Of a stretch of DNA of 64,000 nucleotides, positions 1 through 64,000 are shown one piece after another. Every line of letters starts with the position of its first letter. The stretch's first letter is position 1. Under the pieces are notes generated by a model. That model was not told where the DNA came from. It did not search any database and saw nothing but the letters and a program-made list of their open reading frames with translations. Position numbers and translations under genes: made by a program. The DNA lies in the IMG/VR virus record IMGVR_UViG_3300034418_003613, positions 13,088 through 77,087 of that record. The stretch is one strand, 5' to 3'. This DNA is from a virus.

Positions 1-1
1 T

Positions 2-880
2 GAAGAAACTTTAGCTTGTCTAGAGATTAATGGTGTTAAGAGATATGTCACAGGCTTGAATGAGTTTGCCCCAGAGGTTAAAAACTTAGCTCCCGGTGAG
101 AGAGAGCTCAAGGTAAAAGAGATCAGAGAGACAGTTTCTCAGTTAGAAAAGGATTTAGCAGCAAATGTTGTTGACCCTGAAGACAAAGAGTTCTGGAATA
201 AACTTAATCTGCTTAAGCCAGATAATGATAAGTTTTGGTCTAAGATTAGTCTGAGATGCGGTAATGATCCTGTATTTTTAGATCCAGATTCAGATCCTTA
301 TGATCTTATTAAGATCCATGCTATCAAGGCTGGCGGTTTTTCTATTGTAGCTAAATCTTTGAAGGATGCTAAGATGATGAATCCTACACCAAAGTTTTAC
401 TTAGATACAATTGAGGAGACTGTAACCACAAGAACAGAGTACAGTAAGCTTAGAAACAAAGCGCTTGTTGCATTGGAAGGCATGTATGGAAAGAACAATG
501 CCAAGCTTATGTATGTGGCAAAGGCTGTAGATATTGATAGTGTACAGTATACTAAGAATACTCCCGTAGATATCATCTATGAAAACATGGATGCTTACAT
601 CAATGGTGAGGGTATTGAGAGTAGTAAGAAGAGAGCTGCGGAAATCTTTATTAAAGTTTCTAAGTACTCAATGCAGGATCTTAAGATTACAGCTCTAGTG
701 AAAGACTGCATGTATTACAGGTTTATTACCAAGAAAGCCGGAGGGTGGATTGAGACTCTAGATAGTGGGGTAAAGCTTGGTAAGAGACAAGAGGAAGTTG
801 TAGATTTTTTGAAGAAACCAGATCAAGAAGAAGTTCTTTCAAGTTTATTAGCTAAGGTAGAACCTTACTGGAATTCTTAA
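2..880 (+). CDS. Conserved crAss-like phage protein downstream of the capsid gene (5'-truncated by window edge)
   Basis: Frame is open from nt 2 (EETLACLEINGVKRYVTGLNEF...), so the TTG at 56 is not the true start. Assignment rests on position before the ring-protein-like gene. Confidence 0.55.
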   Translation, partial: EETLACLEINGVKRYVTGLNEFAPEVKNLAPGERELKVKEIRETVSQLEKDLAANVVDPEDKEFWNKLNLLKPDNDKFWSKISLRCGNDPVFLDPDSDPYDLIKIHAIKAGGFSIVAKSLKDAKMMNPTPKFYLDTIEETVTTRTEYSKLRNKALVALEGMYGKNNAKLMYVAKAVDIDSVQYTKNTPVDIIYENMDAYINGEGIESSKKRAAEIFIKVSKYSMQDLKITALVKDCMYYRFITKKAGGWIETLDSGVKLGKRQEEVVDFLKKPDQEEVLSSLLAKVEPYWNS

Positions 881-890
881 ACTTTAACTC

Positions 891-1607
891 ATGGATATTG
901 CAACATTACAATTAAAGCTTAAACAGCGTCTCAATAAGCTAGATAGCCAAGACTATGACAATATAGAAGACTGGCAGATTATTGAAGCTTTTAATAAAGC
1001 GCAATTGGAATGGTGTAGAAGAAACCTACACGGCAACAATCTTTACAAAGAAGGGGATGAAGTCTCTAAGAAGAGGGTGGACGATCTACAGATCTTGTTG
1101 ATGGAACTCCCTCTTACTAAGGGAGCTAATAGTACAGATGAATACTTTGAGTCTGATAATTTTCCTGATATTGATGTTTACCTAGAGTATAAGAGGGTAA
1201 GTGCAGATGCTACAAGCGAGTGTTGCACAGATCCTCGATCTATGACAGTTTACTTAGCTGAAGAGGCTAACAGAGATTTAATTCTGAGAGATCCACTGAA
1301 GAGACCAGATTTTGATTGGGGTGAAACATTTTGCACTTTGATTGATGGGCAGGTCAGGATCTACAAAAACGCTGATTTTGAGATAGTTAACCCTGTTCTT
1401 ACATTTTATAGGGTGCCTAAGTATATTGAAATTGCTGGTGTTCTAAATCCATATACTGGAACTATATCTTCTGTAGATGTAGAACCAGAGTTTAAGGATG
1501 ATCTTGTGGAATTATTTATTGATGAGACTGCTGCCATTATTGCTGGTGATATTGCCAACTTTGCTCAGATGCAAAGAGAACAGCAGATGGCGGAAAGAAA
1601 TAATTAA
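891..1607 (+). CDS. Tail ring/adaptor-like structural protein
   Basis: 238 aa. N-terminal helices (LKQRLNKLDS..IIEAFNKAQ), a 'YRVPKYI' strand and a C-terminal 'ELFIDETA' helix fit head-tail adaptor/ring proteins. crAss-like synteny. Confidence 0.6.
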   Translation: MDIATLQLKLKQRLNKLDSQDYDNIEDWQIIEAFNKAQLEWCRRNLHGNNLYKEGDEVSKKRVDDLQILLMELPLTKGANSTDEYFESDNFPDIDVYLEYKRVSADATSECCTDPRSMTVYLAEEANRDLILRDPLKRPDFDWGETFCTLIDGQVRIYKNADFEIVNPVLTFYRVPKYIEIAGVLNPYTGTISSVDVEPEFKDDLVELFIDETAAIIAGDIANFAQMQREQQMAERNN

Positions 1608-1629
1608 ACCTTTGTATACTAAAACTTTT

Positions 1630-1643
1630 TTTGTATATTATTA
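1630..1643 (+). promoter_or_regulatory. Repeated promoter-like box TTTGTATATTATTA
   Basis: Intergenic. The same core recurs at 3263, 4306, 9642, 24704, 56354 and 57119, always upstream of a gene start. Confidence 0.7.
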
Positions 1644-1701
1644 ATGTATCTACCTGAGTAGGTACAGATTTATTTTTTTGTAACTTTTTAAATTTAAGAA
1701 A

Positions 1702-3195
1702 ATGGCTTATTTTAATCATGCATTTGTAAAATGCTTCAACCCAGCCGGAGCAATGCCTGCAGATGGAACTGCAACATCAGCTCTTACAGCTGGACAGATT
1801 GTATTTGTAGATGGTTCTACTTGGCAATCTGTTTCTCCTACTAATGCGCCCCTTCCTGCAGCAGGTAATCTTGGGTACATTGTTCAAGGTTCATATCACA
1901 CTCAAGACAGCATTGGAAACAATCCTGGACATGGTGGATATACCGAGTCTGTAAAGTCTAAGGGTATCAACCCAAGATACGTTAGCAGATTATATTCTAC
2001 TGACGTTGTTGAGGCTTCTCAGTCTACAAGTGTTATCTCGGTTGCTTCTACTTGCGCTCCTTGTGATGATCCTTTGTATCTGAGATTAGATGTTAAGGGT
2101 TCTCCTGCTCTGCGTTTCTTGAATCACAACGCTTATGCTGTTGCTGATTCTGATGGCGCTTGCTGCAGCGAGCCTGGACAAACTTATGTTGATCCTGCTC
2201 TTGCTCTTGCTCAAGCTGGTACTCGTCTGGTAGCTGATCCAATTGTTAGTCCTTTCGTAAGAGAGCGTCAATGGGGAACAGGTGCTAGTGCAGTTGTTGC
2301 TGGTATTGTTGTAACTAAGACTGGTGGTGGTTTGAACGGTGTAGATTCTACATCTACAGTTAATGCTGGCGGTTCTAACTATACTACTGGTGATATTGTA
2401 TCTGTTGACACTGGTTCTAGCCTTGCAGTTTTACAAGTAACCGCAACTGCTGGTGCTGTTACAGCATTTACAGTTTTAGCTGCTGGTTCTGGTTATACTG
2501 CAGGATCTAAGGCTACTACAAATGTTGTTGTTGCTAATGCTGCAGCTACTGGCTTTACTGTAACTGTTGTTCAAGATGCAGATGCTGCTTCATTCTCAAT
2601 GGCTCAAATTATTGATGCAACTTATACTGCATCTACTGATCCTGTTACCGATGGTGTTTCTGCTGCTTTCCACATTGAAGGTGCTTATGCAGAGACTAAG
2701 TTTGGTGCTTGTTCATTTGACACTCGCGACTTCTACGGTAAGGAGCCTGTGCAGTTGAACCTGGCTATCTTGGATGAGACTGGTGATCCTTGTAACGACT
2801 GCGGTGTTACTGTTAACACTCCCGGAGTTATGGCTTCTACAGTTGGTGAGACAGTTCTGAGAGATATTTTGATGACTGAGAACTACATGCAGTCTCCATA
2901 CAACCAGGGTAATCCTGATTCTGCTCGTATCCGTGAGATTGAGGGATCTGATGATATCGTAGGAAGTGTTGATAGAACTGCACTTTACAAGGTGTATGTT
3001 ATCCAGCACAGTGTGCCTAGATTCAACAATCCAACTTCCACATTTGATAACGACCAGTACTGTTACAAGATCTATGTTAAGAGCACAGATGCAGCACTGA
3101 TTGCAGATATGGATACCTTGATGGGTGAAATTGCTACATGGTGTAATGCCAGCGGTGGTAACGTTGCCTTTGTTAGTGGTATTGAGACACCCTAA
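1702..3195 (+). CDS. Structural protein, probably auxiliary capsid protein, with a central Ala/Thr/Gly-rich beta insert
   Basis: 497 aa with its own promoter-like box and a strong terminator, consistent with high expression. Internal repeats NAGGSNYTTG / AAGSGYTAG. Position matches the crAss auxiliary capsid gene. Confidence 0.55.
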   Translation: MAYFNHAFVKCFNPAGAMPADGTATSALTAGQIVFVDGSTWQSVSPTNAPLPAAGNLGYIVQGSYHTQDSIGNNPGHGGYTESVKSKGINPRYVSRLYSTDVVEASQSTSVISVASTCAPCDDPLYLRLDVKGSPALRFLNHNAYAVADSDGACCSEPGQTYVDPALALAQAGTRLVADPIVSPFVRERQWGTGASAVVAGIVVTKTGGGLNGVDSTSTVNAGGSNYTTGDIVSVDTGSSLAVLQVTATAGAVTAFTVLAAGSGYTAGSKATTNVVVANAAATGFTVTVVQDADAASFSMAQIIDATYTASTDPVTDGVSAAFHIEGAYAETKFGACSFDTRDFYGKEPVQLNLAILDETGDPCNDCGVTVNTPGVMASTVGETVLRDILMTENYMQSPYNQGNPDSARIREIEGSDDIVGSVDRTALYKVYVIQHSVPRFNNPTSTFDNDQYCYKIYVKSTDAALIADMDTLMGEIATWCNASGGNVAFVSGIETP

Positions 3196-3217
3196 TAGTT
3201 AAGGTAGTTATGAAAGA

Positions 3218-3248
3218 AAGGCTGGGTTATACCCGGCCTTTTCTTTTT
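3218..3248 (+). terminator. Rho-independent terminator
   Basis: AAGGCTGGGT-TAT-ACCCGGCCTT stem followed by TTCTTTTT. Confidence 0.85.
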
Positions 3249-3262
3249 AATCTATTTTATTT

Positions 3263-3276
3263 TTTGTATATTATTA
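3263..3276 (+). promoter_or_regulatory. Promoter-like box TTTGTATATTATTA
   Basis: Exact copy of the 1630 motif, directly after the terminator and upstream of the 3315 ATG. Confidence 0.7.
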
Positions 3277-3314
3277 CTGTACTACAGTAGTTTTTATTTC
3301 TAAATAATTCCTTA

Positions 3315-3866
3315 ATGGCAAATAAGCATATACTAAGTCTAGAGGTTTCTCCAGTTGCCAATTGTGATATACTTAATATCAAGGATACTAGTCAGTATAC
3401 TACTGATTTACAGATTGATTGCGAAGAACTCTTGATAACAGTTCCCGGTTTCAATAAGCCTTATCTAATTAACGTTACCAACGGTTTTGATCTGTCATTA
3501 ACCAATTGCACTATTGGTGTCCAGACAGAGAATTGTGGTGATAAGACTACGGTTATTGCTGATGGTATTTATATTATCAGATATAGTGTAGCACCCACAG
3601 ATAAGGTCTATGTAGAGTACAACCACTTACGAGTTACCTCATTGATGACAAAGTATTATAAGGTGCTTTGTGATCTTGATATGCAACCCTGTGAACCCAG
3701 CAGCGAAAGATCTGAGATTATTAGTGAATTAGGTTATATCAGAACTTTAATTGACGCCGCTGTAGCTAAAGTAGAATACTGCCAAAGCCCTAATAAGGGG
3801 ATGGAGTTATATAACTATGCTAAAAAGAGGCTGGATAAGATAGATTGTTCAGCTGTCTGTTGTTAA
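3315..3866 (+). CDS. Cys-rich structural protein (tail hub-like)
   Basis: 183 aa with an Ig-like 'DGIYIIRYSV' strand, a helical C-terminus and a CSAVCC end. Function inferred from synteny. Confidence 0.5.
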   Translation: MANKHILSLEVSPVANCDILNIKDTSQYTTDLQIDCEELLITVPGFNKPYLINVTNGFDLSLTNCTIGVQTENCGDKTTVIADGIYIIRYSVAPTDKVYVEYNHLRVTSLMTKYYKVLCDLDMQPCEPSSERSEIISELGYIRTLIDAAVAKVEYCQSPNKGMELYNYAKKRLDKIDCSAVCC

Positions 3867-3883
3867 AACCAAAAACCAATAAT

Positions 3884-4069
3884 ATGAACTGTGCACATTG
3901 TAATAAAGCTTTTACTTGCGGGTGCCAAAAAACTGTAGCGGCCAATGGTCAAACAGTACACAAGAGTTGTCTAGCTGATTATGGAAAAGCTACAGGAGTA
4001 GCACCAGCTATGCCTGCAGATGGAATCACTCAGCAAGTATATAGAGCTAAACAGAATTTACGTACATAA
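3884..4069 (+). CDS. Small Cys/His-rich (zinc- or disulfide-binding) protein
   Basis: MNCAHCNKAFTCGCQK...HKSC. The ATG at 3884 follows an A-rich leader and is preferred over 3845. Confidence 0.6.
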   Translation: MNCAHCNKAFTCGCQKTVAANGQTVHKSCLADYGKATGVAPAMPADGITQQVYRAKQNLRT

Positions 4070-4257
4070 TGGACGAGATTAAGATAGTTGAAGCTCAGCG
4101 GAAGTTTGCCAATACTGTGTATCAAGAATTTATTTCACACAGATTTGGCATCACACCATGTTGCTATACAGACGTTGAATCAGCTAAGATTAAGAAGTAC
4201 TTATGCGACTGGCAGAACCTTAAGATAGAGGAGCCAGAAACAGTAAACTGTGATTAG
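4069..4257 (+). CDS. Small structural/hypothetical protein (GITPCC motif)
   Basis: 62 aa, translationally coupled via a TAATG overlap. Confidence 0.6.
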   Translation: MDEIKIVEAQRKFANTVYQEFISHRFGITPCCYTDVESAKIKKYLCDWQNLKIEEPETVNCD

Positions 4258-4305
4258 ATAATGAGAAGGGCAGGTTGGTTATAATCTTGGTTGTTCCTCA
4301 AAACT

Positions 4306-4318
4306 TTTGTATATTATA
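4306..4318 (+). promoter_or_regulatory. Promoter-like box TTTGTATATTATA
   Basis: Intergenic copy upstream of 4360. Confidence 0.65.
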
Positions 4319-4359
4319 GATATACCATACTTGTTTGAACAGCTGCAAAAAAAATATTT

Positions 4360-7300
4360 ATGATTCCTACGAATAACGGCAGTACATCCCCTTGTGATCC
4401 TTTATCATCAAATTGTGTGGTATGGCAAGGTCCTGATATTTCTTGTATTAACTTATGTAATGGGGATACCATAAGTGATGTGGTCAGTAAGATGGCTACA
4501 CAACTGTGTGATTTGGTAACACAGACATGTCAGTGTAATCCAGATTTATCAGGTCTTACTTTAGATTGTATTCCTGCTCCTCCTCAGCAAGATCCTAATC
4601 TTACCCAATATATGCAGGCTATTGTAGATTATGTCTGCACATTGCCTACATCTAATGCAACCACAATTAATGTAGAGTTGCCAGATTGCTTGCATTATAC
4701 AAATTCTCAAGGCAATCCTGTTACATCTTTACCTATTGATGAGTATGCAAAATACTTAGCAAATGAGATTTGTACTATAAAGAGCGCTATCAATATTATT
4801 AATAATCAAATTTTTGATATTGCTAGTCGTCTCTCTATTGTAGAAAGTTATTTTCCAATTGCTTCTCCAACGTCAGAAGTAATATCTTCTTGTATTTTAC
4901 AAGGCCAGACTGTTCCCGTATCTACATTATTATTAGCTCTTGAAACAGAGTTTTGTAATCTGAGAACGGCAGTTGGTGATGCTCAAGCTATCAACTTTGC
5001 CATTAACGCAAGTTGTTTATCTGGAACATCTAACATGTTAAGTCAGGGTGGCACTTATGGTAGTCAGTCAGGGTGGATTCAGAATCCAAATACATTAGCA
5101 GATATTAATGCTAACCAGTGGGTGGCTATTTGCGACATCTATGATGCTGTTGCTAATATTCAACAGAACTGTTGTGTATCGGATTGCAGTGCTGTTTCAT
5201 GGGCTATGACATATAATGTAGTCACAGATCCTGTAAGCGGATTACCTACAACTATCAATTTTAACTTGAATGGTTCAACTGTTCCAAGTGGCTTTACAGA
5301 TTGCGGTAATTCATTTATTGAGATTACTGATGCTAGTGGAGCTAAGATTTCACAATCTATCAATGCTGCAAACTTAGCATCTAGTTCAGTAGGTGTAAAC
5401 ATTGATCTAACCAACTCTAATCTTATACTGACATATTCGTTATCTGTTGTTGCACAGCTTTGTGCTACGGATAATAATAATGTATGTCAAGAGATCAAGA
5501 ATATTACTATACCACTTGGCATTCCATGTCCTACTAGTTCTACTTTAACACCTAGTACAGACTCGATTGTAGTTGCTTTTCCTAACAGCTTAACTGGTTC
5601 AAATTATACTTATAGAATCACTTGTAATCAAGGACCAAATGTTGTTGCTGCAACAACTATTGCAAATCCTGGTGCTAACATTTCTTACACATTCACAGGA
5701 TTATCTTCGGCAACACTCTATACTATCCAGATTAATATTACAGATTTAAGCACACAACAGCAGAGGGCCTGCACTTTAGGTGCGACAACTACACTTGGTG
5801 TTAGTTGTACTTCTCTTGCAATCACAGATGCTTTAGACGAAGCCGCTGTTGCTGGTGACTATTACATTGGTCAGACAGGAACTGTCGAAAATACTAAAAG
5901 ATTTTATTATAGACCCGGAAATAGCATTATTAGACAGGTTGGTGAGGTGTCATTATTTAATCCTGATCTAACTGTTGTTAGTGTGACTGCTGGTGGTAAT
6001 GTAACTATTAATGTAGAACGTAATACCGGAGGCACAGGGACACCTACTACTATCATATATGACTATAGTGCAGATATGATTACGTGGACAAATGGAGGAT
6101 CTACTACCACTAATCCTGATAATGGGATAGTTATTGCAACTGGAATTACAACTAAGTCCATTTATGTTAGAGCTCGTCAGAATGATGGTGGTTCTAATTA
6201 TAGCGAATACACTATTGTACGTTATGATTTTAACACAGATCAGACTACAACTATCCAGGATCCTGCGAATGATACTCCAAGTTTCTTAACAAGCCAACCT
6301 TCTGGTTTCTTTGTATCATACGGTACACTTACATGTGGCACACTTACCGAGACTATTCCTGGTGGAAATCTATCAGAGAGTGTTTGGTACTATGTTGGAA
6401 AGATTGAAGTTAACAGCGTTACTCAATATATCTATGCTGGCTGGAGTGATGCTACAGAAACAGTTACAAAAGTTGTGGCATGTTGCGAATGCCCCGCTTT
6501 CTTACTAACAAGCACTACATCTGGGTACTTCTGTAACAGTGGATCAAGCACTACTATTGAAATTCCATATGTCATTGGTGACGGTGAACCAGCCTTAAGT
6601 ATTGTAGCTAATCCTCAGTACGGAACTGTAACTCAGAGCCCAACCGATGCTAATACCTTTACTTATACCCATAACGGAGCTTCTTCATATGGAGATACAT
6701 TTGAGGTTAGATTGACTTCAGACACAGCAGGAGATTGTTCTTCTGTCACTGCAATTGTTCAAGTTCAGATTATTCAGCCTGAGATTTTAGGTGCTCAGGT
6801 TTCAGAGACAGAGGATGATTTTTATATGTTTGTTGATACAAATAGCTTTAGTGTAACAGATGCAGTTACGTTTGAATCTCTTAAGGCTAGGCTGGAGGCT
6901 TGGCTTGCATTAGTTTGTACAGCTTGGAGTGGTGAGATTTTTTTAATTCCAACCACTAGTCGAAGATGGTTACAGTATTCAACTGCTGTTGTTGAAAATG
7001 GGCAAAGCGCTACAGGTGCTGTTGGAGCTCCGCTTGATGGTGCATCAGAGTGGGTTGCTATTCAAGACTTACCTACCGGTTGGGGAAGCGCTCCTTTAGC
7101 AGCTCCTACGACTAGAGCTAATATTCTTGTATTTTCTAATAATACAAATCCTGAGTATCATGGCGCTACTTTAAGCAGTGGTTTTGGTTCACCTACACAA
7201 CCTACAGCTAATTATCTTGAGGACTATGAGATTCATACTGATATTTTAACCGGTTCAGCTAATAGCGCTTATGGAGTAGCAAAGGCTTTTGGAGGCACAT

Positions 7301-7728
7301 CCCCATTTACAGCAGGAATGCAGGTGGTATATTATCCGATTACTGCAGATACTGCAGGTCAATCAGCTTCTGCAATCTTACAAGGTCTGGCATCTTATAC
7401 AGCTAAAATGACTCCTCCGAGCGAGTATGGTGTTAGAACGGCTGTTGATGTTACAGGATACTTGATGCAGGGTGTAACACCATCTGCCACTAACCCATAT
7501 GAAGGGGCTAGCACTGGAGCTATTACACTAGAAGGACTTTATAAGAAGAGTGTTCTTATGTTCTTGAATCAACCTGTTGGATCTCTTACTGTTGCAGAGT
7601 ATTTAACTGCGATTTATAATGGTACTGATGACGGAGACTTCCAAGAGAAGATGAAAATTATGTTTGTTGGACATGATGATTTATGCCCGGACAGTACTTC
7701 TCCTGCAAGTCCAGCCTGGCCATCATAA
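4360..7728 (+). CDS. Cys-rich tail fibre/spike-like protein with FN3/Ig-like domains
   Basis: 1122 aa. N-terminal CVVWQGPDISC module and coiled-coil, an FN3 signature (YTFTGLSSATLYTIQI), and an Ig/cadherin-like repeat (PQYGTV..FTYTHNG..GDTFEV). Confidence 0.65.
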   Translation: MIPTNNGSTSPCDPLSSNCVVWQGPDISCINLCNGDTISDVVSKMATQLCDLVTQTCQCNPDLSGLTLDCIPAPPQQDPNLTQYMQAIVDYVCTLPTSNATTINVELPDCLHYTNSQGNPVTSLPIDEYAKYLANEICTIKSAINIINNQIFDIASRLSIVESYFPIASPTSEVISSCILQGQTVPVSTLLLALETEFCNLRTAVGDAQAINFAINASCLSGTSNMLSQGGTYGSQSGWIQNPNTLADINANQWVAICDIYDAVANIQQNCCVSDCSAVSWAMTYNVVTDPVSGLPTTINFNLNGSTVPSGFTDCGNSFIEITDASGAKISQSINAANLASSSVGVNIDLTNSNLILTYSLSVVAQLCATDNNNVCQEIKNITIPLGIPCPTSSTLTPSTDSIVVAFPNSLTGSNYTYRITCNQGPNVVAATTIANPGANISYTFTGLSSATLYTIQINITDLSTQQQRACTLGATTTLGVSCTSLAITDALDEAAVAGDYYIGQTGTVENTKRFYYRPGNSIIRQVGEVSLFNPDLTVVSVTAGGNVTINVERNTGGTGTPTTIIYDYSADMITWTNGGSTTTNPDNGIVIATGITTKSIYVRARQNDGGSNYSEYTIVRYDFNTDQTTTIQDPANDTPSFLTSQPSGFFVSYGTLTCGTLTETIPGGNLSESVWYYVGKIEVNSVTQYIYAGWSDATETVTKVVACCECPAFLLTSTTSGYFCNSGSSTTIEIPYVIGDGEPALSIVANPQYGTVTQSPTDANTFTYTHNGASSYGDTFEVRLTSDTAGDCSSVTAIVQVQIIQPEILGAQVSETEDDFYMFVDTNSFSVTDAVTFESLKARLEAWLALVCTAWSGEIFLIPTTSRRWLQYSTAVVENGQSATGAVGAPLDGASEWVAIQDLPTGWGSAPLAAPTTRANILVFSNNTNPEYHGATLSSGFGSPTQPTANYLEDYEIHTDILTGSANSAYGVAKAFGGTSPFTAGMQVVYYPITADTAGQSASAILQGLASYTAKMTPPSEYGVRTAVDVTGYLMQGVTPSATNPYEGASTGAITLEGLYKKSVLMFLNQPVGSLTVAEYLTAIYNGTDDGDFQEKMKIMFVGHDDLCPDSTSPASPAWPS

Positions 7729-7742
7729 TAAATAATTAAGAT

Positions 7743-8300
7743 ATGAGTTGTAACTGTACCAAATGTAGTCCTAACAAGTGTAGCTGTAAAGACAGCGCAT
7801 TGACTAATCCATGTTCATATACAGAATGCCCTTCTACAGCTGAGAGATGTGATGAATCAGTATCTCCTGCTTGTGTGACTTGGACGGGTCCTGAGACTTT
7901 AGTTGAGGATGCTGAAGGAGACACCTTTGTTATTCAACCGGGTGAGAGATTAGAGCAGATCCTACAAAGGATGATGCTTGTACTAGCAGACGGTCTTGTT
8001 GCAGGCAACGCAAGCAATTCATTCCATGCTCCTTTGAACTTATATATTGGTACTATTACAAGTTCATCTATTGAGTTGTTGTGGTCTGGAGAGGCTACTG
8101 GAACTACCAGCTTGCAAGTTCAATATGATACCGCAGTTGGATCTTCTTGGACTACAGCAGCAACTTTGACTGCTGGTGTGTTTAAAGCAACTATTAGCAG
8201 TCTAGTTGCTGAAACAAAATACAAGTTTAGAATCATAGCTGATAATGGTGCTACACAACCTGAATCGGTTATTGTATTTGCTACAACGTTGACGGCGTAA
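7743..8300 (+). CDS. Cys-rich protein with C-terminal fibronectin type III domain
   Basis: 185 aa. FN3 pattern APLNL..ITSSSIELLW..ISSLVAETKYKFRIIA. N-terminal CVTWTGP module shared with the 4360 protein. Confidence 0.7.
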   Translation: MSCNCTKCSPNKCSCKDSALTNPCSYTECPSTAERCDESVSPACVTWTGPETLVEDAEGDTFVIQPGERLEQILQRMMLVLADGLVAGNASNSFHAPLNLYIGTITSSSIELLWSGEATGTTSLQVQYDTAVGSSWTTAATLTAGVFKATISSLVAETKYKFRIIADNGATQPESVIVFATTLTA

Positions 8301-8341
8301 ACGGAAGTGGTAGTTTGTTGGTTTTCTATCACAGATGTTGG

Positions 8342-8370
8342 AGAAGGTCCCTGCGGGGGCCTTCTTTTTT
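8342..8370 (+). terminator. Rho-independent terminator
   Basis: AGAAGGTCCC-TGCG-GGGGCCTTCT followed by a T-run. Confidence 0.85.
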
Positions 8371-8408
8371 GTTAATTTAATTTCTTTAAATTTGATAAAC
8401 TTCTAAGT

Positions 8409-9620
8409 ATGAGCCTAAAAGGAAAAGTAGAAGAATCTCTTAAATGGAAAAAGAGTGTTCCGTATTGTGCAGCACGTCTAGATATCTCTGAGAAAACATA
8501 TTCTAAGATTAAACGTGAGATTTTTTCAGAAAGAAAAAAGAAGAAAAAGTTTTTTAGCGGATCTGCAAAGAATGAGCAATTTACTGAGGAGATTAATCTA
8601 GAAAAAGGAGAGGGTAAAATAGCAGGTACATTTGATCATGAGCCTAAATCTCCAGAAGAGATAGTTAAGCTATTAAAGATTGATACAACGCAATGGCGTT
8701 TAGCCTCATACTGGAATAAGCAGATGGGAGATCATTGGAGAGTATCCGCTTTTATAACCAGAGTCAAGCAAGAGGATAAGAATTACATAGAAGATGTAAT
8801 TAAGAACTGGCAGCCAAGAGACTACAATATTACAAAACCAGATCACTTTTTGAATAAGAATGCCACGAAAGTTTGTGGCATTATTTCTTTACAGGATATC
8901 CATTTTGGCAAGCAGGGGAATGAAACCATTGACAAAGACTTTGAGGACACACTTAAGGATCTTTTACTTAGGAGCAGTGCAGCACACCACATAGAGAAGT
9001 TATTCTTTGTAGTAGGCGGTGACATGATCAACATGGATTCTTTTTCTGGGACTACTACTAGCGGTACACCATTAGATAATTGTAGCATGGCAACCGATGC
9101 ATATATCCAAGCATTTGATGCTATGCACTGGGGCTTAAACTATGCAAAGGCTTTTTGTGATGAGCTCGTTGTAGTTTACATACCGGGTAACCATGATAGG
9201 TTATCATCCTTTCACCTAGCTCATGCTCTTTCTAAAGCTATATCAGATCCTAATATTATTTGGGACATTGAATATGCAGAAAGAAAGGTACACGTGTGGC
9301 ATGATAACTTTAACGCATTTGAACATGGTGATGTACCAGCTAAAAACACACCGTTAGTATATGCAACAGAGTATGCTAAAGAGTGGGGATCTACTAAGAA
9401 TAGGACTTTATTTGCAGGGCACTATCACCAGAACAGAAAGGTGGAGTATGTAACTACCTCCGAGAACACTGGCTTTATACATAAGACTCTTCCTAGTCTA
9501 TGTAAGACTGATTACTATCATTACCACAATAAGTACGTAGGTAACCAGAGAGCAGGTAAGATTGAGTTACAACATCCGCAGATGGGGAACATCTGTGAGC
9601 TCACTTATCAGGCACTTTAA
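8409..9620 (+). CDS. Calcineurin-like metallophosphoesterase with N-terminal HTH-like extension
   Basis: All five motifs are present: DIHFG, GGD, GNHD, HGD, GHYH. Confidence 0.85.
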   Translation: MSLKGKVEESLKWKKSVPYCAARLDISEKTYSKIKREIFSERKKKKKFFSGSAKNEQFTEEINLEKGEGKIAGTFDHEPKSPEEIVKLLKIDTTQWRLASYWNKQMGDHWRVSAFITRVKQEDKNYIEDVIKNWQPRDYNITKPDHFLNKNATKVCGIISLQDIHFGKQGNETIDKDFEDTLKDLLLRSSAAHHIEKLFFVVGGDMINMDSFSGTTTSGTPLDNCSMATDAYIQAFDAMHWGLNYAKAFCDELVVVYIPGNHDRLSSFHLAHALSKAISDPNIIWDIEYAERKVHVWHDNFNAFEHGDVPAKNTPLVYATEYAKEWGSTKNRTLFAGHYHQNRKVEYVTTSENTGFIHKTLPSLCKTDYYHYHNKYVGNQRAGKIELQHPQMGNICELTYQAL

Positions 9621-9654
9621 ACTTTTATAAGTGCTCTTTTTTTTGTAAATTATA
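9612..9654 (+). promoter_or_regulatory. Weak terminator-like hairpin merged with promoter-like box TTTGTAAATTATA
   Basis: GCACTT...AAGTGC stem then a T-run that ends in a one-mismatch copy of the box (9642-9654). Confidence 0.5.
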
Positions 9655-9664
9655 ACTATAGACT

Positions 9665-10225
9665 ATGATTAATAATTTCAAAGAGCCCGACCTAAATGCT
9701 CCGAGATACAGAGAGAAAAGGCTTGGGCTTCTAAATGCTGAGGTGATTAATAAGTTTAAGAGTAAGTATCCTCATTATGAGAATATTGATAACAACAAGT
9801 TGAAGGACATAATTAGGATATATAATAATAAGTTGTGGAATGGAGTGATTGATAATAGAGATGGTGTTGAATTACCTGATTCATTAGGGTATCTTTTTAT
9901 AGGTACTTGTGCTCCGGCTAAATCAGTGAATACAAACTACTCACTATCAAAGGAATATGGCAAGGTTTTGCAAAACAAGAATTGGGAAACTGACGGAAAC
10001 ATAGGAAAGATATTTTATACAAACTGGTCTACTAAATATAGATTTCGCAACAGAGAGTTTTGGAGATTCACAGCGTGTAGGAAGTTTAAGAGATCTGTAG
10101 CCAAGACTTATCCAGAGAACTGGAATAAGTATAGGATTATGAAGAACAAGTATAGGATAGCACATCTTTTCAACTTTACCCCTCCAGAGAGTGATCTGAA
10201 GGGATATGATGAATTTGAAAGCTAA
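9665..10225 (+). CDS. HU/IHF-like DNA-binding protein (crAss-type)
   Basis: Basic 186 aa with a helix-helix then 'VELPDSLGYLFI' beta-turn pattern of the HU/IHF fold. Sits before the ring genes as in crAss-like phages. Confidence 0.6.
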   Translation: MINNFKEPDLNAPRYREKRLGLLNAEVINKFKSKYPHYENIDNNKLKDIIRIYNNKLWNGVIDNRDGVELPDSLGYLFIGTCAPAKSVNTNYSLSKEYGKVLQNKNWETDGNIGKIFYTNWSTKYRFRNREFWRFTACRKFKRSVAKTYPENWNKYRIMKNKYRIAHLFNFTPPESDLKGYDEFES

Positions 10226-10229
10226 GAGA

Positions 10230-10901
10230 ATGACAACAATAGGAGATGTAGTATCAAGAGTCAGAGGACAGGTAAAAGCAGAGGTGCAAGATGCTTTTGT
10301 TACTGACCGCTACATATATAGCCTTATTTTAAAGTTTGCTCAGCTGCTTATGCGTAGGCAGGATAGTGCTAATAAACTGATGAAGTTTAATAGTGTATGG
10401 CAGACGCTTCCATTTTTAAACTTGATTGAGGTAGATAGAGTTGAAGCTAGCTGTTCTGGTATAGCAAGTGGTTGTACAATCAAGAGAACTAAGGAAAAGC
10501 TTCCAACATTTATGGAAGGATACTGGGGTCCTCTGATTAGAACTGTTAGTTCTTTAGATGGATCTATAGAGTTACAGCCTACAAATCCAGGTACTTATAC
10601 CTCAATGTCTAAAACAACCTCTTTTAAGTACAATACAACAAAGTATTACTGGTACTTAAATGGCTATCTATATATGCCTAATATTGAATGGGATGCTATT
10701 AAGTTGGAGGGGGTATTTGAAGGTGACATATCTAGATGGACATGTGATGAAGATGATAACTGTGTACCTAGATACTTACAACAGTTTTTTGTACCGGAGT
10801 TTTTATTTGCTGAGATTGAACAGCAGGTACTTGCGGTAATATTTAATACAGTAAAAGTGCCTGCAGAAGATGCAGATAACAAACAGAGTGTTCATAGATA
10901 A
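10230..10901 (+). CDS. Tail ring/tubular-like structural protein
   Basis: Likely start MTTIGD at 10230. Contains 'YYWYLNGYLY..IKLEGVFE'. Synteny. Confidence 0.6.
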   Translation: MTTIGDVVSRVRGQVKAEVQDAFVTDRYIYSLILKFAQLLMRRQDSANKLMKFNSVWQTLPFLNLIEVDRVEASCSGIASGCTIKRTKEKLPTFMEGYWGPLIRTVSSLDGSIELQPTNPGTYTSMSKTTSFKYNTTKYYWYLNGYLYMPNIEWDAIKLEGVFEGDISRWTCDEDDNCVPRYLQQFFVPEFLFAEIEQQVLAVIFNTVKVPAEDADNKQSVHR

Positions 10902-10920
10902 TAATTTAAAGTAGAATACA

Positions 10921-11589
10921 ATGAATAATATACTCACAGACATACTTGGGATGTTGAAGAGAAGGGAGATCTCTAAAGTTGAGAATGGAGATTTTATCCC
11001 ATTTGCTAGATATAGAAAGAATCTACGCAGGAATAAAGGTGTACTTGAAGAACCTAAGGTTATTACAAGAATTACTAAAGCAGAGGACTTAGTAAAGTAT
11101 GTTGAGGACTCTATTCCAAAAGGCTATTTAGTTTATACTGGAGTTATTGAAGACTTTGGAAGTGGAGATACTCCCAACTCACCTTTTGGTGGAGAACCTG
11201 CAGAATGGACTGTGCGAGGTGGTGCAGTGAATGCACACACATCTGTACTTGTAGCACCAAGGAATTTAAAGATTATTGCTGCTACAGCAAAGATGACTGG
11301 AAATGCTGTAACTTTTTCTGCTGATGCTGATTTTGAATTTAAAATTTGGACATCGGATCAACTAGCAAATGGTAGGCCGAATGATTCAGGTATTTGGACA
11401 TATGCTGGTTCATTAGCTAAACGTTGGACTGTTGCTGATAATGGTAATCCTGGTTTTGTTGAAAATCTTAGCGCTCCTCTAGAAATACCAGCAGGCACAA
11501 TGTTTTCATTGGCAGCAACAATTAATGCTGGAAGCGTCAGTGCTAATGTAAATGAAGTTGAAGTTTCATTTTTAGTTGAATTACCATAA
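10921..11589 (+). CDS. Putative fibre/decoration protein, paralog A
   Basis: N-terminus MNNILTDILGMLKRR is shared with the 12308 gene. Beta-sandwich-like C-terminus. Confidence 0.5.
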   Translation: MNNILTDILGMLKRREISKVENGDFIPFARYRKNLRRNKGVLEEPKVITRITKAEDLVKYVEDSIPKGYLVYTGVIEDFGSGDTPNSPFGGEPAEWTVRGGAVNAHTSVLVAPRNLKIIAATAKMTGNAVTFSADADFEFKIWTSDQLANGRPNDSGIWTYAGSLAKRWTVADNGNPGFVENLSAPLEIPAGTMFSLAATINAGSVSANVNEVEVSFLVELP

Positions 11590-11593
11590 GGTT

Positions 11594-11803
11594 ATGCCTC
11601 CAAGAAAAAAAGCACCTGCAAAAAAGAAAAGCACAGTTAATGCTTCTGGTAACTATACGAAGCCTGGTATGCGTAAGAAACTATTTAATCAGATTAAAGC
11701 CGGAAGTAAAGGTGGACGTCCTGGTCAATGGTCTGCACGTAAAGCACAGATGTTAGCCAAGCGATATAAGGCTGCTGGTGGCGGTTATAAAACTAAGAAG
11801 TAA
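11594..11803 (+). CDS. Small Lys-rich basic protein
   Basis: MPPRKKAPAKKK...GQWSARKAQMLAKRYKAAGGGYK, a type I recall as common in aquatic phages (DUF5872-like, from memory). Confidence 0.7.
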   Translation: MPPRKKAPAKKKSTVNASGNYTKPGMRKKLFNQIKAGSKGGRPGQWSARKAQMLAKRYKAAGGGYKTKK

Positions 11804-12069
11804 TGGCTAGTTCTAGAAAACAACAAGCTGCAATAGCAGTGAATATGAAGCAGAAGGGTAAGAAACCTAAGGGTGCAAAACCTATGGCTAAGAGTGTTTA
11901 TAAGAAAGGTGGATCTACTAGCATGAAGTCTGTAAAAGCTCCTGAGGGTTTTCATTGGATGAAGGACGGATCTGGATATAAGTTGATGAAACACTCTGGC
12001 AAATTTGTAAAGCATCCTGGTGCGTCATTAACAGCTAAATTTAAGATCCAAAAGAAACATAGCAAGTAA
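11803..12069 (+). CDS. Small Lys-rich basic protein
   Basis: 88 aa, TAATG coupled. Contains YKKGG and KAPEGFHWMK. Confidence 0.7.
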   Translation: MASSRKQQAAIAVNMKQKGKKPKGAKPMAKSVYKKGGSTSMKSVKAPEGFHWMKDGSGYKLMKHSGKFVKHPGASLTAKFKIQKKHSK

Positions 12070-12311
12070 TGGCAAAGACGGCAAGGCAAAAGAGTTTAGA
12101 TAGATGGACTAAGCAGAAGTGGAGAACACCTTCTGGTAAGAAATCTTCTGAGACAGGAGAAGTGTATGCGCCGTCTGCTACTATCAGAAAGCTTAAGAGT
12201 ACTGCAGCTGGTAGAAAGAAGTTAGCTGCTGCTAATAAAAAGAAACGTGCTGCTACTAAAAAAGGTAAGCAGCATGCAAAACATGGACTACATAAAGGCA
12301 AGAAGAGATGA
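12069..12311 (+). CDS. Small Lys/Arg-rich basic protein
   Basis: 80 aa, QKSLDRWTKQKWRT..., TAATG coupled. Confidence 0.7.
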   Translation: MAKTARQKSLDRWTKQKWRTPSGKKSSETGEVYAPSATIRKLKSTAAGRKKLAAANKKKRAATKKGKQHAKHGLHKGKKR

Positions 12312-12838
12312 GTAATATTTTACAAGACATAATGGGAATGATTAAACGTAGGTTGTTTATATCTATTCCTAGTGATGAAGATTTCTTTTTTATTAGTAAA
12401 AGAACTAAAACTGTAAAGAAAGAATTAAAACCAGAACCTGAGGCTGATTCTAATTTGATAAAGGCAAAGGATTTAAAATCCTATGTAATCCAGGATACAA
12501 AGTTTATTATACCTAGATTGATTGAAGGTAGTGGTGGAGATGTATTTGATCTTACAGCTTCTGATGACTGGATGATTTATCTAAAGCACACACAAGTTGG
12601 AAATGCTACCTATCAAGTGCTATTACCAGATGCAACATCAGTAGCTTACAAGTATAGAGTTATTCGTTTTATATCCGATGCCTCTATGCAGGGAAGCAAT
12701 CATGCTGAGCTTGTAACCTTTAATGGTCAGTTTATAGATGAAAGCAGCTCCAACTATCAGATTAATCAACATTTTGAAGGTATTACTCTTTGGTCCGATG
12801 GAACAAGATGGATTGTTATTCAAGCTAAAGCACACTAA
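12308..12838 (+). CDS. Putative fibre/decoration protein, paralog B
   Basis: N-terminus MSNILQDIMGMIKRR. C-terminal fibre-type module (VLLPDA..QFID..ITLWSDGTRWIVI). Confidence 0.55.
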   Translation: MSNILQDIMGMIKRRLFISIPSDEDFFFISKRTKTVKKELKPEPEADSNLIKAKDLKSYVIQDTKFIIPRLIEGSGGDVFDLTASDDWMIYLKHTQVGNATYQVLLPDATSVAYKYRVIRFISDASMQGSNHAELVTFNGQFIDESSSNYQINQHFEGITLWSDGTRWIVIQAKAH

Positions 12839-12840
12839 TC

Positions 12841-13128
12841 ATGGCAGCTAAGAAGGATCCAAAGTTGACTAGAGCTGGTGTATCAGGTTATAATAAACCT
12901 AAGAGGACACCAAGTCATCCTACGAAGTCACATGTTGTTGTAGCTAAGAAAGGTGATAAGACAAAGCTTATCCGCTTTGGTCAACAAGGTGTAAAGGGTG
13001 CAGGTAAGAATCCTAAGAGTGCGAAAGATAAAGCACGAAAGAAGAGTTACTACGCTAGACATAATGCCCAGGATTCTAAGCCGGATATTTTTTCAGCACG
13101 TTACTGGTCTCATAAAGTAAAATGGTAA
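12841..13128 (+). CDS. Small Lys-rich basic protein
   Basis: 95 aa: GYNKPKRTPSHPTKSHVV..KLIRFGQQG..RKKSYYARH..SARYWS (DUF6321-like, from memory). Confidence 0.7.
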   Translation: MAAKKDPKLTRAGVSGYNKPKRTPSHPTKSHVVVAKKGDKTKLIRFGQQGVKGAGKNPKSAKDKARKKSYYARHNAQDSKPDIFSARYWSHKVKW

Positions 13129-13131
13129 ATC

Positions 13132-14010
13132 ATGAGCGTATCACATAAGTATAGAACTTTTGATCAGTTACTTGAAGATGTAACAGTAGATTTTTCTACA
13201 TATGCAATGGAGGGGATGATTGAACCTCAGCAGTTAATTAAAGTTGCAACGAGAGTAAATTATGATCTTGGTTTAAGAATCAATAGAACCAAAGAAGTGG
13301 TGCTGGATGTAGAGCATGGCAAGACCAAGCTTCCAAGTGACTTTTTCTCTTTGAATTATGCTTTTATGTGTGGTGACTATAGCATCTCTACTCAGATGCC
13401 CTCTGGTACACATGTAGAGACAGATAACCCTGTGCCTTATGTACCAGCTCCAGATGAGTCCGGACCATGTGATGATCCGGAATGTAAAGAAGTATGTGTT
13501 ATTAAGACCTGTGAAGACAAGAATCAGTATCAGTTAGTTCAGAAGATTGGTGGCGGAGAGTATAGAACTTACACTGCATTCTATCCTCTGAGGATACAGA
13601 ATGTAAATGATGCTACTTGTGATTGTCCAAATGTCGGAGAGCAAGCATCAGATATTGCTGAAATAAAAGACGGTTATCTTCTTACAAACTTTACAACAGG
13701 TAAAGTATATATTAGTTTCCAAGGAGCCATGGAAGACTCTCAAGGAAGATTGCTTGTACTGGACCATCCTTATTGCAATGAATACTACGAGTATGCCTTG
13801 AAGCAGAGGATTCTTGAGAACATGGTTTTTGCCGGAGAGAATGTGGCTAATCAATTAGGTCTAATAGAGGGACGCCTGAGAGCTGCAAGAAATAACGCAC
13901 TTGGATTTGTAAATACTCCAGACTTTAAAGAGATGCAGAAGATCTGGTGGTTAAACAGAAGAGCGCAGTATCACAATTACTATAATATGTTCAAGAGTTA
14001 TCCTGTGTAA
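13132..14010 (+). CDS. Tail tubular/ring protein
   Basis: 292 aa with 'KTKLPSDF', 'TNFTTGKVYISF' and 'YYEYALK'. Lies directly upstream of the muzzle gene as in crAss-like phages. Confidence 0.65.
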   Translation: MSVSHKYRTFDQLLEDVTVDFSTYAMEGMIEPQQLIKVATRVNYDLGLRINRTKEVVLDVEHGKTKLPSDFFSLNYAFMCGDYSISTQMPSGTHVETDNPVPYVPAPDESGPCDDPECKEVCVIKTCEDKNQYQLVQKIGGGEYRTYTAFYPLRIQNVNDATCDCPNVGEQASDIAEIKDGYLLTNFTTGKVYISFQGAMEDSQGRLLVLDHPYCNEYYEYALKQRILENMVFAGENVANQLGLIEGRLRAARNNALGFVNTPDFKEMQKIWWLNRRAQYHNYYNMFKSYPV

Positions 14011-14021
14011 CAAGGTGAACT

Positions 14022-17000
14022 ATGGCTAAGAAGAAACAAAATATTCAGAACAAAGGTGCTGACTCTGTAGAGACTAATGTTTTTGTGAAGGGTATGAACA
14101 AGGATATCAATCCTAGTTACGAACCCAAACAATCTTGGACTCACGCAAGAAACGCTGCAAACAATTCTACAGACGGTGATGTAGGAGTACTGGGTAACGA
14201 ACCAGCTAACTTAGCCTGTGGTGTAGTTCCATATACAGTTATTGGAACAGTGCATTTATATGCAGATGAGTGGGTGCTGTATACCACTGATAATACTAAC
14301 TCTGAGATAGGTCTCTTTGATGATAGTAAATGCGAGTATAAGACTTTGGTCAATTCCAAGTGTCTTAACTTCAACAAAGAGAATTTAATTCAAGGTGCCG
14401 CAAAAGAGAACTTTGACTGCAGTTGGCAAGTATACTGGGATGATGGGAGAAACCCGTCTCGTACTCTTAATCTAGACAATATTCCTTACCAGCAAACTGT
14501 TACCTCTACACCTGGTGATGATTGTGTTATCTATGAAGATACGACCATACTAGATTGTGAGAAACTCAGATTGGCACCTCTTCTTGACACTCCTATTGTC
14601 AAACTTTCCAAAGCTCCCGATGGAGGATCTTTAAGGAATGGTATGTATCAAGCTTATATAGCTTATACTGTAAATGAGCAGAGAGTAACAGACTATATTG
14701 GTGTATCTAATCTGCAGAGTCTTTTTGATCATGACGGCACTGCAGGGTCTCTGGATATTAAGGTGTCTAATCTGGATAAAGACTTTGAGTTTTTTGAATT
14801 AGTTATTCTTAGCAACAACGCAAATAATTATGCAGCCAAGAAGATTGGGTTGTATAGCACTGAGACTAGTTCTATTTCTGTTGACTATATAGATCAGTCA
14901 TTAGTCAGTATCCCATTAGAATTATTGCCAGCTAGAAGCCCTGCGTATGAGAAGTCAGATGCAATGTTTGTTGTTAATGATTGGCTTATACGTAAAGGTC
15001 CTACAGAACAATTTGATTTTAACTATCAACCCAGAGCTAATCAGATTAAGACTGAATGGGTAGTTGCTGAATATCCTGCTGAGTATTATCGTAAGGGAGG
15101 TAACAGCACCGGCTTTATGCGTGATGAGCAGTATGCTTTCTTTATCAGATGGATTTATAATACTGGTGAAAGATCTAAGTCTTATCATATTCCAGGCAGA
15201 CCGCCAAAGAGTTCTTTTAGAAATCAGTTTAATGAGCAGATCAATAGTAGTGAAGATGGTCTAGCAGGTGGCGGAGGTCTCAATGTTTTAAGCTCTAGAG
15301 AAAAGAACTTTCAGGTATACGATACATCTACCATTCAGGCGACAGGATTAAATAATCCTACAGGGGATGGAGGTTTGGTTATTGCCAAGGGTGAGATGAG
15401 TTACTGGCAGTCTACAGAGAAGTATCCTGCAACACAACCTGAAATCTGGAATGCTACTTACACAGATGTAACTACAGGAGTAAACATTGGTGGTACCGGA
15501 GACTCTCGCTTTGATTTATGTGGTAAGTATATCCGCCATCATAAGATGCCAACTGAAGAACGTGGGCCTGAGTTGCACTTGACAAATGATTCTAATAGTA
15601 GGATTAGAGTGCTGGGTGTACAGTTCAGTGATATCAAACCTCCGGTGTTTAATGATGGCACTGTCATACCAAATATAGTTGGCTATGAGATCTTACGAGG
15701 TTCAAGAGAAGGACAAAAGTCTATCCTAGCCAAGGGAATATTTAGGAATATGCGTAAGTACAATATTCCTGAGGGTGGGCAGACCGGGGGTAATCCTGTA
15801 GGTCTTTATCCAAACTATCCATACAATGATCTAAGACCTGATGTTTATTTCCATGATGGTCAGAGAAGAGATGATCATAGAACAGATGGTACTCAGAAGT
15901 ATGCTGATTCTATTGACGACTTTAAACCACTTACAAGTGTAGCTAAGAAGTTCTTTACATTCCACTCACCAGAGCTGATGTTCAAAAGACCTTTCTTGAA
16001 TGCTTATGAGACAAGACTATATGGAGATCTTTCCGGTACATCTGTAGGGCATTTTATTAAGTCAGAGAATCATCCTCAGAATAAATTAATCAGAAATATT
16101 GCATCCATCATTGCCAGTATTATTGGGATTGGCTATGCAATTTCAAGAATAAGAGGAACTCAGGAGTCTGAACTACAAGGTTTAAGTATAAATAATAATC
16201 TTGTTGCTAATGATTATTTAGATGTTGATGTTCTCGGTGTAGGTGGTGGAGCGTCTGTTCCATATGTACCTTTTGTTGGCCCACCAGGTACAGGTGCTCT
16301 ATACGAAACAATTAGTGCAGAACAAGGTATTAATCTTGGGGTAGGTAGTTTGTTTGATTTGCTAGGAGAGATATTACTACAAGATGTAGTCGATATAAGC
16401 ACTATTTGGTTGGGACAAGGAGCTGTTGATCTTACGATGAGCTTTGGGCAAGGTAAAAATCTTACTTTAGCTTCTCGAACACCAGGTACAGACTCTGGTA
16501 AGAATATTGAGAGATTTAAAGTTGAACATCCTAGTGGCAACCTTCCAAAGTTTTTACAAGCAGCCTTTGGTTATTTTATTGCTCGTTTCAATATTGCAGA
16601 TGGTGGAAATGAAATCATAGAGTTAATCTATGGTCTTATCAAGGAAGAGGATTTTGCATTTAAGCATAACTCTCACGGCTTCTATGATACATTTACTACT
16701 AGACCAAATGGTCAAGTGTATAGGACTAGAAATGAAGACTCAAACTATATAGGTAGTACATATCAGGCTTTTAATGGTTTTAAGATTAATAATCTATTTA
16801 GACCAGATACCGTAGCAGTTGCTACTACAGATAATATAGATGATCCTAGTATTGTAGATAAATCAAGATATGTTATTAGTGGAGATGGCGGTGGTCCATT
16901 TTCTGAGTCCGTAGCTAATAAATATTTAAGGAATCCTGAGCAAGAACAAAAGAGAGATATCTCAGCAGTTTATGGTGCTTTAAAGTTTGACGCTGAGAAT

Positions 17001-20000
17001 CAGTATGGTCAACTTGATGGCATTAAGCAGGTTCAGATGCGTGGTACAATAGAACTAGTATCAGCTAATAATCCTCAAACTAAATTTTCTTCTTCTCCTA
17101 TATTTGCTGGTGATGTATATATCAACAGGTATACTGAGAAAACCATTATGCCAATCTTTGCTGACTTTTTAAATGGTCAGCCAGATCAATATACTTATGA
17201 TTACCTGCAGCGTGTAAACATTCCATACCCAAGATATTGGATGGATACGCGGAAGTTTGATATGACTAGTTTGGCAAACGAGATTGTTGGTCTGTCTTTA
17301 CCCAAAACAAGTGATCCTTTACCATCAGATCTATTCTATTTAGATAGACATAATGCAAGCATTCATGGAAGCTTAAATATATTTGACGGCGATAATGATC
17401 CCAACCCTGTTTTTGCTATGCGATATGGGTATATGTATACTCATGTCAATGGTATTCAGGACTTCTTTGTAGAGTCAGAGTATAACCTAGCTCAAAGAGA
17501 TTGGGAGGAAGCTCAGGACAAGAGGTTCTATGATCCTTATGAGTATGCTAACACGGATGATTTATTTCATGCAGACATAATCAAGAAGGACAACTACTAT
17601 AAGTATGATATCTCTCTGAGTGTATCAAAGTTCCTCACTCAGATATCTAATTTTGGAGAGGTTCAAACTAGAGATTACGATCCTAAGGTTGCTGAAGATT
17701 GTTTTAGTTATTACCCTAAGAGATTAATATACTCTCTTCAGGCCAAGACAGAATCTAAGAAAGATTTCTGGAGAGTTTTCTTACCAAACAACTACAAGGA
17801 TTTTAAGAATCCTATCAATGTAATCAAGCCTATTAATAAGAGCGGTGCCTTAGTATTATTCCCATACCAGTCACCTCAGATGTTTCAAGGTCTGGATACA
17901 CTGAAGACAGATTTAGGTACTAAGCTTACTATAGGTGATGGTGGTTTATTTAGCCAACCTTTCCAGAACATTACAAACTCAGATTTATCTAATGAGTATG
18001 GATCATGTGAGAGTCATAGGACTGTAATTAATACACCTATGGGTGTGTTCTTTATATCACAGGCTCAGGGTAAGATATTCCATTACACAGGTAAGCTAGA
18101 GAACATTGCTAATAATGGTATGAAGTGGTGGTTCAATAAGTACTTACCATCTCAGTTGATTAAGCAGTTTCCAGCATTAGAAGAAACACCATTAGCAGAT
18201 AATCCTGTAGTCGGTGTAGGATGCCAGTCTATCTATGATGTAAATAATGATGTAGTATATTTCTGTAAGAGAGACTTTAGGGTTAAAGACCAGTATAAAG
18301 ATCAGGTCAACTATACAGTACAGAATGGTTTTACATTCAATGGTTTTGTACTGCAGCCGCAGGTAAATGACGATGCACCTATCCTAAGTACTAAGATTAC
18401 ATTAGGAGATCCTCTCTACTTTGAGGATGTATCTTGGACTGTAAGCTATGACCCTAAAGCTAAGGCTTGGATCTCATTCCATGATTGGCATCCAGAACTG
18501 TGCATGCCTAGCATTAATCATTTCCTAACAACAAAGGAAAAGCAATTAGATCAACCATATTGTCCACCAGGGTATAGTTATAATCCCGTAACTCAAAACT
18601 GTGAGATAACTATTGGTGACTCTGCCCCAGCAATTGTAAATGTAGAAGAGGTACTTGCTAATCTACAGACACAGACTTGTGATATTGATTTGGTATTATG
18701 CATGGACTACTCTGCAAGTACAAATGCAAATCAACAATCAATTCTTAAAAATCAACATCAGTTTATTTCTGATTTTTTAGACAATTCTGATGTACAGTCA
18801 GCTCTATCTTCTGGTAGATTACAAATGGGCTTTACAGCTTTTGGTAGTGCAGAAAGCACTTTTATGAATCTAAGAACTAGTGGCAATGTTCAAAAGACTA
18901 TGGCTAATACTTTTGATCCTGACACTGTTATTGATGGATTAGGTTTTAGTTCTAGTGCAACAGCTTACTATAACACATTAGATCCTAGCGGACAAAAAAC
19001 CAATTTCTGTCGTGGTATATATAATGCGTTTGAAGTTTTAAATTCTAAGAGTACTACAGAACTTGGTGATAGAAGTGGTAATGCTAATTTTATTCAGGCG
19101 GTAATAGTTATTACAGATGCTCGTTGTAGAGCTAATACAACCAGCCCTCCAAACAGCTTTAATGAAAAAAATAATTGCCGGGCTGGTGGTTCTTCAATTG
19201 GTATGACATATCAAAGCAGTCTTCTAGGTGGTGGTGGTCCAGCCAATCAGTATATCTACACTGTATGGTGTGGGGAGAATCAGGATGTTTTTGATAGTCA
19301 AGGCAATATTAAAATATCTGATGATTGTGCTAATGCAACTCAGGGTATTTATCCTTTTACCGGAAATGATATTTTAGATAATCTTACTGGTGATGCTAAT
19401 ACACCAAACAGACAGAATCAATATATCATTCTTTCGCAACAGCCATTGAATGACCAGAAAACAGATTATGTTGCACAGCAGATTATTAACTCTATTTGTT
19501 CTTTTTCATGCTCTTGTCCAACGGGTTACACTTTAGTATATCCGGGCAACAATGGTTACACAGAACCAACAGGTGACTGTAATGATGTTAATCCACCTAT
19601 ATGTAGAAAGATTGGGTGTGAATGTCCTCCTCCTATAAATCCTAAAGGACTCACAACGAAGATTGGTAACTGTGATGATGTTTATAAAGCAGGACCTAAT
19701 GGAGATCCTAACTATGTAAACCCTAATCCAGTTATCTGTAGTTTCTTTTATGAGGATATTACACCTGCCGTAACTACAGGTTCTGGTATATGGAGACATA
19801 ACTATAGGTGTGATTTGTTTGCTAACTACTATGGTGTAGATTATCCATGGGAAGTAGAGTTAGTAGAAAACACAGGTCAGAATGTAAACACTGTTAGAAG
19901 TTTAGAATATCAGTTAGAGTCTTACGTCTATAAAGGAGATCTGCACGATGGGTGTGGTGATGACAGATGGCATGATCTTGATTTCAACTTTGATGAGCTG

Positions 20001-20396
20001 ATTGTTCATAACACAGAACAAGTGTCTGGATTACTAAGAATCCACAATCAGTTCAAGAATGATCCGATGAAAGGATTAGAGTATCCAAAAGTGAATCTTT
20101 CAGATATTGAAATACTCTCATCAAAAGTTGAACAGAAATATCGTATTAATCAATTCTGGGATACTACCCATGATAGAGGTGAGTTTTCAAATGCTCAGCA
20201 AGAGATATTTAAAACACGCCGGAATGGTTATATCAGAGATTTAAACTCTGGCAACTTAGATTATAGCAAGTCTGCTTTTGAAAGAAAAAAGTTTAGACAT
20301 TACTATAACAAGTTCTTATTAACAAGAAGGATTTCAGCAGATAGAAAGATGCTGTTGAAGCTAAATAATACCAAACTTAATTTATCATTCAGGTGA
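14022..20396 (+). CDS. Muzzle / tail stabilization protein with inserted vWA domain
   Basis: 2124 aa. N-terminal 'FVKGMNKD', beta-propeller-like 'YWDDGRNPSRTLN', 'FMRDEQYAF', 'WTVSYD..WISFHDW'. vWA MIDAS DYSAS at 18705-18719. Confidence 0.75.
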   Translation: MAKKKQNIQNKGADSVETNVFVKGMNKDINPSYEPKQSWTHARNAANNSTDGDVGVLGNEPANLACGVVPYTVIGTVHLYADEWVLYTTDNTNSEIGLFDDSKCEYKTLVNSKCLNFNKENLIQGAAKENFDCSWQVYWDDGRNPSRTLNLDNIPYQQTVTSTPGDDCVIYEDTTILDCEKLRLAPLLDTPIVKLSKAPDGGSLRNGMYQAYIAYTVNEQRVTDYIGVSNLQSLFDHDGTAGSLDIKVSNLDKDFEFFELVILSNNANNYAAKKIGLYSTETSSISVDYIDQSLVSIPLELLPARSPAYEKSDAMFVVNDWLIRKGPTEQFDFNYQPRANQIKTEWVVAEYPAEYYRKGGNSTGFMRDEQYAFFIRWIYNTGERSKSYHIPGRPPKSSFRNQFNEQINSSEDGLAGGGGLNVLSSREKNFQVYDTSTIQATGLNNPTGDGGLVIAKGEMSYWQSTEKYPATQPEIWNATYTDVTTGVNIGGTGDSRFDLCGKYIRHHKMPTEERGPELHLTNDSNSRIRVLGVQFSDIKPPVFNDGTVIPNIVGYEILRGSREGQKSILAKGIFRNMRKYNIPEGGQTGGNPVGLYPNYPYNDLRPDVYFHDGQRRDDHRTDGTQKYADSIDDFKPLTSVAKKFFTFHSPELMFKRPFLNAYETRLYGDLSGTSVGHFIKSENHPQNKLIRNIASIIASIIGIGYAISRIRGTQESELQGLSINNNLVANDYLDVDVLGVGGGASVPYVPFVGPPGTGALYETISAEQGINLGVGSLFDLLGEILLQDVVDISTIWLGQGAVDLTMSFGQGKNLTLASRTPGTDSGKNIERFKVEHPSGNLPKFLQAAFGYFIARFNIADGGNEIIELIYGLIKEEDFAFKHNSHGFYDTFTTRPNGQVYRTRNEDSNYIGSTYQAFNGFKINNLFRPDTVAVATTDNIDDPSIVDKSRYVISGDGGGPFSESVANKYLRNPEQEQKRDISAVYGALKFDAENQYGQLDGIKQVQMRGTIELVSANNPQTKFSSSPIFAGDVYINRYTEKTIMPIFADFLNGQPDQYTYDYLQRVNIPYPRYWMDTRKFDMTSLANEIVGLSLPKTSDPLPSDLFYLDRHNASIHGSLNIFDGDNDPNPVFAMRYGYMYTHVNGIQDFFVESEYNLAQRDWEEAQDKRFYDPYEYANTDDLFHADIIKKDNYYKYDISLSVSKFLTQISNFGEVQTRDYDPKVAEDCFSYYPKRLIYSLQAKTESKKDFWRVFLPNNYKDFKNPINVIKPINKSGALVLFPYQSPQMFQGLDTLKTDLGTKLTIGDGGLFSQPFQNITNSDLSNEYGSCESHRTVINTPMGVFFISQAQGKIFHYTGKLENIANNGMKWWFNKYLPSQLIKQFPALEETPLADNPVVGVGCQSIYDVNNDVVYFCKRDFRVKDQYKDQVNYTVQNGFTFNGFVLQPQVNDDAPILSTKITLGDPLYFEDVSWTVSYDPKAKAWISFHDWHPELCMPSINHFLTTKEKQLDQPYCPPGYSYNPVTQNCEITIGDSAPAIVNVEEVLANLQTQTCDIDLVLCMDYSASTNANQQSILKNQHQFISDFLDNSDVQSALSSGRLQMGFTAFGSAESTFMNLRTSGNVQKTMANTFDPDTVIDGLGFSSSATAYYNTLDPSGQKTNFCRGIYNAFEVLNSKSTTELGDRSGNANFIQAVIVITDARCRANTTSPPNSFNEKNNCRAGGSSIGMTYQSSLLGGGGPANQYIYTVWCGENQDVFDSQGNIKISDDCANATQGIYPFTGNDILDNLTGDANTPNRQNQYIILSQQPLNDQKTDYVAQQIINSICSFSCSCPTGYTLVYPGNNGYTEPTGDCNDVNPPICRKIGCECPPPINPKGLTTKIGNCDDVYKAGPNGDPNYVNPNPVICSFFYEDITPAVTTGSGIWRHNYRCDLFANYYGVDYPWEVELVENTGQNVNTVRSLEYQLESYVYKGDLHDGCGDDRWHDLDFNFDELIVHNTEQVSGLLRIHNQFKNDPMKGLEYPKVNLSDIEILSSKVEQKYRINQFWDTTHDRGEFSNAQQEIFKTRRNGYIRDLNSGNLDYSKSAFERKKFRHYYNKFLLTRRISADRKMLLKLNNTKLNLSFR

Positions 20397-23300
20397 TGAA
20401 AGGGAAATACGAAAAGTCAGAGCGTAGAGGTTTACCTGGTGGACCCAATGAGATGTTTACTTATACAACTGGAATATTCTCTACCCAGGGATATAAGAGA
20501 GACTCCCCTGATGTAGATAACCCTTTTAACATTATTCCTTCAGGTGACATTACCATGAAGGGTGTGGACTTCCCTGTTCTAGGTACAGACAATTTAGGGA
20601 ACTCTAAGATGATGACTCCCGGTAATGATTATAAGTTTCCTGGAGATATGGTATTTGAACTTCCCATGGCTAAAGATGGCTTAGCATTAGATCCTCCGTC
20701 AAAAGAAAAGGAGATGGTTAATCTTCATGACTTTCTAATAACTGAGGAAGATCTAGAGTTTCTTAATAGTGAGCGTTGTTTTGGAGGTAACTGTTTGGAG
20801 AACACAAGAAAGGCTTTTGATGCAACAGCGGGTAGTATCTCGGGTGTTCCCTATACAGCTAATGTTTGGGGAAAAGATGATCTGGATATAACAAGCATTA
20901 AAAACACACCAACTAAGCAGCAAGTACAAGACTTTCCATGGATGGATGGTGATAGAGGGGTGGGTGCTGCGGATAGTTGGGATATACAAGGAAACATAGT
21001 ACGTGCAGAAGGTAAGACTTTATATAACAGGAATAAGGAGGGCGCAAAGATTGAATCTGATGACAAAGAGATTGATGATCCTACAGGAAAGTTTCAACCC
21101 GGTCAATACCCTATAGGATCTATTTACAGTTTTGGTCCTAAGGGTCGCACCGATACACCTTATGGGCAAAGAGCAAAAGGATTTAATATTGATTATGGTT
21201 TACAACCATCTCATCATAGTGTTATGTCTGTTGGTGTAAATGAAAAAGGAGAAATTATTCTTTATGATGCATATCTAAAGAAATATGATACAGAAGAGAA
21301 TATTATAAAGCAAATAGCTAATTCACCGCTAGGCTACGAACTTGAAACAGTAGGAGTACCAAAGAGTTATGCTAGCCTTACTCCTCAGAACATTAAACTA
21401 TCTGACAACTTTTATAGACCTCGTTATTTTACAGAGTATCAGTTTGATGTTGATCGTTTAGATGAGATTAGACAAGATCCTAAGTTTAGGATTAAAGAAG
21501 ATGATAAGTTTAGAGCACCTCGTCTAGATAAAGAGGCTATGCAGGAGTTTAGCCAATCTCTTAAAGATAACAAAGAGACTATGATGGAAGCTCTACGCCT
21601 TACTAGTGATGAGTATGATGACTTAGCAAATTTGTCAATAGCATTGGCAATGGGTGAATCTGAAGGAGGGGGTGGTCTTAGTGTTGATTGGGCTGGTTCC
21701 ACACAAGGTCTTACTCAGTTGAACTTTGACAACATCAAAGATGATGAAGTATTAAGTCGTCAGCTTGCTATGTTCAATGAAAGTGTTAGAGGTCCTCAAA
21801 AGATTAAACAATTAGCAGATTTAAGAGACCCGGCAAAATCAGCTATTGCTACATTGATATATACAAATGCTGGCAGAAGACGATCTAGTAAGTTGTATGA
21901 AGAGGGTCTAGAACCTGGTGTTAGAAATTTTTATGACAACACTGGGCTTAAAGATTTAGTAAGATCCTCATCTTCAAGGATTAATAGATCCGGTGTTTAC
22001 TTAGATGAGTTAAATGATAGAGTCAGTTTTTCTGATATTCCTGGATGGAATGAAAAAAATGTAAAAAAGATTACAACTTCTTTAAATGCTTTAACGGGCA
22101 CTAATAGATATCAAGCAGATATTGATGATGATGGAGATGTCTATATAAAGATGAAGACATTAGGCAATGACCCTAACATGTCTGATGCAATGAAGATAGG
22201 TTATTGGTGGCAGAGCCCTTCATCATTAAAAACAGGGGATGCTCAGGGTGGTAATGTACATGCTAAGAGAATAGAAGGATATTACAAAGCCATCTCTGAA
22301 AAAACTCCAGAGGTTTCTACCGACAAGCTAATGGCAAGCAACACAGAGATTCCTGAGATGCAAAAGGCTGGAGAGTTAAAAGCACAAGATCTAGTCCCTC
22401 GTGATCCATTTAGTACTTTGAGTCCTGCTCAACGTGAAGCTTTTAACGCTAGCACTGTAGCAGCTCTGAAAGCTGAAGAGGAACGACAGTTGAAGGAATA
22501 CATGAGAAGAAGCCCTGGGGGTGATTTGTTTCCGGATCAAGGTCTAAAACCTATTACTTATAATGAAGAAGTAGCAGGTTGGTTCCCTGTAGCAGGTGAA
22601 TACATTGATGCAAAAAATACTGGAGAAGCTTTAATGCGAGGTGACTATGTAGATGCTGGTTTTAATGCTGCTGGTTTTCTCTTACCGTTTATTCCTGGTA
22701 GTTTTCTAAAAAAACTAGCCACTTCTCCTTATACTCCTAAATTTTCTAAGCCTTCTCTTTTAAAACAATATAGATCAAAGTTTCCTGCAGCAGATATACG
22801 CGGTGCGGGTACAGGTGATTATAGCAATCTTGGCATTGATGAGTTAGGATTACGTGGAGATGACTTTATATCATTGACAAATTATGAGCGCAGTGCTATT
22901 TCTCAAGTAAATCAGGCTCAGGCAGCTGATGATGTTTTTAACACTTTTGTTCAGCGGTATGCAGATTTTAACACGGATGATGCTTTAGCAAATCAGTTGG
23001 CAGATTTTTCAAGAAAGAATCCAAGGACCAAGTTTGAAATGAATCTTGGCAAAGACGCTACGCCTTCTAAAAGAATGCAAGAAATATTTGATGATCCTGA
23101 ATTAAACATACATAATGTTTTTAGTCTTGAGTCTCCAGGTCCTACGACCGTCAAAAATACATATACCGGATACTATGACAAACGTTTTTATGATGGGTCC
23201 GCTCATGATCCGAGTGGGGAGTGGGATAAAAACTTAAGATCTTATGGTCAGCAAGGGTTTTATGCAACAAATGTTCCTACAGGAAAACCGGTAAGACAGT

Positions 23301-24682
23301 CTTTAACTCACACTAACAGAAGAGGTGAACTTTTTGATTACAAAATAGAAACAGTACCTGTTGCAGATTATATGGTAAATAAGGGATTAATGAACCCAGA
23401 TAATATAGTTAATTTAGGTCGCCATAGAGGACTTGATCCGGCTAATCAACATAACCATTTATTATTTGATACTGATAAACCATCTGTTATTGTATCTGGC
23501 AATAGAGGTTTTGCTGGGTTAAGTGGTGGTAATACGTCTAGAATGCAAATGGGTAGGGTAGGCATTCCAAAACCTAATAGAAATGTCCCTTCTTATAATA
23601 CAGAAATACTTCCTTTGCTGAAGCAAGAGTTTAATTTATCTAGGCCATTTGAAGGAACCTTTATGAAATTACCAAGGTCTAGAACAACTTATTATAACAG
23701 TAAAGGTGAAGCATCTAAATATATTAATGATCGTCAATTAGATTCTGATATATTTTTTACAAGAAAAAATGGCGGCCCACTACCTAAAGCTCAAGAAGGG
23801 CAAGAAGTATATAAGGTCAAGTCAGGTGATACTTTTTTAGGCATTGCCAATAGATTGGAAATACCCAGAGAAGACTTTATAGAGGCTAACCCTGATATAA
23901 ACATTGACAAGCTTTCGTTGGGTCAGAAGCTTAATATTCCTGTGAAGAAACCTTATGTACCAACTAATGATGTTATACCATCTGAGATGTTATGGAGGCA
24001 AGCTTTTGCAGAATCTAACTGGGAGACTGATGTAGAAAATAAAGGAGGCTATAAAGGTTTGGGTCAGATTGGTGATGATGTTATTACAGATTACAAGAAG
24101 GCATTTAAAGTCAAAGAAGTAGATCCATTTGATCCAGTTCAGAATTCTACTATTCACAAGTGGTATATGAATAAACTATACAACAGTGAATGGATAAATA
24201 AACCTAATCAGGATCCTAATGTGCGTTTAGCAAAAGCTCTTGCTGCTTACAACTGGGGACCGAAGACAGCTAGAAAGTGGTTTACTGATCAAAGGAAAGC
24301 CGGTGTTGATATCTATAATAGTTTTGATTGGCTAGAGGATTTACCTAGCGAGCCAAAGGGATACATAGATATGATCATCTTTAATAAGAATACTCCCACT
24401 AGGAAGTATGTTGAGGACTTGGCAAAGGCTATGACAGATACAACACTTACTAATCAGATTACTAATCTATATAAGAGAGCGGGAGGTGAGATGAATAAAC
24501 TAGAGATGTATAAGGGTTACATCAATGGTGAGTTTGATGGTACAGATCTAGAACCAAAAGCTCAAAAAGTTTATGATAGAATGAATAGAGTTTACTATGC
24601 GCCAGCCAAGAAAGCAGGTATGTCTCCTCCTAATTTTATCATGACAAACATCATCCCACGGCAGCTTCAGACTGTTCTCTAG
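20393..24682 (+). CDS. Modular virion cargo protein: papain/CHAP-like module, lytic transglycosylase-like module, pre-toxin-TG-like + unknown module, LysM + SLT transglycosylase
   Basis: LysM (YKVKSGDTFLGIA..NPDINIDKLSLGQKLNIP) and SLT (AESN..GLGQI..DPVQN..LAAYNWGP) are clear. A second ES..GLTQ..DP module and a C...H...D module are recognisable but weaker. Confidence 0.75.
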   Translation: MMKGKYEKSERRGLPGGPNEMFTYTTGIFSTQGYKRDSPDVDNPFNIIPSGDITMKGVDFPVLGTDNLGNSKMMTPGNDYKFPGDMVFELPMAKDGLALDPPSKEKEMVNLHDFLITEEDLEFLNSERCFGGNCLENTRKAFDATAGSISGVPYTANVWGKDDLDITSIKNTPTKQQVQDFPWMDGDRGVGAADSWDIQGNIVRAEGKTLYNRNKEGAKIESDDKEIDDPTGKFQPGQYPIGSIYSFGPKGRTDTPYGQRAKGFNIDYGLQPSHHSVMSVGVNEKGEIILYDAYLKKYDTEENIIKQIANSPLGYELETVGVPKSYASLTPQNIKLSDNFYRPRYFTEYQFDVDRLDEIRQDPKFRIKEDDKFRAPRLDKEAMQEFSQSLKDNKETMMEALRLTSDEYDDLANLSIALAMGESEGGGGLSVDWAGSTQGLTQLNFDNIKDDEVLSRQLAMFNESVRGPQKIKQLADLRDPAKSAIATLIYTNAGRRRSSKLYEEGLEPGVRNFYDNTGLKDLVRSSSSRINRSGVYLDELNDRVSFSDIPGWNEKNVKKITTSLNALTGTNRYQADIDDDGDVYIKMKTLGNDPNMSDAMKIGYWWQSPSSLKTGDAQGGNVHAKRIEGYYKAISEKTPEVSTDKLMASNTEIPEMQKAGELKAQDLVPRDPFSTLSPAQREAFNASTVAALKAEEERQLKEYMRRSPGGDLFPDQGLKPITYNEEVAGWFPVAGEYIDAKNTGEALMRGDYVDAGFNAAGFLLPFIPGSFLKKLATSPYTPKFSKPSLLKQYRSKFPAADIRGAGTGDYSNLGIDELGLRGDDFISLTNYERSAISQVNQAQAADDVFNTFVQRYADFNTDDALANQLADFSRKNPRTKFEMNLGKDATPSKRMQEIFDDPELNIHNVFSLESPGPTTVKNTYTGYYDKRFYDGSAHDPSGEWDKNLRSYGQQGFYATNVPTGKPVRQSLTHTNRRGELFDYKIETVPVADYMVNKGLMNPDNIVNLGRHRGLDPANQHNHLLFDTDKPSVIVSGNRGFAGLSGGNTSRMQMGRVGIPKPNRNVPSYNTEILPLLKQEFNLSRPFEGTFMKLPRSRTTYYNSKGEASKYINDRQLDSDIFFTRKNGGPLPKAQEGQEVYKVKSGDTFLGIANRLEIPREDFIEANPDINIDKLSLGQKLNIPVKKPYVPTNDVIPSEMLWRQAFAESNWETDVENKGGYKGLGQIGDDVITDYKKAFKVKEVDPFDPVQNSTIHKWYMNKLYNSEWINKPNQDPNVRLAKALAAYNWGPKTARKWFTDQRKAGVDIYNSFDWLEDLPSEPKGYIDMIIFNKNTPTRKYVEDLAKAMTDTTLTNQITNLYKRAGGEMNKLEMYKGYINGEFDGTDLEPKAQKVYDRMNRVYYAPAKKAGMSPPNFIMTNIIPRQLQTVL

Positions 24683-24703
24683 ATTAGATTTTTCCCTTAA
24701 TTA

Positions 24704-24716
24704 TTTGTATATTATA
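24704..24716 (+). promoter_or_regulatory. Promoter-like box TTTGTATATTATA
   Basis: Located 8 nt upstream of the 24725 ATG. Confidence 0.65.
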
Positions 24717-24724
24717 AGTGTATT

Positions 24725-27322
24725 ATGAAGAGAGCTCGTTTAAATAAAAAAGGTTTAGCTAAGTTCCAGAATGCGGGGGAGTTTAAGAAAGAGCTTAGAC
24801 CAATCGGATCAAGAGAACCAAAGAAACCAATAACCCTTCAGGGTATGTCTGGTATGTCTTTGAAGGAACTAGACAAATTAAAAGAGGCTCATGGACTTCA
24901 TAAGTCCAATCTTGCAAAAACAGAGGATTACAAAAAGTATGAAGATGATTGGAAGAACCTTCTAGAAAGACAGCAAGTTTTTGTTACTCGAATTGGGGAT
25001 AAATATAGAAGACCTTCTTTTAATCTTAATTATGATACGCTTGGTTTACATTATGATCACGAGTTATTTAATGAAATATCCCCTGAAGATAGCGCGGAGT
25101 TACAATCTCTTCTTGACGAGGAAATGGACTTTTCTAGTCCAGAGAATTTAGAGATGTGGGAAGAGATGGATTGGAGAGATTGGCATAGTGATGAAATAAG
25201 ACATGCTTATAGTTCTGCTGCTACAGCAGATAAAGTTAGTGACGCGCTAAGTAAGATACCGGGTTATGGAGGAGTTCTGGAATATACTGGTATGAATGAT
25301 GTTTTAGGTTTTTTAGCTTCAAACCTTTTAGGTGCTGGTCATGAAGCTGCTTTTTTTAAGGACCAGATGTCTGAGGAAGAAGATAAGTATGACTATGTTA
25401 GGTCGGGTATGAACTCTGCTGAAGACATGTGGAATAATTTATTGGGTGCTTACATAGGAGCTACATCAGATAGTGAAGAAGAGATGGAACAAAAGATTAG
25501 ATCTTATATAAATAAAGGTATAACAGCTACAGGGGGAATAGAACCAGCACAAGATCCTAATACTCTTGGTATCAAGAAAGCTTTAAAAAACTGGGTAACC
25601 AACAATTCTTCAGATCTAGAGCCAGCGTTTGAAGAATATCAAAAAGGAGGTAACTGGCCTGATAATAAATTTATGACCTTGGTTGATCCTAAAGGTAGAA
25701 AATCAAAAAGTCCAAGAGATCCTTCACTTCGCATTGGAGCACAAACACTTGCACCAGTAATGCGGAAGACTGATGATGATATCAGAACTGCCTATGGGTT
25801 TACAGTTAATCCAGCTTTGTACTCTTATGTTTTTGACAGAGACCGCAATTCTGAATTAAGGGGTACTCTTAGAAATGAAATATTCTGGTATCAAAGCCCT
25901 ATAGAAAAAGATGCATATAATCAAGATATACTTCAGGGTGGTTTAGGAGCCATGGCTGATATCGACTACACAACCTTACTTCAAAAGCGTAACATGAGAA
26001 ACATGGCCATTGATCTTGGTCTTGATGCTGGGTTAGGTGTAGGAACTATGGAAGTAGGCCCCATGTATGAGTATGATAAGGATAATGCTGGCCAGGCTTT
26101 ACCTTATGGATATCTTACAGGGAAGGCGGGTTTAAGAGATCGTAGAAGCGGACTTCAAGGTAATATATTTGCCGGGTATGGAACTCCCAGATCTCCAGAG
26201 GCAGGATTTAGAATAGGAGCGGAAGGGAGTATTCCTCTTATTACAAACAAGAGAGGATTGAAGATTACTGGTCATCCTTCTGCTAGTTATGACTTTATAT
26301 CTGGTACTCCGAGGTTTGGGTTTAGTATTGGGTTCAATTCTCCTTCTAGAAGGCAGCAAGGTGGTTCAACGTCTACAGCTCAAGGTAGTAGTTTGGCGGA
26401 GGATGTTATAGGTCAGATTCGGCTGGGAGTCTCTGCTGTAAAAGTTTATAAAGATCTTTTAAGGCAGATGATACCTGTTGATGAGATTGATAATGCTTTT
26501 ACTCAAGCCGGATATGATCAGAATACTATTACTCAGCTTCAGCGTCAGGCTAGTAAAAGTATTACAGATGACATGGTAGATACGTCTATAGCGGAAAGAG
26601 GAATCAGACAAGCTAAATCTGGTAAAGAGCTTTTAAATAAACGTAAGAGACTTCCTAAATATCAAGACCTTGGAGAGTTTCCCGATCCTACTGGAAAGTT
26701 TGAAGCAGAATATGATCAGATGAATGTGGAAGGAGAGGAGATGGATAATATGAATTATGAACCTCCAGTTACACCATCTACAGCATCTACAGCTAGCGGA
26801 AGTGTGGATGTTAATATTCCTGCGTCTAGTGTAGCTTCAGTAGAAACGGCAGATGCTACACCTGAGAATGAAGCAAGGATGCTTAAGGAGATGGAGGAGT
26901 TTAGAAATATTGGTGCTGAATCAGGTGGTCTTAGAGGTTTTGTGGGTAAGGTTGGGGACTTTGTAAAGTCTGAAGGCTTTCAAAACTTTTTAGATGGCTA
27001 TGGCACTGTTGGTAACGTAGGTGTTGGCTTAGCAAGTATGACAAATAAGTTTCTTAGAGATAGAGATGCTAGAGATGTAAAAAATCAGAGAAGGCAAATG
27101 ACACCAGCTGATATGATGTATTCTATGTATGAAGAAAGAGACGGCGACAGAGGTGATGTTGATGTACGTTCAGGTATATATCAGCCGGATAATTTAGTTG
27201 CTGCAATGGGTATGGAGATGCCTTCTATGATGCCGCCTGTTATTCAGGAACAGATTGTAGATTTAGATACTGAAACTATTACAAGATTGATATCTGCTGG
27301 TGCGGATATAGAAATGTTATAA
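24725..27322 (+). CDS. Modular virion cargo protein (RH..HE..DxxNN helical module + beta-barrel-like module)
   Basis: 865 aa, no Cys. DEIRHAY..GHE..EDMWNN motif followed by ~230 aa of alternating Gly/aromatic beta strands. Confidence 0.6.
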   Translation: MKRARLNKKGLAKFQNAGEFKKELRPIGSREPKKPITLQGMSGMSLKELDKLKEAHGLHKSNLAKTEDYKKYEDDWKNLLERQQVFVTRIGDKYRRPSFNLNYDTLGLHYDHELFNEISPEDSAELQSLLDEEMDFSSPENLEMWEEMDWRDWHSDEIRHAYSSAATADKVSDALSKIPGYGGVLEYTGMNDVLGFLASNLLGAGHEAAFFKDQMSEEEDKYDYVRSGMNSAEDMWNNLLGAYIGATSDSEEEMEQKIRSYINKGITATGGIEPAQDPNTLGIKKALKNWVTNNSSDLEPAFEEYQKGGNWPDNKFMTLVDPKGRKSKSPRDPSLRIGAQTLAPVMRKTDDDIRTAYGFTVNPALYSYVFDRDRNSELRGTLRNEIFWYQSPIEKDAYNQDILQGGLGAMADIDYTTLLQKRNMRNMAIDLGLDAGLGVGTMEVGPMYEYDKDNAGQALPYGYLTGKAGLRDRRSGLQGNIFAGYGTPRSPEAGFRIGAEGSIPLITNKRGLKITGHPSASYDFISGTPRFGFSIGFNSPSRRQQGGSTSTAQGSSLAEDVIGQIRLGVSAVKVYKDLLRQMIPVDEIDNAFTQAGYDQNTITQLQRQASKSITDDMVDTSIAERGIRQAKSGKELLNKRKRLPKYQDLGEFPDPTGKFEAEYDQMNVEGEEMDNMNYEPPVTPSTASTASGSVDVNIPASSVASVETADATPENEARMLKEMEEFRNIGAESGGLRGFVGKVGDFVKSEGFQNFLDGYGTVGNVGVGLASMTNKFLRDRDARDVKNQRRQMTPADMMYSMYEERDGDRGDVDVRSGIYQPDNLVAAMGMEMPSMMPPVIQEQIVDLDTETITRLISAGADIEML

Positions 27323-27324
27323 AC

Positions 27325-29658
27325 ATGGCAAAAGTTAAAATAAATAAACTACCTCCTGGGTTTGCTCTTGAAGATGGAAAGATTGTAGAGCGAATGGAAG
27401 AGGGCGGTTCTACAGGAGATCAGTCTGGTTACAGCATGGTCAAGTATCCGACTAGCGTAACATCTGAGCAGATGAGTGATAAAGAAAGCTCTGATGTAAG
27501 ATACAGTCTGTCTTCTGTACCCAGAGAAATGGCTAATCTAGAAGCCGAGGGTGGAGAGACTGTATTAACAGACTTGAATAATGATGGCAACTTTGGTCTA
27601 TATGATATTAAGGGGCCAAGACATAGCCAAGGTGGTGTGCCTATGTTTTTACCAGAACAATCCTTTGTTTACTCTGATACAAAGGAGATGAAGATGAAGG
27701 GTAGTGAACTTGCTGAGTTTGGTATTGAGAGTAAGAAATCTATTACACCTGCTGATATATCTCGCAGATATCAGTTGAATAAATTTTATGGTGCTATTGA
27801 TGATGAGTTTGCTGATGAGATGCAAGTGAAATCAGCAGAGCTTATGCTGGATAAAAACAAGATGGGATTGTCTAAGCTAGCTTTTAATCAGGAAATGAAG
27901 AAGCAGTTTGAAGATGGCGTTCCGTTGGCATCACATCCCTACCTATTATCAATAGGGGAAGACCCTATTGCGTTCACAGCTAGAGTAGAAGATATGAATG
28001 AACAGCAAGCCATGATGAAGGTGTTTGATGCTTTACCTCCTGAGCAGCAGCAACAAGTTTTAGCTCTTCAAGAGTTTATGGCACAGGCACAACAAATGCC
28101 ACAACAAGGGCAACCACAAATGCAGGTTGATCAGCCAGCAATGCCTGTTGCAAGAGATGGTATGGAGATACTTCCAGAGTTTCAGAGGGGCAAAGAGTTT
28201 AGTGTTTATGATCCTGGTTTTGCAGAGAATCTTAAAGCATTAGGTTATGATATAGACCTTTCTAGTGTTCCTGCTACTGATTATAGTAGAGTTCAAGGAG
28301 CTGTTTCAAATGCTCAAGGAAGTCTTTTTGGAGGTGCGAAAGAAAATCTTCCCGGTTTCTATCAAGAATGGGAAGGTCTATATCCAGGACTAGACAAGTT
28401 GAAAGAAGCTGTGGCTAAAGCAGGCGAAGGAGAAACTGTTCCAGAAGTAGGTGACTTCCAAAACTGGGTTAATGATGTATACATTGCTGAACAAGCTAAA
28501 GCCGCAGCACCTAATGATCCTGCTAAGCAGAAGCAGTTAGAAAATCTCTTGCGTAGAGACTATGGTTTTAGCGGTACTACTGGTAAGAAGGTTGACTCAA
28601 AGATGGGTACAAATACTTCAGCCATGAGACCTTTGTCTATTACAGCAACCCCTCAAGGTACAGGTCAAACAGAGCAAACAGGGAAAAAGACTGAGACAAA
28701 AAAATTAGAATCTGGTGATGTCTCTGATCCTAAACCACTACCTAAACCATCTTTTTGGTTGCAGGATCTTGCAAAGATGTCTGCAATGGCCAGAAGAAAA
28801 AGAAATCTTTATTTACCATATCAACCAGAAGCCGAAGATCTGGATATTGATTATGTATTAGAAGATCCTACTAGGGCTGTTGCTGCTATTGCTGAGCAAG
28901 CTAACATTATCAACACTGCTAACAACATGTATGCAGGTGCTCAGGCTGGAAGTGCAAAAGCTGCTTCCACAGCGGGTAAGTCCATGAAGGCTGCTGCTGA
29001 TGCTGTTGCTGCAGTTCAAGCTAGGAATGTAAATACAATCAATAGAGGTGAGTATCAGAATGCGATGCTTGATGCTACTATCAATCGCGAGAACAGAGAC
29101 AGGAATGTCAAGGAGTTTGATGATACAACCATTGCATTACAACGTTATGATGACGAGCGTAACTTTGATAGGGAGCAGTTAGCAGATGCTTATTCAAATG
29201 CTATGACTAACATGGCTAATACTTATAACATGAATCTAATGCAGGATTATTTTCAGATTGATCCTAGCACAGGTGGTATGATTGGTCAGGTTAGTGGTAG
29301 AGCTTTTGAAGCTACAAAACCTCAAGATAGAGTGGAGGATTATTTGAATTTGGCGGCAAGATTAAAAAAAGAAGGGGTTACGCCTACTGCAGATCTTATT
29401 GCGCAGTTATTACCTCAGGAGTCTGGTATGCCTATGACTAACATTCAGGCTGAGTATGCCAGACAACAACCAAATCTGCAGTATAACCAATACGGAGCTC
29501 AAGGATTTCCTGGGACTATGTATCCTGGAATGTACGGTGAAAATCCTTATGGGTATTATAACCAAACAATGCCCTATCCAAGAATGGAAGAAGGTGGGGA
29601 GAAGAAAAAATTAAAGAAATTTGCAACTCCCTTCTATACTGGAAAGACTGGAGTTTAA
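27325..29658 (+). CDS. Virion cargo/ejection protein
   Basis: 777 aa, no Cys. 'NLEAEGGET..GPRHSQGGVP..VYSD' segment as I recall in crAss-like cargo proteins. Gln-rich linker. Confidence 0.6.
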   Translation: MAKVKINKLPPGFALEDGKIVERMEEGGSTGDQSGYSMVKYPTSVTSEQMSDKESSDVRYSLSSVPREMANLEAEGGETVLTDLNNDGNFGLYDIKGPRHSQGGVPMFLPEQSFVYSDTKEMKMKGSELAEFGIESKKSITPADISRRYQLNKFYGAIDDEFADEMQVKSAELMLDKNKMGLSKLAFNQEMKKQFEDGVPLASHPYLLSIGEDPIAFTARVEDMNEQQAMMKVFDALPPEQQQQVLALQEFMAQAQQMPQQGQPQMQVDQPAMPVARDGMEILPEFQRGKEFSVYDPGFAENLKALGYDIDLSSVPATDYSRVQGAVSNAQGSLFGGAKENLPGFYQEWEGLYPGLDKLKEAVAKAGEGETVPEVGDFQNWVNDVYIAEQAKAAAPNDPAKQKQLENLLRRDYGFSGTTGKKVDSKMGTNTSAMRPLSITATPQGTGQTEQTGKKTETKKLESGDVSDPKPLPKPSFWLQDLAKMSAMARRKRNLYLPYQPEAEDLDIDYVLEDPTRAVAAIAEQANIINTANNMYAGAQAGSAKAASTAGKSMKAAADAVAAVQARNVNTINRGEYQNAMLDATINRENRDRNVKEFDDTTIALQRYDDERNFDREQLADAYSNAMTNMANTYNMNLMQDYFQIDPSTGGMIGQVSGRAFEATKPQDRVEDYLNLAARLKKEGVTPTADLIAQLLPQESGMPMTNIQAEYARQQPNLQYNQYGAQGFPGTMYPGMYGENPYGYYNQTMPYPRMEEGGEKKKLKKFATPFYTGKTGV

Positions 29659-29671
29659 AATTTAAAATATT

Positions 29672-32600
29672 ATGGCAACATATATACCTGGTGTAGAATC
29701 ATATCTGCCGGAGTTCAAACCGTTTACTCCTGACTATAAGTTTTTGTCTGATGTTTTAGATACTAAAACCACTAGATACAACACCAACTACAAGCAGCTT
29801 AATGATCTTTATAGTAAAGTTGTGTATGCTCCTTTATCTAGAGAGGATACACAATCTATGAGGGCTCAGTATACTGATGGTCTTTCTCAAAAACTTCAGA
29901 AGATCTCAGGTATGGATTTATCATTAATGCAGAATGTAGATGCTGCTAAAGGTGTATTCAAACCTTTCTTTGAAGAAGATACTATTGTGAAGGATATGGT
30001 CATGACCAAGACATATCAAGATGAGAGAGCCTTTGCCAATAGACTTAAGAATGATCCTGATAAGGAAAGATACTCAATGTATAATCCGGATCATGTAAGA
30101 GCAATGGATTATAGAATGCAAGATTTTATAGACGCTGATCCGGAATCTGCATTAAGTGCTCCACTACCCCAGTATGTTCCTGATGTAGATCTATATAATA
30201 TGGGTATTGACCTGTTAAAGGAACAGGGTTTTGAAGTAACTAAAGATATTCTAAGCCCTGGTGGTCAATTTATTGTTAGACAAACTAATGGAAATCTTGT
30301 AACAGCTGAAGCCTTAGAGTTTCTTCAAAGATCTTTTGTTGATGATCCTAGGGTTCAAGAGGCTTACTATACAAAGAGTTTTGTAGAGGGTAGAGATAAA
30401 GCCGCACAGTTTATGGAGCAGGGTGTTGTTAGCTCTGTAGAAGATGGACAGCGTATGTGGGCTAACGAAACCATTGATTACTTTACAAGGTTAGCAGCTG
30501 AAAGAGCAGCAGAGCAAAAGCAAGAGCTGAGCGAGAAGACACATAGTGTTACGAGTTGGGATATCTTTAAGAAGAAGTATGGTATTGTAGAAGGTTCCGA
30601 GCAGGCTAAGATGATGGAAGAAAAGTTTAGTGAGTATCAAGCTTTAAGTCAGAGTTTACAGACTACTAACAATATTATTTCCGAAGGGCTTGTTGATGGG
30701 CAAGGTGAACCTACCCAGACTCTCCTTAATAGAGCATACAACATGACGATGCAGTATAACCTTAAAGAGGACCTGATTGCATCAGCAAGACAGTACGCTA
30801 AGATGACGGAGTCTACACAAATTACAGGAGAGAATCCAGATTATACTAGAGACCAACAGCATAAGTATGATCTGATGATGGAAGCTATAAAGCAATCTAA
30901 TAGAGAAAGGCTAGCTCAAATGGAAGCAATGCTTGAAGGTGGAGGAGCAGCCAGAGGATTTTTAGATGATGCTTTAGCAACTCCTGTTGGAGGAGCTGCT
31001 ACATTGACTGTTGCTGCAGGCAAAGATGGTAAAGTATTCGATGTGCTTGCTACTAATAATCAAAAAATTGCAGAGGCTAACAATGAACTTATTGGTGGTA
31101 AAATAGGCGCAGTTCTTGCGGCTTTACCATATTTTCAACCTGATGTAAATCGTAATAATTCTTATACTATTACTTTAGGTGGGGAAGAAGTTAGCGGATC
31201 TCTTGATCAACTAACGAAGAGATTGAGCAAAGTAAATTCGGAGGACAATACTTATGTCTATGAAGAGGACATTAATAAAATGTATTCAGAATACAATGCC
31301 TATCTGAATCCGCAACCTAATAGTACTGGAATAACTTTGTCTGATGAGGATGCAGCAAAAAAAATATCACAGGACTATCCTTCCATAGTTGGAGATGTAT
31401 ATAAAAACTTAAAGACCCGTTATACAGCAGTTAATAAACGTCAGAGTCGAGTTAACTCTGTTATGGTTGAAAACGGGAATCACCTTAAAGAGCAGTATGA
31501 TAGAATTGTTCAATTAATCAAAACGCAAAAAAGCGGACAGGTGATGGAGCCAAAATATCAGGATGTTTTAAAAGCTATAAATAAAGGTGGTTTAGACTTT
31601 GAGATTATGGTGCCTGCCGGAGATTCTTATAGAATGCTTAGTAAGCAGGAATTTGTAGAGAGATATGTTGAAGGCGCAAGAGCTGGTAAATATGAAGCTA
31701 TTCAAGGTTGGTGGTCTAGAAATACAGTTCTTGGGCAAAAGTCACATTATAATAAGAACTATCTAAAAAATGTTAATTATAGAGCTCCTTTGGATTTAAC
31801 TCCTCCTCCAAACAGATTTGTATTTGCGGAGGATGAAGCCATGAAGGATGCATCAGAATTGTACGATATCATGTACAATATGCTTAACAATACTCAGAAT
31901 GGTAAGTATACTGGAGAGGCTGAGCAGATTAAAGATTTTAGAGAAGATGGTAAGGATATAAATACTGACGTACGTGATCAAAGGTTTTTTACCACATATA
32001 ATGCTGGTTCTGGTTTGATGGGAAGACCTCAAACAGGTACTGTTGAAGATCTTGTTATGTATCCTGGACAGCGGTATATTATTAATCCTAGTACAATAGG
32101 GTCTTATGATAGTGAGTTATTACGGCAGGAACTTTCGTATGCTGCTAGACAAATAACTAGTGCTGGTGATCAAGGTATAACAATACAACCTGGAGATATG
32201 CAGGATGAAGATTCTAACTTTGATGCACCTTCAGATTCTGTAGCTGAACAGATAATTAATGCATTTTTAAGAGATCTCAATGCGTATAGTATTACTCCAA
32301 AAGCTCAGAAAGGTACACCTCCTTCAGCTACTTTTACATACTACCCTGTATATGGAAACCCAGAAGATCTTGAGAAGGAACACGCAGCTTACGTATTTGA
32401 AATTGACGACCAGTGGATTAGAGAAAACACAGGTTTACTTTCTACAGGTGGTCAAAAGGATAGACCTATCAGCGCTTTTGAGTTAGCAAAGTATCGTACT
32501 ATAACAGTAGGCTTTAGAAAAGAGAATGACATAAATCCAGCTAGAGAAGGTCAGTTTAATTTTTCTGATGTAATATCAGATATTAATTATAATGATAATC

Positions 32601-32890
32601 ATCAGTATTATAATAAGTTTGATAAAGGTGGTGTTATGAGAGTTACTAGAAACGGTGATGGTGAGTACATGGGGCATATAACTCTTCAGCAGTTTGATGA
32701 TCAAACTGGTAGATTTTTAGATTTACCAGAGCAATCTATTAACCTAATGGAATATATGCGAGGTCAAGATCCAGAAATGTATTTGGATGCAGCCGTTTAT
32801 GAATTAGAACAAAAGACTATTGCTTCTAAGGCTGAAGCAAATAACAAGCTATATCAAGAGTGGAGTGCAGCTAATAAAGCAGAAAAGTAA
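29672..32890 (+). CDS. Virion cargo/ejection protein
   Basis: 1072 aa, helical, no Cys. N-terminal 'FKPFTPDY'. Directly upstream of the virion RNAP. Confidence 0.55.
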   Translation: MATYIPGVESYLPEFKPFTPDYKFLSDVLDTKTTRYNTNYKQLNDLYSKVVYAPLSREDTQSMRAQYTDGLSQKLQKISGMDLSLMQNVDAAKGVFKPFFEEDTIVKDMVMTKTYQDERAFANRLKNDPDKERYSMYNPDHVRAMDYRMQDFIDADPESALSAPLPQYVPDVDLYNMGIDLLKEQGFEVTKDILSPGGQFIVRQTNGNLVTAEALEFLQRSFVDDPRVQEAYYTKSFVEGRDKAAQFMEQGVVSSVEDGQRMWANETIDYFTRLAAERAAEQKQELSEKTHSVTSWDIFKKKYGIVEGSEQAKMMEEKFSEYQALSQSLQTTNNIISEGLVDGQGEPTQTLLNRAYNMTMQYNLKEDLIASARQYAKMTESTQITGENPDYTRDQQHKYDLMMEAIKQSNRERLAQMEAMLEGGGAARGFLDDALATPVGGAATLTVAAGKDGKVFDVLATNNQKIAEANNELIGGKIGAVLAALPYFQPDVNRNNSYTITLGGEEVSGSLDQLTKRLSKVNSEDNTYVYEEDINKMYSEYNAYLNPQPNSTGITLSDEDAAKKISQDYPSIVGDVYKNLKTRYTAVNKRQSRVNSVMVENGNHLKEQYDRIVQLIKTQKSGQVMEPKYQDVLKAINKGGLDFEIMVPAGDSYRMLSKQEFVERYVEGARAGKYEAIQGWWSRNTVLGQKSHYNKNYLKNVNYRAPLDLTPPPNRFVFAEDEAMKDASELYDIMYNMLNNTQNGKYTGEAEQIKDFREDGKDINTDVRDQRFFTTYNAGSGLMGRPQTGTVEDLVMYPGQRYIINPSTIGSYDSELLRQELSYAARQITSAGDQGITIQPGDMQDEDSNFDAPSDSVAEQIINAFLRDLNAYSITPKAQKGTPPSATFTYYPVYGNPEDLEKEHAAYVFEIDDQWIRENTGLLSTGGQKDRPISAFELAKYRTITVGFRKENDINPAREGQFNFSDVISDINYNDNHQYYNKFDKGGVMRVTRNGDGEYMGHITLQQFDDQTGRFLDLPEQSINLMEYMRGQDPEMYLDAAVYELEQKTIASKAEANNKLYQEWSAANKAEK

Positions 32891-32898
32891 GATATAAT

Positions 32899-35800
32899 AT
32901 GGATTTACCTAATGAACCAAATGTAGAGCAGGACTCTAAGGTACCAGGCGCAATAGATATTCCACCTTCTGTTCCTACAGATAATTTTGTGTTTCAACCA
33001 TCTGACAGTTGGTTGGATACACCAATGACTCAGGAATTTACCGCAACTCTTGATCCTGACTATGTAGCGCAGATAGAACACTACAAACCTATCATAGATA
33101 GATATGCGCCTGGTTCCTTAGCTAATTTTAATACACCATTTCCAGGACAGTCTGTAAACCAATATAATCCTGTAAGCCAGCAGACTGCTCCTGATATCTC
33201 TACTGCAGAAGGAGCATTAAGAGATTTACAGATGACTTTAGATCAAGGCATGTCTGTAGATGCTATGGGTACTGTAAAGCAACGCAAGATTCAGGATCCA
33301 ATATTTGCTTCTAGAAAAGCTTCACAGTTTGATAGATATTATGAGCATCCCAAGTTTGCTGAGTTAGGATTCCATCCTTATGCAAACAATGAGCAGTTTT
33401 ATAATACTAACTCAGACATCTTTGATGATATGTCTAGGATGAGTGGTCAGTTTGGACAACTTGTTGGTTCTGGATTTATCAGTACATATAGAAGTATTGG
33501 AGATCTTTTTGATCAAGATGAGAGTTACTTTACCCAACCAGACCTCCAAACTGCTGATGAATTTGAAGAAGCTATGGCTATTGGTATGTCTACACGAGAA
33601 GGTGTGGGTGCATTTGCCAACAACCTGTTATTGAATTCTGGTTACACAGTTGGTATTATTGGGTCTATTGCATTAGAAGAATTAGTATTAGCTGGTCTAA
33701 CTGCAGTAACTGGTGGTGCTGGTAGTGCTGCACTTGCTGCTGGTACGGCTAGGAATGTTGGTAGATTAGGGCAGGTTGTAGCCAACTCTTTTAAACTGCC
33801 ACGACTAGCTAAAGCTACCCGGCAGATGCTGCAGACTCTTAACCAGACTGACAATGCTAGAGATTTCTGGAAGGCCACAAAGTCTGGTGAATGGGGTATC
33901 ATGGGTACATTGTTTGCACCAGAGACTATGGCTGCTGTCAAGAGTTTAAAGACTGGTAAGAATGCTGCACAGAACTTAACCAACCTTGCTAAAGCTCAGA
34001 ATGTATTTGGTGGTTTCTATAGAGACTTAAGAGCTGTCAACCTTGCTTTTGCTGAGAGTAAGCTTGAGGGTGGTATGGTTTATAACCAACAGATTCAGAA
34101 TGGTTTAGCTATTCAAGAGGCTAAGGGAGACCTGAGTCCTGAAGCATTAGATCGTGTTAGAGAGGGTGCTGATAGAGCTGCCTTTGGTACTATCATGATG
34201 AATGCTCCTTTGATTTACTTCTCTAACCGGCTTGTATTAGATAATGCGCTGGGTGGATTTAATAAGTCTCTGGGTAGATTGATGAATGATAAGATTACCG
34301 GTGTAGGTAGAAAGATCATTCAAACCACCAAGACCATTGGTAAAGATGGGAAGATTGCTAGAGATGTCTTTGATATTGCCGAAGATGGTCTCAAAGGCTA
34401 TCTAAAAAGAATGAAGGCTGCAGGCGTCAAAGGGTCATTAAGACTTGGTGCTGGAGCTAGCCTTAGATACTTTGCAGCTAACGTAGCTGAAGGTATTCAA
34501 GAGATAGGACAGGAAGCAATTGGATTTGGTACAAAGCAGTACTATTCTAATTTGATCAATGATCCTATGTATGGAGGAGCGGAGATGGTAGGTACTGCTA
34601 TTTCTTCTGCTGTTGACAGTCAGTTCTCTGAACAGGGTGTTGAGACTTTCTTATCTGGTTTCTTGATGGGTGGTGTTGTACAGGGACCACAGAAGCTCTT
34701 GTTCCAAGGCATGCCGAATCTTTACACAAGAGTTGCTACACCTGAGAAGTATAAAGAGTATAAAGAGAACAAGAAAAAGTTTTATGACAGTCTGAAGGAG
34801 ACTCACAACAAGGCATGGAATGCTATGGCAGAGGATCCTAATGCAGTGTTTGATCCTAACAAATTAAACTTCTTGGTTCAGAAGGAGGTAGCCGCTGAGA
34901 TGAAGAGATCTGCCTATGCTGATGATCAGTTTGGGTTTATGGATGCTAAAGACTTTGGTAAGTTTCAGCAGATGTTTACCATCATGCAAAATGGAACTTC
35001 CGACCTGTTTAGAAAGCAGTTACAAGATTATCTAAACCTTACAGATGAAGAGCTAGTTCAAGCATTCCCTGTATCTAAGAACGAGGTTAAGTCTGGTAAG
35101 CTAAGGGAAAGAATTCAAGATATGATTACTCAGATAGATAAGACTGAGGAAGCATATAATAAGAATAAGGACAAGTTTGAGAATCCTTTTGATCCACAAA
35201 AATTTGACAAAGACTCAAGGGAATATCGTGATGAGCAGCTAAAGCAGATTGCCTATGAGCATGCTAGATATCTCTATATGTTTACAGAGGATGGTTTCAA
35301 TAGAGCATTAGAGAGAGCTGACACAATCTATAATGAATTAGCAAGTGATCCTATCTTAAGTAAGATTGCTGCCAATGACATTACCGTGTTGCTTGATCAA
35401 GATACTTTAGCTAAAGAGGTTGAGACCTTGATGCTTGAGATTGCTACACTTGAGGATACTGGTGAGAATAAAAAACTTAAAGAGCAGAAACTTGAGAGGT
35501 TAACTAAGCTCCAAGCTCTTTATGGAATACTTTCAGATCCTGAGAATCTTACTTCTAAGGGTGTGTTTGATAGAAGAAAGATCAACAAGGTTACAAAAGC
35601 GTTTGAGGCATATGTACAATATCTTGCCGATACAAAGGATGGTTTTGTAGACAGAAAGCGGATCCAAGAAGTTCTTAAGAAAATTGTTGATTATAAGGCA
35701 CTTAAGGGTAGAGCTCGGGTATACGATAAGGCTATCCAGTATCTTTCTAATCCAAAGAATCTTGATGATATTGTTGCAAGACAATATGAGATCAATAAGC

Positions 35801-38800
35801 AAATATTCAAAAGGAATAAGTCAGAGTACATTGAGAGGGTTAAGAAGTATGTAAATAAGAATGAGGCTAATACTCTATTAAATGAGTTAGTCAAACTTGG
35901 CGTATATCCAGATGCAGAACAAGCTACAGAGTTTTTAAAAACAGGTGATGTTAGATATCTATCAATCTTCTTTACTGAACAGGGTATGGTTGACCCTAAG
36001 TTTGACAGAGAGTTATACCAGCAGATTGTTGAGAAGCTTGATGTTTATAAGCAATCTACCGAAGTAGAGGAAGAGCAGACTGCAGAAGAGAAAGAAGTAT
36101 CCGCTGATACTAAGAAGTCTACAGACAAGATTGATGAAGTCTTAGATAATGCTGGAGTAGATGCACCAAGGAGTCAAACCTTTGGGTCTACCAAGAAAGT
36201 AAATCCTGTAGGTAAAACCTTACTACAAAAACTCTACTTAAAGTATAGAACCAATCAAGCTAACTTAGCTAAGAAAGCTAAGAACTGGAGCTCATGGTTA
36301 AATACTAAAGAAGCCCAGGTTGCAAACAGAGCTTATGAGGCTTTAAAGCAGATGTGGTATGCAGAGATTGAGGGTAAGTATAAGACCCAGAAAGCTTTGG
36401 ACGCTGCATATAAATCAGATAAAGGGTTTATTAAGTGGTTGGCTCTGCAAGAAACAAATCCCGATGTTATTGATATTCTTGAGGAGTCTGGTTTAGCTTT
36501 CTCAGATTTCTATAATACCTCTACATCAGAAGAAGTTGCAGATACAGTTGATGCTGAATCTTTTGACGGTGAGGTGGTTGAAGGTAATATCCCAGGTAGT
36601 AGTTATGTGATAGTAAAGTATAGTACTGTAGATGAGACTGGTAACCCTGTTACTTACTATCAGATAAAGACACGAGATAATAAAGATCTCTCTGATGAAA
36701 TTGTGAAAACAGCAGGCATCAGTCCTGGCGCAACGTTTCCTACATTAAATAAAGCTAGTAAGGCTAGAGCCAAGTTGGAAGAGGAGGCTCCTGCAGCAAC
36801 AACATTTGATTTTGATGGTGTTGAAGGGTTATACAGAGGAGCTACAGTTACAGACGAGAACGGTAAGGAGTATGTCATTACGTCTAGTGCTAAGAGTATT
36901 CAGAAGTATAAGAATCTTTCATTGATTCCTATAGATAAGGTTGATCTTAAAGGCAAGGAGAGAAAGGAGGCTACAATTATTGTGAAGCCTGGTAAGTTCA
37001 AGAACAACTACGAATTAGAGAAGATAGGTTTTGAAGCTCTTCCTAAGAATGTAAGTCGTTTAACTTTAGCTGAAGCTGTTAGAGCATATGGTCATCAGAA
37101 TCGTAGAGGTAAAGCTAATGAAGAGAGCAGAGAGGATGCAGGTAAAAGAATTGATGCTATTGTTGAAACTCTTACTCCTGAGGAATTAGGGCAACTTGAG
37201 TTGGTTATAACCCGCAATCCAAATGGTGGGGAAGTAATTCAAGATGAGTTTGCATATGAAGATCAAGAGGCAAACCCTCTGATTTCCAGAGTTGTAGAGT
37301 TATATACTATAGGTCTGCGTATCTCAGATCCAGACATACAGAAGAAAGTTAATAAAGCCCTAAAAGAAAAGGGTATAGAGAAGAGTGATTCTTCTGAAGG
37401 GTTCTTTGCTTACATGCCTAACTCTAATGTACAGATCCGAAACGCTGAAGGTAAAGTAATTGATCCTAGACAGATTGATGATCAGACTGCAAAGAATACT
37501 TTCTTTAGTACGTTGCCTGTGCCCAATGCATTGAGCATTATTAGAGACAACTTTACTATCCAGAAAAACCTTATTCGTTTTGTTGCTGAAAAATTAGGAG
37601 ATGCAGACTCTGTCACTATACCATACTCAGAGTTAGAACAGTCCGGTAATTTTTCTATAGTGCGTAATAATGGCAGTTTTGATTTAAACAGTGATCCCAA
37701 GTCATTAAAAGATCTGGCTTATCATACTGTAGACGGCAACATTATTATTCTTGATAATAGAAAGTTTGCCAGTAAAGAGGGTGAAGTAACGCGTAGGACA
37801 GATATTAAAACTAACATTGATGATGTAGATCAAGAACCTACAAATGAAAAGCTCAAAGAAATGCTTGGTGAGAGCCTTTACAATAAGGCTAGGAATATGG
37901 GAGCATACGTTGCTATCATCAAATCTCCTAATGGTCAGTATACCCTTGCTGAGTTGAAACCTACACAAGCTACTGAAGAGGAGGCTGTTGGTTTATTTGA
38001 AGAGCTTGTTAAACGAGCTGCTCAGACACGTCAAGAAAATTTGTCAGATCCGGAGGACATTACCTCTGATCGGAAGGATCTTTCCTACAATGTTGAGTGG
38101 AACAAAGATTTTAAGACTCGTTTATATATTAAGACTAAGCCTGGTTTTGATGTTCAGATTCAGGTTGATCCTTCTGGAAAGATTAGCCTTAATGTCTACG
38201 ACAAGAATAAGGAAGAGCCTGTTCTAAAGCATACTAAGAAAAGTAAAGGCAAGGAAGGCAAGCCCGCTCCTATTGTTTTCCACCATTCTGCAATTGAAAC
38301 TATTGTTGATAGTGGTGATTATGCTGCTGCACTAGACAATCTATTTGACACCTTCAACCAGCAGGAAGCGGCTAAGGCACTTGGTTTAAAACTTGAGAAG
38401 TCCAACATTAGTAAGAGTTTTGAGAAGCAAGCTGATGTTGATACCATTATTGAGAACACTACTACTACTCTTGATGATAGGGTTAGATTCAATTACAGAC
38501 TTACGCTACAACAGGATTCTGCAGATATAGAAGCAGGCAGAAATGTTCCTGATCAGGTTGATGAGTCTAACAAAGAAACTAAAGAAGAACAGAAAGATAA
38601 TGAGACTCTAGAGGAGAAGATAGAAAGAATGAGTCAAGAGAACGAAGCAGCTTCAAATGAAGCTGCTGAGACAGAAGATCCTGAAGTTCAAAATGAGTTA
38701 AGCATTAAAGAATTAAAAGCACTAAAAAAAGCAAGAAGGCTTGAGATAATTGAAGAGCAAAAGAACTTACCTAAAGATCAACGACAAAAGAATCTTAACA

Positions 38801-41800
38801 AGTATATTCAGAATGATCCTGAGATAAAAAGACTTACTAATCTAATTGCAAACAATTCTGCTAATAAGATTGTGTCACCAAATCTTTCTTTCTCAGACGT
38901 AGAGGACATCAATGTATTTAAGTCTTGGGCAGAGAATGCCTTGCCTGACTTTATTTCTATAGATGACATTACAACTCTAGGTGATAACCTCAAGGCCGGT
39001 GGTGTAAGAGTTGGCGCTTTTGTTTTGGATCTGCATGATATTGCCGGTAATACCACAGTTAAAGGAACAATCTACACTGGAGCCAGCAATCCATTTAGAT
39101 ATCATGAAGCATTCCACTCTGTCTTTAGACTTCTTCTTACAGATCAAGAGATAGATAAGTATCTGGGTATAGCGCGAAGAGAGGTGAGAGAAAAGCTTAG
39201 AAGGGAGGGTAAGAACTTTAAGACTGAGTTAGAAAAGTTTAGAAACTCTGCTGACACATATACTAATATGTCAGAGGCTAGATTGATTCAAGAATACTAT
39301 GAAGAATATTTAGCAGATCAGTTTGAGTTGTTTAAGACTAACCCTAGAGCTACTCAGACCAGTAGTGAGAATAAGTCTTTGTTTACTAGAATTCTTGAAT
39401 GGATTAGAGCTGTTCTTGGAAACTATACTAAGAACGAACTTACTGAGTTATTTGAGAACATTGACGCTGGAAAATATAAATCAGCATCTACTGTAATAAA
39501 CAGATTTACAGATGCTGCTATACAAGGTGTAACTATCCAGGCTAATGCCCTTCTTCCATATGATGAGATTAAGTCTGATGACGGCACCTCATACAAACTA
39601 TATATATCTGCTGAGGCAGCAAGTAGTTTAGTGCGTAGCATGTCGGCTATCTATATTCAACGAGAGGAGAATAATACAGATCCTAATAAGACTAGAGATA
39701 ATCTTCTAGACGAAGTAATAGAAGACTTTCAGAAGTTATATGACTGGCAGGATCCAATGAATGAAGATCTTGATCCTGATCAGATTGATTCAATGTTGAA
39801 CTATGAGTCTGTCTTTGTTGGCTATAGAGATGCTCTAAAAAGATCTTTGAAAAAATATCTTGCTCTGGTAGATATAAGCTTTGATGAGCAGATCTATGTT
39901 GCAGAGCAGAAGGAAGACAATGAAGGATTAAGAGGTGTTGATGATTGGGACAAGGATGCATCCTTGATTGGGGGCTTTAGTTCTTTATCTGCAAGCTTGC
40001 GTAGATTCATAATGAGTACAACTGTGGCAGAGAGTGATGTCTTTGGTCACACTGAGGTAAAGAAGGGTGAGAAACTTATTGTACCTGTAAACTTTAATGA
40101 AGCATATAATGGTTTATTAAAAGCTGTAAGAAGTACAACAGATCCTGGTGCGCTTTTACGTCAGATGTATTTGTTTGGTCAGAATAATCCACAGACCGAA
40201 GCTGTTGTTAATAGACTCTTTAGTGCAATTGGAGTTACTTATGAACAGATATTAACTGAAGAGAACTGGGAATCTGGTGTAAAGAGACCTTTGTTCTTTA
40301 ACTCTGTCATCAAAGGATTGGAGAATTTCCGTGTTGACTACTTATTTATCCATAGAGACTCTGGTAGTGGTAGGATCTATACCTATAGTGCTGCAAATAG
40401 AGATGATGCAAATACTCAGATAGACAGATGGGGTCAAGCTTATTCTAGATTATACCGTGATAAGCTTAGAGTAGATGGAGCGTTTAGGACAGAAGCTGTG
40501 AATTTCTTAGATAGATTCTATAGACAGCTTGGTAAAAATCCTAAAAGTATGACTGATCAGAAGCTTGATGAAGAAGTAAGAAAGCTTCAGACAGGTTTCA
40601 GAGAGTATTTAGGTATACAATTAAGCAGGCAATATCTTGAGCTTCACTTTATAAATAGACTACAGAATCTTACAGATAATCAGACTCTTAGGAAAAAGGA
40701 GTTTAAAGATGTTGTTACACTAGATCAAGAGGATGTAAGTAACATGAAGGCTGCTGTAGAGAATAATGAATATCTGTTCAGCACTTCTGATACAGGCATG
40801 CAAGGTGTCCTAAAAAGAATATCATTATCTAATGCTCCTTTTGATGAAACTGTAGGTGCTTCTGTATTTAAGAATGCTAATGGTGATTTAGTATTTGCTC
40901 ACCAGAAACCAACTCTTCATTTAAAAAAGGTAGCTGCATTAAATGGAGTGGATAAGCTGGAAGAGCTGAGAGAGAAAGAAGAAATAGAAGGTGTAAGATA
41001 TCTAGAGAATAACTATCTTTTGAATGATCCGGCTTTCAAAGAGATGTCTTTAGAAAGAAGACTAAAGGTCACTAGAGTATCAGGGTCTAAGGTAGGTAAG
41101 ATTGAAGCTGGCGAGGATGGTATTGAAGAACAGGGTAGGTCTGAAGGAAAAACCTATGGTGATTTTACAGCAAAGGAATTTGCTGCAGCTTTGGTTAATG
41201 CCTATACGAATACATTTAATGCAACAACAGGTAGGTTAGATGGTGAGATTACTATCATCAACGATGAAGGTAAGGAAGAAAAGGTGGCAGTTGCACCAGT
41301 TCTTATCCGAGTAATTGAAGCATCTAACACTGGTGATATGATGGAACTACCAGTTATCAAGGCTGTAGAACTTGCTAAGAATGGAAGAGTTGAGTTAACT
41401 GACAAGGCTATGCAAGCCTTTGTAGATAACATCAAGAATGAGTTTAAGAGGATTCAAACTGAGATCTCTCGTAATCCTGCAGATAAAAGAAATATTGAGG
41501 ATTACTACAAGACTGAAGAGGGTAAAGAAGTTGGTAGAAGTGTAACGTTTCATGAGAACGGCACATTGCTTCAGCCTGCTAAAGAGATTGATGTATATTC
41601 AAGATCTGCCACTTTTGTAACATCTGCTACTGCAATAGAAAGATTACGTGAAGGGACGCAGAAAGCCCTTCTTTACGCAGAAGACACTGCTAGAGATGTT
41701 ATCAAGTTTTTAGATACAGATGAGTCCAGACAAGCATTTATCCAAGAGTATAAAAACGAAAAGAATAGAATTGAAACCGTTGTTAATAACTTAGGAAAGG

Positions 41801-44800
41801 TAAAGGTTACCAAAGAGAATAGGGAGGCAATGATAGAATTGCTTGGAGATGCGATATCCAATGAAGAAACGGATCAGTATAAATATTCTTACACTCTTGG
41901 TACAGCAACATATTACTTAGAATCAAGAGACTTAGCAAGATTTTTAGAAGGTAGAAAATCTATGTATGTCTATGTTTTGAGTGATGAATCATTTGCTGGA
42001 ACTAAAGAGAGTGAGGCAGATCAAGCACTAGAGGAAGTTGGCTTGACTCCTAATAACCTCAGAGATTATAAGACTGAGATTGAAGAAGCTATCAGAGAGA
42101 ATCCTGAGTTGAGTTTTGAAGAGGTAATAGAGTCTCTAGGTGGTATGGAATCCTTTGAAGAATTCTTGAGGTATAGACTTGATATGGAGTTTAAGAACTT
42201 TAGGGACCGTGCTAAGTCTCTTATGCCTGAGAGTGAGTATAGTAAGTATATAACGTCAGGTCTTACAACAAAGGCTGGTGTTTCTAGTGGAGAGACTGCA
42301 TTATCCGCTAAGAGATTAAATCTTGTAGAAGGCAACCTTGAGCATAATTTGAAGCAGATCTTCTTTAATGATTTCATAAACACTAGAGCCATAAATCAAA
42401 TATTGCTTGGTGATCCTTCGATTAGTTTAAAGGACGCAGTAGATGCTGTAAAAAGAGCCAAGATGCAGAACGCGGCTTATGATAGTGCAGCTAGTATTAT
42501 CAGTGCTCCAGAATACGGCGTTGAACATCCTGTACAGCAGATGAATCTATTTGGTTTTACAGAACCTAAAGTAGCTGCTACGCACAACCCAGGAGACGTT
42601 ACTAAGAATGCAGATGCTCAGCTGTGGCTTACCTTAAAGTCCTTTAGGTATATGTGGTTTGGTCTTGGTAAGCTGAGTGCAACACAAGCTCAATTATTAG
42701 ATAGAATTGAAAAAGGTGAAGACATTCCGTATGAGGAGCTTTTAGGCAATGCAGATAAATCTAATGAGAGTTTTGCCAAAGTAAAGGCAATGCTAAACTC
42801 TAAGAAGTTTGTCTATGGTGATGGGAAAGTATTTGTAAAGATGTCTGCTTTTACCCTTACCAAGTCATTTACATCAAGACAGGATGAGAATGGAAACTGG
42901 GTACCCAGAGCAAACAAGCTTGCTCTTCACAACCTGAGAGTTAAGATGGAGCAGTTTGAAGAAGCTCAATGGGACAATGGTAACGGTGTAGGTACTATTG
43001 CAATGGCTGCACCTGTCTCAGCATTAAAAATGATGAAGGAGAATATTCAATCTATTGATTCAGTATTAGCTACCGACACTCCTTTTACAGCTGAACAATC
43101 CATGCAGCTTGATGCAAACTTTATGGGTCTTCAAACAGTGAACCCATCTAACAAACTTATAATTACTGACCCTAACCAGATTAAGACAATTGTTACTTCT
43201 GAGCAAAAGGATGATACTGAAGTTATTCTAAATGATGAACTTACTACTATTGGTAAGATTAGGAAGAAATATAATAAAGCTATTCGTGATAGGGTAAGCT
43301 TAAGATATGCTACTAAGAGAAATCTGATATTTGATTTTGACGTTGAGTATGCAATGGAGGCATTGGGTAGAAGTAAAAAGTCTGGTAAAATAGAACCAGA
43401 TCTTTATGTATACCTGCAGTATGCTAGATCTGCTCTTGAAGCATCTAACTCTACAAGTAATATTCTTGAGATGTTCTCTGTTGATAAGAACGGTCAACAG
43501 AAATATAATCTGAATAATCCTCAAACTGTTAAGAAGTTTGAGCAGCTGTTCTTGTCATTCTTCTCTAAAGGTGTATTTGCCGAGAAGACTACAGGTATGA
43601 GTGTTGCTTTAGTATCTGACTACGGCGCAAGAGTTTATAGACGAGTATTCTCTGTGGATGAGAATGGAATGCCAGATAAGCATGAGGTTATTAGAGAAAA
43701 TGTTTGGGAGCAAATGTCAGATAAACCTGATGTTGTTTTTAATATTGATGATGGAGAGAAAGCTCAAGATGATAAGAATCTTACAGGTCTTGCTGCAGCT
43801 ATCAAGAAGGCAGGCTCTAAGGGTGTGGTTATCATTGACCGTCTAAGATCCAACTTGAAAGAGTATGATTCTAAGGGTAAATACACGGGTCAAAGATATT
43901 CTGAAGGTATGCTACCTGCTCACTATACTGAAGTTGGAGACTTGATTGCAAACTCTGATAGACCAATTCCAGATGTTGTTGCTAAAATGTTTGGAGTACG
44001 TATCCCTTCACAGGATAATCACTCAACAATCAATATTAAACTTGTTGATTTCTTACCGGGATTCTATGGGTCTTCTGGTATTTTTAGTAGAGAACTTATT
44101 GAGATATCAGGAGCTGACTTTGATATTGATAAACTCTACATCCAGAGTAAGAACTTTTATGTAAAAGATGATGAGTTTATAGAGTATGGTAAGGCCAAGA
44201 CTAAGAATGGTCAGTATCAAGACTACATTACTGCTATGAATGCCAGCGTTAAAAAGCCTGGTTCAGACTTAACCCAAGCATTAGATAGGTTTAGGAGGTT
44301 TGGAGGTAAAAGACAATTTACTAAAGCTCAGCGTGATAAACTTTTAAAAGCAGGATTCACAGAGAATGCACTTAAAGCATTGAGCGCAACCGGATTACCT
44401 ATAACCTATGCGGAGTATCAAGATCATAAAGAAAACTATGGGGAACCTTATGAAGAGGCTATTGATAATGATGTATTAGACTACAAGTTTGCTCTTATGG
44501 GTAATGAGTATGTTACTAATACACCTGATGCTGAAGTTCCAATCTCATATGAGCCTGCAGACCTTAAACCTTTGACCGAGACATTAAAGAAATTGGCTGA
44601 AGAAGTACCTTACTTCAAGAATATCATAGACAATGAACAAATGGATGTCGATAACCTTCTTGGTAAGCTGTTAAGTTTTGCAGCTAACAAAGAAGGAGCT
44701 GCAAATATTGGATCAGTTGTACTGCCAAACTTGTATTTAAACTTGCTCCAAGAGTATGATGTCAAAATTAAACACATTAAGCAGGGTGGTCAGACAATTA

Positions 44801-47721
44801 CTGCAAACCTTAGGTTAAACGATCAAACCTTTAATGACTTTGGAGTTACCAAGGATGATATTGGTCAATATAGAACTCAGTATGTAATTTCTGCATTGAT
44901 TACAGCAATGACGGACAACGCCAAAGAACGTCTGGCAGCTAAGCTTGGTTTGAATAAAAACGCATTATCTGTAGTAGCTAACATGACAGCATTGGGTGTA
45001 CCTATTAAGACATCTATTCTTCTTGTTAACCATCCTATTATTAGAGCTCTCTATTTTCAGGCTATAAATAAAGAAAAAAAGACTTCTCCCGGAATTGCTA
45101 CATTAGTTTCAGACCGAATGAGCGATCTTATTAAGGCTTATCCAGAACTGGAAGAAAATATACCTCAAGTCAATGATGATCTTTTAATTCAAGAGATAGA
45201 TAAGAATAGATCTTTGATGACGGTAGAGACTCTCACGAAAGCAGTAAAAGAAGAAGAGGAGATTACAAAAAGTGACGTTGCTGAGGAATATGCTATTCTA
45301 AAACAGTTTCAAATAGCTCATAACATCAAAGAGTATACTAGTAATATTGGAGCGATTCTAAGTCTTACTAAAGGGTTAGGTCAAGATCTGACTAGTGTGG
45401 ATGAAACTCATCAACAAATTGAAAACTTAGGTTTATATCTTGATTCCAAAGATTATGCTATTTATGAAGAGACTAGAATTAAAAGCCAGCTTCCTGCTAT
45501 AGATGTAAGACCTCTTATGAAAGACACATGGCAAGGAAGGTTTTTAGAAATCTTTAATGAGATTAACGATACTGTTTTGCCTGCGGTCATGCTTACTCGG
45601 ACACCAATCTTTAAACAGGTATACTTTAATCTACTCCGTAATATTGATAACTATAAAGCGGCAAGAGATACTAGATTTAAAGACAAGTTAAGGGTAGACC
45701 TTTTAGCGTATCTAACTATCAAGGGGTACGAGCATAACATGATGGAGGAAGATTCAAAGCATGCTGGATCTTTAAATAATAGTATGATATACCCACAGCT
45801 AGAGGGGGAGAAAATTACAAACGTAGTTGAAAAGTTAAGAAAGGAGTATCCTGGAAACTTCTTCTTAGAGAGTTTTGTAATTCTAAACCGAGCACGTCAG
45901 GAGGGTAATAAGATAGGTATTGATGCAGCTGAGGCTAATACATTTAACAGAATGAGTGATTCTGATAAGATGGAGCTACAGACATCCTTTGCCATAATCT
46001 ATGGTGATCCTGAAACAAGACCTGAGGCAATGAAGCTTATTCATTACATGATGGTCAAAGATGGATTGTCATACAGAAGCGGAAGCTTACTAGATGCTAT
46101 TACACCATTTACATATGAGAAGTTTTTGAATCAGATCAATACTGTTCAGAAAGCTGTAGGTAAAGATAGTACTGCTGAATTGTTTAGCGGAACTTTTGGT
46201 ATGTCTCTGGATGAGTTGACTAGAGAATTCATACAAGGTTACATGGGTCACGTTAGTACAAAAGATAATCTTGCTACTATTAGAAGTGGTGTAAAAATCT
46301 ATAATCCTTTCCAAGGTAAAGTGGAAGTACAATCTAAGATTTATACCCCTCATCAACTTGAACGTAATGAGAATACTCTGTACATCTTTGGTGATAATGC
46401 TGCTCAGAATGGTCTCGAAGGAAATAAAATAGCTAGGCAATATGGTAATAGCTTTGGCATTCCTTATAAGAAGCTTCTCTCAGATGCAGAGGGCACCTAC
46501 TATACAGATGAAGACATTGACGATTACACTGTAATGTTGGAAGAGACATTCGATGTCTTAGAGCGTTTAATGAATCAGTATGATACTACAGTTTTCCCAC
46601 AATATATCATACCTAAAAGTGAGCTCAAGAATATTGAGAAGAATAGCCCTAAAGTTTTTAAAGAACTAAAGGCTGCATTAAAGGTAAGATTTGGTTATGA
46701 TCTTCTTGGGAGTAAGAGCAAGCCTAAGCCGGCACAAAAAGCTAAGGGTTATGTCTATATAGATAAGAGTACAGACACATCTAGATTGATTATGAGTGTG
46801 AAACCTGGTATGCAACCTTTAGTGACAGATCAAAGGTTTGCTAGACGCCGCGTTTCAATAACAGGTTCTGATCAAAAACAGAGAATGAAGAATGAAGCCA
46901 AGATAGATGAAGCATTTTCTGGACTAAATGGTTTTGGAACTAGAAATGTTAAGTTAAAACTGAAGGATAAGGATTCTTACTTTAAAGAGTTTGTAGTAAA
47001 AGAGATAATAAGAGTTAATATAGGTAGTAAAGATGCACCAAAATATGTATATTTTAGATTAGCAAAGTTTCAAAGTGCTGTAGAGCCTACACCTAATATG
47101 TTACCTAGTGCTAACTATGCTGAGTATGTTGAGTTTGATCCAGAATTTTCTAGAGGTCAATGGGCTGGTGGTTTTATGTTTGGTGAAAGCGTATCTAACA
47201 AAGACATACAGAAGTATATTAAGGAAAACAATGATGGGCTGGGTACTATTCTTGATGAGGATATAGATGCTGCTTTAGATAACATTGACTTTGATGGAGA
47301 TCCTAGCCAGAATGCTGCTAGTAAGAATGCTGCTGATGGAATTAAAAGCGGTCTTCCTGTAGATTATGACGGTAAGAATGTTAATGTTGGTGGTAAACCT
47401 GCTGATCAAGTATCAGACAAAGATGTAGATGCGGCTGCTGATCAGGCTGCTGACCCAGAGAGAGACCCGACACCTGAAGAAATAGACGCAGGTAATGCTG
47501 CTCTTGCCAGTTTACTAGGTAATCTTGGACCATCAGATGAAACTACCTATCCTGAGTTAACAAGCTTCTGGGATGAAAACATTCAGCAGGATAAGGATGC
47601 CTTAGATAAGTTATCTAATCAAGGAATTAATAACTTAGAAGATTTTATAGATAAGTTTAAGAATGGCATTTATGCAAATGAGGAGGCTTATATAGATCAA
47701 ATTAAAAAGTGTATAATTTAA
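32899..47721 (+). CDS. Giant virion-packaged RNA polymerase polyprotein (crAss-type) with zincin metallopeptidase domain
   Basis: 4940 aa. Catalytic RIPSQ...SGADFDIDKLY (DFDID at 44116-44130, as in the phi14:2 gp66-type RNAP) and 'TDNAKE'. HEAFH..EEYLAD zincin at 39103. Confidence 0.9.
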   Translation: MDLPNEPNVEQDSKVPGAIDIPPSVPTDNFVFQPSDSWLDTPMTQEFTATLDPDYVAQIEHYKPIIDRYAPGSLANFNTPFPGQSVNQYNPVSQQTAPDISTAEGALRDLQMTLDQGMSVDAMGTVKQRKIQDPIFASRKASQFDRYYEHPKFAELGFHPYANNEQFYNTNSDIFDDMSRMSGQFGQLVGSGFISTYRSIGDLFDQDESYFTQPDLQTADEFEEAMAIGMSTREGVGAFANNLLLNSGYTVGIIGSIALEELVLAGLTAVTGGAGSAALAAGTARNVGRLGQVVANSFKLPRLAKATRQMLQTLNQTDNARDFWKATKSGEWGIMGTLFAPETMAAVKSLKTGKNAAQNLTNLAKAQNVFGGFYRDLRAVNLAFAESKLEGGMVYNQQIQNGLAIQEAKGDLSPEALDRVREGADRAAFGTIMMNAPLIYFSNRLVLDNALGGFNKSLGRLMNDKITGVGRKIIQTTKTIGKDGKIARDVFDIAEDGLKGYLKRMKAAGVKGSLRLGAGASLRYFAANVAEGIQEIGQEAIGFGTKQYYSNLINDPMYGGAEMVGTAISSAVDSQFSEQGVETFLSGFLMGGVVQGPQKLLFQGMPNLYTRVATPEKYKEYKENKKKFYDSLKETHNKAWNAMAEDPNAVFDPNKLNFLVQKEVAAEMKRSAYADDQFGFMDAKDFGKFQQMFTIMQNGTSDLFRKQLQDYLNLTDEELVQAFPVSKNEVKSGKLRERIQDMITQIDKTEEAYNKNKDKFENPFDPQKFDKDSREYRDEQLKQIAYEHARYLYMFTEDGFNRALERADTIYNELASDPILSKIAANDITVLLDQDTLAKEVETLMLEIATLEDTGENKKLKEQKLERLTKLQALYGILSDPENLTSKGVFDRRKINKVTKAFEAYVQYLADTKDGFVDRKRIQEVLKKIVDYKALKGRARVYDKAIQYLSNPKNLDDIVARQYEINKQIFKRNKSEYIERVKKYVNKNEANTLLNELVKLGVYPDAEQATEFLKTGDVRYLSIFFTEQGMVDPKFDRELYQQIVEKLDVYKQSTEVEEEQTAEEKEVSADTKKSTDKIDEVLDNAGVDAPRSQTFGSTKKVNPVGKTLLQKLYLKYRTNQANLAKKAKNWSSWLNTKEAQVANRAYEALKQMWYAEIEGKYKTQKALDAAYKSDKGFIKWLALQETNPDVIDILEESGLAFSDFYNTSTSEEVADTVDAESFDGEVVEGNIPGSSYVIVKYSTVDETGNPVTYYQIKTRDNKDLSDEIVKTAGISPGATFPTLNKASKARAKLEEEAPAATTFDFDGVEGLYRGATVTDENGKEYVITSSAKSIQKYKNLSLIPIDKVDLKGKERKEATIIVKPGKFKNNYELEKIGFEALPKNVSRLTLAEAVRAYGHQNRRGKANEESREDAGKRIDAIVETLTPEELGQLELVITRNPNGGEVIQDEFAYEDQEANPLISRVVELYTIGLRISDPDIQKKVNKALKEKGIEKSDSSEGFFAYMPNSNVQIRNAEGKVIDPRQIDDQTAKNTFFSTLPVPNALSIIRDNFTIQKNLIRFVAEKLGDADSVTIPYSELEQSGNFSIVRNNGSFDLNSDPKSLKDLAYHTVDGNIIILDNRKFASKEGEVTRRTDIKTNIDDVDQEPTNEKLKEMLGESLYNKARNMGAYVAIIKSPNGQYTLAELKPTQATEEEAVGLFEELVKRAAQTRQENLSDPEDITSDRKDLSYNVEWNKDFKTRLYIKTKPGFDVQIQVDPSGKISLNVYDKNKEEPVLKHTKKSKGKEGKPAPIVFHHSAIETIVDSGDYAAALDNLFDTFNQQEAAKALGLKLEKSNISKSFEKQADVDTIIENTTTTLDDRVRFNYRLTLQQDSADIEAGRNVPDQVDESNKETKEEQKDNETLEEKIERMSQENEAASNEAAETEDPEVQNELSIKELKALKKARRLEIIEEQKNLPKDQRQKNLNKYIQNDPEIKRLTNLIANNSANKIVSPNLSFSDVEDINVFKSWAENALPDFISIDDITTLGDNLKAGGVRVGAFVLDLHDIAGNTTVKGTIYTGASNPFRYHEAFHSVFRLLLTDQEIDKYLGIARREVREKLRREGKNFKTELEKFRNSADTYTNMSEARLIQEYYEEYLADQFELFKTNPRATQTSSENKSLFTRILEWIRAVLGNYTKNELTELFENIDAGKYKSASTVINRFTDAAIQGVTIQANALLPYDEIKSDDGTSYKLYISAEAASSLVRSMSAIYIQREENNTDPNKTRDNLLDEVIEDFQKLYDWQDPMNEDLDPDQIDSMLNYESVFVGYRDALKRSLKKYLALVDISFDEQIYVAEQKEDNEGLRGVDDWDKDASLIGGFSSLSASLRRFIMSTTVAESDVFGHTEVKKGEKLIVPVNFNEAYNGLLKAVRSTTDPGALLRQMYLFGQNNPQTEAVVNRLFSAIGVTYEQILTEENWESGVKRPLFFNSVIKGLENFRVDYLFIHRDSGSGRIYTYSAANRDDANTQIDRWGQAYSRLYRDKLRVDGAFRTEAVNFLDRFYRQLGKNPKSMTDQKLDEEVRKLQTGFREYLGIQLSRQYLELHFINRLQNLTDNQTLRKKEFKDVVTLDQEDVSNMKAAVENNEYLFSTSDTGMQGVLKRISLSNAPFDETVGASVFKNANGDLVFAHQKPTLHLKKVAALNGVDKLEELREKEEIEGVRYLENNYLLNDPAFKEMSLERRLKVTRVSGSKVGKIEAGEDGIEEQGRSEGKTYGDFTAKEFAAALVNAYTNTFNATTGRLDGEITIINDEGKEEKVAVAPVLIRVIEASNTGDMMELPVIKAVELAKNGRVELTDKAMQAFVDNIKNEFKRIQTEISRNPADKRNIEDYYKTEEGKEVGRSVTFHENGTLLQPAKEIDVYSRSATFVTSATAIERLREGTQKALLYAEDTARDVIKFLDTDESRQAFIQEYKNEKNRIETVVNNLGKVKVTKENREAMIELLGDAISNEETDQYKYSYTLGTATYYLESRDLARFLEGRKSMYVYVLSDESFAGTKESEADQALEEVGLTPNNLRDYKTEIEEAIRENPELSFEEVIESLGGMESFEEFLRYRLDMEFKNFRDRAKSLMPESEYSKYITSGLTTKAGVSSGETALSAKRLNLVEGNLEHNLKQIFFNDFINTRAINQILLGDPSISLKDAVDAVKRAKMQNAAYDSAASIISAPEYGVEHPVQQMNLFGFTEPKVAATHNPGDVTKNADAQLWLTLKSFRYMWFGLGKLSATQAQLLDRIEKGEDIPYEELLGNADKSNESFAKVKAMLNSKKFVYGDGKVFVKMSAFTLTKSFTSRQDENGNWVPRANKLALHNLRVKMEQFEEAQWDNGNGVGTIAMAAPVSALKMMKENIQSIDSVLATDTPFTAEQSMQLDANFMGLQTVNPSNKLIITDPNQIKTIVTSEQKDDTEVILNDELTTIGKIRKKYNKAIRDRVSLRYATKRNLIFDFDVEYAMEALGRSKKSGKIEPDLYVYLQYARSALEASNSTSNILEMFSVDKNGQQKYNLNNPQTVKKFEQLFLSFFSKGVFAEKTTGMSVALVSDYGARVYRRVFSVDENGMPDKHEVIRENVWEQMSDKPDVVFNIDDGEKAQDDKNLTGLAAAIKKAGSKGVVIIDRLRSNLKEYDSKGKYTGQRYSEGMLPAHYTEVGDLIANSDRPIPDVVAKMFGVRIPSQDNHSTINIKLVDFLPGFYGSSGIFSRELIEISGADFDIDKLYIQSKNFYVKDDEFIEYGKAKTKNGQYQDYITAMNASVKKPGSDLTQALDRFRRFGGKRQFTKAQRDKLLKAGFTENALKALSATGLPITYAEYQDHKENYGEPYEEAIDNDVLDYKFALMGNEYVTNTPDAEVPISYEPADLKPLTETLKKLAEEVPYFKNIIDNEQMDVDNLLGKLLSFAANKEGAANIGSVVLPNLYLNLLQEYDVKIKHIKQGGQTITANLRLNDQTFNDFGVTKDDIGQYRTQYVISALITAMTDNAKERLAAKLGLNKNALSVVANMTALGVPIKTSILLVNHPIIRALYFQAINKEKKTSPGIATLVSDRMSDLIKAYPELEENIPQVNDDLLIQEIDKNRSLMTVETLTKAVKEEEEITKSDVAEEYAILKQFQIAHNIKEYTSNIGAILSLTKGLGQDLTSVDETHQQIENLGLYLDSKDYAIYEETRIKSQLPAIDVRPLMKDTWQGRFLEIFNEINDTVLPAVMLTRTPIFKQVYFNLLRNIDNYKAARDTRFKDKLRVDLLAYLTIKGYEHNMMEEDSKHAGSLNNSMIYPQLEGEKITNVVEKLRKEYPGNFFLESFVILNRARQEGNKIGIDAAEANTFNRMSDSDKMELQTSFAIIYGDPETRPEAMKLIHYMMVKDGLSYRSGSLLDAITPFTYEKFLNQINTVQKAVGKDSTAELFSGTFGMSLDELTREFIQGYMGHVSTKDNLATIRSGVKIYNPFQGKVEVQSKIYTPHQLERNENTLYIFGDNAAQNGLEGNKIARQYGNSFGIPYKKLLSDAEGTYYTDEDIDDYTVMLEETFDVLERLMNQYDTTVFPQYIIPKSELKNIEKNSPKVFKELKAALKVRFGYDLLGSKSKPKPAQKAKGYVYIDKSTDTSRLIMSVKPGMQPLVTDQRFARRRVSITGSDQKQRMKNEAKIDEAFSGLNGFGTRNVKLKLKDKDSYFKEFVVKEIIRVNIGSKDAPKYVYFRLAKFQSAVEPTPNMLPSANYAEYVEFDPEFSRGQWAGGFMFGESVSNKDIQKYIKENNDGLGTILDEDIDAALDNIDFDGDPSQNAASKNAADGIKSGLPVDYDGKNVNVGGKPADQVSDKDVDAAADQAADPERDPTPEEIDAGNAALASLLGNLGPSDETTYPELTSFWDENIQQDKDALDKLSNQGINNLEDFIDKFKNGIYANEEAYIDQIKKCII

Positions 47722-47724
47722 GTT

Positions 47725-50700
47725 ATGGCTAGATGTCCAAATAGAAATACCCCGGAGTATAAAGCGTTGATGGGAGTATTTAAAACTAACCTGGCGACAG
47801 ATAATGTTATCAATGCCTGGCAAGATTTGAATAAGAGTGAGGCTTTTCCTACAGTAGAGGAGGCTAATGAGTTTATGAGCCGAAACAAAACTCTATATGC
47901 GTTAAAGCAAAGAGAGTTTGGTGAGGCTCTATTAGGTAATCTTAGCAGGCTTAGGTATATCAGCCGGTACAAGGACAAGTACTATGTCAATAACTCTGCT
48001 ATCTCCACCTGGGATAATGAAACTTGGGAGTTCAACCAGAAAGAGTTGGAGAAGAATCTTACTCTTATTAAAAGATACCTGCGTGTAAATAATATTCCAG
48101 AGGCTGCTGTAGAGATCAGAAAGACAAAAAGGAGTTATGAGATCTCAGTCAAGGATAATATGTTCTCACCTAGAGATATCATAGAGATAGAAAAGCAGAG
48201 AACATCTCCACGTTCTCATGCACTTCTTGAGCATCTAACAAAAATCACCCCTGGTTTGAACATTGCTGTAATGACAGTTGGTGAGGCAAGAGCTTTCTAT
48301 GAGTCATTACCAGAGGAGCAGAAAGCTAATGTACCTTTTGATAAGGTCAAGTCTTTCTTTGTGAAGGATCAGGTTATCCTTATTAAGGGAAGAACTAGTA
48401 ATGAAACAGCAATAGAAGAAATACTTCATCCATTTGTTGACGGACTACTAATTGATAACCCTGAGCTATTTGACTCTTTATTAAAAGAAGCCAAGACAAA
48501 CTTTCCTGTACTCTGGCAAACTATTCAAGATTCATATTCTGATCGTAGAGGGTTTACGCTGCAGCACAGAAACTTAGAATTAGTTACACAAGCACTTTCC
48601 AGGCACTTCAATAAAGAATTTGAGACCACTCCAACCAAGTCTTTTAAAGAGAAGATCAAAGAATTCTTAGAATGGTTTGCTAGCATAATCAAAGACTTCA
48701 ACAAGTATCTTACTGGTGTAGACTTAGTTATCAAGCCTAGTATGATCAAACCCAATGCAACTTTAACTGATATAGCTAAGCTGATAAATACATCAGATAT
48801 TACTCTTCAGGTTGATAGGGTTGCTGATTCTAAAGTCCGCTATAGTCTCTCTCCTGAAATGCAGTCAACTCTTGATTATGCATTAAGACAAAGCAATGAG
48901 TTACAACAGGCTGTAATAAAACGCATGTTTAATGCTGCTATGCTAGCTGAGACGGAGTTTGATAGTCTTACAGTTAGTGATGCTAATCCTTCAGAGACTA
49001 GCAGTCTTGTAGCTTTTCATGAGGCTGATCATTCCTATATGGATATAGTAAATGGTGAGCCTTATCTCTCTACTACTACAGCAATCAAAGGTAAGATGGA
49101 CCCGGAGAAAGAAGCTGAGGTCCAACTTAATCTAGATATAGGGAATGAGTTTGACATGATGCTTACTGCTATTGCATCAGATAAACTATTTGAAGATATC
49201 AAAGATCAGATCAAACTTCTTGATCCAGTCAAAGCAGAAGCTGCATATTCAACCTTGCATGCAATGTATAGGGCTGTTACACCTGAAGGAGCTGTGGCTA
49301 TTCCTCAGGTTGTCTTGCATGATAGAGAAAGTAAGATTGCCGGACTTGCAGATCTTATAGTTATTACTAAAGAAGGTAAGATCAGAATTGTTGATCTAAA
49401 GACCAGCAAAAACTTTGTTAGAAATAATGAGAGTTATGATGGTACAAAATGGGACTTACCATCAACATCACTGTTAAAGAGAAAAGGTTTTGACAAACTC
49501 TCAACTAAGCAGCAACATAACTTACAAGTGGCTATCTATAGAAGGATGGCTCAGAACATGGGTTATGAGGTTGACCAAAGTGAGTTTGCTTTAACTACAA
49601 TCCACATCAAAGTTGATATAGAAGGTAAAGGAAAAGACCAAAAGTTCTTGGGAACATTCCAGGTAGATGATCTAGTACCTCATGCACCAAGTCAGAATCT
49701 AAATATGGTGAACGCTCTTGTTCCCTTATTTGTAGATCCCGAGGTTAAGGAAGAGCTAGATGAAGAAGCTTTACTTTCTGATGATACACCAATTGATGAG
49801 AAGACCTTCTTAGATGAGGACGAAGCTAAGATGGATATGCTTGATTCAGCTGGTCTAACTGAGTATGCTGTAATTGGTGGTGCACTGGAAGCCTACAAGG
49901 GTGCTCTTATTAAGAAGCAAAAGGCTCTTGAAATGATCCGCAGTAACATCTTTATGGACAGAAGTAAAGATGAGACTAGAGAATATATCTTCAACTCAAT
50001 TGCTGCTATTTCTTTAGCCCGATCACAAGACGGGAAGGTGCAGAGTGCCTTATTTACACAGCTCTTGAAAGACGGTCTACGTGAGGTTAGAAAGTTTGTC
50101 CAGTTTATTGAAGACCCACAAAACTTTGGTAAGCCCGAGTATATCAGCTATGCTCTGAACTTTGATAGATTTATTGAGACATATAGAGGTCTGTATAGTT
50201 TACAAGATACCGGGGATCTTAACGCTACCCAAAGAAGTTTGATTCTAAACTTTCAGATAGAGCTGAATAAACTTAAGGGTGATAAACAAACTGAAGGCAT
50301 CATTGATGAAGCTATTACCAACTATAGTAGAGAGATAGTTAAGAGTACCTCAAGTAAAGAGTTTACTGAGGCAGAGCTTGATGACCTCTTTACTATGGTT
50401 CAAGATATAAGCTACCTTGAGTATCAGACCGGAGATCTTGCTACATCCAAGGATACAATCTTGGCTGTGATGGACAAGATATACAAGGCTAAGAAACAAG
50501 AGCTTCTAGATAAATTAGAAACCAGAGACGCTTTAATACGTCAGAAGGCTGCCCGTTTACAACGCTTATCTCCAAATACAGATCCTCAGGAACTATATAA
50601 GTTCATGATTGAATTTGATGAGGATGGAGTTCCAACAGGAAGTTATGTCCAAAGACTTGGTAAGAACTACTATGGTAAGTTACAAGAGTTAAGAGAAAAG

Positions 50701-53376
50701 CTTTTTGATGAGAATGGTCAATGGAAAGAGTATAGGGATGTAACAGATCTAGACACCGCATCAGATGCAGATATTGCTTTCAATAAGGAATTATCAGAAG
50801 CTAGAGAAGAGTATGGTAACTTCTGGAGAGCTGAGACAAAAGGTTTAGAGGGTAAACCTATATCGGGAAACTACCACTACTACGATAAGAAGTTTACAGA
50901 TGAAAGAAAGAAGTATGAGTACTACGTAGCTGCAGGAAAACACGGATACTGGAAGAAAAAATCATCTGTCACTAAGAAAGAGTACGCAAAGTTTGTTGCA
51001 AAGTATTATGATGAAGTTGAATACAGCAAGGCTATAAAAGATGAGTTTGGTCAGTACACAGGTCAGATTGTACCTGGTATGACTATATACTCACCTAAGA
51101 AAAAGTTTAGACTAGTAAAGGATACAGGTAGAGATGGGGTAAATCTTCTCAGTGATAAGTATAAGTCTATTATGGAGAATACTGACACAGAGCTAGGTAG
51201 AGCCCAGAAAGATTTCTATGAAACATTTGTAAGACTTTATGAGAAAGAATTACTAGAGAAACTTCCAATGGGTCAGCGTGATCAGATGCTTGGAAGGATT
51301 CCTTTGGTTAGAGCTAGGATGTATCAGAATCTAAAGGAGAAGCCAAATCTTGTTACAAGGCTATGGACTAAGATGAGTCGCTCAGTTAGAAATCTAGTAA
51401 CAGAAACAGCTCAGCAAAAAGTAGTTATTACAGATGAAGAAGGCAACCTAGTAGACTCATTACCAATCTTTTATACTGGTAAGGCTAGAGTGGAGGGTGA
51501 ACTAGAAGAAGTCATGGCTGAGATTGATGCCTTGAATCAAGAGAGGAAGGATGGCAAGATTAATATAAATGAATATAAGCAAAAGAAGAAAGTCTTAAAT
51601 GGCAGAAGATCAACTTTAGAAAATCAACCAACGTTAGGTGAGTTAAACTTAGATCTAGGCACTGCTCTGATAAAGTTTAATGCTATGGCTGAGCATTATG
51701 AAACCATGGCTGAGGCAGAAGATACATTAAAAGCTTTAGTGAAGAGCCTTGAGGCTAGAACATATCAACCACCAGGGAGCAAGGAACTTTATACGAAAGT
51801 TAAAGGCAAGCTTGTTAAGGTGGGTGATAACACTAAAGAGTCTAACATAGTGAAGCGGGCTAAGAAGTTTATGAACATGGTCTACTATGACAATGAAGAA
51901 ATTACAAGAGGCTTCTTTGACAAGGTTGCGGATGGATTAATTAGCTACTCCTCACTATCTTATGTGGCATTTAACCCATTTGGTAACTTTAATAACTATG
52001 TGCTGGGTAGGCTTAATAATAATATTGAGGCTCTTGGTGGTAGATTCTTTGATAAGAAAGCATATGCTCGAGCAGTATTTGAGTTTAATAAAAGAGCACT
52101 TCCAGATCTTATTAAGAGAACATCTAGCCCTGATGTAGTAAGAAAGCTTGGTGATATAGCCACACTTAATCAACTAAATCTATCTGCTGGGTCAGCATAT
52201 GATCCAAGAAAGCCCTTTAGCAAGTATGAGGCTTTTGTAGATTTATTTAGAATGATGGACTCTAGCTCTGATCTACGTGAATCAGGAAGACGAGCAGATA
52301 AAGCGCAAGACTCTTGGTATGATAAGGCTTCTGAGTTTGGGTACCTTCTGCAGGATGCCGCAGAATATAATGTTCAGACTAAGGTTGGTATGGCTATGCT
52401 TATGGATACGCAGATGCTTAATCCAGATACAGGTGAAACTTTATCCCTCTATGATGCCATGCAGTTTGATGGTGAGACCCAAACTTTGAAACTTAAAGAT
52501 GGATTTACCCAGGTAATTAAGAAGAATGGTCAAACTGTAGAATACAATGATCAGTTTAGATACCAATTGAGAAATGAAATACGAGAGGTAAACAAACAGA
52601 TTCATGGTAACTATGCTAGAGAAGATAGAATGGTTCTTCAGTCTCATGCTGTTGGTAGATTGGCTGCACAGTTCCACAAGTGGGTAGCGCCTGCAATCAA
52701 AGCAAGATTCCGTCCTGAATACTATGATGAGAACTTAGGATATATGGAGGGTAGATATCTGTCTTTCTTGAAGTTCACAAAGCATGCATTCGGCGAGATA
52801 GTAAAAGGAAATATGGAGTTCTCTAAGTATGGTAAAACATTCATGGAGGACTATGGATATAAAGAGGATGGTTCACAGTCTGATCAGTATGCAACTAACA
52901 AACTCTTAAATACATATAGAGTTCTTGGTGAGATTGCTATCATATTCTCTACGATTGCAGTAAGTAACATTTTACAGATGATGTTCTCTGATGATGATGA
53001 TGATTCAGATTTTGAGAAGAGAATGGAGAACTTCTTAATGTACCAGGCGGATAGAACATATAAGGAACTTATCCTCATGGTTCCTATTTCACCAGATAGC
53101 TGGACTCAGATGTATCAAATGTTTAAGTCACCAATTGCTGCTACAAGAACTCTTGGAGAATTTGGAGAAGCTATATCATTAACAATGCGTACCCCGGTTG
53201 CAATGTTATACTATGATGATAGAGAGTTTTATGGAAACTCAAGCTATGTATACCAGAGAGGAACTAGGGCTGGCGAACTTAAAGTACGGAAGGCTTGGGG
53301 TGATGCTCTACCAATTATCTATGCTATTCAGAAGTATGCAAATCTGATTCAAGAGCGAGATTTCTTTATTAAGTAA
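47725..53376 (+). CDS. Large virion cargo protein with degenerate zincin-like and PD-(D/E)xK nuclease-like domains
   Basis: 1883 aa. EEILH..ELVTQ, then IAGLADLIV..IVDLKT..LQVAIY (RecB-type), then C-terminal 'IHGNY..AQFHKW..EGRY'. Confidence 0.75.
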   Translation: MARCPNRNTPEYKALMGVFKTNLATDNVINAWQDLNKSEAFPTVEEANEFMSRNKTLYALKQREFGEALLGNLSRLRYISRYKDKYYVNNSAISTWDNETWEFNQKELEKNLTLIKRYLRVNNIPEAAVEIRKTKRSYEISVKDNMFSPRDIIEIEKQRTSPRSHALLEHLTKITPGLNIAVMTVGEARAFYESLPEEQKANVPFDKVKSFFVKDQVILIKGRTSNETAIEEILHPFVDGLLIDNPELFDSLLKEAKTNFPVLWQTIQDSYSDRRGFTLQHRNLELVTQALSRHFNKEFETTPTKSFKEKIKEFLEWFASIIKDFNKYLTGVDLVIKPSMIKPNATLTDIAKLINTSDITLQVDRVADSKVRYSLSPEMQSTLDYALRQSNELQQAVIKRMFNAAMLAETEFDSLTVSDANPSETSSLVAFHEADHSYMDIVNGEPYLSTTTAIKGKMDPEKEAEVQLNLDIGNEFDMMLTAIASDKLFEDIKDQIKLLDPVKAEAAYSTLHAMYRAVTPEGAVAIPQVVLHDRESKIAGLADLIVITKEGKIRIVDLKTSKNFVRNNESYDGTKWDLPSTSLLKRKGFDKLSTKQQHNLQVAIYRRMAQNMGYEVDQSEFALTTIHIKVDIEGKGKDQKFLGTFQVDDLVPHAPSQNLNMVNALVPLFVDPEVKEELDEEALLSDDTPIDEKTFLDEDEAKMDMLDSAGLTEYAVIGGALEAYKGALIKKQKALEMIRSNIFMDRSKDETREYIFNSIAAISLARSQDGKVQSALFTQLLKDGLREVRKFVQFIEDPQNFGKPEYISYALNFDRFIETYRGLYSLQDTGDLNATQRSLILNFQIELNKLKGDKQTEGIIDEAITNYSREIVKSTSSKEFTEAELDDLFTMVQDISYLEYQTGDLATSKDTILAVMDKIYKAKKQELLDKLETRDALIRQKAARLQRLSPNTDPQELYKFMIEFDEDGVPTGSYVQRLGKNYYGKLQELREKLFDENGQWKEYRDVTDLDTASDADIAFNKELSEAREEYGNFWRAETKGLEGKPISGNYHYYDKKFTDERKKYEYYVAAGKHGYWKKKSSVTKKEYAKFVAKYYDEVEYSKAIKDEFGQYTGQIVPGMTIYSPKKKFRLVKDTGRDGVNLLSDKYKSIMENTDTELGRAQKDFYETFVRLYEKELLEKLPMGQRDQMLGRIPLVRARMYQNLKEKPNLVTRLWTKMSRSVRNLVTETAQQKVVITDEEGNLVDSLPIFYTGKARVEGELEEVMAEIDALNQERKDGKININEYKQKKKVLNGRRSTLENQPTLGELNLDLGTALIKFNAMAEHYETMAEAEDTLKALVKSLEARTYQPPGSKELYTKVKGKLVKVGDNTKESNIVKRAKKFMNMVYYDNEEITRGFFDKVADGLISYSSLSYVAFNPFGNFNNYVLGRLNNNIEALGGRFFDKKAYARAVFEFNKRALPDLIKRTSSPDVVRKLGDIATLNQLNLSAGSAYDPRKPFSKYEAFVDLFRMMDSSSDLRESGRRADKAQDSWYDKASEFGYLLQDAAEYNVQTKVGMAMLMDTQMLNPDTGETLSLYDAMQFDGETQTLKLKDGFTQVIKKNGQTVEYNDQFRYQLRNEIREVNKQIHGNYAREDRMVLQSHAVGRLAAQFHKWVAPAIKARFRPEYYDENLGYMEGRYLSFLKFTKHAFGEIVKGNMEFSKYGKTFMEDYGYKEDGSQSDQYATNKLLNTYRVLGEIAIIFSTIAVSNILQMMFSDDDDDSDFEKRMENFLMYQADRTYKELILMVPISPDSWTQMYQMFKSPIAATRTLGEFGEAISLTMRTPVAMLYYDDREFYGNSSYVYQRGTRAGELKVRKAWGDALPIIYAIQKYANLIQERDFFIK

Positions 53377-53402
53377 TATATTGCAGACCTAAGTATTAAG
53401 CT

Positions 53403-53504
53403 ATGGCAGATGATGTTTTTATCTACTGGGGTGGATTAGATGATAAATTCACCGATAAGGATAACAATACTCAGGATGATGATGATGGAGATATTGACAA
53501 CTAG
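53403..53504 (+). CDS. Putative acidic microprotein (33 aa)
   Basis: MADDVFIYWGGLDDKFTDKDNNTQDDDDGDIDN*. Fills the gap, and its TAG overlaps the opposite-strand stop at CTAG. Confidence 0.4.
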   Translation: MADDVFIYWGGLDDKFTDKDNNTQDDDDGDIDN

Positions 53505-54082
53505 TTAAAATCCAGTTGCCAGTATAGTTTTCCAGAGAGCACAGGCTTCATATCTTGATTTAAACCAAGACCAAGAGAATATGCTTTCTGATTGCGGCTT
53601 CTATAAAGAAGCTCTCCTCCAATATATTCAATCTGCTGAGGTGTGCCTTGTAGACCAAGACCCCAATAGAACTCTCTATTGTTTATATAGATCTTATCAG
53701 TTATTGTAGTTCTAGGAAATAACAACTCGTAACTAAGAGATCTAGATTGAATCTTATTCTGTGATACAGAATCCTGGATAGTGATAGTAATACTATCCAG
53801 CTTAGTTGTGTCTTGGTAGAAGTAGGTTGTGAAGTAATCCTGTAAGATTGCGTTAGTATCTACAGGTACAGTGAATGTATCCCACTTAGTTCTCCATCTA
53901 GTTTTCCACTGAGGTTTGTAGATAATAGTATCTACCTTTACAGTATCCCACTCAGTTACCGTATTAGTAATAACCTTTGGTTCTACCGGTTCTTTATAGT
54001 CTATGTAGTCCTTAAAAAACTGAGTGATCAACATTATGATAATGATGATTCCTGCAATACCTGTTGTGCTGTTTGTTCTCAT
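53501..54082 (-). CDS. Membrane-anchored protein with C-terminal amphipathic beta strands (spanin-like or envelope protein)
   Basis: N-terminal TM (IAGIIIIIMLI), DTV-type repeats and terminal GLGL..GKLYWQL strands. Start likely MRTNST at 54082. Confidence 0.5.
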   Translation of the reverse strand: MRTNSTTGIAGIIIIIMLITQFFKDYIDYKEPVEPKVITNTVTEWDTVKVDTIIYKPQWKTRWRTKWDTFTVPVDTNAILQDYFTTYFYQDTTKLDSITITIQDSVSQNKIQSRSLSYELLFPRTTITDKIYINNREFYWGLGLQGTPQQIEYIGGELLYRSRNQKAYSLGLGLNQDMKPVLSGKLYWQLDFN

Positions 54083-54098
54083 ATATATAAGATACAAT

Positions 54099-54120
54099 AA
54101 AAAAGGGCCCGAAGGCCCTT
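54099..54120 (-). terminator. Rho-independent terminator after nrdJ
   Basis: Minus strand AAGGGCC-TTCG-GGCCCTT-TTTT, a cUUCGg tetraloop. Confidence 0.9.
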
Positions 54121-54163
54121 AGTTATATAGGAAATCCATAATATAGTTTCTCAATCCAGCACA

Positions 54164-56023
54164 TTATTGAATCTCACACGCCCCTCCTGCACAAGCTAAT
54201 TCTCCAGTCAAGTTTGTTTCATCTTTTTCTTCAATAACCTTGGACAGATCAATATCATTTAGATACTGCAGCATGTCTTCATACTGTGCCTGATCAATGT
54301 CTTGGAAAGGTGCTTGCTTGTATGTACCTCCATTGTATGGCAGTACCGACAGACCATTGTAGCTATTGCGATTCTCCCACATCCACTCACCAGCTTTGTC
54401 CCACTCATCTTCTTTAAGTGAGATAGTTGCTGATACATTGTGTGTGTTAGATCCTGTTCTATGACCGGGCTTGATCCACTCCGTAAAGACGCGCTTTACT
54501 CTGTCTAATAAATCAAATGGAGACTCTGTTCTTAGAATTGCATCTTGTGGTGCCTTCTGAGGTATGCTAATTACAGCAGTAGTGTGAGGGTTAAAGTACT
54601 CATCTTCAACTAGTTGTGGAATATTAGCAGCAAGATACTCATAGATAGCCTCTGTCTTACCGACTCTGAGTGTACGAATGTAGTAGTCATTATGCCATGC
54701 ATGAATGCCAGAGCTAGTACCTAAAGTAAGAGATGTTGTACCTGCTGGCTTAACTGTTGTTGTTCTTGCAGACTGGTTGATACCAATCAGCTTTGCAATA
54801 CGAGTGTTCTCTTTTTTAACAACCTCAGCAGCTTCTGTCATATCATACTTAAGTACAGCGCCGGAGCCAATACCTGTCATAGACACACCAATCAAGGCAT
54901 CTTTCTCTGTGGTATCTCTCCAAATATCTCTGAGATAGTGGAAGTCTGTATACCCAGCTTGTAGTGTACCAATGAATGAGGCAGCTTTAACTCTAGCATT
55001 AAGATCTTCCTGAGACTCAATATTAGATACGTTTACTTCACAGAGATTGCAGAACTGGAATGGGCGTAGAGCAATCTCACAACAAGGATTAGTTCCCCAG
55101 TCTTTATCATTATTAAAGTAGACACCAGGTTCACCAGCACCACTTGCTTCTACACGTTTCCATAGATCCATAAAGAATGATTTAGTGATCTTGTGTCTCA
55201 TCAGGACTGCAGAGTTGTTTGCCCTACCACGCTGAGGATTGAGTTCCCACCAGCTACCAGACTTACAAGCAATCATATCACTATCATCTGCAGAGAACAA
55301 AGAGATCAATGCTGCTCTACGAATACCTCCAGCAAGTACAGCATCTGCGATATGACAAACCATGTCATGTACCTCAATGGTAGACAGGCTATCACCATCT
55401 TCTTTAGATTCAAGAATGCCGGTGAGTTTAACAAGACATTCTTTTAATGGCTGAGGACCAGGAGCCTTACCACCAGATGTTACAAGCCTTGCACCTTTAG
55501 GACGGATGTCAGAGAAATCAAATTCAATCCTAGAACTTTTACCATTTAGGTAAGACTTCATAAGCATCTTAACAGCATCAGCCCAACCTTCAATAGAGTC
55601 ATTGATCAGATACCTCTTCTTTCTCTTAGGGTAAGGTTTATTGATAGGAGGAAGTTTAGATACATGATGTTCTTGTACAGAATATCCTACACCTGTTCCA
55701 CCAAGCAGAAGGAACATAATTTCACTAAATGCATCTGTGTGATCTATGGGTAGATACGCACAGTTATAGATTCTGTTTGGTGAGATTTCAATTGGCTTAC
55801 CACCAAACTGCATGCTTCTCATAGATGGCAAGACTTTCTTATCATATACAAATCGGTAGACATCTTCAATCTCTTCCTTTAGAGAAGGATACTTCTTGAT
55901 GTGCATATTCTTATTTCTTGTGACCAGTTCATCCCAAGTTTCTCTTCTATTAAGTTCAGGGATATAACGGGCGTATTTCATGTAGACAGTGATCTCACTT
56001 AGAATCTGATTGTTTAATTCCAT
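54164..56023 (-). CDS. nrdJ: Class II (adenosylcobalamin-dependent) ribonucleotide reductase
   Basis: RRETW, LPSMRS, YNCAY, GTNPCCEI (N-x-C-x-E), FCNLCE, TVKPAGT and a C-terminal CAGGAC redox pair. No nrdB partner is adjacent. Confidence 0.88.
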   Translation of the reverse strand: MELNNQILSEITVYMKYARYIPELNRRETWDELVTRNKNMHIKKYPSLKEEIEDVYRFVYDKKVLPSMRSMQFGGKPIEISPNRIYNCAYLPIDHTDAFSEIMFLLLGGTGVGYSVQEHHVSKLPPINKPYPKRKKRYLINDSIEGWADAVKMLMKSYLNGKSSRIEFDFSDIRPKGARLVTSGGKAPGPQPLKECLVKLTGILESKEDGDSLSTIEVHDMVCHIADAVLAGGIRRAALISLFSADDSDMIACKSGSWWELNPQRGRANNSAVLMRHKITKSFFMDLWKRVEASGAGEPGVYFNNDKDWGTNPCCEIALRPFQFCNLCEVNVSNIESQEDLNARVKAASFIGTLQAGYTDFHYLRDIWRDTTEKDALIGVSMTGIGSGAVLKYDMTEAAEVVKKENTRIAKLIGINQSARTTTVKPAGTTSLTLGTSSGIHAWHNDYYIRTLRVGKTEAIYEYLAANIPQLVEDEYFNPHTTAVISIPQKAPQDAILRTESPFDLLDRVKRVFTEWIKPGHRTGSNTHNVSATISLKEDEWDKAGEWMWENRNSYNGLSVLPYNGGTYKQAPFQDIDQAQYEDMLQYLNDIDLSKVIEEKDETNLTGELACAGGACEIQ

Positions 56024-56055
56024 TTTACCTATTTATTTATGATGTTAGAAAATAA

Positions 56056-56076
56056 AAGCTACCGGTGTGGTAGCTT
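56056..56076 (-). other. Hairpin upstream of nrdJ (terminator or 5' stem-loop)
   Basis: AAGCTACC-GGTGT-GGTAGCTT perfect 8-bp stem, followed on the minus strand by TTATTTTT. Confidence 0.6.
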
Positions 56077-56122
56077 CTAAAGTGTATAATCAATATACTG
56101 AAAAATTGTTTCACAGGACAAA

Positions 56123-56317
56123 TTAATTGTCCCAAAGCATATGCGTATATGCAATTTTAAAAAAGATGAAACCTAGTTCAATACCAATCACTGGTCGATA
56201 GATATCATCATCACAACAGACCTTACAGTTAATCACTCTAAGACCAATAAGCATCTGCTGTGGAAGCAGTTCCAAACTGAACCTATGGTAGAATGTGTCT
56301 TTGGTTACACTGTCCAT
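56123..56317 (-). CDS. Small hypothetical beta-rich protein
   Basis: 64 aa with an A-rich leader (AAAATAAAACCCCAACAAAT-ATG). Confidence 0.55.
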   Translation of the reverse strand: MDSVTKDTFYHRFSLELLPQQMLIGLRVINCKVCCDDDIYRPVIGIELGFIFFKIAYTHMLWDN

Positions 56318-56353
56318 ATTTGTTGGGGTTTTATTTTAGATTAGACGATTTTC

Positions 56354-56367
56354 TTTGTATATTATTA
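56354..56367 (+). promoter_or_regulatory. Promoter-like box TTTGTATATTATTA
   Basis: Exact copy in the divergent intergenic region, followed by an AGCATCT..AGATGCT hairpin. Confidence 0.7.
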
Positions 56368-56408
56368 CTAAGAGCATCTTCTATATGTAGATGCTAATGT
56401 AATGATAT

Positions 56409-56783
56409 TTGTTTATGTTTTCACGAATTCAGGATATTCTGACGTATTACGATTCAGAACCTACAGAAATTACACATGGCTTCATATGGCTAGTGTTCTT
56501 TCCTATCATATATACGATTGAGCATTCATTCAATCCAGTTGTTATCCTAAGTGTGATTATAGGTTTTTGTGCGATTTATGCTACATCCTATCTCACATTA
56601 AGAACACGCAAGACTCTGGCTATGGCAATGTTTTTATTTTCTCTGATTGCCCTGGTCCTATTCTTTACTAAAGGGGGTTATGAATGTCCTACACACTGGG
56701 GGTGGGCTTTAGTTGCATTAAGTGCATTTTTTAATTTAAAGAGAGTTTCTAATCACTACTATAGACAAACTTGTAAGCGATGA
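56409..56783 (+). CDS. Four-TM membrane protein (holin/antiholin-like)
   Basis: Four hydrophobic segments. The start may be the ATG at 56415. Confidence 0.5.
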   Translation: MFMFSRIQDILTYYDSEPTEITHGFIWLVFFPIIYTIEHSFNPVVILSVIIGFCAIYATSYLTLRTRKTLAMAMFLFSLIALVLFFTKGGYECPTHWGWALVALSAFFNLKRVSNHYYRQTCKR

Positions 56784-57094
56784 AAGAAATGGATAGCATC
56801 ACAACGATCATCATCACATTAATTACAGTGTTGACATCAGCGGGTGCATGGAGATTTTATGAGAAGAAAATGAAACTTCAAGCAGAGACAGATAAGTCAG
56901 ATAAGAAAGAGCAGAATCTCTACAGGGATGATCTTAGAGATAGAGTTAAGAAGCTCGAGAAGCTCTTAGAAGAAAGCTCTATAGAGAAAGATGAGATGCG
57001 CGATCAGATACTCTCTCTTACCCAGGAGGTTAGCGAACTCAGAATTAAAGTGACGTTCCTTGAGAAAGAGAACGACCGTCTCAAGAACCTCTAA
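56780..57094 (+). CDS. Single-TM coiled-coil protein (holin-like)
   Basis: N-terminal TM (ITTIIITLITVLTSAGAW) followed by a long heptad coiled coil. Confidence 0.55.
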   Translation: MKEMDSITTIIITLITVLTSAGAWRFYEKKMKLQAETDKSDKKEQNLYRDDLRDRVKKLEKLLEESSIEKDEMRDQILSLTQEVSELRIKVTFLEKENDRLKNL

Positions 57095-57118
57095 GCTATT
57101 TTGATATAGCACCTAAAA

Positions 57119-57132
57119 TTTGTATATTGTTA
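57119..57132 (+). promoter_or_regulatory. Promoter-like box variant TTTGTATATTGTTA
   Basis: Intergenic, one mismatch to the consensus. Confidence 0.6.
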
Positions 57133-57149
57133 TATAATGTCTTTATGAT

Positions 57150-57284
57150 ATGTTGACAGTATTATTAAGCAAATTAAAACAGGCTTGGACCTGGCTTTGG
57201 GATCAGACAACAATTGATGAAAAGGCAGAAGAGTTTGTTAAAGAGGTAAAGAAGAAGAGAGCAGCAAAGAAAAATGTCAAGTAA
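57150..57284 (+). CDS. Small hypothetical protein (44 aa)
   Basis: MLTVLLSKLKQAWTWLWDQTTIDEKAEEFVKEVKKKRAAKKNVK*, below the ORF-track cutoff, downstream of the promoter-like box. Confidence 0.55.
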   Translation: MLTVLLSKLKQAWTWLWDQTTIDEKAEEFVKEVKKKRAAKKNVK

Positions 57285-57468
57285 AAAGAATTGGATCAAA
57301 GGGGCAATAAAGAAACCTGGTGCCTTAAAAGCTACAGCTAAAAGGCAGGGTGCTTTAAAATCCGATGGTACAATTAAAAAGACTTGGCTTAGAGATAAGG
57401 CTAAAGGAAAAGGTGTGACTGCACAACGTGCAAGATTAGCCCTTACTCTATCAAAGATGAAGAAATGA
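57274..57468 (+). CDS. Small Lys-rich basic protein
   Basis: NWIKGAIKKPGAL...RARLALTLSKM. Confidence 0.7.
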   Translation: MSSKKNWIKGAIKKPGALKATAKRQGALKSDGTIKKTWLRDKAKGKGVTAQRARLALTLSKMKK

Positions 57469-57707
57469 AAAGATGTGTCTTTTGGGTTAGCGGTCTTTTA
57501 AAAGATGAGAAGGGTACTCCCTCATCTAAAAGGTTTGTTGGCATCCTGGCAGGCATATCTTTATGTGTAACATTATTCGCTAATCAATTTACAGAGGAGC
57601 ACATTGCCCCCTCTTCTGTATTGGTTAATGCGGTGGCAGCTTTGGCGTTTGGAGCGTTAGGGCTTGCATCAGTAGATAAAATATGGGGCAAACAAAACCA
57701 ACAGTAA
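57465..57707 (+). CDS. Two-TM holin-like protein
   Basis: 'GTPSSKRF' followed by two hydrophobic helices. ATGA overlap with the previous gene. Confidence 0.55.
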   Translation: MKRCVFWVSGLLKDEKGTPSSKRFVGILAGISLCVTLFANQFTEEHIAPSSVLVNAVAALAFGALGLASVDKIWGKQNQQ

Positions 57708-57842
57708 ATGGCTAAAATGCTGAACACCAGCTACATTGAAAAATCTAAAGTACGTAGACCTGGAGTACATGCTAAGACAAAAGTTAGCAAGAGTAAGACA
57801 AGTAAGAACTATAGCAAGCGGTATAAAGGACAAGGAAGATGA
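57708..57842 (+). CDS. Small basic protein (44 aa)
   Basis: MAKMLNTSYIEKSKVRRPGVHAKTKVSKSKTSKNYSKRYKGQGR*, abutting the upstream stop. Confidence 0.65.
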   Translation: MAKMLNTSYIEKSKVRRPGVHAKTKVSKSKTSKNYSKRYKGQGR

Positions 57843-57991
57843 GCGATTGGAAATTAGAAATATCAACACACTGGCCACATGACAGATTTGCATTTGGCTG
57901 GGATTGGATCCGTCCTAGTGATGAGGATCCATACTCAACTTTCACTTTGTATCTAGGTATAGTTACCCTGTCTCTAGACATATATGAATAA
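57839..57991 (+). CDS. Small aromatic beta-rich protein (50 aa)
   Basis: MSDWKLEISTHWPHDRFAFGWDWIRPSDEDPYSTFTLYLGIVTLSLDIYE*, ATGA overlap. Confidence 0.6.
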   Translation: MSDWKLEISTHWPHDRFAFGWDWIRPSDEDPYSTFTLYLGIVTLSLDIYE

Positions 57992-58006
57992 TTAAAAAAA
58001 TAAATC

Positions 58007-58327
58007 ATGTCAAATACACTTAAAGGATACGGAAAAGATAGGCAGTCATACACGTGGCACTATGAAATGGAAAAGAGCCAGAAGAATAGTATGGGTGCTG
58101 GAACAGTTACTCGCTATACTAGTGCTGATGGTAGTGTTACAGGTAAGTTTCAGTTCCTTGTTACAGATGATGCTGGAGCAACACTAACAAGCTATACTGT
58201 CAATGGTGGCACTCAGATTACTGAAGACTGGGTTATTCCTGCTGGAGGGATTTTTGGTCCTTTCCGTTATATCTCACAGTTTGAAGTGTCAGCTGGACAA
58301 GTATTAGCATTTACACCTGGTGCATAA
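58007..58327 (+). CDS. Small beta-rich structural protein preceding the fibre gene
   Basis: 106 aa with an A-rich leader and 'IPAGGIFGP..SAGQVLAF'. Confidence 0.55.
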   Translation: MSNTLKGYGKDRQSYTWHYEMEKSQKNSMGAGTVTRYTSADGSVTGKFQFLVTDDAGATLTSYTVNGGTQITEDWVIPAGGIFGPFRYISQFEVSAGQVLAFTPGA

Positions 58328-58329
58328 TC

Positions 58330-61300
58330 ATGTTATATTCTAGAGGATATAATTGGAATAAAATAAGACGTGTAGCCAATGCTATACTAAAGAAGTTGTC
58401 ATTTGACGGACTACTCAGTGGTGCATGGTTTCACAAGAAAGCACTAACTGATGAAGTTGTAGACGAAACTCCTAACGTAGATGCATCTCGTACTTGGCAC
58501 AAAGCTCGTGCATTGCAGTTTGATAATGCGGAGAGTGTTGTAGTTTCAAACTTTCAGCTATGTGATAGCGCTTCATCTACATGGAAAGTTGAATTTGAGT
58601 TTATTCATACTTATGATGGGAATGGTGGGTATTTATTTGATACTAGATATAGTAACGATGGAGCTCAATCCCCCAGCAATGGTGCATATATTCAATTTAT
58701 AAATAACACTTTTTCTCTTTCTGGGTCTGGTGGTGGATTTATTACTTCGCAACCACTTACAGTAAATGTAAGATACTATGGTTACTTAGAGTTTAATGGT
58801 AGTATCTTAAAATTATTCTATAAAGGGGATGATGGTACTACAGAAACATTAATTGCTGATCCAACACAACAAGCGTCTGGTCAAAACTTCTACATAGGTA
58901 GAAGGCATGATAACACCAGTTTATTCAGGCATTTGTTGGGTTGGATGCGTATCACACAAGACAATATTGTCACAGCAGAGTATGCCTTTGAAGAAGGTGA
59001 GGGTACTACCTGCTATAACCGTGTGATGAACAACTTCCACGGTACTATCAATAATGCCACTATATCTACATTCCGTGTTGAGGATGTAAGAATCACAAAT
59101 GGTGATCAAGGTACATTCTTAAATACAGATGGGTACTCTCCTTTGAATTTATTTACTTCCGACTACTCTTCGGGGGGCGTTGCAGAGCCAACTCGCTCTA
59201 ACTTTACAGTAACAATCAACGAAACAAAAGAGGGAAAGACGGAATGTTTGAAAGCAGTATGGGACGGAACTTCAGCCGCACAACTTTTTAAGTTTAACTT
59301 TCTACCAATAGAGCAAGGTGTAACATTTGACATATCCGCTGAATTTTACCTTGAAGGGTTTACAGGTGTTAGAATGGGGGCGAATGGTAATTTCGGTAGC
59401 TTAAACTCTACCACTAACGATTGGGAAACATACTCACAAACGATTACCGTAAACAATACAAATGATGATTTGGTCATTTCCCTTAACGGGGGAGCAAGTG
59501 GCTCAACCATTTGGCTCAAAAACATTGTAGTTACCCAACCAAACATCTATGTACCAAGACTTAAGGACAACACTACAGATGTACTTGGTAACCCACTAAC
59601 CTACAAAGGACAGGTAGCACAACCTCTTAGTCTGGTTAATAGTAATGGAGGAAGTTATCTTAGTGCAGGTGAATATTTAAATATAAGTTCAAATGTTGAT
59701 GTAAACAGCTTTACTCAGGTATTTTTAGCAAAACTTGATCCCTCTCTTAAAGCATTTGATGACTTTAGATCTATTTACGGATTAAGTTCAGCATCTATTT
59801 ACTATCTACAATCTGATCAGGTTTATTTCAGAGCTAATGGTCAAACTACACCAGCAACTATTTGGTCTGGAGGTTCTTTTGCAGATGAGGATTTTACAGG
59901 TTGGCAAACAATGTTCATAACAAGAAACTTTGATACTGGTGAAATCACTGCTCATATAAACGGTAAAACTAAAAACGTATTCGAGACTGATAGCTTAGGA
60001 GAAGTTTATAGTGTTGGTTCTTTTGGTCAATCTAACAATCAATTTTTCGCAGGAGAAATAGCTTATAGTGCTTTGTATAATAGAGTACTTACTGCTCAAG
60101 AGATTGCTAATTGGGATCCTTATAATGCTCCACAACAAGGTCTTGAATTATTTCATGCATATACTGTAGGTAGTGGGTCCACAGTCTTTGACGTATCTGG
60201 TAATAACAATCATGGTACAATAACCAACGCTACTCTATCTAACTTCTGGATCAAGCAAGATCAGTTCCATTGGAATCTTAAGAAAGGGTTTAGTGAAGTA
60301 TATTCTTTTGACGGTGTAGATGATAATATCACACTAGATACTCCTTTAGCTTTTACAGGAGATTTCTTTATTGATTTTGATGTATTTACTCTAAGCAATG
60401 AATTTTACATTGCTTCTAGTGGTGGAGAATACCTAAGATTTACAGGAGGGTCTCTACTTTTTAGAGTAGACAGTAATCTATATACAATAACTACCGGTAT
60501 AACTACTAATACTAGATATATAGGAAGGCTTCAAAGAATAAGCGGTGTAATAACTTGTACTCTTAATGGAGTTAACCACCCTGTTGTAACAACCAATACA
60601 ACTGTAGATTTTTCTTTTTTTGGTTCTAACGGTCTTAGTTCTGGCTATACTCAAGGTATTACAAATTATATTAATGTCAACAATGAATATATAGCTACAG
60701 GTATTAATTTTCCTAATGCTACAATTAATGGTGGCTTACAATCTGTTAAAGTACCTTACACAATAAATGGTAATTATACTAACCCTGCTGGCAAATGGCA
60801 CAACGATGCTGAGACAGAGATAAACTTCCCCCACACTGCAAAACTGCACATGATCAATGAGCAGTTTGACTACAAGCCATTCTTCTATAAGAATGCTCAG
60901 TTAGAGGATGCAACTGCTGCATACTCTATGCGTAAGGTTATTGGAGACTATGAAGGACCACTAGTCAATGTAATTAGAAGTAGTGATCTACAAGCAAGGG
61001 ATTTTTACCCAGATAGTAGAGGAGACTTAGATACTACAGCAATTACAAACTTTGTAAATGAATCAGGTCCAGTTCTTGATGACTATGCAGGAGCAGCAGC
61101 CGCTTATTCTTTAAGAAAGCTAAGGACAGCCTATACAGGTAGTGCTATTGAGGTAAGACGTTCTTCTAATGGAGATACACAAGACATTGGCTTCGACTCA
61201 AACGGAGATTTGGACACTACGGCTCTCCTTGATTTTGTGAATGCGGATGTGGTTCTTTCTCAAAGTGATTTTAGCAGCGGAGGGAGTGATTTTGCTTATT

Positions 61301-63579
61301 TAAACGGATACACTCAACAAAGAGGCTTGACATTTGCGAGCAGAAGCAATGTTACAAAACTGACTGTTAGTAATTCGGGAAACACGACTTTTGGTCCGAT
61401 ATTAAACCAACTGCCCGTTGGTGTAGGTATTAAATTAAATTTTAGTTTTTATATACCTTCAACAAATGACGCAGCAAATCAATTCCAACAATTTAACAGT
61501 AACACATATCTCCCTTACAGTAGTTCACTTACTGACCAATGGGTAGATGTGGAAATCAGAGGAACATCAAACAGCGACGATGTTTTTTTCAGGTTACGAG
61601 ATGACGGAGATATTAATTTACCCGTGGAAGCTATTGGTGACGTTGTGTATATGAGCAATGTGACAGTCACCCAAACATATGACAATATTGATGAGGATTT
61701 CAGCTCTGATTTGGGATGGACTTTTTTCAATGGAACTTCTAATATCAGTGGAGGCACTTTAAACTTTAACACATCGACAAACGATTATGCTTTTTGTAGC
61801 TATGGAGCGATTCCAAATCAAGTTGTAGACATTGAGTTTACTATTAGCAATTATGTCAGCGGAGGAATCTTTATGATAAACTTCGGTGGAGGGTACTCCT
61901 CACCAACTTATTCAGCAAATCAAACCGTAACACTGACCAATGTAGTAATTAGCAGCAACGGAAATCAAAATTGGGGATTTAGAGCATTCGGCAGTTTCGT
62001 AGGAAGCATTGACAACTTTAAAGTGACCGTAAAAAACGCAGAGGGAGCAGTTACAACTTGGTACGACCAAACTCAGAATGACCCTTTGCTGCAAAATAAC
62101 GCCACACAATCTGACCCAGCTGAGATGCCGCTTGTAGTGAGTGCGGGGACAGTGGTAACTGAAACAAATGGGTTGCCTGCTATTTCGTGGGAGTCTAATA
62201 ATTTGGCTTTGCTACGCATTCCGTGGAACGCCACATCTTCTCAAAGTTGGTTTGGAGTATTCAATCCTTTGAATGACTCTTACATTGCAATTAGCGAAAT
62301 ACCTGCGGGGGGAAGAAGAGATTGGGTAGTTCAGAGTGGAAGTACATCTACATCGTTGAATGGATTTAATAATCAACAAGGGACATTATTTATCAATAGT
62401 GAGGAGCAAAGTCCTACAACAAGAGATGACTTGCACACTGCATTTTCAACCCAAGGAAATGTATTAGCGTCAACAATAGACCTTGATAATAGTACTTGGA
62501 ATGACGGCTCAGATTGGTATTTCTTTGGCAATGGCGGTGGTGTAGGCAATTTGTTTAACTATTCGGGAAGAGTACAAGAGTGGATAGTGTTTGAATCCGA
62601 CCAAAGCACCAACCGCACGGGCATCGAGGGGAACATCGGGCGTTACTACAACATTGATGGGTTTACTGATGGACGTGTAGCAACATGGTATGATCAAGCT
62701 AATGCAAATCATGCTACACAATCAACACCAGATGAACAACCTCTTATTGTTTCAGATGGAGCATTAGTGTTAGAGAACAGCAAACCTGCTATTGACTTTG
62801 ATGGAGTGGATGATTATTTTGACACTAACCTTGGAACACTTACAGAGTTATCTGTATTTATGTTGTTCAGGAAAACTAATACTGGAAGTAATGGAATTTT
62901 TGGTGGCACAGGAACTCGCTCCTTAGGTTATGTTCGAGAGAATTTGAGGCACAGAGTGTTTTATGTCAATACGACAGCAGAAAACATTACCGATTCAAGA
63001 ACAACACCATTTACGGAATTAGTGAGCTTCTTCCGTAGTGAAACTGCAACTACTATAGATTTGTTCAGAGATGGTTCAAATAAAGCATCACTTACTTCTC
63101 TTGGAAGTACATTACAAAATCCAACTAATTTAATTGGAAAACTTGGAGGGCTTAATCCTTATCACTTTGAAGGTTTAATCCAAGAGCTAATTTTCTTTGA
63201 CTCCGCTGACCAATCAGAAAACCGCCAAGACATTGAGAAGAACATAGCAGACTACTATGAAATTACACTCTCTGGTAACTCTGGTGTAGAGTCTTGGGTA
63301 AAGAACGTATCCTTTGCAGATATGTATCAAATCTGGTTTGACTATGAATACCTGCACAGACTGTTTGCAAACTTTGAGATTCCAAACCAGGTAAATAAGA
63401 TTCTTGCTTATAGTGATGAGCTTACTGCAGATCAAAGACAACAAGTGTATGACTACCTGCAAAAGAACTATCACCCAATCTACACAGCATTCTCAAATAG
63501 AGTATTGGCAGATGGTGGTACTGTCGAAAACCTTTCATGTGGTACAACTAAAGTTGAATATTTACTTAATAATCCTTAA
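58330..63579 (+). CDS. Large fibre/receptor-binding protein with LamG/ConA-like and duplicated AYSLRK..WYDQ lectin-like domains
   Basis: 1749 aa. LamG signatures (FAGEIA..YNRVLTAQEI; GSGSTVFDVSGNNNHGTI; FDGVDD) and two AAYS(L/M)RK..WYDQ domains. Confidence 0.75.
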   Translation: MLYSRGYNWNKIRRVANAILKKLSFDGLLSGAWFHKKALTDEVVDETPNVDASRTWHKARALQFDNAESVVVSNFQLCDSASSTWKVEFEFIHTYDGNGGYLFDTRYSNDGAQSPSNGAYIQFINNTFSLSGSGGGFITSQPLTVNVRYYGYLEFNGSILKLFYKGDDGTTETLIADPTQQASGQNFYIGRRHDNTSLFRHLLGWMRITQDNIVTAEYAFEEGEGTTCYNRVMNNFHGTINNATISTFRVEDVRITNGDQGTFLNTDGYSPLNLFTSDYSSGGVAEPTRSNFTVTINETKEGKTECLKAVWDGTSAAQLFKFNFLPIEQGVTFDISAEFYLEGFTGVRMGANGNFGSLNSTTNDWETYSQTITVNNTNDDLVISLNGGASGSTIWLKNIVVTQPNIYVPRLKDNTTDVLGNPLTYKGQVAQPLSLVNSNGGSYLSAGEYLNISSNVDVNSFTQVFLAKLDPSLKAFDDFRSIYGLSSASIYYLQSDQVYFRANGQTTPATIWSGGSFADEDFTGWQTMFITRNFDTGEITAHINGKTKNVFETDSLGEVYSVGSFGQSNNQFFAGEIAYSALYNRVLTAQEIANWDPYNAPQQGLELFHAYTVGSGSTVFDVSGNNNHGTITNATLSNFWIKQDQFHWNLKKGFSEVYSFDGVDDNITLDTPLAFTGDFFIDFDVFTLSNEFYIASSGGEYLRFTGGSLLFRVDSNLYTITTGITTNTRYIGRLQRISGVITCTLNGVNHPVVTTNTTVDFSFFGSNGLSSGYTQGITNYINVNNEYIATGINFPNATINGGLQSVKVPYTINGNYTNPAGKWHNDAETEINFPHTAKLHMINEQFDYKPFFYKNAQLEDATAAYSMRKVIGDYEGPLVNVIRSSDLQARDFYPDSRGDLDTTAITNFVNESGPVLDDYAGAAAAYSLRKLRTAYTGSAIEVRRSSNGDTQDIGFDSNGDLDTTALLDFVNADVVLSQSDFSSGGSDFAYLNGYTQQRGLTFASRSNVTKLTVSNSGNTTFGPILNQLPVGVGIKLNFSFYIPSTNDAANQFQQFNSNTYLPYSSSLTDQWVDVEIRGTSNSDDVFFRLRDDGDINLPVEAIGDVVYMSNVTVTQTYDNIDEDFSSDLGWTFFNGTSNISGGTLNFNTSTNDYAFCSYGAIPNQVVDIEFTISNYVSGGIFMINFGGGYSSPTYSANQTVTLTNVVISSNGNQNWGFRAFGSFVGSIDNFKVTVKNAEGAVTTWYDQTQNDPLLQNNATQSDPAEMPLVVSAGTVVTETNGLPAISWESNNLALLRIPWNATSSQSWFGVFNPLNDSYIAISEIPAGGRRDWVVQSGSTSTSLNGFNNQQGTLFINSEEQSPTTRDDLHTAFSTQGNVLASTIDLDNSTWNDGSDWYFFGNGGGVGNLFNYSGRVQEWIVFESDQSTNRTGIEGNIGRYYNIDGFTDGRVATWYDQANANHATQSTPDEQPLIVSDGALVLENSKPAIDFDGVDDYFDTNLGTLTELSVFMLFRKTNTGSNGIFGGTGTRSLGYVRENLRHRVFYVNTTAENITDSRTTPFTELVSFFRSETATTIDLFRDGSNKASLTSLGSTLQNPTNLIGKLGGLNPYHFEGLIQELIFFDSADQSENRQDIEKNIADYYEITLSGNSGVESWVKNVSFADMYQIWFDYEYLHRLFANFEIPNQVNKILAYSDELTADQRQQVYDYLQKNYHPIYTAFSNRVLADGGTVENLSCGTTKVEYLLNNP

Positions 63580-63582
63580 TAT

Positions 63583-64000
63583 ATGAGCTTTTTTAAAACC
63601 GCATCTTTAGTTTTAGTATCTGATTTCGCTGCTTCCTCCGCTAGTGCTGTTGGTGGAACTAATACAGGTAAAGTTTATAGTATTAAACCCACAGACGGAA
63701 GTGGTGACTTTACTTTTGAAAGAGGATCCGATATTACAGCTACCCGTGTAAACTCTAGTGGATTAATTGAGAAAGGTAGAGAAAACTTAACACCTTACTC
63801 TAATGATTTCTCAAATACTTCAACTTGGATCCAGTTAGCATCAACAAGAACAGGTGGTCAAGCTGGGTATGATGGTTCTAATGATGCTTGGGAAATAGTA
63901 AGACCAGCTACAGGTACTGTAATTTTAACTAACTCAGAAGCAACTTCTGGGGTTATTACTTTTTCACTTTATGTTAAGGTAAACGCTGACAATGGAATTG
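63583..64000 (+). CDS. Fibre/spike protein (3'-truncated)
   Basis: Open to the window end: MSFFKTASLVL..GKVYSIKPTDGSGDFTFERGS..ATRVNSSGLIEK..NL..SNDFS. Confidence 0.65.
   Translation, partial: MSFFKTASLVLVSDFAASSASAVGGTNTGKVYSIKPTDGSGDFTFERGSDITATRVNSSGLIEKGRENLTPYSNDFSNTSTWIQLASTRTGGQAGYDGSNDAWEIVRPATGTVILTNSEATSGVITFSLYVKVNADNGI

Follow-up and report, generated by a model that had tools for sequence, protein, structure and literature searches.

In the window, the 64,000-nucleotide stretch of DNA analysed here, the genes for Ring 1 and Ring 2 lie upstream of a muzzle protein gene (14022..20396, plus strand; Pfam crAss_MUZ PF25731, E 3e-33), with which the cargo block starts. The three genes that follow on the same strand encode large cargo proteins, P0001 (1429 aa), P0002 (865 aa) and P0003 (777 aa), which in this uncultured crAss-like phage are probably carried in the particle and injected. 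All three are beads-on-a-string proteins composed of self-contained modules, in which constant N- and C-terminal 'bookends' flank exchangeable cassettes; among the latter are NlpC/P60 with lytic transglycosylase, LysM with SLT, and modules of unknown function. A short junction peptide recurs at the seams and at many protein ends, with the core Φ-[Q/K]-x-G-G(-E), a long form G-x-E-[LIM]-P-[K/M]-A-Q-x-G-x-E and a composite form ..K-x-G-G-x-LPKAQ-x-G.., the conserved stretch covering 10–16 residues. An earlier note, made from the letters of this DNA, had described such a motif across the three consecutive genes, and every string that it cited was found where it had been placed.

P0001 begins with a constant bookend (aa 1–83; 20393..20641, plus strand, as are all features below), the most conserved part of its family, with 55–83% identity over aa ~2–96 in about 99 otherwise divergent relatives; Cellulophaga phage phi17:2 has it as well, in its virion structural protein gp041. 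Junction tag 1, GDMVFELPMAKDGLAL (aa 84–99; 20642..20689), has the family consensus FPGDxVFE[ILV]PMAQxG, and 87 or more HSP ends fall at aa 90–100. The module at aa ~123–325 (20759..21367), called peptidase-like in the earlier note, is predicted by AlphaFold (model m53cd306bd65f, pLDDT 86) to have the fold of an NlpC/P60-like cysteine peptidase, with VIA Z-scores of 5.0–6.5 to NlpC/P60 and CHAP wall hydrolases; it contains the only two cysteines of P0001, and C129, C134, H275 and D292 are invariant in 27 homologues. Two transglycosylase-like modules had also been proposed, and both were recovered. The first (aa ~349–639; 21437..22309) displays a lytic-transglycosylase fold (VIA Z 8–9.7 to Cj0843c, MltC, MltF and Slt70), the Glu of 'GESEGGG' being invariant, and travels with the NlpC/P60-like module as one cassette, found at ~30 different positions in relatives and followed by an x-x-GG element in 19 of 19 cases by eye on the sequences, or in 10 of 19 by a stricter scripted pattern. 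Junction tag 2, MASNTEIPEMQKAGEL (aa 647–662; 22331..22378), which reads EIPEMQVGGSLPKAQPG in a 75% relative (P0131), coincides with HSP ends at aa 630–660. Beyond it, aa 663–1123 (22379..23761) form a module of unknown function, a ~55-aa hairpin-like unit plus a ~350-aa domain, for which Pfam and the PDB gave no match. Two independent sub-modules of it (query residues 60–120 and 112–464) recur in other motif-rich giant proteins in a representative search; Atlas leads pointed to ADP-ribosyltransferase-type families, all sub-threshold. A pre-toxin/toxin label in the earlier note found no family support. Junction tag 3, RKNGGPLPKAQEGQEV (aa 1124–1139; 23762..23809), shows the full composite form, with HSP ends at aa 1120–1150, and directly precedes LysM (aa 1140–1183; PF01476, E 2.7e-8) and the second transglycosylase, an SLT domain (aa 1197–1303; PF01464, E 7.4e-11; together 23810..24301). 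Junction tag 4, YKRAGGE (aa 1360–1366; 24470..24490), where 39 HSP ends lie at aa 1360–1369, is replaced in relatives by YLPGFKRGGE, YKQGGE, FKIGGE or YKSGGE and leads into a constant C-terminal tail (aa 1367–1429, ending at 24679) common to 74 relatives.

Close relatives of P0002 offer the most precise events, since modules are lost, gained or exchanged exactly at YQKGG and RQQGG. The N-terminal tag LAKFQNAGEF (aa 11–20; 24755..24784) is conserved in P0004–P0008, residues 22–297 being absent directly after it in P0008; KKGLYQEGG or KKSVKQQGG stands at this site in relatives. At YQKGG (aa 305–309; 25637..25651), P0006, P0008 and P0009 carry an extra VLPKAQRGRG right behind the tag, and in P0007 the site is fused directly to the next tag. 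The intervening Gly-rich module (aa 310–542; 25652..26350), termed beta-barrel-like in the earlier note and without a match in Pfam or the PDB, moves as a unit, lost in P0007 and kept with other flanks in P0009. RQQGG (aa 543–547; 26351..26365), whose GG is invariant in seven of seven sequences, is the junction of the P0007 deletion, and from it P0009 runs on RRQQGGSLPKAQDG into unrelated modules. The last tag, LPKYQDLGEF (aa 643–652; 26651..26680), is conserved in close relatives, has no breakpoint evidence of its own, and recurs as the same word, spelled LPKAQKLGEF or LPKAQNLGQF, in P0003 homologues. A further proposed copy, QAKSGKE (~26609), is present as a string and gained no independent support.

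P0003 opens with the tag MAKVKINKLPPGF...ERMEEGG (aa 1–28; 27325..27408; family-wide MAKIKINKLPEGFEIKDGKVVKKMQQGG), in which G27 is nearly invariant and G28 invariant; in a relative (P0106) a ~130-aa insert lies between ..MKSGG and ..YATGG. Domain 1 (aa 61–256; 27505..28092), folded in the AlphaFold model, may correspond to CARG1, the domain of crAss001 gp45 that is bound to the portal (gp45 and gp46 are the cargo proteins C1 and C2 of that phage; Bayfield et al. 2023, PMC10172136). Its profile matches proteins at the C1 position (csAssE-Sib, 5.5e-12; phi17:2 gp041, 1.6e-6; Fpv1 gp31, 6e-6), and hhalign against a seven-sequence CARG1 alignment gave P 1.7e-4 and a probability of 49%; Pfam PF25725 was not detected in this domain, and homology is only suggested by these sequence comparisons. 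The tandem tag MPVARDGME-ILPEFQRGKEF (aa 273–292; 28141..28200) aligns to a family-wide a-x-Y-G-x-E-LPKAQ-x-G site with 69 distinct versions, followed by a hypervariable insert. The C-terminal tag PRMEEGGEK (aa 752–760; 29578..29604) precedes the conserved end KKFATPFYTGKTGV, its site in relatives reading KKGKE, KEGGE, KNGGE or RGGE, then xKK[YF]AxPFYxGKxG. According to the model, the peptide lies in disordered linkers: pLDDT is below 50 from aa 23, and three of the four long internal or C-terminal segments below this value (23–60, 257–289 and 716–777) hold motifs, the fourth (441–477) holding none; the tandem tag falls in 257–289, the C-terminal tag in the part 742–777.

Several lines of evidence indicate that the peptide is real, widespread and confined to the cargo genes. 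The post-hoc expression [LIM][PA].[AFYM][QKR].[GAL].[EA][FLIV] has seven matches in the three cargo genes (3,071 aa) and none in the remaining window proteins (~16,900 aa). An independent test came from a PSSM of a single site, aligned across metagenomic homologues of P0003 in 66 different versions, from which the window's own P0003 and its 93% twin were excluded. Its top three scores in the window proteome (~20,000 aa) fall on P0001, at tag 3 (aa 1124, 17.1 bits), tag 1 (aa 84, 16.5 bits) and tag 2 (aa 647, 11.0 bits), as compared with a maximum in shuffled proteomes, the control that the earlier note had itself named, of 5.9 on average and 11.7 at the 95th percentile. The three cargo genes have 2.3 motifs per 1000 aa and the rest of the window 0.24; in seven related loci the figures are 2.7 and 0.37. 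The bare xxxGG class, which the note had included, is not enriched within the window alone ([AFYM][QKR].GG, one in cargo versus two elsewhere) and draws its support from homologues. The codons for L, P, A, Q and G vary synonymously between copies while residues atypical of linkers are retained (L, P, A 94%, Q 90%, G, E), which argues that the peptide itself is selected at the amino-acid level. Two cultured Cellulophaga phages, phi17:2 and phi4:1, also have it, as does the Leptolyngbya phage Lbo-JY46, and its conservation reaches from phages of Bacteroidota to one of a cyanobacterium. In the literature searched we found no description of it.

That the motif marks domain borders was likewise borne out. 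BLAST breakpoints of P0001 against 119 relatives cluster at aa 90–110, 630–660, 1120–1150 and 1360, the four sites of the earlier note. Across the P0001 family (120 relatives), a breakpoint cluster is no more than 10 aa away from 95 of 138 LPKAQ-type motifs (69%; null 20.9 ± 4.2, maximum 38) and from 55 of the 86 internal ones (null 11.7); a motif, in turn, stands at most 12 aa from 38% of the breakpoints with good support, as against ~6% expected. Relatives swap, delete and insert modules at the peptides. Many module borders lack the motif, and some cassette borders have plain Pro/Lys-rich linkers in its place.

We tentatively favour, as the best single reading, an uncut docking or handling tag that doubles as a recombination seam, with the modules ejected as a chain. 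As a short linear handle, the tag would let a conserved virion part, such as the portal wing, the tail-barrel lumen or the scaffold, hold, order or thread each cargo module during assembly and ejection. Because every cassette has the same flanks, the tag would also be a neutral seam, at which recombination could swap, delete, insert or split cassettes with folding and loading unharmed. The wall-degrading modules may then act in the periplasm, by analogy with T7 gp16. A conserved phage partner is favoured since the motif is common to phages whose hosts belong to different phyla. Copies of the peptide stand 2–10 residues from protein ends (MQMGGQ..., MKDGGWLDKYNDGG... and MKIRIIGLPKAQIG... at the start, ...KKEGGETGWLNKYK and ...KQPGGWLDKYQD at the very end), and the motif falls within the last 25 aa of 18 of 120 P0001-family proteins and the first 25 aa of 97 of 120 P0003-family proteins. 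The capsid-loading half of the earlier inference, which as a whole is partly supported, remains a candidate and lies closer to this reading.

The other half, a maturation or ejection-coupled protease site, would mean that a phage protease, for which the HExxH region of the giant RNAP protein is one candidate, cleaves at G-G or behind G-x-E and frees the modules as separate effectors, in the way that internal head proteins are matured by the head proteases of T4 and phiKZ. Separation would benefit modules whose likely destinations differ. The motifs lie in disordered linkers between self-contained modules, the short terminal pieces look like propeptides, and LPKAQ has G-x-E on either side (of 196 instances, 48% have E at −4 and 44% have it at +5), flanks that we take to be similar to the sites cut by head proteases of the phiKZ type ([S/A/G]-x-E) and the T4 type ([L/I]-x-E). 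One tag at a terminus may serve both as loading signal and as cleaved propeptide, as the T4 capsid-targeting sequence does. We nevertheless consider cleavage unlikely. Cutting at the extreme-terminal copies would free just 2–10 residues, and a prohead-protease site would be expected to be shorter than 10–16 conserved residues. The 77-kb record (66% complete) yielded neither a T4-type prohead protease (PF03420) nor a protease between the portal and capsid genes, and the sole peptidase fold in the block is the NlpC/P60 wall hydrolase, which most motif-bearing relatives lack. The 'zincin fused to the RNAP' that the note had put forward is a mere HExxH string without Pfam family support. Cleavage of fused crAss RNAP polyproteins, maybe by a zincin-like domain, has been proposed (bioRxiv 10.1101/2020.03.07.982082), as has processing of polyvalent proteins by zincin-like peptidases (PMC5512222); yet the motif does not divide the 4940-aa RNAP protein into segments and is absent from it, one weak LAKFQSAVE aside. 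Moreover, the cryo-EM model of crAss001 gp45 (residues 425–552) is continuous through both upstream Gly-Gly pairs, which are uncut and ordered on the portal wing (PMC10172136).

It is improbable that the peptide is a passive flexible linker, having neither partner nor cutting, whose copies are alike only because cassettes spread with their flanks by recombination. Breakpoints do coincide with the motif, Gly- and Pro-rich words are typical of linkers, and the plain Pro/Lys-rich linkers at some borders fit; against this, the non-linker residues stay while synonymous sites vary, the word is kept between the Leptolyngbya and Cellulophaga phages although the adjacent domains are unrelated, and it is also kept at the ends of proteins, which have no need of a linker. 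A signal read after ejection in the host envelope, be it for anchoring or partition of periplasmic modules or as a refolding nucleus after tail threading, would suit the peptidoglycan targets of most identifiable modules (NlpC/P60, LT, SLT, LysM; in relatives also the wall-active YkuD, PG_binding_1 and GH24) and the near-absence of cysteine from the cargo proteins, as expected of chains travelling unfolded, but is likewise improbable, since the hosts of motif-bearing phages belong to different phyla and a host reader would need very wide conservation.

Among known systems, T4 and phiKZ-like phages mark internal head proteins with a capsid-targeting sequence and process them at [L/I]-x-E or [S/A/G]-x-E, and so have in common with the window that proteins packaged and then ejected bear a short conserved peptide; the T4 tag and its cut site presumably have a likeness to the word K-[FY]-Q-[DN]-x-G-E and to the G-x-E flanks found here. 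In contrast, a gp21-like protease was not found here, and the tag is internal, repeated and often C-terminal. Polymorphic toxins have demarcation motifs (VENN of CdiA, PT-TG and similar), short conserved words which, as in the window, stand where the constant part ends and exchangeable cassettes begin, and which in this way favour cassette replacement. The word of the window differs, however, each of these virion proteins holding many copies of it, and a search of P0001 and its homologues for Pfam PT-TG was negative.

The cargo proteins of crAss001 occupy the same genomic slot, right after the muzzle gene and ahead of the virion RNA-polymerase genes. gp45 is likewise a long, partly extended chain (PMC10172136), its termini resemble those of P0003, and Φ-x-Gly-Gly words flank its portal-bound domain (AFGGWLNTQGG, aa 425–435, ... 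FAYGG). crAss001 differs in having only two cargo proteins and neither the LPKAQ form nor wall-hydrolase cassettes, its Gly-Gly arm being only a distant analogue; Pfam CARG1 and CARGO2 do not detect the cargo proteins of the window, and neither a junction motif nor module exchange is described for crAss001 (PMC10172136). The polyvalent proteins of phages and conjugative elements (Iyer, Burroughs, Anand, de Souza and Aravind 2017, PMC5512222) are also giant, multi-domain and delivered with DNA, with shuffled effector domains that include peptidoglycan-degrading ones and for which processing into separate domains was proposed. That class is defined by its domains and a zincin-like peptidase, the word 'linker' being absent from the paper (PMC5512222), and the three cargo proteins gave no match to an MPTase or anti-restriction domain. 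What distinguishes the proteins of the window from the polyvalent class is their conserved junction and end tag.

The three consecutive genes directly 3′ of the muzzle gene (crAss_MUZ, 14022–20396) encode the putative cargo proteins P0001 (20393–24682, 1429 aa), P0002 (24725–27322, 865 aa) and P0003 (27325–29658, 777 aa). They are followed, in order, by ORFs of 1072, 4940 and 1883 aa, the giant 4940- and 1883-aa ORFs standing at the virion RNA-polymerase position, and this gene order is identical in eight related loci. The window belongs to an uncultured crAss-like phage: Pfam recognizes Crass_capsid just upstream of it and, inside it and upstream of the muzzle gene, CrAss_Ring_1 and CrAss_Ring_2. 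The source IMG/VR record is 77 kb long and an estimated ~66% complete. No close relative was found among GenBank phages by megablast of the region or by tblastn with P0002 and P0003, and an IMG/VR scan with P0003 alone gave no match; among cultured phages, the most similar muzzle proteins are those of Leptolyngbya phage Lbo-JY46, csAssE-Sib, Cellulophaga phages phi4:1 and phi17:2 and the Flavobacterium psychrophilum phages. In crAss001, the same slot encodes cargo proteins C1 and C2 together with the virion RNA-polymerase proteins, all of which are packed in the particle (PMC10172136). The 1072-aa ORF (29672–32890) starts with MATY.PG...P..PDFKFL..VL..RQDRY in all related loci and its N-terminus resembles, by eye, those of crAss001 gp46 (C2), Fpv1 gp32 and phi17:2 gp040; no match to Pfam PF25712 (crAss_CARGO2) was obtained at E up to 5. 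Cysteine is nearly absent from the cargo block, with 4 residues in ~11,000 aa (six ORFs, 20393–53376): two in the NlpC/P60 module and one each in the 4940-aa protein (3 residues before its end) and the 1883-aa protein (residue 4). This compares with 32 in the muzzle protein and 33 in the 1122-aa ORF, and the same contrast is present in phi17:2, Lbo-JY46, Fpv1 and csAssE-Sib.

The earlier note had described a degenerate Gly-ended motif recurring along the three cargo proteins, and every string that it cited is present at its position. Because that pattern was loose, tests independent of motif fitting were chosen, and these indicate that the motif is real beyond it. P0003 has more than 1000 metagenomic homologues, in which the site aligned with P0003 aa 273–292 is strongly conserved as a-x-Y-G-x-E-LPKAQ-x-G and precedes a hypervariable insert. 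A scoring matrix built from 66 distinct homologue versions of this site, with the window's own P0003 left out, was run over the window proteome (~20,000 aa). The three best scores, at P0001 aa 1124 (17.1 bits), 84 (16.5) and 647 (11.0), all fall in a protein other than P0003 and at sites that had been named from the sequence alone; the maximum score in shuffled proteomes had a mean of 5.9 and a 95th percentile of 11.7. Per 1000 aa, the motif occurs 2.3 times in the three genes against 0.24 in the rest of the window, and 2.7 times in cargo against 0.37 elsewhere in seven related IMG/VR loci. The insert, which in many P0003 homologues comes right after the LPKAQ site (past P0003 aa 292), often contains D-x-D-G-D-G-I-P-N words that resemble thrombospondin-type calcium-binding repeats.

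In its short form, Φ-[Q/K]-x-G-G(-E), the tag is present in up to about ten copies per P0002-like protein, and a composite of the short and long forms is repeated within one protein of a related locus as KQNGGQLPKAQEGNGE, AKGGQLPKAQDGNGE and ALGGSLPKAQKGNGE. Over 196 distinct long-form copies, the logo runs G(−6) in 52%, E(−4) in 48%, [LIVM] at −3, P at −2 and K or M at −1, then A (94%), Q (90%), any residue, G, any residue and E(+5) in 44%. On this position-frequency table, LPxAQxG and xxxGG thus represent halves or variants of a single junction peptide. Two members of the original list fare less well: the 'QAKSGKE' copy has no support of its own, and the bare GG class, which is sustained by the frequent short form in P0002-like relatives, is not enriched within the window alone. 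Two further words deserve mention. RLAKFQSAVEP (47059–47091, aa 4721 of the 4940-aa protein), a copy of the P0002 N-terminal tag LAKFQNAGEF, lies ~130 aa past DUF7831 (aa 4479–4591) and 220 aa before the C-terminus; the giant protein has no other tag-like word. Many P0001-family relatives have a second tag, GGWL[DN]KY, often with a further Gly-Gly pair, at seams and at their extreme starts or ends; the window has no copy of it.

The proposal that motifs stand at module borders and that modules are exchanged there is borne out both by relatives of P0002 and by the breakpoints of the P0001 family. Among the former, P0007 lacks aa ~308–545, a gap which spans the YQKGG tag to the RQQGG tag and leaves EEYQK joined to GGSMSTAQ, and P0008 lacks aa 22–297, the loss starting directly past the N-terminal LAKFQNAEEF tag. 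P0006, P0008 and P0009 bear an extra VLPKAQRGRG after YQKGGN; P0009 has kept the middle module, with unrelated N- and C-terminal modules joined to it at GGNVLPKAQRGRG and RRQQGGSLPKAQDG, and retains the C-terminal ...LIAAGADIQML. In an all-against-all BLAST of 120 P0001-family proteins, whose kinship keeps the breakpoints from counting as independent events, alignment ends cluster within 10 aa of 95 of the 138 long-form motifs (random placement, 20.9 ± 4.2, maximum 38) and of 55 of the 86 left after exclusion of the first N-terminal motif (null 11.7), and 38% of the well-supported breakpoints are within 12 aa of a motif as against ~6% expected. Despite this kinship the effect is large, and three separate protein families show it.

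In P0001 itself, alignment ends concentrate at aa 90–110, 630–660, 1120–1150, 1180–1190 (the LysM/SLT border) and 1360. Residues 1–96 share 55–83% identity with ~99 relatives and residues 1362–1421 are common to 74, and the family appears from these alignments to be built of variable cassettes between a constant N-terminal bookend and a constant C-terminal tail. One travelling cassette, P0001 aa 100–640, occupies ~30 different positions in relatives. Downstream of it, some x-x-GG could be read in 19 of 19 inspected cases (10 of 19 with a stricter script pattern), and upstream a tag or the protein start is found in eight of the 19, several others being plain Pro/Lys-rich linkers; the tag therefore marks many seams, not all. 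In phi17:2, gp041 (14968–17655), which owes its annotation as a 'virion structural protein' to its similarity with phi4:1 gp40, has both the P0001 N-terminal bookend and a domain at aa 356–462 that matches P0003 domain 1 (E 1.6e-6), and it carries the words LEVPNFQAGG, YQNGG, LKSGGE, FQIGG and FQSGG. With both parts in one protein, P0001 and P0003 appear to derive from a single ancestral cargo chain, split or fused at tags.

Tag copies within one genome differ in synonymous codons (CTA/TTA, CCT/CCA/CCC, GCA/GCT/GCG, CAA/CAG, GGT/GGA/GGC); a DNA-level recombination signal was rejected on this ground, and conservation therefore acts on the peptide. Beyond phi17:2, Lbo-JY46 has MKIRIIGLPKAQIGMEE at the start of a P0003-like protein and YFQTGGYAKFQNAG and GFQQGG in a P0002-like one; crAss001, Fpv1 and csAssE-Sib lack the LPKAQ form. 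A reader of the tag, being shared across host phyla, would more easily be a phage component than a host one. We found no description in the searchable literature of this peptide, of its repetition at seams and ends or of its restriction to cargo genes in a wide clade. Its words may recall the C-termini of Pup (..YVQKGGQ), the LPxTG of sortases and the Gly-Gly sites of adenain/ULP, resemblances to which no weight was given.

As for what lies between the tags, the AlphaFold model of P0001 aa 100–650 (27 homologues, pLDDT 86) agrees with the peptidase-like and transglycosylase-like modules that had been proposed. Residues ~123–325 match wall hydrolases of the NlpC/P60 and CHAP types at middling Z of 5.0–6.5 that nevertheless cover the whole domain, and the invariant Cys, His and Asp agree with an NlpC/P60-like fold; residues ~350–640 align with lytic transglycosylases and goose-type lysozymes (Z 8–9.7), and Pfam places LysM and SLT, the second transglycosylase-like module, at aa 1140–1303. 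Relatives of P0001 add YkuD, PG_binding_1, GH24 lysozyme and other domains. Such content makes P0001 largely a wall-breaching chain, with a role comparable to that of T7 gp16. The label 'pre-toxin/toxin' given to the region in between is unconfirmed, since Pfam detects neither PT-TG (PF14449) nor a toxin family in the P0001 unit or in 10 of its hits, and since the Atlas leads for aa 663–1123, which point to ADP-ribosyltransferase-type families, are all sub-threshold (sub-0.9). There was no Pfam match at E up to 5 for aa 656–1125 and no PDB sequence match for aa 660–1123; an exhaustive search divides aa 663–1123 into a ~55-aa hairpin-like piece and a ~350-aa domain that recurs in other motif-rich giant proteins. 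The hairpin-like unit (22547–22729, P0001 aa ~719–779) shares 45–65% identity with some 45 representative protein clusters 125–2228 aa in length, and Pfam assigns it to PT-TG neither here nor in nine homologues. The P0002 modules have no Pfam family and, with the P0002 profile, no PDB match. P0003 was modelled from 63 sequences (mean pLDDT 71) as three folded regions; its low-confidence segments are 23–60, 257–289, 441–477 and 716–777, and three of the four hold motifs. Foldseek of both models against the PDB returned nothing significant, a PDB sequence search with the P0003 profile gave no match, and VIA-align of the whole P0003 model filled its list with long-helix matches that are uninformative for domain 1.

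We tentatively favour the reading that the tag, at junctions and ends alike, stays uncut and is recognized by a conserved part of the virion, which would thereby hold, order or thread the cargo modules; the same peptide would also offer a safe seam at which cassettes can be exchanged, split or fused. Gut crassviruses provide a partial parallel in the gp45 family, whose portal-bound CARG1 domain is flanked by AFGG[WE]L..GG upstream and F-A-Y-G-G downstream. The cryo-EM model of crAss001 includes gp45 residues 425–552 (PMC10172136), and in the sequence this stretch begins exactly at AFGGWLNTQGG (8257–8292 of crAss001); the gp45 chain thus runs unbroken through two Gly-Gly pairs and is ordered on the portal wing, although gp45 is a distant, LPKAQ-less analogue of the cargo studied here. 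A profile of P0003 domain 1 matches the C1-slot proteins of csAssE-Sib, phi17:2 and Fpv1, and hhalign of this domain against the CARG1 alignment gave P 1.7e-4 with a probability of 49%. Pfam PF25725 (crAss_CARG1) was not found in the record or in P0003 aa 55–215, and hhalign of the whole P0003 family with the single gp45 sequence gave no match. The relationship between P0003 domain 1 and CARG1 is only suggestive.

Alternatively, the tag may be a protease site, one of two options raised in the earlier note, which named a zincin fused to the RNA polymerase as one candidate enzyme. The motifs are located in linkers, and G-x-E flanks, which occur on both sides of LPKAQ, are present in 44–48% of long-form copies; the head proteases of T4 and phiKZ cut internal head proteins after Glu in short words similar to G-x-E, and the T4 capsid-targeting peptide resembles K-[FY]-Q-[DN]-x-G-E. 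Processing by zincin-like peptidases has moreover been proposed for the fused crAss RNA-polymerase polyproteins (bioRxiv 10.1101/2020.03.07.982082) and for polyvalent proteins (PMC5512222). However, no gp21-like prohead protease (PF03420) was found in the 77-kb, an estimated 66% complete, record, and the interval between the putative portal and capsid genes holds a scaffold-like 431-aa ORF alone. Two HExxH strings, HEAFH in the 4940-aa protein (aa 2069, 39103–39117) and HEADH in the 1883-aa protein (aa 432, 49018–49032), lie in regions that Pfam assigns to no metallopeptidase family, and no zincin-like MPTase domain was found in P0001, P0002 or P0003; the protease and zincin part of the original proposal is thus unsupported. 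The 4940-aa protein, which would be expected to be processed, has no convincing motif copy. The sole peptidase fold, the NlpC/P60 module, was rejected as a processing protease: its fold is that of a wall hydrolase, it shares a chain with a fused transglycosylase, and it is missing from most motif-bearing relatives. No C39-type peptidase conserved with the Gly-Gly sites was found, the only Cys-peptidase module being NlpC/P60-like. The tag is also often 2–10 residues from a protein end (MQMGGQ..., MKDGGWLDKYNDGG..., ...KKEGGETGWLNKYK and ...KQPGGWLDKYQD, the last two just before the stop), where a cut would serve little purpose and a recognition tag is natural. The continuous gp45 chain likewise speaks against a cut, and cleavage is a somewhat unlikely explanation. 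We consider it unlikely that the peptide serves a large crAss-like clade as a universal, portable cargo code, by which any flanked module would be loaded and then, at assembly or ejection, cut at G-G or G-x-E by a phage protease to give separately active effectors; if true, phages would have their own equivalent of virion polyprotein processing, and the tag could be used as it stands to load foreign proteins into phage particles. A passive linker is improbable, and a signal that acts after ejection slightly more so.

A tag confined to cargo genes and common to phages of different host phyla bears on how crAss-like phages select several megadaltons of protein, pack and order it and eject it; the crAss001 structure resolves only fragments of this cargo. 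A short conserved peptide on cargo modules offers a concrete point at which loading and ejection can be probed by mutation, and, if it suffices for loading, chosen proteins could be put into phage particles. Exchange of cassettes at a common seam also explains the diversification of injected wall-degrading and other, unknown, effector modules. Whether the tag is cut or uncut is directly testable in three cultured carriers, Cellulophaga phages phi4:1 and phi17:2 and Leptolyngbya phage Lbo-JY46.

Conserved words that mark the limits of exchangeable cassettes have precedents in polymorphic toxins. Modular virion-delivered proteins are likewise an already known class, exemplified by the crassvirus cargo proteins (PMC10172136) and by the polyvalent proteins, in the description of which linkers are not mentioned (PMC5512222). 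P0001 resembles the polyvalent proteins in that a single chain holds several unrelated effector domains, namely NlpC/P60, a lytic transglycosylase, the ~460-aa unit, LysM and SLT.

What the first reader, a model, noticed from the sequence alone, without database searches (positions are those of the whole stretch)
25652..26350. Outer-membrane beta-barrel-like module embedded inside a virion cargo protein
Between YQKGG and RQQGG lie ~230 aa with about 9-10 amphipathic strands of alternating Gly/hydrophobic residues: LRIGAQT, YGFTVNP, GGLGAMADIDY, IDLGLDAGLGVG, YGYLTGKAGL, LQGNIFAGYG, FRIGAEGSIPL, ITGHPSASYDF and a final PRFGFSIGF resembling a terminal beta-signal. There is no signal peptide, so delivery would be from the virion. 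It could form an outer-membrane conduit for ejection or act in superinfection exclusion.
Basis: partly seen in the sequence, partly recalled or inferred. Interest (0 to 1): 0.7.

Follow-up and report, generated by a model that had tools for sequence, protein, structure and literature searches.

The report
Membrane-barrel-like cassette in phage cargo protein
A marine crAss-like phage carries, inside a protein it probably packs in its particle and ejects into the host, a rare swappable module of about 235 residues that is predicted to fold like a ten-stranded bacterial outer-membrane barrel; the phage ejection pores described so far are helical, so this would be a new way to grip the host envelope, but membrane insertion is only inferred.

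Summary
Residues 310-545 of an 865-aa ORF (24725-27322, +) are a Gly-rich run of amphipathic beta-strands. The ORF lies two genes after the crAss muzzle gene.

AlphaFold2 gives 10-11 long strands, with core pLDDT of 80-91. Its best structural matches are outer-membrane barrels: designed TMB10_163 (Z 12.6), OpcA (Z 11.7) and the BrkA beta-domain (Z 11.6). Soluble ten-strand barrels score lower (Z about 9.5).

Several sequence features fit a membrane barrel:
- One strand face is L/Y/I/A/V/F.
- The other face is G/D/N/S/T/R and is the more conserved.
- Long, indel-prone loops lie on one side; short turns and both termini lie on the other.
- The last strand, RFGFSIGF, fits the beta-signal pattern.

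The module is a cassette. One close homologue lacks exactly this stretch, another keeps it but lacks the N-domain, and others carry it in different proteins. It has no Pfam, PDB-sequence or bacterial relative, and only about a dozen phage protein clusters hold it.

I could not measure the outward hydrophobic belt, because model coordinates are not exposed. Membrane insertion is therefore inferred. A single ten-strand barrel is too narrow for DNA, so an anchor is likelier than a conduit. Superinfection exclusion has no support.

This scan has already reported similar cassettes in other marine crAss-like genomes.

The parts
24725..27322 (+). 865-aa modular cargo-type protein (P0001). Layout: basic leader, helical N-domain, beta-barrel cassette, middle region, conserved C-terminal domain.
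   Evidence: ORF list and translation. Each segment has its own set of homologues in the exhaustive HMMER search.
24725..24787 (+). Basic leader MKRARLNKKGLAKFQNAGEFK (aa 1-21), shared by the variants with and without each payload module.
   Evidence: Alignment A1. Similar MK(R/K)-rich starts followed by YQxGG in more distant carriers.
25052..25624 (+). Helical N-domain (aa 110-300) with invariant D156, R159-H160, G205-H206-E207, D234, N237-N238. It is a separate shuffled module, not part of the barrel.
   Evidence: Alignment A4. AF2 gives a helical bundle with core pLDDT 85-95. No PDB fold match. In other proteins it is joined to SLT, CHAP, LysM or YkuD domains.
25637..25651 (+). Upstream Gly-Gly linker YQKGG (aa 305-309). 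In relatives it is extended to GG(N/D)VLPKAQRG(R/N)G.
25652..26359 (+). Beta-barrel cassette (aa 310-545) as delimited by the exact absence of this stretch in homologue P0005.
   Evidence: A1 alignment: P0005 reads YQK|GGS across the gap. P0006 and P0007 carry the cassette in other contexts.
25727..26338 (+). Predicted barrel proper (aa 335-538). Strands: 335-342, 354-361, 364-372, 376-391, 402-418, 427-440, 459-472, 478-486, 494-507, 513-523, 528-538.
   Evidence: AF2 model m98f4d5e9047d. Coordinates. Fold matches.
26312..26335 (+). Last-strand motif RFGFSIGF (aa 530-537), which fits the outer-membrane beta-signal pattern polar-x-G-x-x-hydrophobic-x-aromatic.
   Evidence: Sequence. The pattern itself is from my own knowledge of OMP biogenesis. 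It is kept as RYG(V/L)xLxM in subfamily B, while Gly is lost in subfamily C.
26348..26365 (+). Downstream linker RRQQGG (aa 542-547). In relatives it reads KQGGSLPKAQxG.
26942..27319 (+). Conserved C-terminal domain (aa 740-865, ending LISAGADIEML). It is shared by more than 30 protein clusters with different payloads and is a candidate virion-incorporation or anchoring domain (inferred).
   Evidence: (hits to query 735-865).
14022..20396 (+). Crassvirus muzzle protein gene (2124 aa), which defines the structural and cargo block.
   Evidence: Pfam crAss_MUZ, E 3.1e-33. Relatives in Cellulophaga and Flavobacterium phages.
20393..24682 (+). Neighbouring 1429-aa cargo-type protein with LysM and an SLT lytic transglycosylase domain.
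   Evidence: Pfam LysM 2.7e-08 and SLT 7.4e-11.

Best explanation
Residues 310-545 are a self-contained, horizontally shuffled domain cassette that folds as a roughly ten-stranded antiparallel barrel of the outer-membrane type. It sits in a modular protein that a marine crAss-like podovirus most likely packs in its virion and extrudes, partly unfolded, through the tail at infection. The proposed mechanism is inferred. The chain leaves the muzzle unfolded. The barrel segment then folds into the host outer membrane, as outer-membrane proteins can do from the unfolded state. It acts as a membrane anchor or small pore that fixes the ejected protein assembly to the envelope. That assembly includes this protein's envelope-directed helical N-domain and the neighbouring LysM-SLT protein. 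The barrel is not proposed to be the DNA channel. What is shown: the module exists, is conserved and is modular; the predicted fold is a barrel; its sequence has membrane-barrel features. What is inferred: virion packaging, ejection and membrane insertion.
For: Fold:
- AF2 on an 11-sequence alignment gives 10-11 strands of 8-17 residues, pTM 0.65, core pLDDT 80-91, and all five models lie between 63 and 68.
- The listed Foldseek PDB rows, ranks 1-48, are all membrane beta-barrels.
- In the Foldseek-independent VIA search the top 11 rows are membrane barrels. Examples are TMB10_163 (Z 12.6, rmsd 2.8 over 137 of 143 residues), OpcA (Z 11.7) and BrkA (Z 11.6). The first soluble barrel appears at Z 9.8.

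Sequence features:
- The hydrophobic strand face is L 18%, Y 12%, I 10%, A 9%, V 8%, F 7%.
- The other face is G 24%, D 10%, N 9%, S 9%, T 8%, R 7% and only 3% K. It holds more invariant columns than the hydrophobic face, 18 against 11.
- Long connections (11, 10, 18, 7 and 4 aa) alternate with short ones (3, 8, 5 and 5 aa), and both termini lie on the short-turn side.
- The large indels between subfamilies fall in the long loops.
- The last strand fits the beta-signal pattern.

Cassette behaviour:
- P0005 lacks exactly this stretch, P0006 keeps it without the N-domain, and P0007, P0013, P0025 and P0083 carry it in other proteins.

Context:
- The gene is the second after the muzzle gene and lies next to a LysM-SLT protein.
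- A 31%-identical copy sits in a similar position in a TARA contig.
- In PhiCrAss001 the genes after the muzzle encode cargo proteins that are thought to unfold for ejection and to form the trans-envelope channel.
Against: - Model coordinates are not exposed, so I did not measure which face points outward. The face composition argument is indirect.
- Soluble ten-strand barrels (CpeS, nitrobindin, Rv0813, LolA) also match, at Z 7.6-9.8.
- The alignment is shallow (11 rows, three subfamilies). Foldseek E-values are only about 1e-3, with TM 0.35-0.40.
- The N-terminal strands (aa 335-391) and strand 459-472 are only weakly amphipathic.
- No sequence relationship to any Pfam outer-membrane family was found.
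- The close homologue P0005 does without the module, so it is not essential to this protein's core role.
- Virion presence rests on synteny alone. There is no detectable similarity to PhiCrAss001 gp45 or gp46.
- Spontaneous insertion into an LPS leaflet from outside has no precedent that I know of.
Confidence: 0.45

Rival explanations
1. It is a soluble ten-strand barrel of the lipocalin, nitrobindin, CpeS or LolA type. The hydrophobic face lines the interior. It would serve as a ligand- or lipid-binding domain, or as a purely structural domain of the cargo protein, and never enter a membrane.
For: Soluble barrels match the model at Z 7.6-9.8 with 120-158 aligned residues. An alternating pattern alone fits either orientation. 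The module's mean hydropathy is -0.60. Some strands are weakly amphipathic.
Against: The polar face is 24-28% Gly with only 3% Lys, which is unusual for a solvent-exposed sheet surface (general knowledge). That face is also the more conserved one. The top 11 VIA rows and the listed Foldseek rows, ranks 1-48, are membrane barrels. The loop and turn asymmetry and the beta-signal-like last strand are outer-membrane traits.
Confidence: 0.2
2. It is an oligomeric beta-pore. Hairpins or whole sheets from many copies of the protein (for example 6-12 per virion) would join into one wide barrel spanning the outer membrane and serve as the actual conduit for cargo and DNA.
For: Cargo proteins occur in up to 12 copies in PhiCrAss001 and are expected to build the trans-envelope channel. 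The beta-rich amphipathic strands are real.
Against: The monomer model already closes on itself like a ten-strand barrel (137 of 143 residues of TMB10_163 at 2.8 A). No oligomer evidence was sought or found. The module is dispensable in the close homologue P0005, which is odd for the DNA conduit.
Confidence: 0.1
3. It has no stable native fold. On this reading it is a Gly-rich beta-prone spacer or packing segment that stays extended or aggregated inside the capsid, and AlphaFold2 imposes a barrel on it.
For: Mean pLDDT is only 68 with a shallow alignment. Language-model recognition is low, with all atlas scores below 0.9. An earlier report of this scan found one such cassette elsewhere that looked closer to curli than to porins (e1-6045639).
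Against: 29 invariant columns persist across subfamilies that are 30-41% identical. These include charged residues D430, D434, R496, D523 and R530. Indels are confined to predicted loops. Strand cores reach pLDDT 88-91.
Confidence: 0.1
4. It is a host-derived outer-membrane protein gene fragment acting as a moron or a superinfection-exclusion factor expressed in the infected cell.
For: Phages do carry stand-alone outer-membrane protein genes. BFVD matches include 'porin domain' and 'outer membrane protein beta-barrel' proteins of uncultured phages.
Against: There is no signal peptide and the module is internal to a long structural-block ORF. No relative was found in 185,579 species genomes, nor any stand-alone bacterial relative in the protein collections.
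Confidence: 0.03

Closest known systems
Small monomeric outer-membrane beta-barrels of 10-12 strands (OpcA, OmpT/Pla, KdgM/NanC, autotransporter beta-domains, designed TMB10_163)
   Same: Predicted antiparallel meander barrel with long strands (Z 9.5-12.6). One strand face is hydrophobic and aromatic, the other Gly-rich and polar. Long loops alternate with short turns. The last strand is beta-signal-like.
   Different: No signal peptide. The module is embedded in the middle of an 865-aa phage protein. No sequence match to any Pfam outer-membrane family. Delivery would be from outside the cell rather than through Sec and BAM. Membrane insertion is untested.
PhiCrAss001 cargo proteins C1 (gp45) and C2 (gp46), Bayfield et al. 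2023 (PMC10172136)
   Same: The gene lies just downstream of the muzzle gene in the structural block. Expected behaviour is the same: packed in the virion, extruded partly unfolded, and thought to build the envelope-spanning channel.
   Different: No detectable sequence similarity. According to that paper, gp45 carries a predicted transmembrane helix and resolved alpha-helical and compact segments, and gp46 is predicted to be alpha-helical. Here there is no hydrophobic helix, but there is a beta-barrel module.
Podovirus ejectosome outer-membrane components: T7 gp14, P22 gp7, DEV gp73 (PMC11445570)
   Same: The proposed role is the same: a virion-delivered protein that enters the host outer membrane at the start of ejection.
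   Different: Where described, those are small membrane proteins. DEV gp73 has a predicted transmembrane alpha-helix and hydrophobic helices, and forms a nonameric channel about 25 A wide. This one is a monomeric-looking beta-barrel domain inside a large modular protein.
OmpA-like architecture (membrane barrel fused to an envelope-binding domain)
   Same: A barrel is joined in one chain to non-membrane domains. The N-domain family is elsewhere fused to cell-wall modules: SLT, CHAP, LysM and YkuD.
   Different: The domain order and the domains themselves are unrelated. This is an analogy from general knowledge, not a tested relationship.

Membership tests
Outer-membrane beta-barrel proteins (membrane beta-barrel superfamily) | Closed antiparallel meander barrel with an even number of strands | tested here: met
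   By prediction only. AF2 gives 10-11 strands. The model superposes on 137 of 143 residues of the ten-strand TMB10_163 at 2.8 A (Z 12.6) and on OpcA at Z 11.7. Whether aa 354-372 is one bulged strand or a hairpin is unresolved.
Outer-membrane beta-barrel proteins (membrane beta-barrel superfamily) | Outward-facing hydrophobic belt with aromatic girdles and a polar or small-residue interior | tested here: inconclusive
Face composition (L/Y/I/A/V/F against G/D/N/S/T/R, with K at 3%) and higher conservation of the polar face fit a membrane barrel. Four strands are weakly amphipathic.
Outer-membrane beta-barrel proteins (membrane beta-barrel superfamily) | Long loops on one side, short turns and both termini on the other, with length variation in the loops | tested here: met
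   Connection lengths are 11, 10, 18, 7 and 4 aa on one side against 3, 8, 5 and 5 aa on the other. Subfamily indels of 18-30 aa fall in the long loops at aa 392-401 and 441-458.
Outer-membrane beta-barrel proteins (membrane beta-barrel superfamily) | Beta-signal in the last strand | tested here: inconclusive
   RFGFSIGF (aa 530-537) and RYG(V/L)xLxM in subfamily B fit the pattern. Subfamily C lacks the Gly. The strand is internal to the protein and is followed by 327 residues. The pattern definition is from my own knowledge.
Outer-membrane beta-barrel proteins (membrane beta-barrel superfamily) | N-terminal signal peptide for Sec export | tested here: not met
   The N-terminus is basic and hydrophilic, and there is no hydrophobic stretch anywhere in the protein (maximum 19-residue KD 1.20).
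Outer-membrane beta-barrel proteins (membrane beta-barrel superfamily) | Sequence match to a curated outer-membrane family model | tested here: not met
   No Pfam family at E <= 10 for the module. None in any of 11 relatives at E <= 1. PF13568 finds nothing in the genome. Language-model neighbours are outer-membrane families but all score below 0.9.
Crassvirus cargo proteins C1/C2 (gp45/gp46) | Gene in the block directly downstream of the muzzle gene | tested here: met
   The muzzle gene is 14022-20396 (crAss_MUZ, E 3e-33). It is followed by the 1429-aa LysM-SLT ORF and then by this ORF. The TARA locus L003 has a similar gene order, although no muzzle family was detected there.
Crassvirus cargo proteins C1/C2 (gp45/gp46) | Sequence similarity to gp45 or gp46 | tested here: not met
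   phmmer of the whole protein against all PDB chains, which I take to include the PhiCrAss001 virion chains, found no hit at E <= 10. No PHROG hit.
Crassvirus cargo proteins C1/C2 (gp45/gp46) | Detected inside purified virions | not testable with these tools
   The phage is uncultured (an IMG/VR record, 66% complete).
Podovirus ejectosome outer-membrane pore proteins (T7 gp14, P22 gp7, DEV gp73) | Small helical protein with a hydrophobic transmembrane helix that forms an oligomeric pore | tested here: not met
   No hydrophobic helix. The module is all-beta. Properties of gp73 are taken from PMC11445570.
Autotransporter beta-domain | 12-strand C-terminal barrel with a linker helix in the pore, and a signal peptide | tested here: not met
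   Structural matches exist (BrkA Z 11.6, Hbp Z 10.6, NalP Z 10.1). However, the model has 10-11 strands, the barrel is not C-terminal, and there is no signal peptide.

The most novel reading that the evidence does not exclude
A phage delivers an unfolded outer-membrane-type beta-barrel from the virion into the host outer membrane. The barrel either inserts on its own or uses the host BAM machinery through its beta-signal-like last strand. This would be the first beta-barrel component of a phage ejection apparatus. It would also be an exchangeable payload that marine crAss-like phages shuffle between cargo proteins at Gly-Gly / LPKAQxG linkers.
Probability: 0.35. Interest if true: 0.8.

Novelty: new variant of a known kind. 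Interest (0 to 1): 0.6.

Why it matters
How crAss-like phages cross the Bacteroidota envelope is still open. The only structural study proposes that cargo proteins build a channel, but it saw helical segments and one predicted transmembrane helix (PMC10172136). The characterised podovirus outer-membrane ejection components are membrane-inserting proteins; for DEV gp73 a transmembrane helix is predicted (PMC11445570).

A virion-borne beta-barrel would be a different physical solution. It fits the need to pass the tail unfolded, because outer-membrane barrels are the one class of membrane proteins known to fold into bilayers from the unfolded state without energy input (general knowledge).

The idea is directly testable with a 25-kDa recombinant domain. 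The cassette behaviour also gives natural with-and-without variants for comparison.

Tried and rejected
Searches that found nothing:
- Pfam and PHROGs on the whole protein and on the module: no family.
- PDB sequence searches with the protein and with the profile: nothing meaningful.
- tblastn against 50,697 GenBank phage records with P0001 and P0035: no match.
- IMG/VR scan with the module profile: no relative other than the own record.
- GTDB species genomes: no relative.
- PF13568 in the own genome: none.
- PHROGs and PDB sequence searches on the 4940-aa and 1883-aa downstream ORFs, to confirm the RNA-polymerase block: no hits. Only a GADFDIDK motif was seen at aa 3740.

Tools and alignments that did not work:
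I therefore could not fetch the genomic context of P0005, P0006 and P0067, and could not decide whether the 298-aa P0067 is a complete stand-alone barrel protein.
- A 76-sequence global alignment (A3) misaligned the shuffled N-domains and was not used for folding.

Other results with no bearing on the barrel:
- N-domain model: helical bundle, no PDB fold match by Foldseek.
- The DNA at the two cassette borders shares only a 9-of-12 imperfect repeat. This is no clear recombination site.
- GC rises to 0.44 in the Gly-rich half, as expected from GGN codons. It is not a sign of foreign origin.

Not done:
- No homo-oligomer prediction was sent, because I do not claim oligomerisation.
- No transmembrane beta-barrel predictor and no model coordinates were available.

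Rejected readings: superinfection exclusion, host-derived moron and autotransporter.
Full report
**Observation.** The window is part of a 77-kb IMG/VR virus record that is estimated to be 66% complete. ORF 24725-27322 (+) encodes 865 residues. The finding's span, 25652-26350, is aa 310-542. All quoted peptides are present. YQKGG is aa 305-309 and RRQQGG is aa 542-547.

The module has 11.9% Gly and 3.0% Glu, against 8.4% and 9.2% in the rest of the protein. Its beta-periodic hydrophobic moment exceeds shuffles (z = 2.35; 27 of 2000 shuffles reach it). It gives the strongest beta-over-alpha signal among the cargo-block proteins, with 17% Gly and 6% K+E in the best 150-aa window. The protein has no signal peptide and no hydrophobic helix.

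**Context.** The 2124-aa ORF at 14022-20396 is a crassvirus muzzle protein (Pfam crAss_MUZ, E 3.1e-33). The next ORF (1429 aa) carries LysM and an SLT transglycosylase domain. Then comes the target ORF, followed by ORFs of 777, 1072, 4940 and 1883 aa.

The muzzle's nearest named relatives are in Cellulophaga and Flavobacterium phages and other distant crAss-like phages, at about 25% identity. One module relative comes from a TARA Oceans scaffold. The phage is therefore most likely a marine crAss-like podovirus of Bacteroidota. The host is inferred.

In PhiCrAss001 the genes after the muzzle encode the cargo proteins gp45 and gp46 and the polymerase-associated proteins. [quoted passage not shown] Cargo status here rests on this synteny only. 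There is no sequence similarity to any solved chain.

**The module is a cassette.** Among close homologues:
- P0005 is 88% identical over the matched stretches but lacks exactly aa 310-545, reading YQK|GGS across the gap.
- P0006 keeps the leader and a 38-41%-identical module but lacks aa 22-298.
- P0007 carries a 90%-identical module inside an otherwise different 1185-aa protein.

The exhaustive HMMER search of 1.84 billion representatives shows that the N-domain (aa 110-300), the module, and the C-terminal domain (aa 740-865) each have separate sets of relatives. A profile search added P0083, P0085 and P0086.

All carriers are long phage-type proteins. They have a basic MK-rich start and the same C-terminal (L/M)(I/M)(S/A)AGAD(I/F)(E/Q)(M/I)(L/I/M) tail. 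In them the module sits between GG(N/D/E)(V/E)(L/I)P(K/R)AQxG and (K/E)(Q/E/D)GG linkers.

No relative was found in IMG/VR, in GenBank phages or in 185,579 species genomes. The family is rare, with about a dozen 90%-identity clusters. One carrier, P0035, lies on contigs of about 114.9 kb. In locus L003 it has a similar gene order.

**Fold.** AlphaFold2 was run on aa 296-562 with an 11-row alignment.
- It gave pTM 0.65 and mean pLDDT 68. The disordered linkers at both ends pull the mean down, and strand blocks reach 80-91.
- It gave eleven DSSP strands of 8-17 residues between aa 335 and 538.
- The listed Foldseek PDB rows, ranks 1-48, are all membrane beta-barrels (OMPLA, TMB10_163, Pla/OmpT, autotransporter beta-domains, OmpG, NanC, FadL, BamA). 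E-values are modest at 1e-3 to 2e-2, with TM 0.25-0.40.
- VIA-align, which does not depend on Foldseek, ranks membrane barrels in all of its top 11 rows: designed ten-strand TMB10_163 (Z 12.6, rmsd 2.8 A, 137 of 143 residues), OpcA (Z 11.7), BrkA beta-domain (Z 11.6), a Legionella T4SS porin (Z 10.8) and KdgM (Z 10.5).
- Soluble ten-strand barrels follow at Z 9.4-9.8 (CpeS, Rv0813, nitrobindin). In all, 13 of the 50 listed rows are soluble.
- BFVD matches are stand-alone outer-membrane-like proteins of uncultured phages.

**Membrane-type or soluble?** The tools do not expose model coordinates, so I could not measure which face points outward. The indirect evidence favours the membrane type:

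1. Across six non-redundant sequences, the hydrophobic face of the strands is L 18%, Y 12%, I 10%, A 9%, V 8% and F 7%. The other face is G 24%, D 10%, N 9%, S 9%, T 8% and R 7%, with only 3% K. In the better-conserved C-terminal six strands Gly reaches 28%. A solvent-exposed sheet surface is normally rich in Lys and Glu and poor in Gly, whereas the lumen of small outer-membrane barrels is rich in Gly, Ser, Thr, Asn, Asp and Arg (general knowledge).
2. The polar face is the more conserved: 18 invariant columns against 11. It includes charged D430, D434, R496, D523 and R530. This is as expected if it is the packed interior and the other face only needs to stay hydrophobic.
3. Connections alternate between long (11, 10, 18, 7 and 4 aa) and short (3, 8, 5 and 5 aa), with both termini on the short-turn side. 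The 18-30-aa insertions of subfamily C fall in two long loops.
4. The last strand, R-F-G-F-S-I-G-F, fits the beta-signal pattern. Subfamily B also fits; subfamily C fits only partly.
5. Language-model neighbours are outer-membrane families (NfrA_C, BcsS, PagL, Tsx, KdgM, OMP_b-brl). All score below 0.9, so they count only as leads.

Against the membrane type: strands 335-391 and 459-472 are weakly amphipathic, no Pfam outer-membrane model matches, and the alignment is shallow. I put the membrane-type fold at about 0.6-0.65.

**Mechanism.** The best reading is that the chain is extruded unfolded through the tail. The barrel segment then folds into the host outer membrane and anchors the ejected assembly. 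That assembly includes this protein's helical N-domain, whose family is elsewhere fused to SLT, CHAP, LysM and YkuD cell-wall modules, and the neighbouring LysM-SLT protein.

A monomeric ten-strand barrel has a Calpha radius of about 9-10 A by standard barrel geometry, and its interior is filled with side chains. It therefore cannot carry dsDNA. The conduit idea would need an oligomeric form, for which there is no evidence. The module's absence from P0005 also argues that it is an accessory payload rather than the core channel. Superinfection exclusion is not supported.

Rivals are a soluble barrel (0.2), an oligomeric pore (0.1), no stable fold (0.1) and a host-derived moron (0.03).

**Comparison with what is known.** The characterised outer-membrane components of podovirus ejectosomes are T7 gp14, P22 gp7 and DEV gp73. 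They are membrane-inserting, and DEV gp73 has a predicted transmembrane helix and forms a nonameric channel (PMC11445570). PhiCrAss001 gp45 has a predicted transmembrane helix. Full-text searches found no paper describing a beta-barrel module in an ejection or internal virion protein.

The module fails two defining features of bona fide outer-membrane proteins: a signal peptide and family-model membership. I therefore file it as outer-membrane-barrel-like, not as a member.

**Earlier scan results.** Follow-up reports of this scan describe similar barrel-like cassettes in cargo proteins of other marine crAss-like genomes. Examples are e1-6028115, e1-6006157, e1-5949405, e1-6006146 and e1-6076151. 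I did not test those sequences. They agree with my reading and suggest that the feature is recurrent in this phage group. They do not add independent proof of membrane insertion.

**Limits.** No transmembrane beta-barrel predictor or model coordinates were available.

Noticed in passing
window 25052-25624 (aa 110-300 of the same ORF): A separate shuffled N-domain with invariant D156, R159-H160, G205-H206-E207, D234 and N237-N238. AF2 gives a helical bundle with core pLDDT 85-95 and no PDB fold match by Foldseek. One relative (P0020) has a weak sub-threshold DUF6973 hit. In other proteins the domain is fused to SLT, CHAP, LysM or YkuD modules, which suggests an envelope-directed enzyme or binding domain.
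   Followed up: partly
window 26942-27319 (aa 740-865): A C-terminal domain ending LISAGADIEML is shared by more than 30 protein clusters with quite different upstream payloads. It is a candidate virion-incorporation or anchoring signal for modular cargo proteins.
   Followed up: partly
window 25637-25651 and 26348-26365; relatives in A5: In relatives the cassette is bracketed by GG(N/D)VLPKAQRG(N/R)G upstream and KQGGSLPKAQxG downstream. The window copy keeps only YQKGG and RRQQGG-STSTAQG. The neighbouring 1429-aa protein has LPMAKDG (aa 88) and GGPLPKAQEG (aa 1128, just before LysM). These could be recombination joints or protease sites. This was not tested.
   Followed up: partly
P0067 (298 aa, ENA contigs of at most 1685 bp): This protein consists of a basic leader plus the barrel only and ends four residues after the last strand (…NYTFKNK). 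It may be a stand-alone barrel cargo protein or a fragment. The context could not be fetched.
   Followed up: partly
L003:2-4723 (TARA scaffold): The large 5'-open ORF two genes upstream of the module-bearing gene carries a VWA_2 domain (E 3.7e-06) but no detectable crAss_MUZ match.
   Followed up: no
window 32899-47721: A 4940-aa ORF with no PHROG or PDB sequence match. A GADFDIDK motif at aa 3740 may be the polymerase metal-binding loop of a giant virion RNA polymerase.
   Followed up: partly
window 58330-63579: A 1749-aa ORF with strongly beta-periodic stretches that are poor in K and E (aa 948-1097: 2% K+E, 12% aromatic). It is probably a fibre or spike protein.
   Followed up: no
window 26132-26359 (-): A 75-aa TTG-started antisense ORF inside the Gly-rich half of the module. 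It is probably an artefact of GGN/NCC codon composition.
   Followed up: no

Follow-up and report, generated by a model that had tools for sequence, protein, structure and literature searches.

Ejected proteins and their cysteines

Suppression of cysteine in ejected proteins is already known from N4-like phages. In Schitoviridae (N4 gp50–52, DEV gp71–73) the giant virion RNA polymerase (RNAP) and its companions are nearly free of it, which has been attributed to passage via the disulfide-forming periplasm (Nat Commun 2024, PMC11445570). A disulfide between two ejection proteins has been seen by cryo-EM in the pre-ejectosome of cyanophage A4 (Anabaena phage A-4L), where Cys1715 of gp27 is joined to Cys5 of gp26 (PNAS 2025, PMC12002296). 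The A-4L genome encodes exactly that one cysteine in each of the two proteins (gp27, 1717 aa; gp26, 1114 aa), none in gp29 and a single CxxC in gp28. The bond was presented as a local stabiliser, and no rule across phages was described (PMC12002296).

The crassvirus RNAP module is represented by gp67-gp66-gp65 of phi14:2 and gp47-gp50-gp49 of crAss001 (A, B and C, respectively, below). The structure of gp66 has been published, and the DFDxD motif of the crAss-like virion RNAP has been described (bioRxiv 10.1101/2020.03.07.982082). In the maps of crAss001 the cargo is unresolved, though disulfides are present elsewhere in the particle, in the tail hub, the ring proteins and gp57 (PMC10172136), which supports bond formation in crassvirus particles. 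Neither PMC10172136 nor the account of phi14:2 gp66 mentions cysteines or disulfides in the RNAP-module proteins.

The window analysed here (the whole stretch of 64,000 nts) includes the ejected-protein, or cargo, block of a marine crAss-like podophage. The block contains a LysM/SLT wall-cutting protein, three proteins without an assigned function, a giant and a protein with a nuclease motif.

20393–24682, + strand: LysM + SLT lytic-transglycosylase protein, 1429 aa, first of the cysteine-poor block; its cysteines are C129 and C134
24725–32890, + strand: three cysteine-free cargo ORFs, downstream of the LysM/SLT protein and upstream of the giant (24725–27322, 865 aa; 27325–29658, 777 aa; 29672–32890, 1072 aa)
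32899–47721, + strand: 4940-aa giant, assigned from hhalign and motifs as a fusion of modules A and B
39103–39117, + strand: HEAFH zincin-type motif, residues 2069–2073, in the A part; kept in 6/6 full-length orthologs
44116–44130, + strand: DFDID (residues 3740–3744, within SGADFDID), RNAP catalytic DFDxD motif, in the B part; kept in 6/6 full-length orthologs
47551–47718, + strand: predicted C-terminal mini-domain of the giant, ~55 residues in four short helices (AlphaFold2)
47710–47712, + strand: TGT for Cys4938, third residue from the C-terminus of the giant; kept in 74/74 related loci
47725–53376, + strand: 1883-aa cargo protein, assigned as module C from tblastn and phmmer
47734–47736, + strand: TGT for Cys4 of the 1883-aa protein; at residue 3–5 in 120/120 homologs
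49351–49401, + strand: D543...D557-x-K559, PD-(D/E)XK-type nuclease motif of module C; invariant columns of alignment A1

By sequence comparison the giant corresponds to module A (gp47/gp67-like, zincin) followed by module B (gp50/gp66-like, virion RNAP). With hhalign, module A matches its residues 432–964 and 2060–2263 (probability 83–97%) and module B its residues 3185–4117 (99%); Pfam DUF7831 lies at residues 4479–4591. The 1883-aa protein is assigned as module C, the homolog of crAss001 gp49 and phi14:2 gp65, from tblastn matches in 74 Crassvirales records and phmmer E values of 1e-24 to 1e-25 against C of cr112_1, cr85_1 and cr128_1. Module C is labelled 'RNA-polymerase subunit' in cultured crassviruses, several of its homologs have a precomputed Pfam PF12705, and there is a weak phrog_2506 exonuclease match at residues 529–620. 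The DFDxD and zincin motifs, the status as virion cargo and the terminal cysteine rule set out below are shared with phi14:2 and crAss001. Unlike there, A and B are here one polypeptide, and module C is longer (1883 aa as against 1349–1421 aa).

Cysteine depletion in the cargo block

The initial annotation, from a scan by eye, had counted no cysteine in each of the three ORFs of 865, 777 and 1072 aa and one each in the giant and its neighbour. Those counts proved exact (0/0/0/1/1), so that five consecutive cargo proteins, 9,537 aa, have two cysteines in total. The one in the giant is residue 4938 (..IKKCII*) and the one in module C is residue 4 (MARCPN). The low-cysteine block extends upstream to the LysM + SLT protein, in which there is only the close pair C129/C134. 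Depletion is restricted to the reading frame. TGY occurs in frame at 4 of the 10,966 codons of the block, where ~139 would be expected from position-specific base composition; its share is 1.7% in one off-frame and 6.2% in the other. In-frame cysteine stands at 2.2% in the remaining + strand ORFs of the window, and at that rate the probability of at most 2 in 9,537 aa is ~1e-85. If each protein is given one cysteine, both would come to lie no more than 5 residues from the facing ends with a probability of ~3e-6, a figure for this window alone. These values bear out the earlier claim that the placement is very unlikely by chance, and the conservation described next leaves no room for chance at all.

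Only the facing ends bear a cysteine. There is none at the N-terminus of A or the C-terminus of module C, and the same is true of the other cargo proteins. Any other cysteines that the cargo block retains in close relatives are in close pairs or clusters (CxxC, CxxxxC), with which long loops are impossible; orthologs of the three cysteine-free ORFs have either none or just clusters of this type.

Conservation of the pair, and its absence on fusion

Relatives were compared at 74 IMG/VR loci (54 distinct junctions, 36–65% identity). Both cysteines are kept in 74/74, the upstream one 2–5 residues from the end and the downstream one at residue 3–6, and over the 343,000 residues of these loci cysteine is nearly absent elsewhere. 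The upstream ORFs have 76 cysteines in 200,867 residues, 74 of them at 2–5 residues from the end, and the downstream proteins have 74 in 142,277 residues, every one at residue 3–6. Five full-length orthologous giants (4616–5244 aa) have a single cysteine each. The second cysteine of one locus, G003, is at residue 6 of an ORF called from a TTG and is upstream of the first methionine (residue 14). The co-conservation that had been proposed as a check is thus found without exception at these loci.

Further afield, a cysteine is at residue 3–5 in 120/120 module C homologs. Alignments A1 and A3 show it to be invariant, and ~90 divergent representatives keep it with one exception. Short conserved motifs surround both residues, [KR]-C-x-x closing the giant and M-A-x-C-x-N opening module C. 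Mean column identity over the giant's final 400 residues is 19%, and the cysteine is among only five near-invariant positions there. An AlphaFold2 model of this region puts Cys4938 where the last helix of a predicted mini-domain ends (pLDDT 92–95 for the final 55 residues); the mini-domain closes a low-confidence linker (much of positions 242–341 below 50). Some of the variation weighs against a disulfide. The distance of the C-terminal cysteine from the end ranges from 1 to 9 residues, and a divergent module C homolog of 2437 aa (P0236), with its N-terminus replaced, is without any cysteine. Internal cysteines number 1–5 in the B of gut lineages and as many as 15 in a fused B+C, so the argument from the lack of other cysteines is strict only in the marine clades.

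With the three modules as separate proteins, as in phi14:2 and the crAss001-like phages, there is a facing pair at each junction. Phi14:2 gp67 has one cysteine, its final residue; gp66 has two, at residues 3 and 2179 of 2180; and gp65 has one, at residue 3. Every facing terminus read in cr112_1, cr85_1, cr128_1, cr126_1 (its A excluded) and bajarodcaudo virus likewise has one. Where A and B are fused (the marine clade here and Suoliviridae) or B and C (p-crAssphage), the internal junction is without a pair, and it is because A and B are joined that there is one pair here as against two in phi14:2 and crAss001. Suoliviridae, with [A+B] and C, have the terminal pair. Intestiviridae, with A and [B+C], have a penultimate cysteine in A and open B+C with MSC or MAC, and no cysteine was found near their internal B/C junction. 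The initial annotation had asked whether the pair vanishes on fusion; it does, while being present at every protein break in four groups (phi14:2, the crAss001-like phages, Suoliviridae and Intestiviridae). Bajarodcaudo virus provides a negative control: a group I intron with its endonuclease splits the B gene inside DFD|VD, interrupting the DNA and leaving the protein continuous, and no cysteine was found at that break. In crAss001-like genomes A is encoded on the strand opposite to B and C, so the pairing cannot be a nucleotide-level feature of gene junctions.

What the facing cysteines may do

Co-conservation, the split/fusion rule and the A4 disulfide together give good support to the view that the two cysteines function as a pair, end to end. 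The likeness to A4 is close. There too, of two consecutive and otherwise cysteine-free ejection proteins, the first has a cysteine third from its C-terminus and the second has one at residue 5; the upstream protein docks on the second by its C-terminal helix (seen in A4, proposed here), and neighbouring ejection proteins are cysteine-free or have a single CxxC. However, A4 is an unrelated podophage, small, of T7-like size and without a virion RNAP; its gp27 and gp26 build an ordered pentameric ring on the portal; and crassviruses have the signature on up to three or four proteins. As homology of the cargo proteins to gp27 or gp26 is not detectable (hhalign probability below 2%), the precedent is one of analogy. 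Compared with N4-like proteins, reported to be cysteine-free and without conserved terminal cysteines, the crass-like block differs in keeping the facing ones.

That they are leftovers tolerated at the floppy termini of cysteine-purged proteins draws some credit from the frequent tolerance of termini to substitution, and from the derivation of ~3e-6 from a single case. Invariance over 54 distinct junctions and four family-level lineages, amid 400 residues of so little identity, in effect rules it out. The comparative pattern of paired, facing cysteines lost on fusion would be equally compatible with a metal clasp, the two jointly binding a Zn or Cu ion that bridges the giant's C-terminus and the N-terminus of C, and some cargo cysteines of relatives resemble metal knuckles (e.g. 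CxxC...CxxC at 111/114/130/133). Just two thiolates make a poor site, though, neither terminus has a companion conserved His, Asp or extra Cys in the consensus and junction list, and the identical signature in A4 was modelled as a disulfide; a clasp is quite improbable.

Other partners, whether another copy of the protein itself (in dimers joined tail-to-tail or head-to-head) or a cysteine-rich portal, ring or muzzle anchoring the cargo, are unlikely. Many disulfides stitch the crAss001 tail, and cysteine-rich structural neighbours are at hand here (32 in the 2124-aa protein at 14022–20396). Partners of this kind would account neither for the confinement of cysteines to the ends at which A, B and C face each other, nor for the gain of a further pair precisely wherever the protein is split, nor for their lack at the outer ends and in the rest of the cargo; moreover, homodimers through terminal cysteines would be hairpin-like doubled chains, harder to thread. 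Nor is a role without linkage probable, be it a redox switch silencing RNAP or nuclease until the cytoplasm is reached, a processing nucleophile or a packaging tag. Consistent with such a role are the conserved motifs around the cysteines, the reported need of phi14:2 gp66 for activation and the cleavage that fused polyproteins are thought to undergo. But an intramolecular switch is impossible with one thiol per protein, separate genes need no cleavage, and cysteines so used would neither vanish on fusion nor be limited to facing ends.

A disulfide is the most likely chemistry of the pair, and a head-to-tail bond between Cys4938 and Cys4 in the virion is the best reading, one that we hold to be probable. 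Phage particles are assembled in the reducing cytoplasm and the habitat of gut crassviruses is anoxic, both of which weigh against it. The initial annotation had envisaged a disulfide tether for ordered packaging and for ejection, released on reduction. Its paired, end-to-end element stands, on the comparative tests and the A4 analogy, and the disulfide itself we infer. Given assembly in a reducing cytoplasm, however, the bond can hardly steer packaging and would form after release.

Ejected cargo would leave the capsid partly unfolded via the narrow tail channel and then cross the oxidising periplasm, which would explain the purging of its cysteines; the two that remain would be under selection to pair with each other. 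The terminal helical mini-domain of the giant may dock onto the N-terminal region of module C, with the intermolecular disulfide forming after the particle has left the reducing cytoplasm. Since both cysteines are terminal, the product would be an unbranched thread of ~6,800 residues, still able to pass the channel, whereas an internal disulfide would yield a loop or a branch. The bond would thereby keep both giants joined in the virion and probably while they are ejected; thiol reductants of the host cytoplasm would then cut it, releasing the RNAP module from C.

Cysteine content and identity of the cargo proteins

The junction considered here lies between two very large ORFs of the cargo block, in a window that belongs to a 77-kb IMG/VR virus record (66% complete):

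32899-47721, + strand: 4940-aa ORF (the giant), modules A and B; sole Cys at residue 4938
47725-53376, + strand: adjacent 1883-aa ORF (C); sole Cys at residue 4

In the window DNA the junction reads ..CAAATTAAAAAGTGTATAATTTAA GTT ATGGCTAGATGTCCAAAT... The initial annotation had claimed these two positions and the lack of Cys in the 865-, 777- and 1072-aa cargo ORFs; the ORF listing and a script count gave the same result, 0 Cys in each of the three. The 1429-aa LysM+SLT protein preceding the cargo ORFs has Cys at C129 and C134 only. Cys makes up ~1-5% of most other window proteins of at least 150 aa, and its frequency is 0.04% in the cargo block versus 2.2% in the comparison proteome of the window. 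There are 4 in-frame TGY codons among 10,966 in the block against ~139 expected, and off-frame TGY (1.7% and 6.2%) equals that of ordinary window genes. The depletion acts at the protein level and base composition is not its cause. Two small window ORFs are, quite unlike the cargo block, unusually rich in Cys:

7743-8300: 9 Cys within residues 1-44
3315-3866: 10 Cys in 183 aa

The non-terminal Cys that occur in the cargo blocks of the five related records with full-length giants are in CxxC or CxxxxC clusters. In four related records with full-length giants (G001-G004; loci L082-L093) those of the smaller cargo proteins are at 438/443 and 1035/1040, at 111/114/130/133, and in a group of eight within 955-1001. 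The tightness of these clusters suggests metal knuckles or local disulfides, which would not hinder threading.

Matching of the giant to the cultured-phage modules A (zincin; crAss001 gp47, phi14:2 gp67) and B (virion RNA polymerase; gp50, gp66) needed profile–profile alignment, since phmmer with either module gave no match to it. With hhalign, the module A profile aligned to giant residues 432-964 and 2060-2263 (probability 96.7% and 83%) and the module B profile to residues 3185-4117 (99.1%). HEAFH (giant residue 2069) and SGADFDID (residue 3740) are each kept in 6/6 full-length orthologs, and DFDxD, contained in the latter, is the catalytic motif of the crass RNAP (bioRxiv 10.1101/2020.03.07.982082). 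Profile placement and motifs together identify the giant, at the level of sequence, as an A+B fusion, and the earlier label 'RNAP' for the 4940-aa protein holds on the module B alignment and SGADFDID. C (gp49/gp65-like) matches 'RNA-polymerase subunit' in 74 Crassvirales records by tblastn and its cultured-crassvirus counterpart by phmmer (E ~1e-25); its invariant D543, D557 and K559 form a PD-(D/E)XK-type motif as read from the sequence. Three C homologs of 2161-2325 aa (P0031, P0047 and P0066) have an extra Pfam PF18760 domain, are 250-450 residues longer and keep the single N-terminal Cys.

In the window, as in five related records (G001-G005), the module genes are downstream of the tail/muzzle genes and after the smaller cargo genes, and PHROG virion structural matches are upstream of them. 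The DFDxD motif, the A/B/C homology and this gene position are those of a Crassvirales virion RNAP/cargo module. Proof by mass spectrometry that module A-B-C proteins are in the virion comes from phi14:2 and crAss001 only. The C-terminal part of the giant had no match among cultured phages by megablast or tblastn. PDB sequence and profile searches with the giant, C and two alignment profiles (A2 and A3) gave no meaningful match, and no phage protein with the two profiles.

Conservation of the terminal pair

Cys is at residue 3-5 in 120/120 of the C homologs listed (40-99% identity), and 115 of these have no further Cys over ~1,900 residues. A scan for related loci with a single C-terminal fragment found nothing; one driven by an alignment of C homologs retrieved 80 IMG/VR loci, 74 with a readable junction (54 distinct). 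In all 74 a Cys lies 2-5 residues before the end of the upstream ORF and another at residue 3-6 of the downstream protein, so the co-conservation that the initial annotation had proposed as a check is borne out. Cys totals in these loci are 76 in 200,867 residues for the upstream ORFs and 74 in 142,277 for the downstream proteins. In the full-length giants of five records (4616-5244 aa) the terminal Cys is the sole Cys. The mean identity of the giant's last 400 residues is 19%; nonetheless the Cys is near-invariant.

An exhaustive profile search for C yielded ~90 full-length, very divergent homologs. With the N-terminally truncated fragments P0164 and P0228 set aside, all but P0236 start M-x(1-5)-C. 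P0236 (2437 aa, metagenomic) is the sole full-length C homolog with no Cys at all, and has ~465 residues in place of the usual N-terminal 65; its locus was sought in viral and in metagenome contigs and found in neither. In P0053 Cys 1252/1253 are directly before a premature end, and the call is apparently frameshifted or truncated. The second Cys of P0106 is an assembly artefact, its C-terminus ..CLLYTSPSPRD being translated Nextera adapter. Several divergent C homologs also have a Cys at the C-terminal end: P0205, P0221, P0248, P0255, P0260, P0121 and P0122 have one at residue 3-6 and another at the last or second-last residue. This pattern suggests that C in these lineages is a middle link, before a further chained protein.

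Split and fused arrangements of A, B and C

Cys positions in cultured or named crassviruses with different arrangements of the modules (square brackets, fused)
phi14:2; A, B, C separate; gp67 (1797 aa), a single Cys as the final residue (..NTIC); gp66 (2180 aa), Cys 3 (MAC..) and Cys 2179 (..QECK); gp65 (1421 aa), Cys 3 (MSC..)
cr112_1, cr85_1, cr128_1, cr126_1 (stretch covering B and C only), bajarodcaudo; A, B, C separate; A ends ..RCS, ..KCIAF, ..ACLAI, ..KCVAF; B with MSC, MNNC, MSKRC or MSKTC at its start and, at its end, Cys or ..ICGAxxxx; Cys 4-5 in C
Suoliviridae cr118_1, cr4_1; [A+B], C; ..HCKGE or ..NCKGK, then MICPN
Intestiviridae p-crAssphage, Rudgehvirus, cr107_1, cr271_1, cr110_1; A, [B+C]; second-last residue of A is Cys; MSC or MAC at the start of B+C

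From their annotated starts, B+C of cr110_1 has its first Cys at residue 17 and C of bajarodcaudo has Cys at residues 16 and 23; these annotated starts are probably upstream of the true ones. Read with table 11, the annotated cargo genes of cr4_1 (L106, NC_055893, 563-21245) contain in-frame stops (7, 38 and 18 of them), so its late genes read a stop codon as a residue.

Cys are confined to ends that face one another, with none at the N-terminus of A, at the C-terminus of C or in the smaller cargo proteins. The loss of Cys on gene fusion, raised with the initial annotation, is seen in both fused forms: there is none at the internal A/B junction in the window's clade and none near the internal B/C junction in Intestiviridae. 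A negative control is provided by bajarodcaudo virus 1 (PQ006092), where B is split exactly inside DFD/VD by a group I intron that contains an endonuclease ORF (L100:13862-14755). This break is at the DNA level and has no Cys; when aligned with the unbroken B of cr85_1, the exon ends join seamlessly. The intron matches Rfam RF00028 with E 1.5e-10 and 3.7e-6, both just below the gathering score. Forms with the giant and C fused were sought among proteins of up to 5000 residues, where only two proteins, of different architecture, were found; both have Cys at residue 4 and another on, or adjacent to, the C-terminal residue. This rule of splitting and fusion is, as sequence comparison, new evidence.

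The pairing could in principle have its cause in the nucleotide sequence, such as translational coupling of adjacent genes. In crAss001-like phages, however, A is on the strand opposite to B and C, which rules out both such coupling and an artefact of the gene junction in DNA or RNA. CaaX-like or lipobox modification is ruled out by the variable offsets and the lack of a signal peptide, and split inteins by the closeness of the Cys to the ends. The data show that the two terminal Cys are under selection for a paired function at the protein–protein junction.

Predicted structure, precedents and the proposed link

AlphaFold2 gives the giant's last 400 aa a confident four-helix mini-domain of ~55 residues behind a low-confidence linker, with the Cys where the last helix ends. 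In the model of the first 400 aa of C (window 47725-48924; pLDDT 77.6) residues 1-9 are coil, and residues ~154-353 have weak zincin-like similarity, to anthrax lethal factor N-domain and PPEP (Z 5-6.3; Foldseek, VIA-align). The invariant residues H170, E231, E232 and H235 may form a degenerate metal site; in HEADH at residue 432, H436 alone is invariant. Complex prediction with the giant's last 300 aa and the first 400 aa of C (31-row alignments) scored 0.29 against a mark of 0.32, in a run without controls.

One structure of a linkage of this kind is already known. In the cyanopodophage A4 (Anabaena phage A-4L) cryo-EM showed the C-terminal helix of gp27 inserted in gp26 with a disulfide Cys1715-Cys5 (PMC12002296), and by our count these are the only Cys of gp27 (1717 aa) and gp26 (1114 aa), gp29 having none and gp28 one CxxC. 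The signature is identical: a single Cys near the upstream C-terminus and one within 3-6 residues of the start of the following protein, both proteins being otherwise Cys-free. However, hhalign of A-4L gp26/gp27 with the C and giant alignments detected no homology (probability at most 1.1%), and gp26 was absent among the fold-search matches listed for the N-terminal model of C (Foldseek, VIA-align). The giant and C are thus outside the gp27/gp26 families and would be A4-like in working only. The window appears from its sequence as one more example of the A4-type signature; since A is fused to B, it has one pair only. Also known is the background suppression of Cys in the ejected proteins of N4-like phages, attributed to periplasmic passage (PMC11445570). 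Window cargo is similar in that its Cys are far rarer than in the rest of the proteome, but it differs from the complete lack of conserved Cys there in having two invariant terminal Cys.

For crAss001, many structural disulfides are described in the tail, and gp45, gp46, gp47, gp49 and gp50 are cargo not resolved in the maps that must partly unfold (PMC10172136); that atlas makes no statement on cargo Cys and the phi14:2 RNAP preprint does not mention cysteine or disulfide. No description of crassvirus cargo cysteines, or of the terminal-Cys feature for crassviruses or any virion RNAP, was found in the literature searched.

Because there is one thiol per partner, no conserved co-ligands, a precedent with the same signature and known disulfides in crassvirus particles, a disulfide is the simplest chemistry, and we think it rather likely that one links the giant and C. 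A role of the link in ejection order is less probable than the bond. Terminal placement would keep the linked product linear and threadable, which would also explain why other Cys are purged or in short local clusters. The bond would form after release, and would serve to hold the train together through the periplasm until reduction in the cytoplasm frees it. Gut crassviruses have small thioredoxin-family proteins a few kb from the RNAP module:

L101: 22944-24211
L099: 7263-7508
L100: 8384-8629
L102: 22639-22914

No convincing thioredoxin/glutaredoxin CxxC motif was found in the window's 77-kb record (66% complete).

A wider proposal is tentative, and we hold it to be doubtful. Terminal Cys might, throughout the Crassvirales and by convergence in other podophages, couple the giant proteins that are ejected into a single thread, unbranched and redox-cleavable, of 5,000-7,000 residues, which leaves as a train; module fission and fusion would be neutral because each new break gains a Cys pair, and reduction in the host cytoplasm would be the trigger releasing and activating the virion RNAP.

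Crassviruses are the most abundant human-gut phages. The question addressed is how megadalton amounts of protein, RNA polymerase included, are delivered through their narrow tail. The crAss001 structure paper concluded that the order of ejection must rest on interactions between cargo proteins that escaped view (PMC10172136). If true, a conserved covalent coupler at protein ends would be a concrete mechanism for cargo delivery and would explain the free splitting and fusing of the RNAP module in evolution, and the terminal-Cys pattern is a simple sequence signature for spotting ejected-protein chains in uncultured phages.
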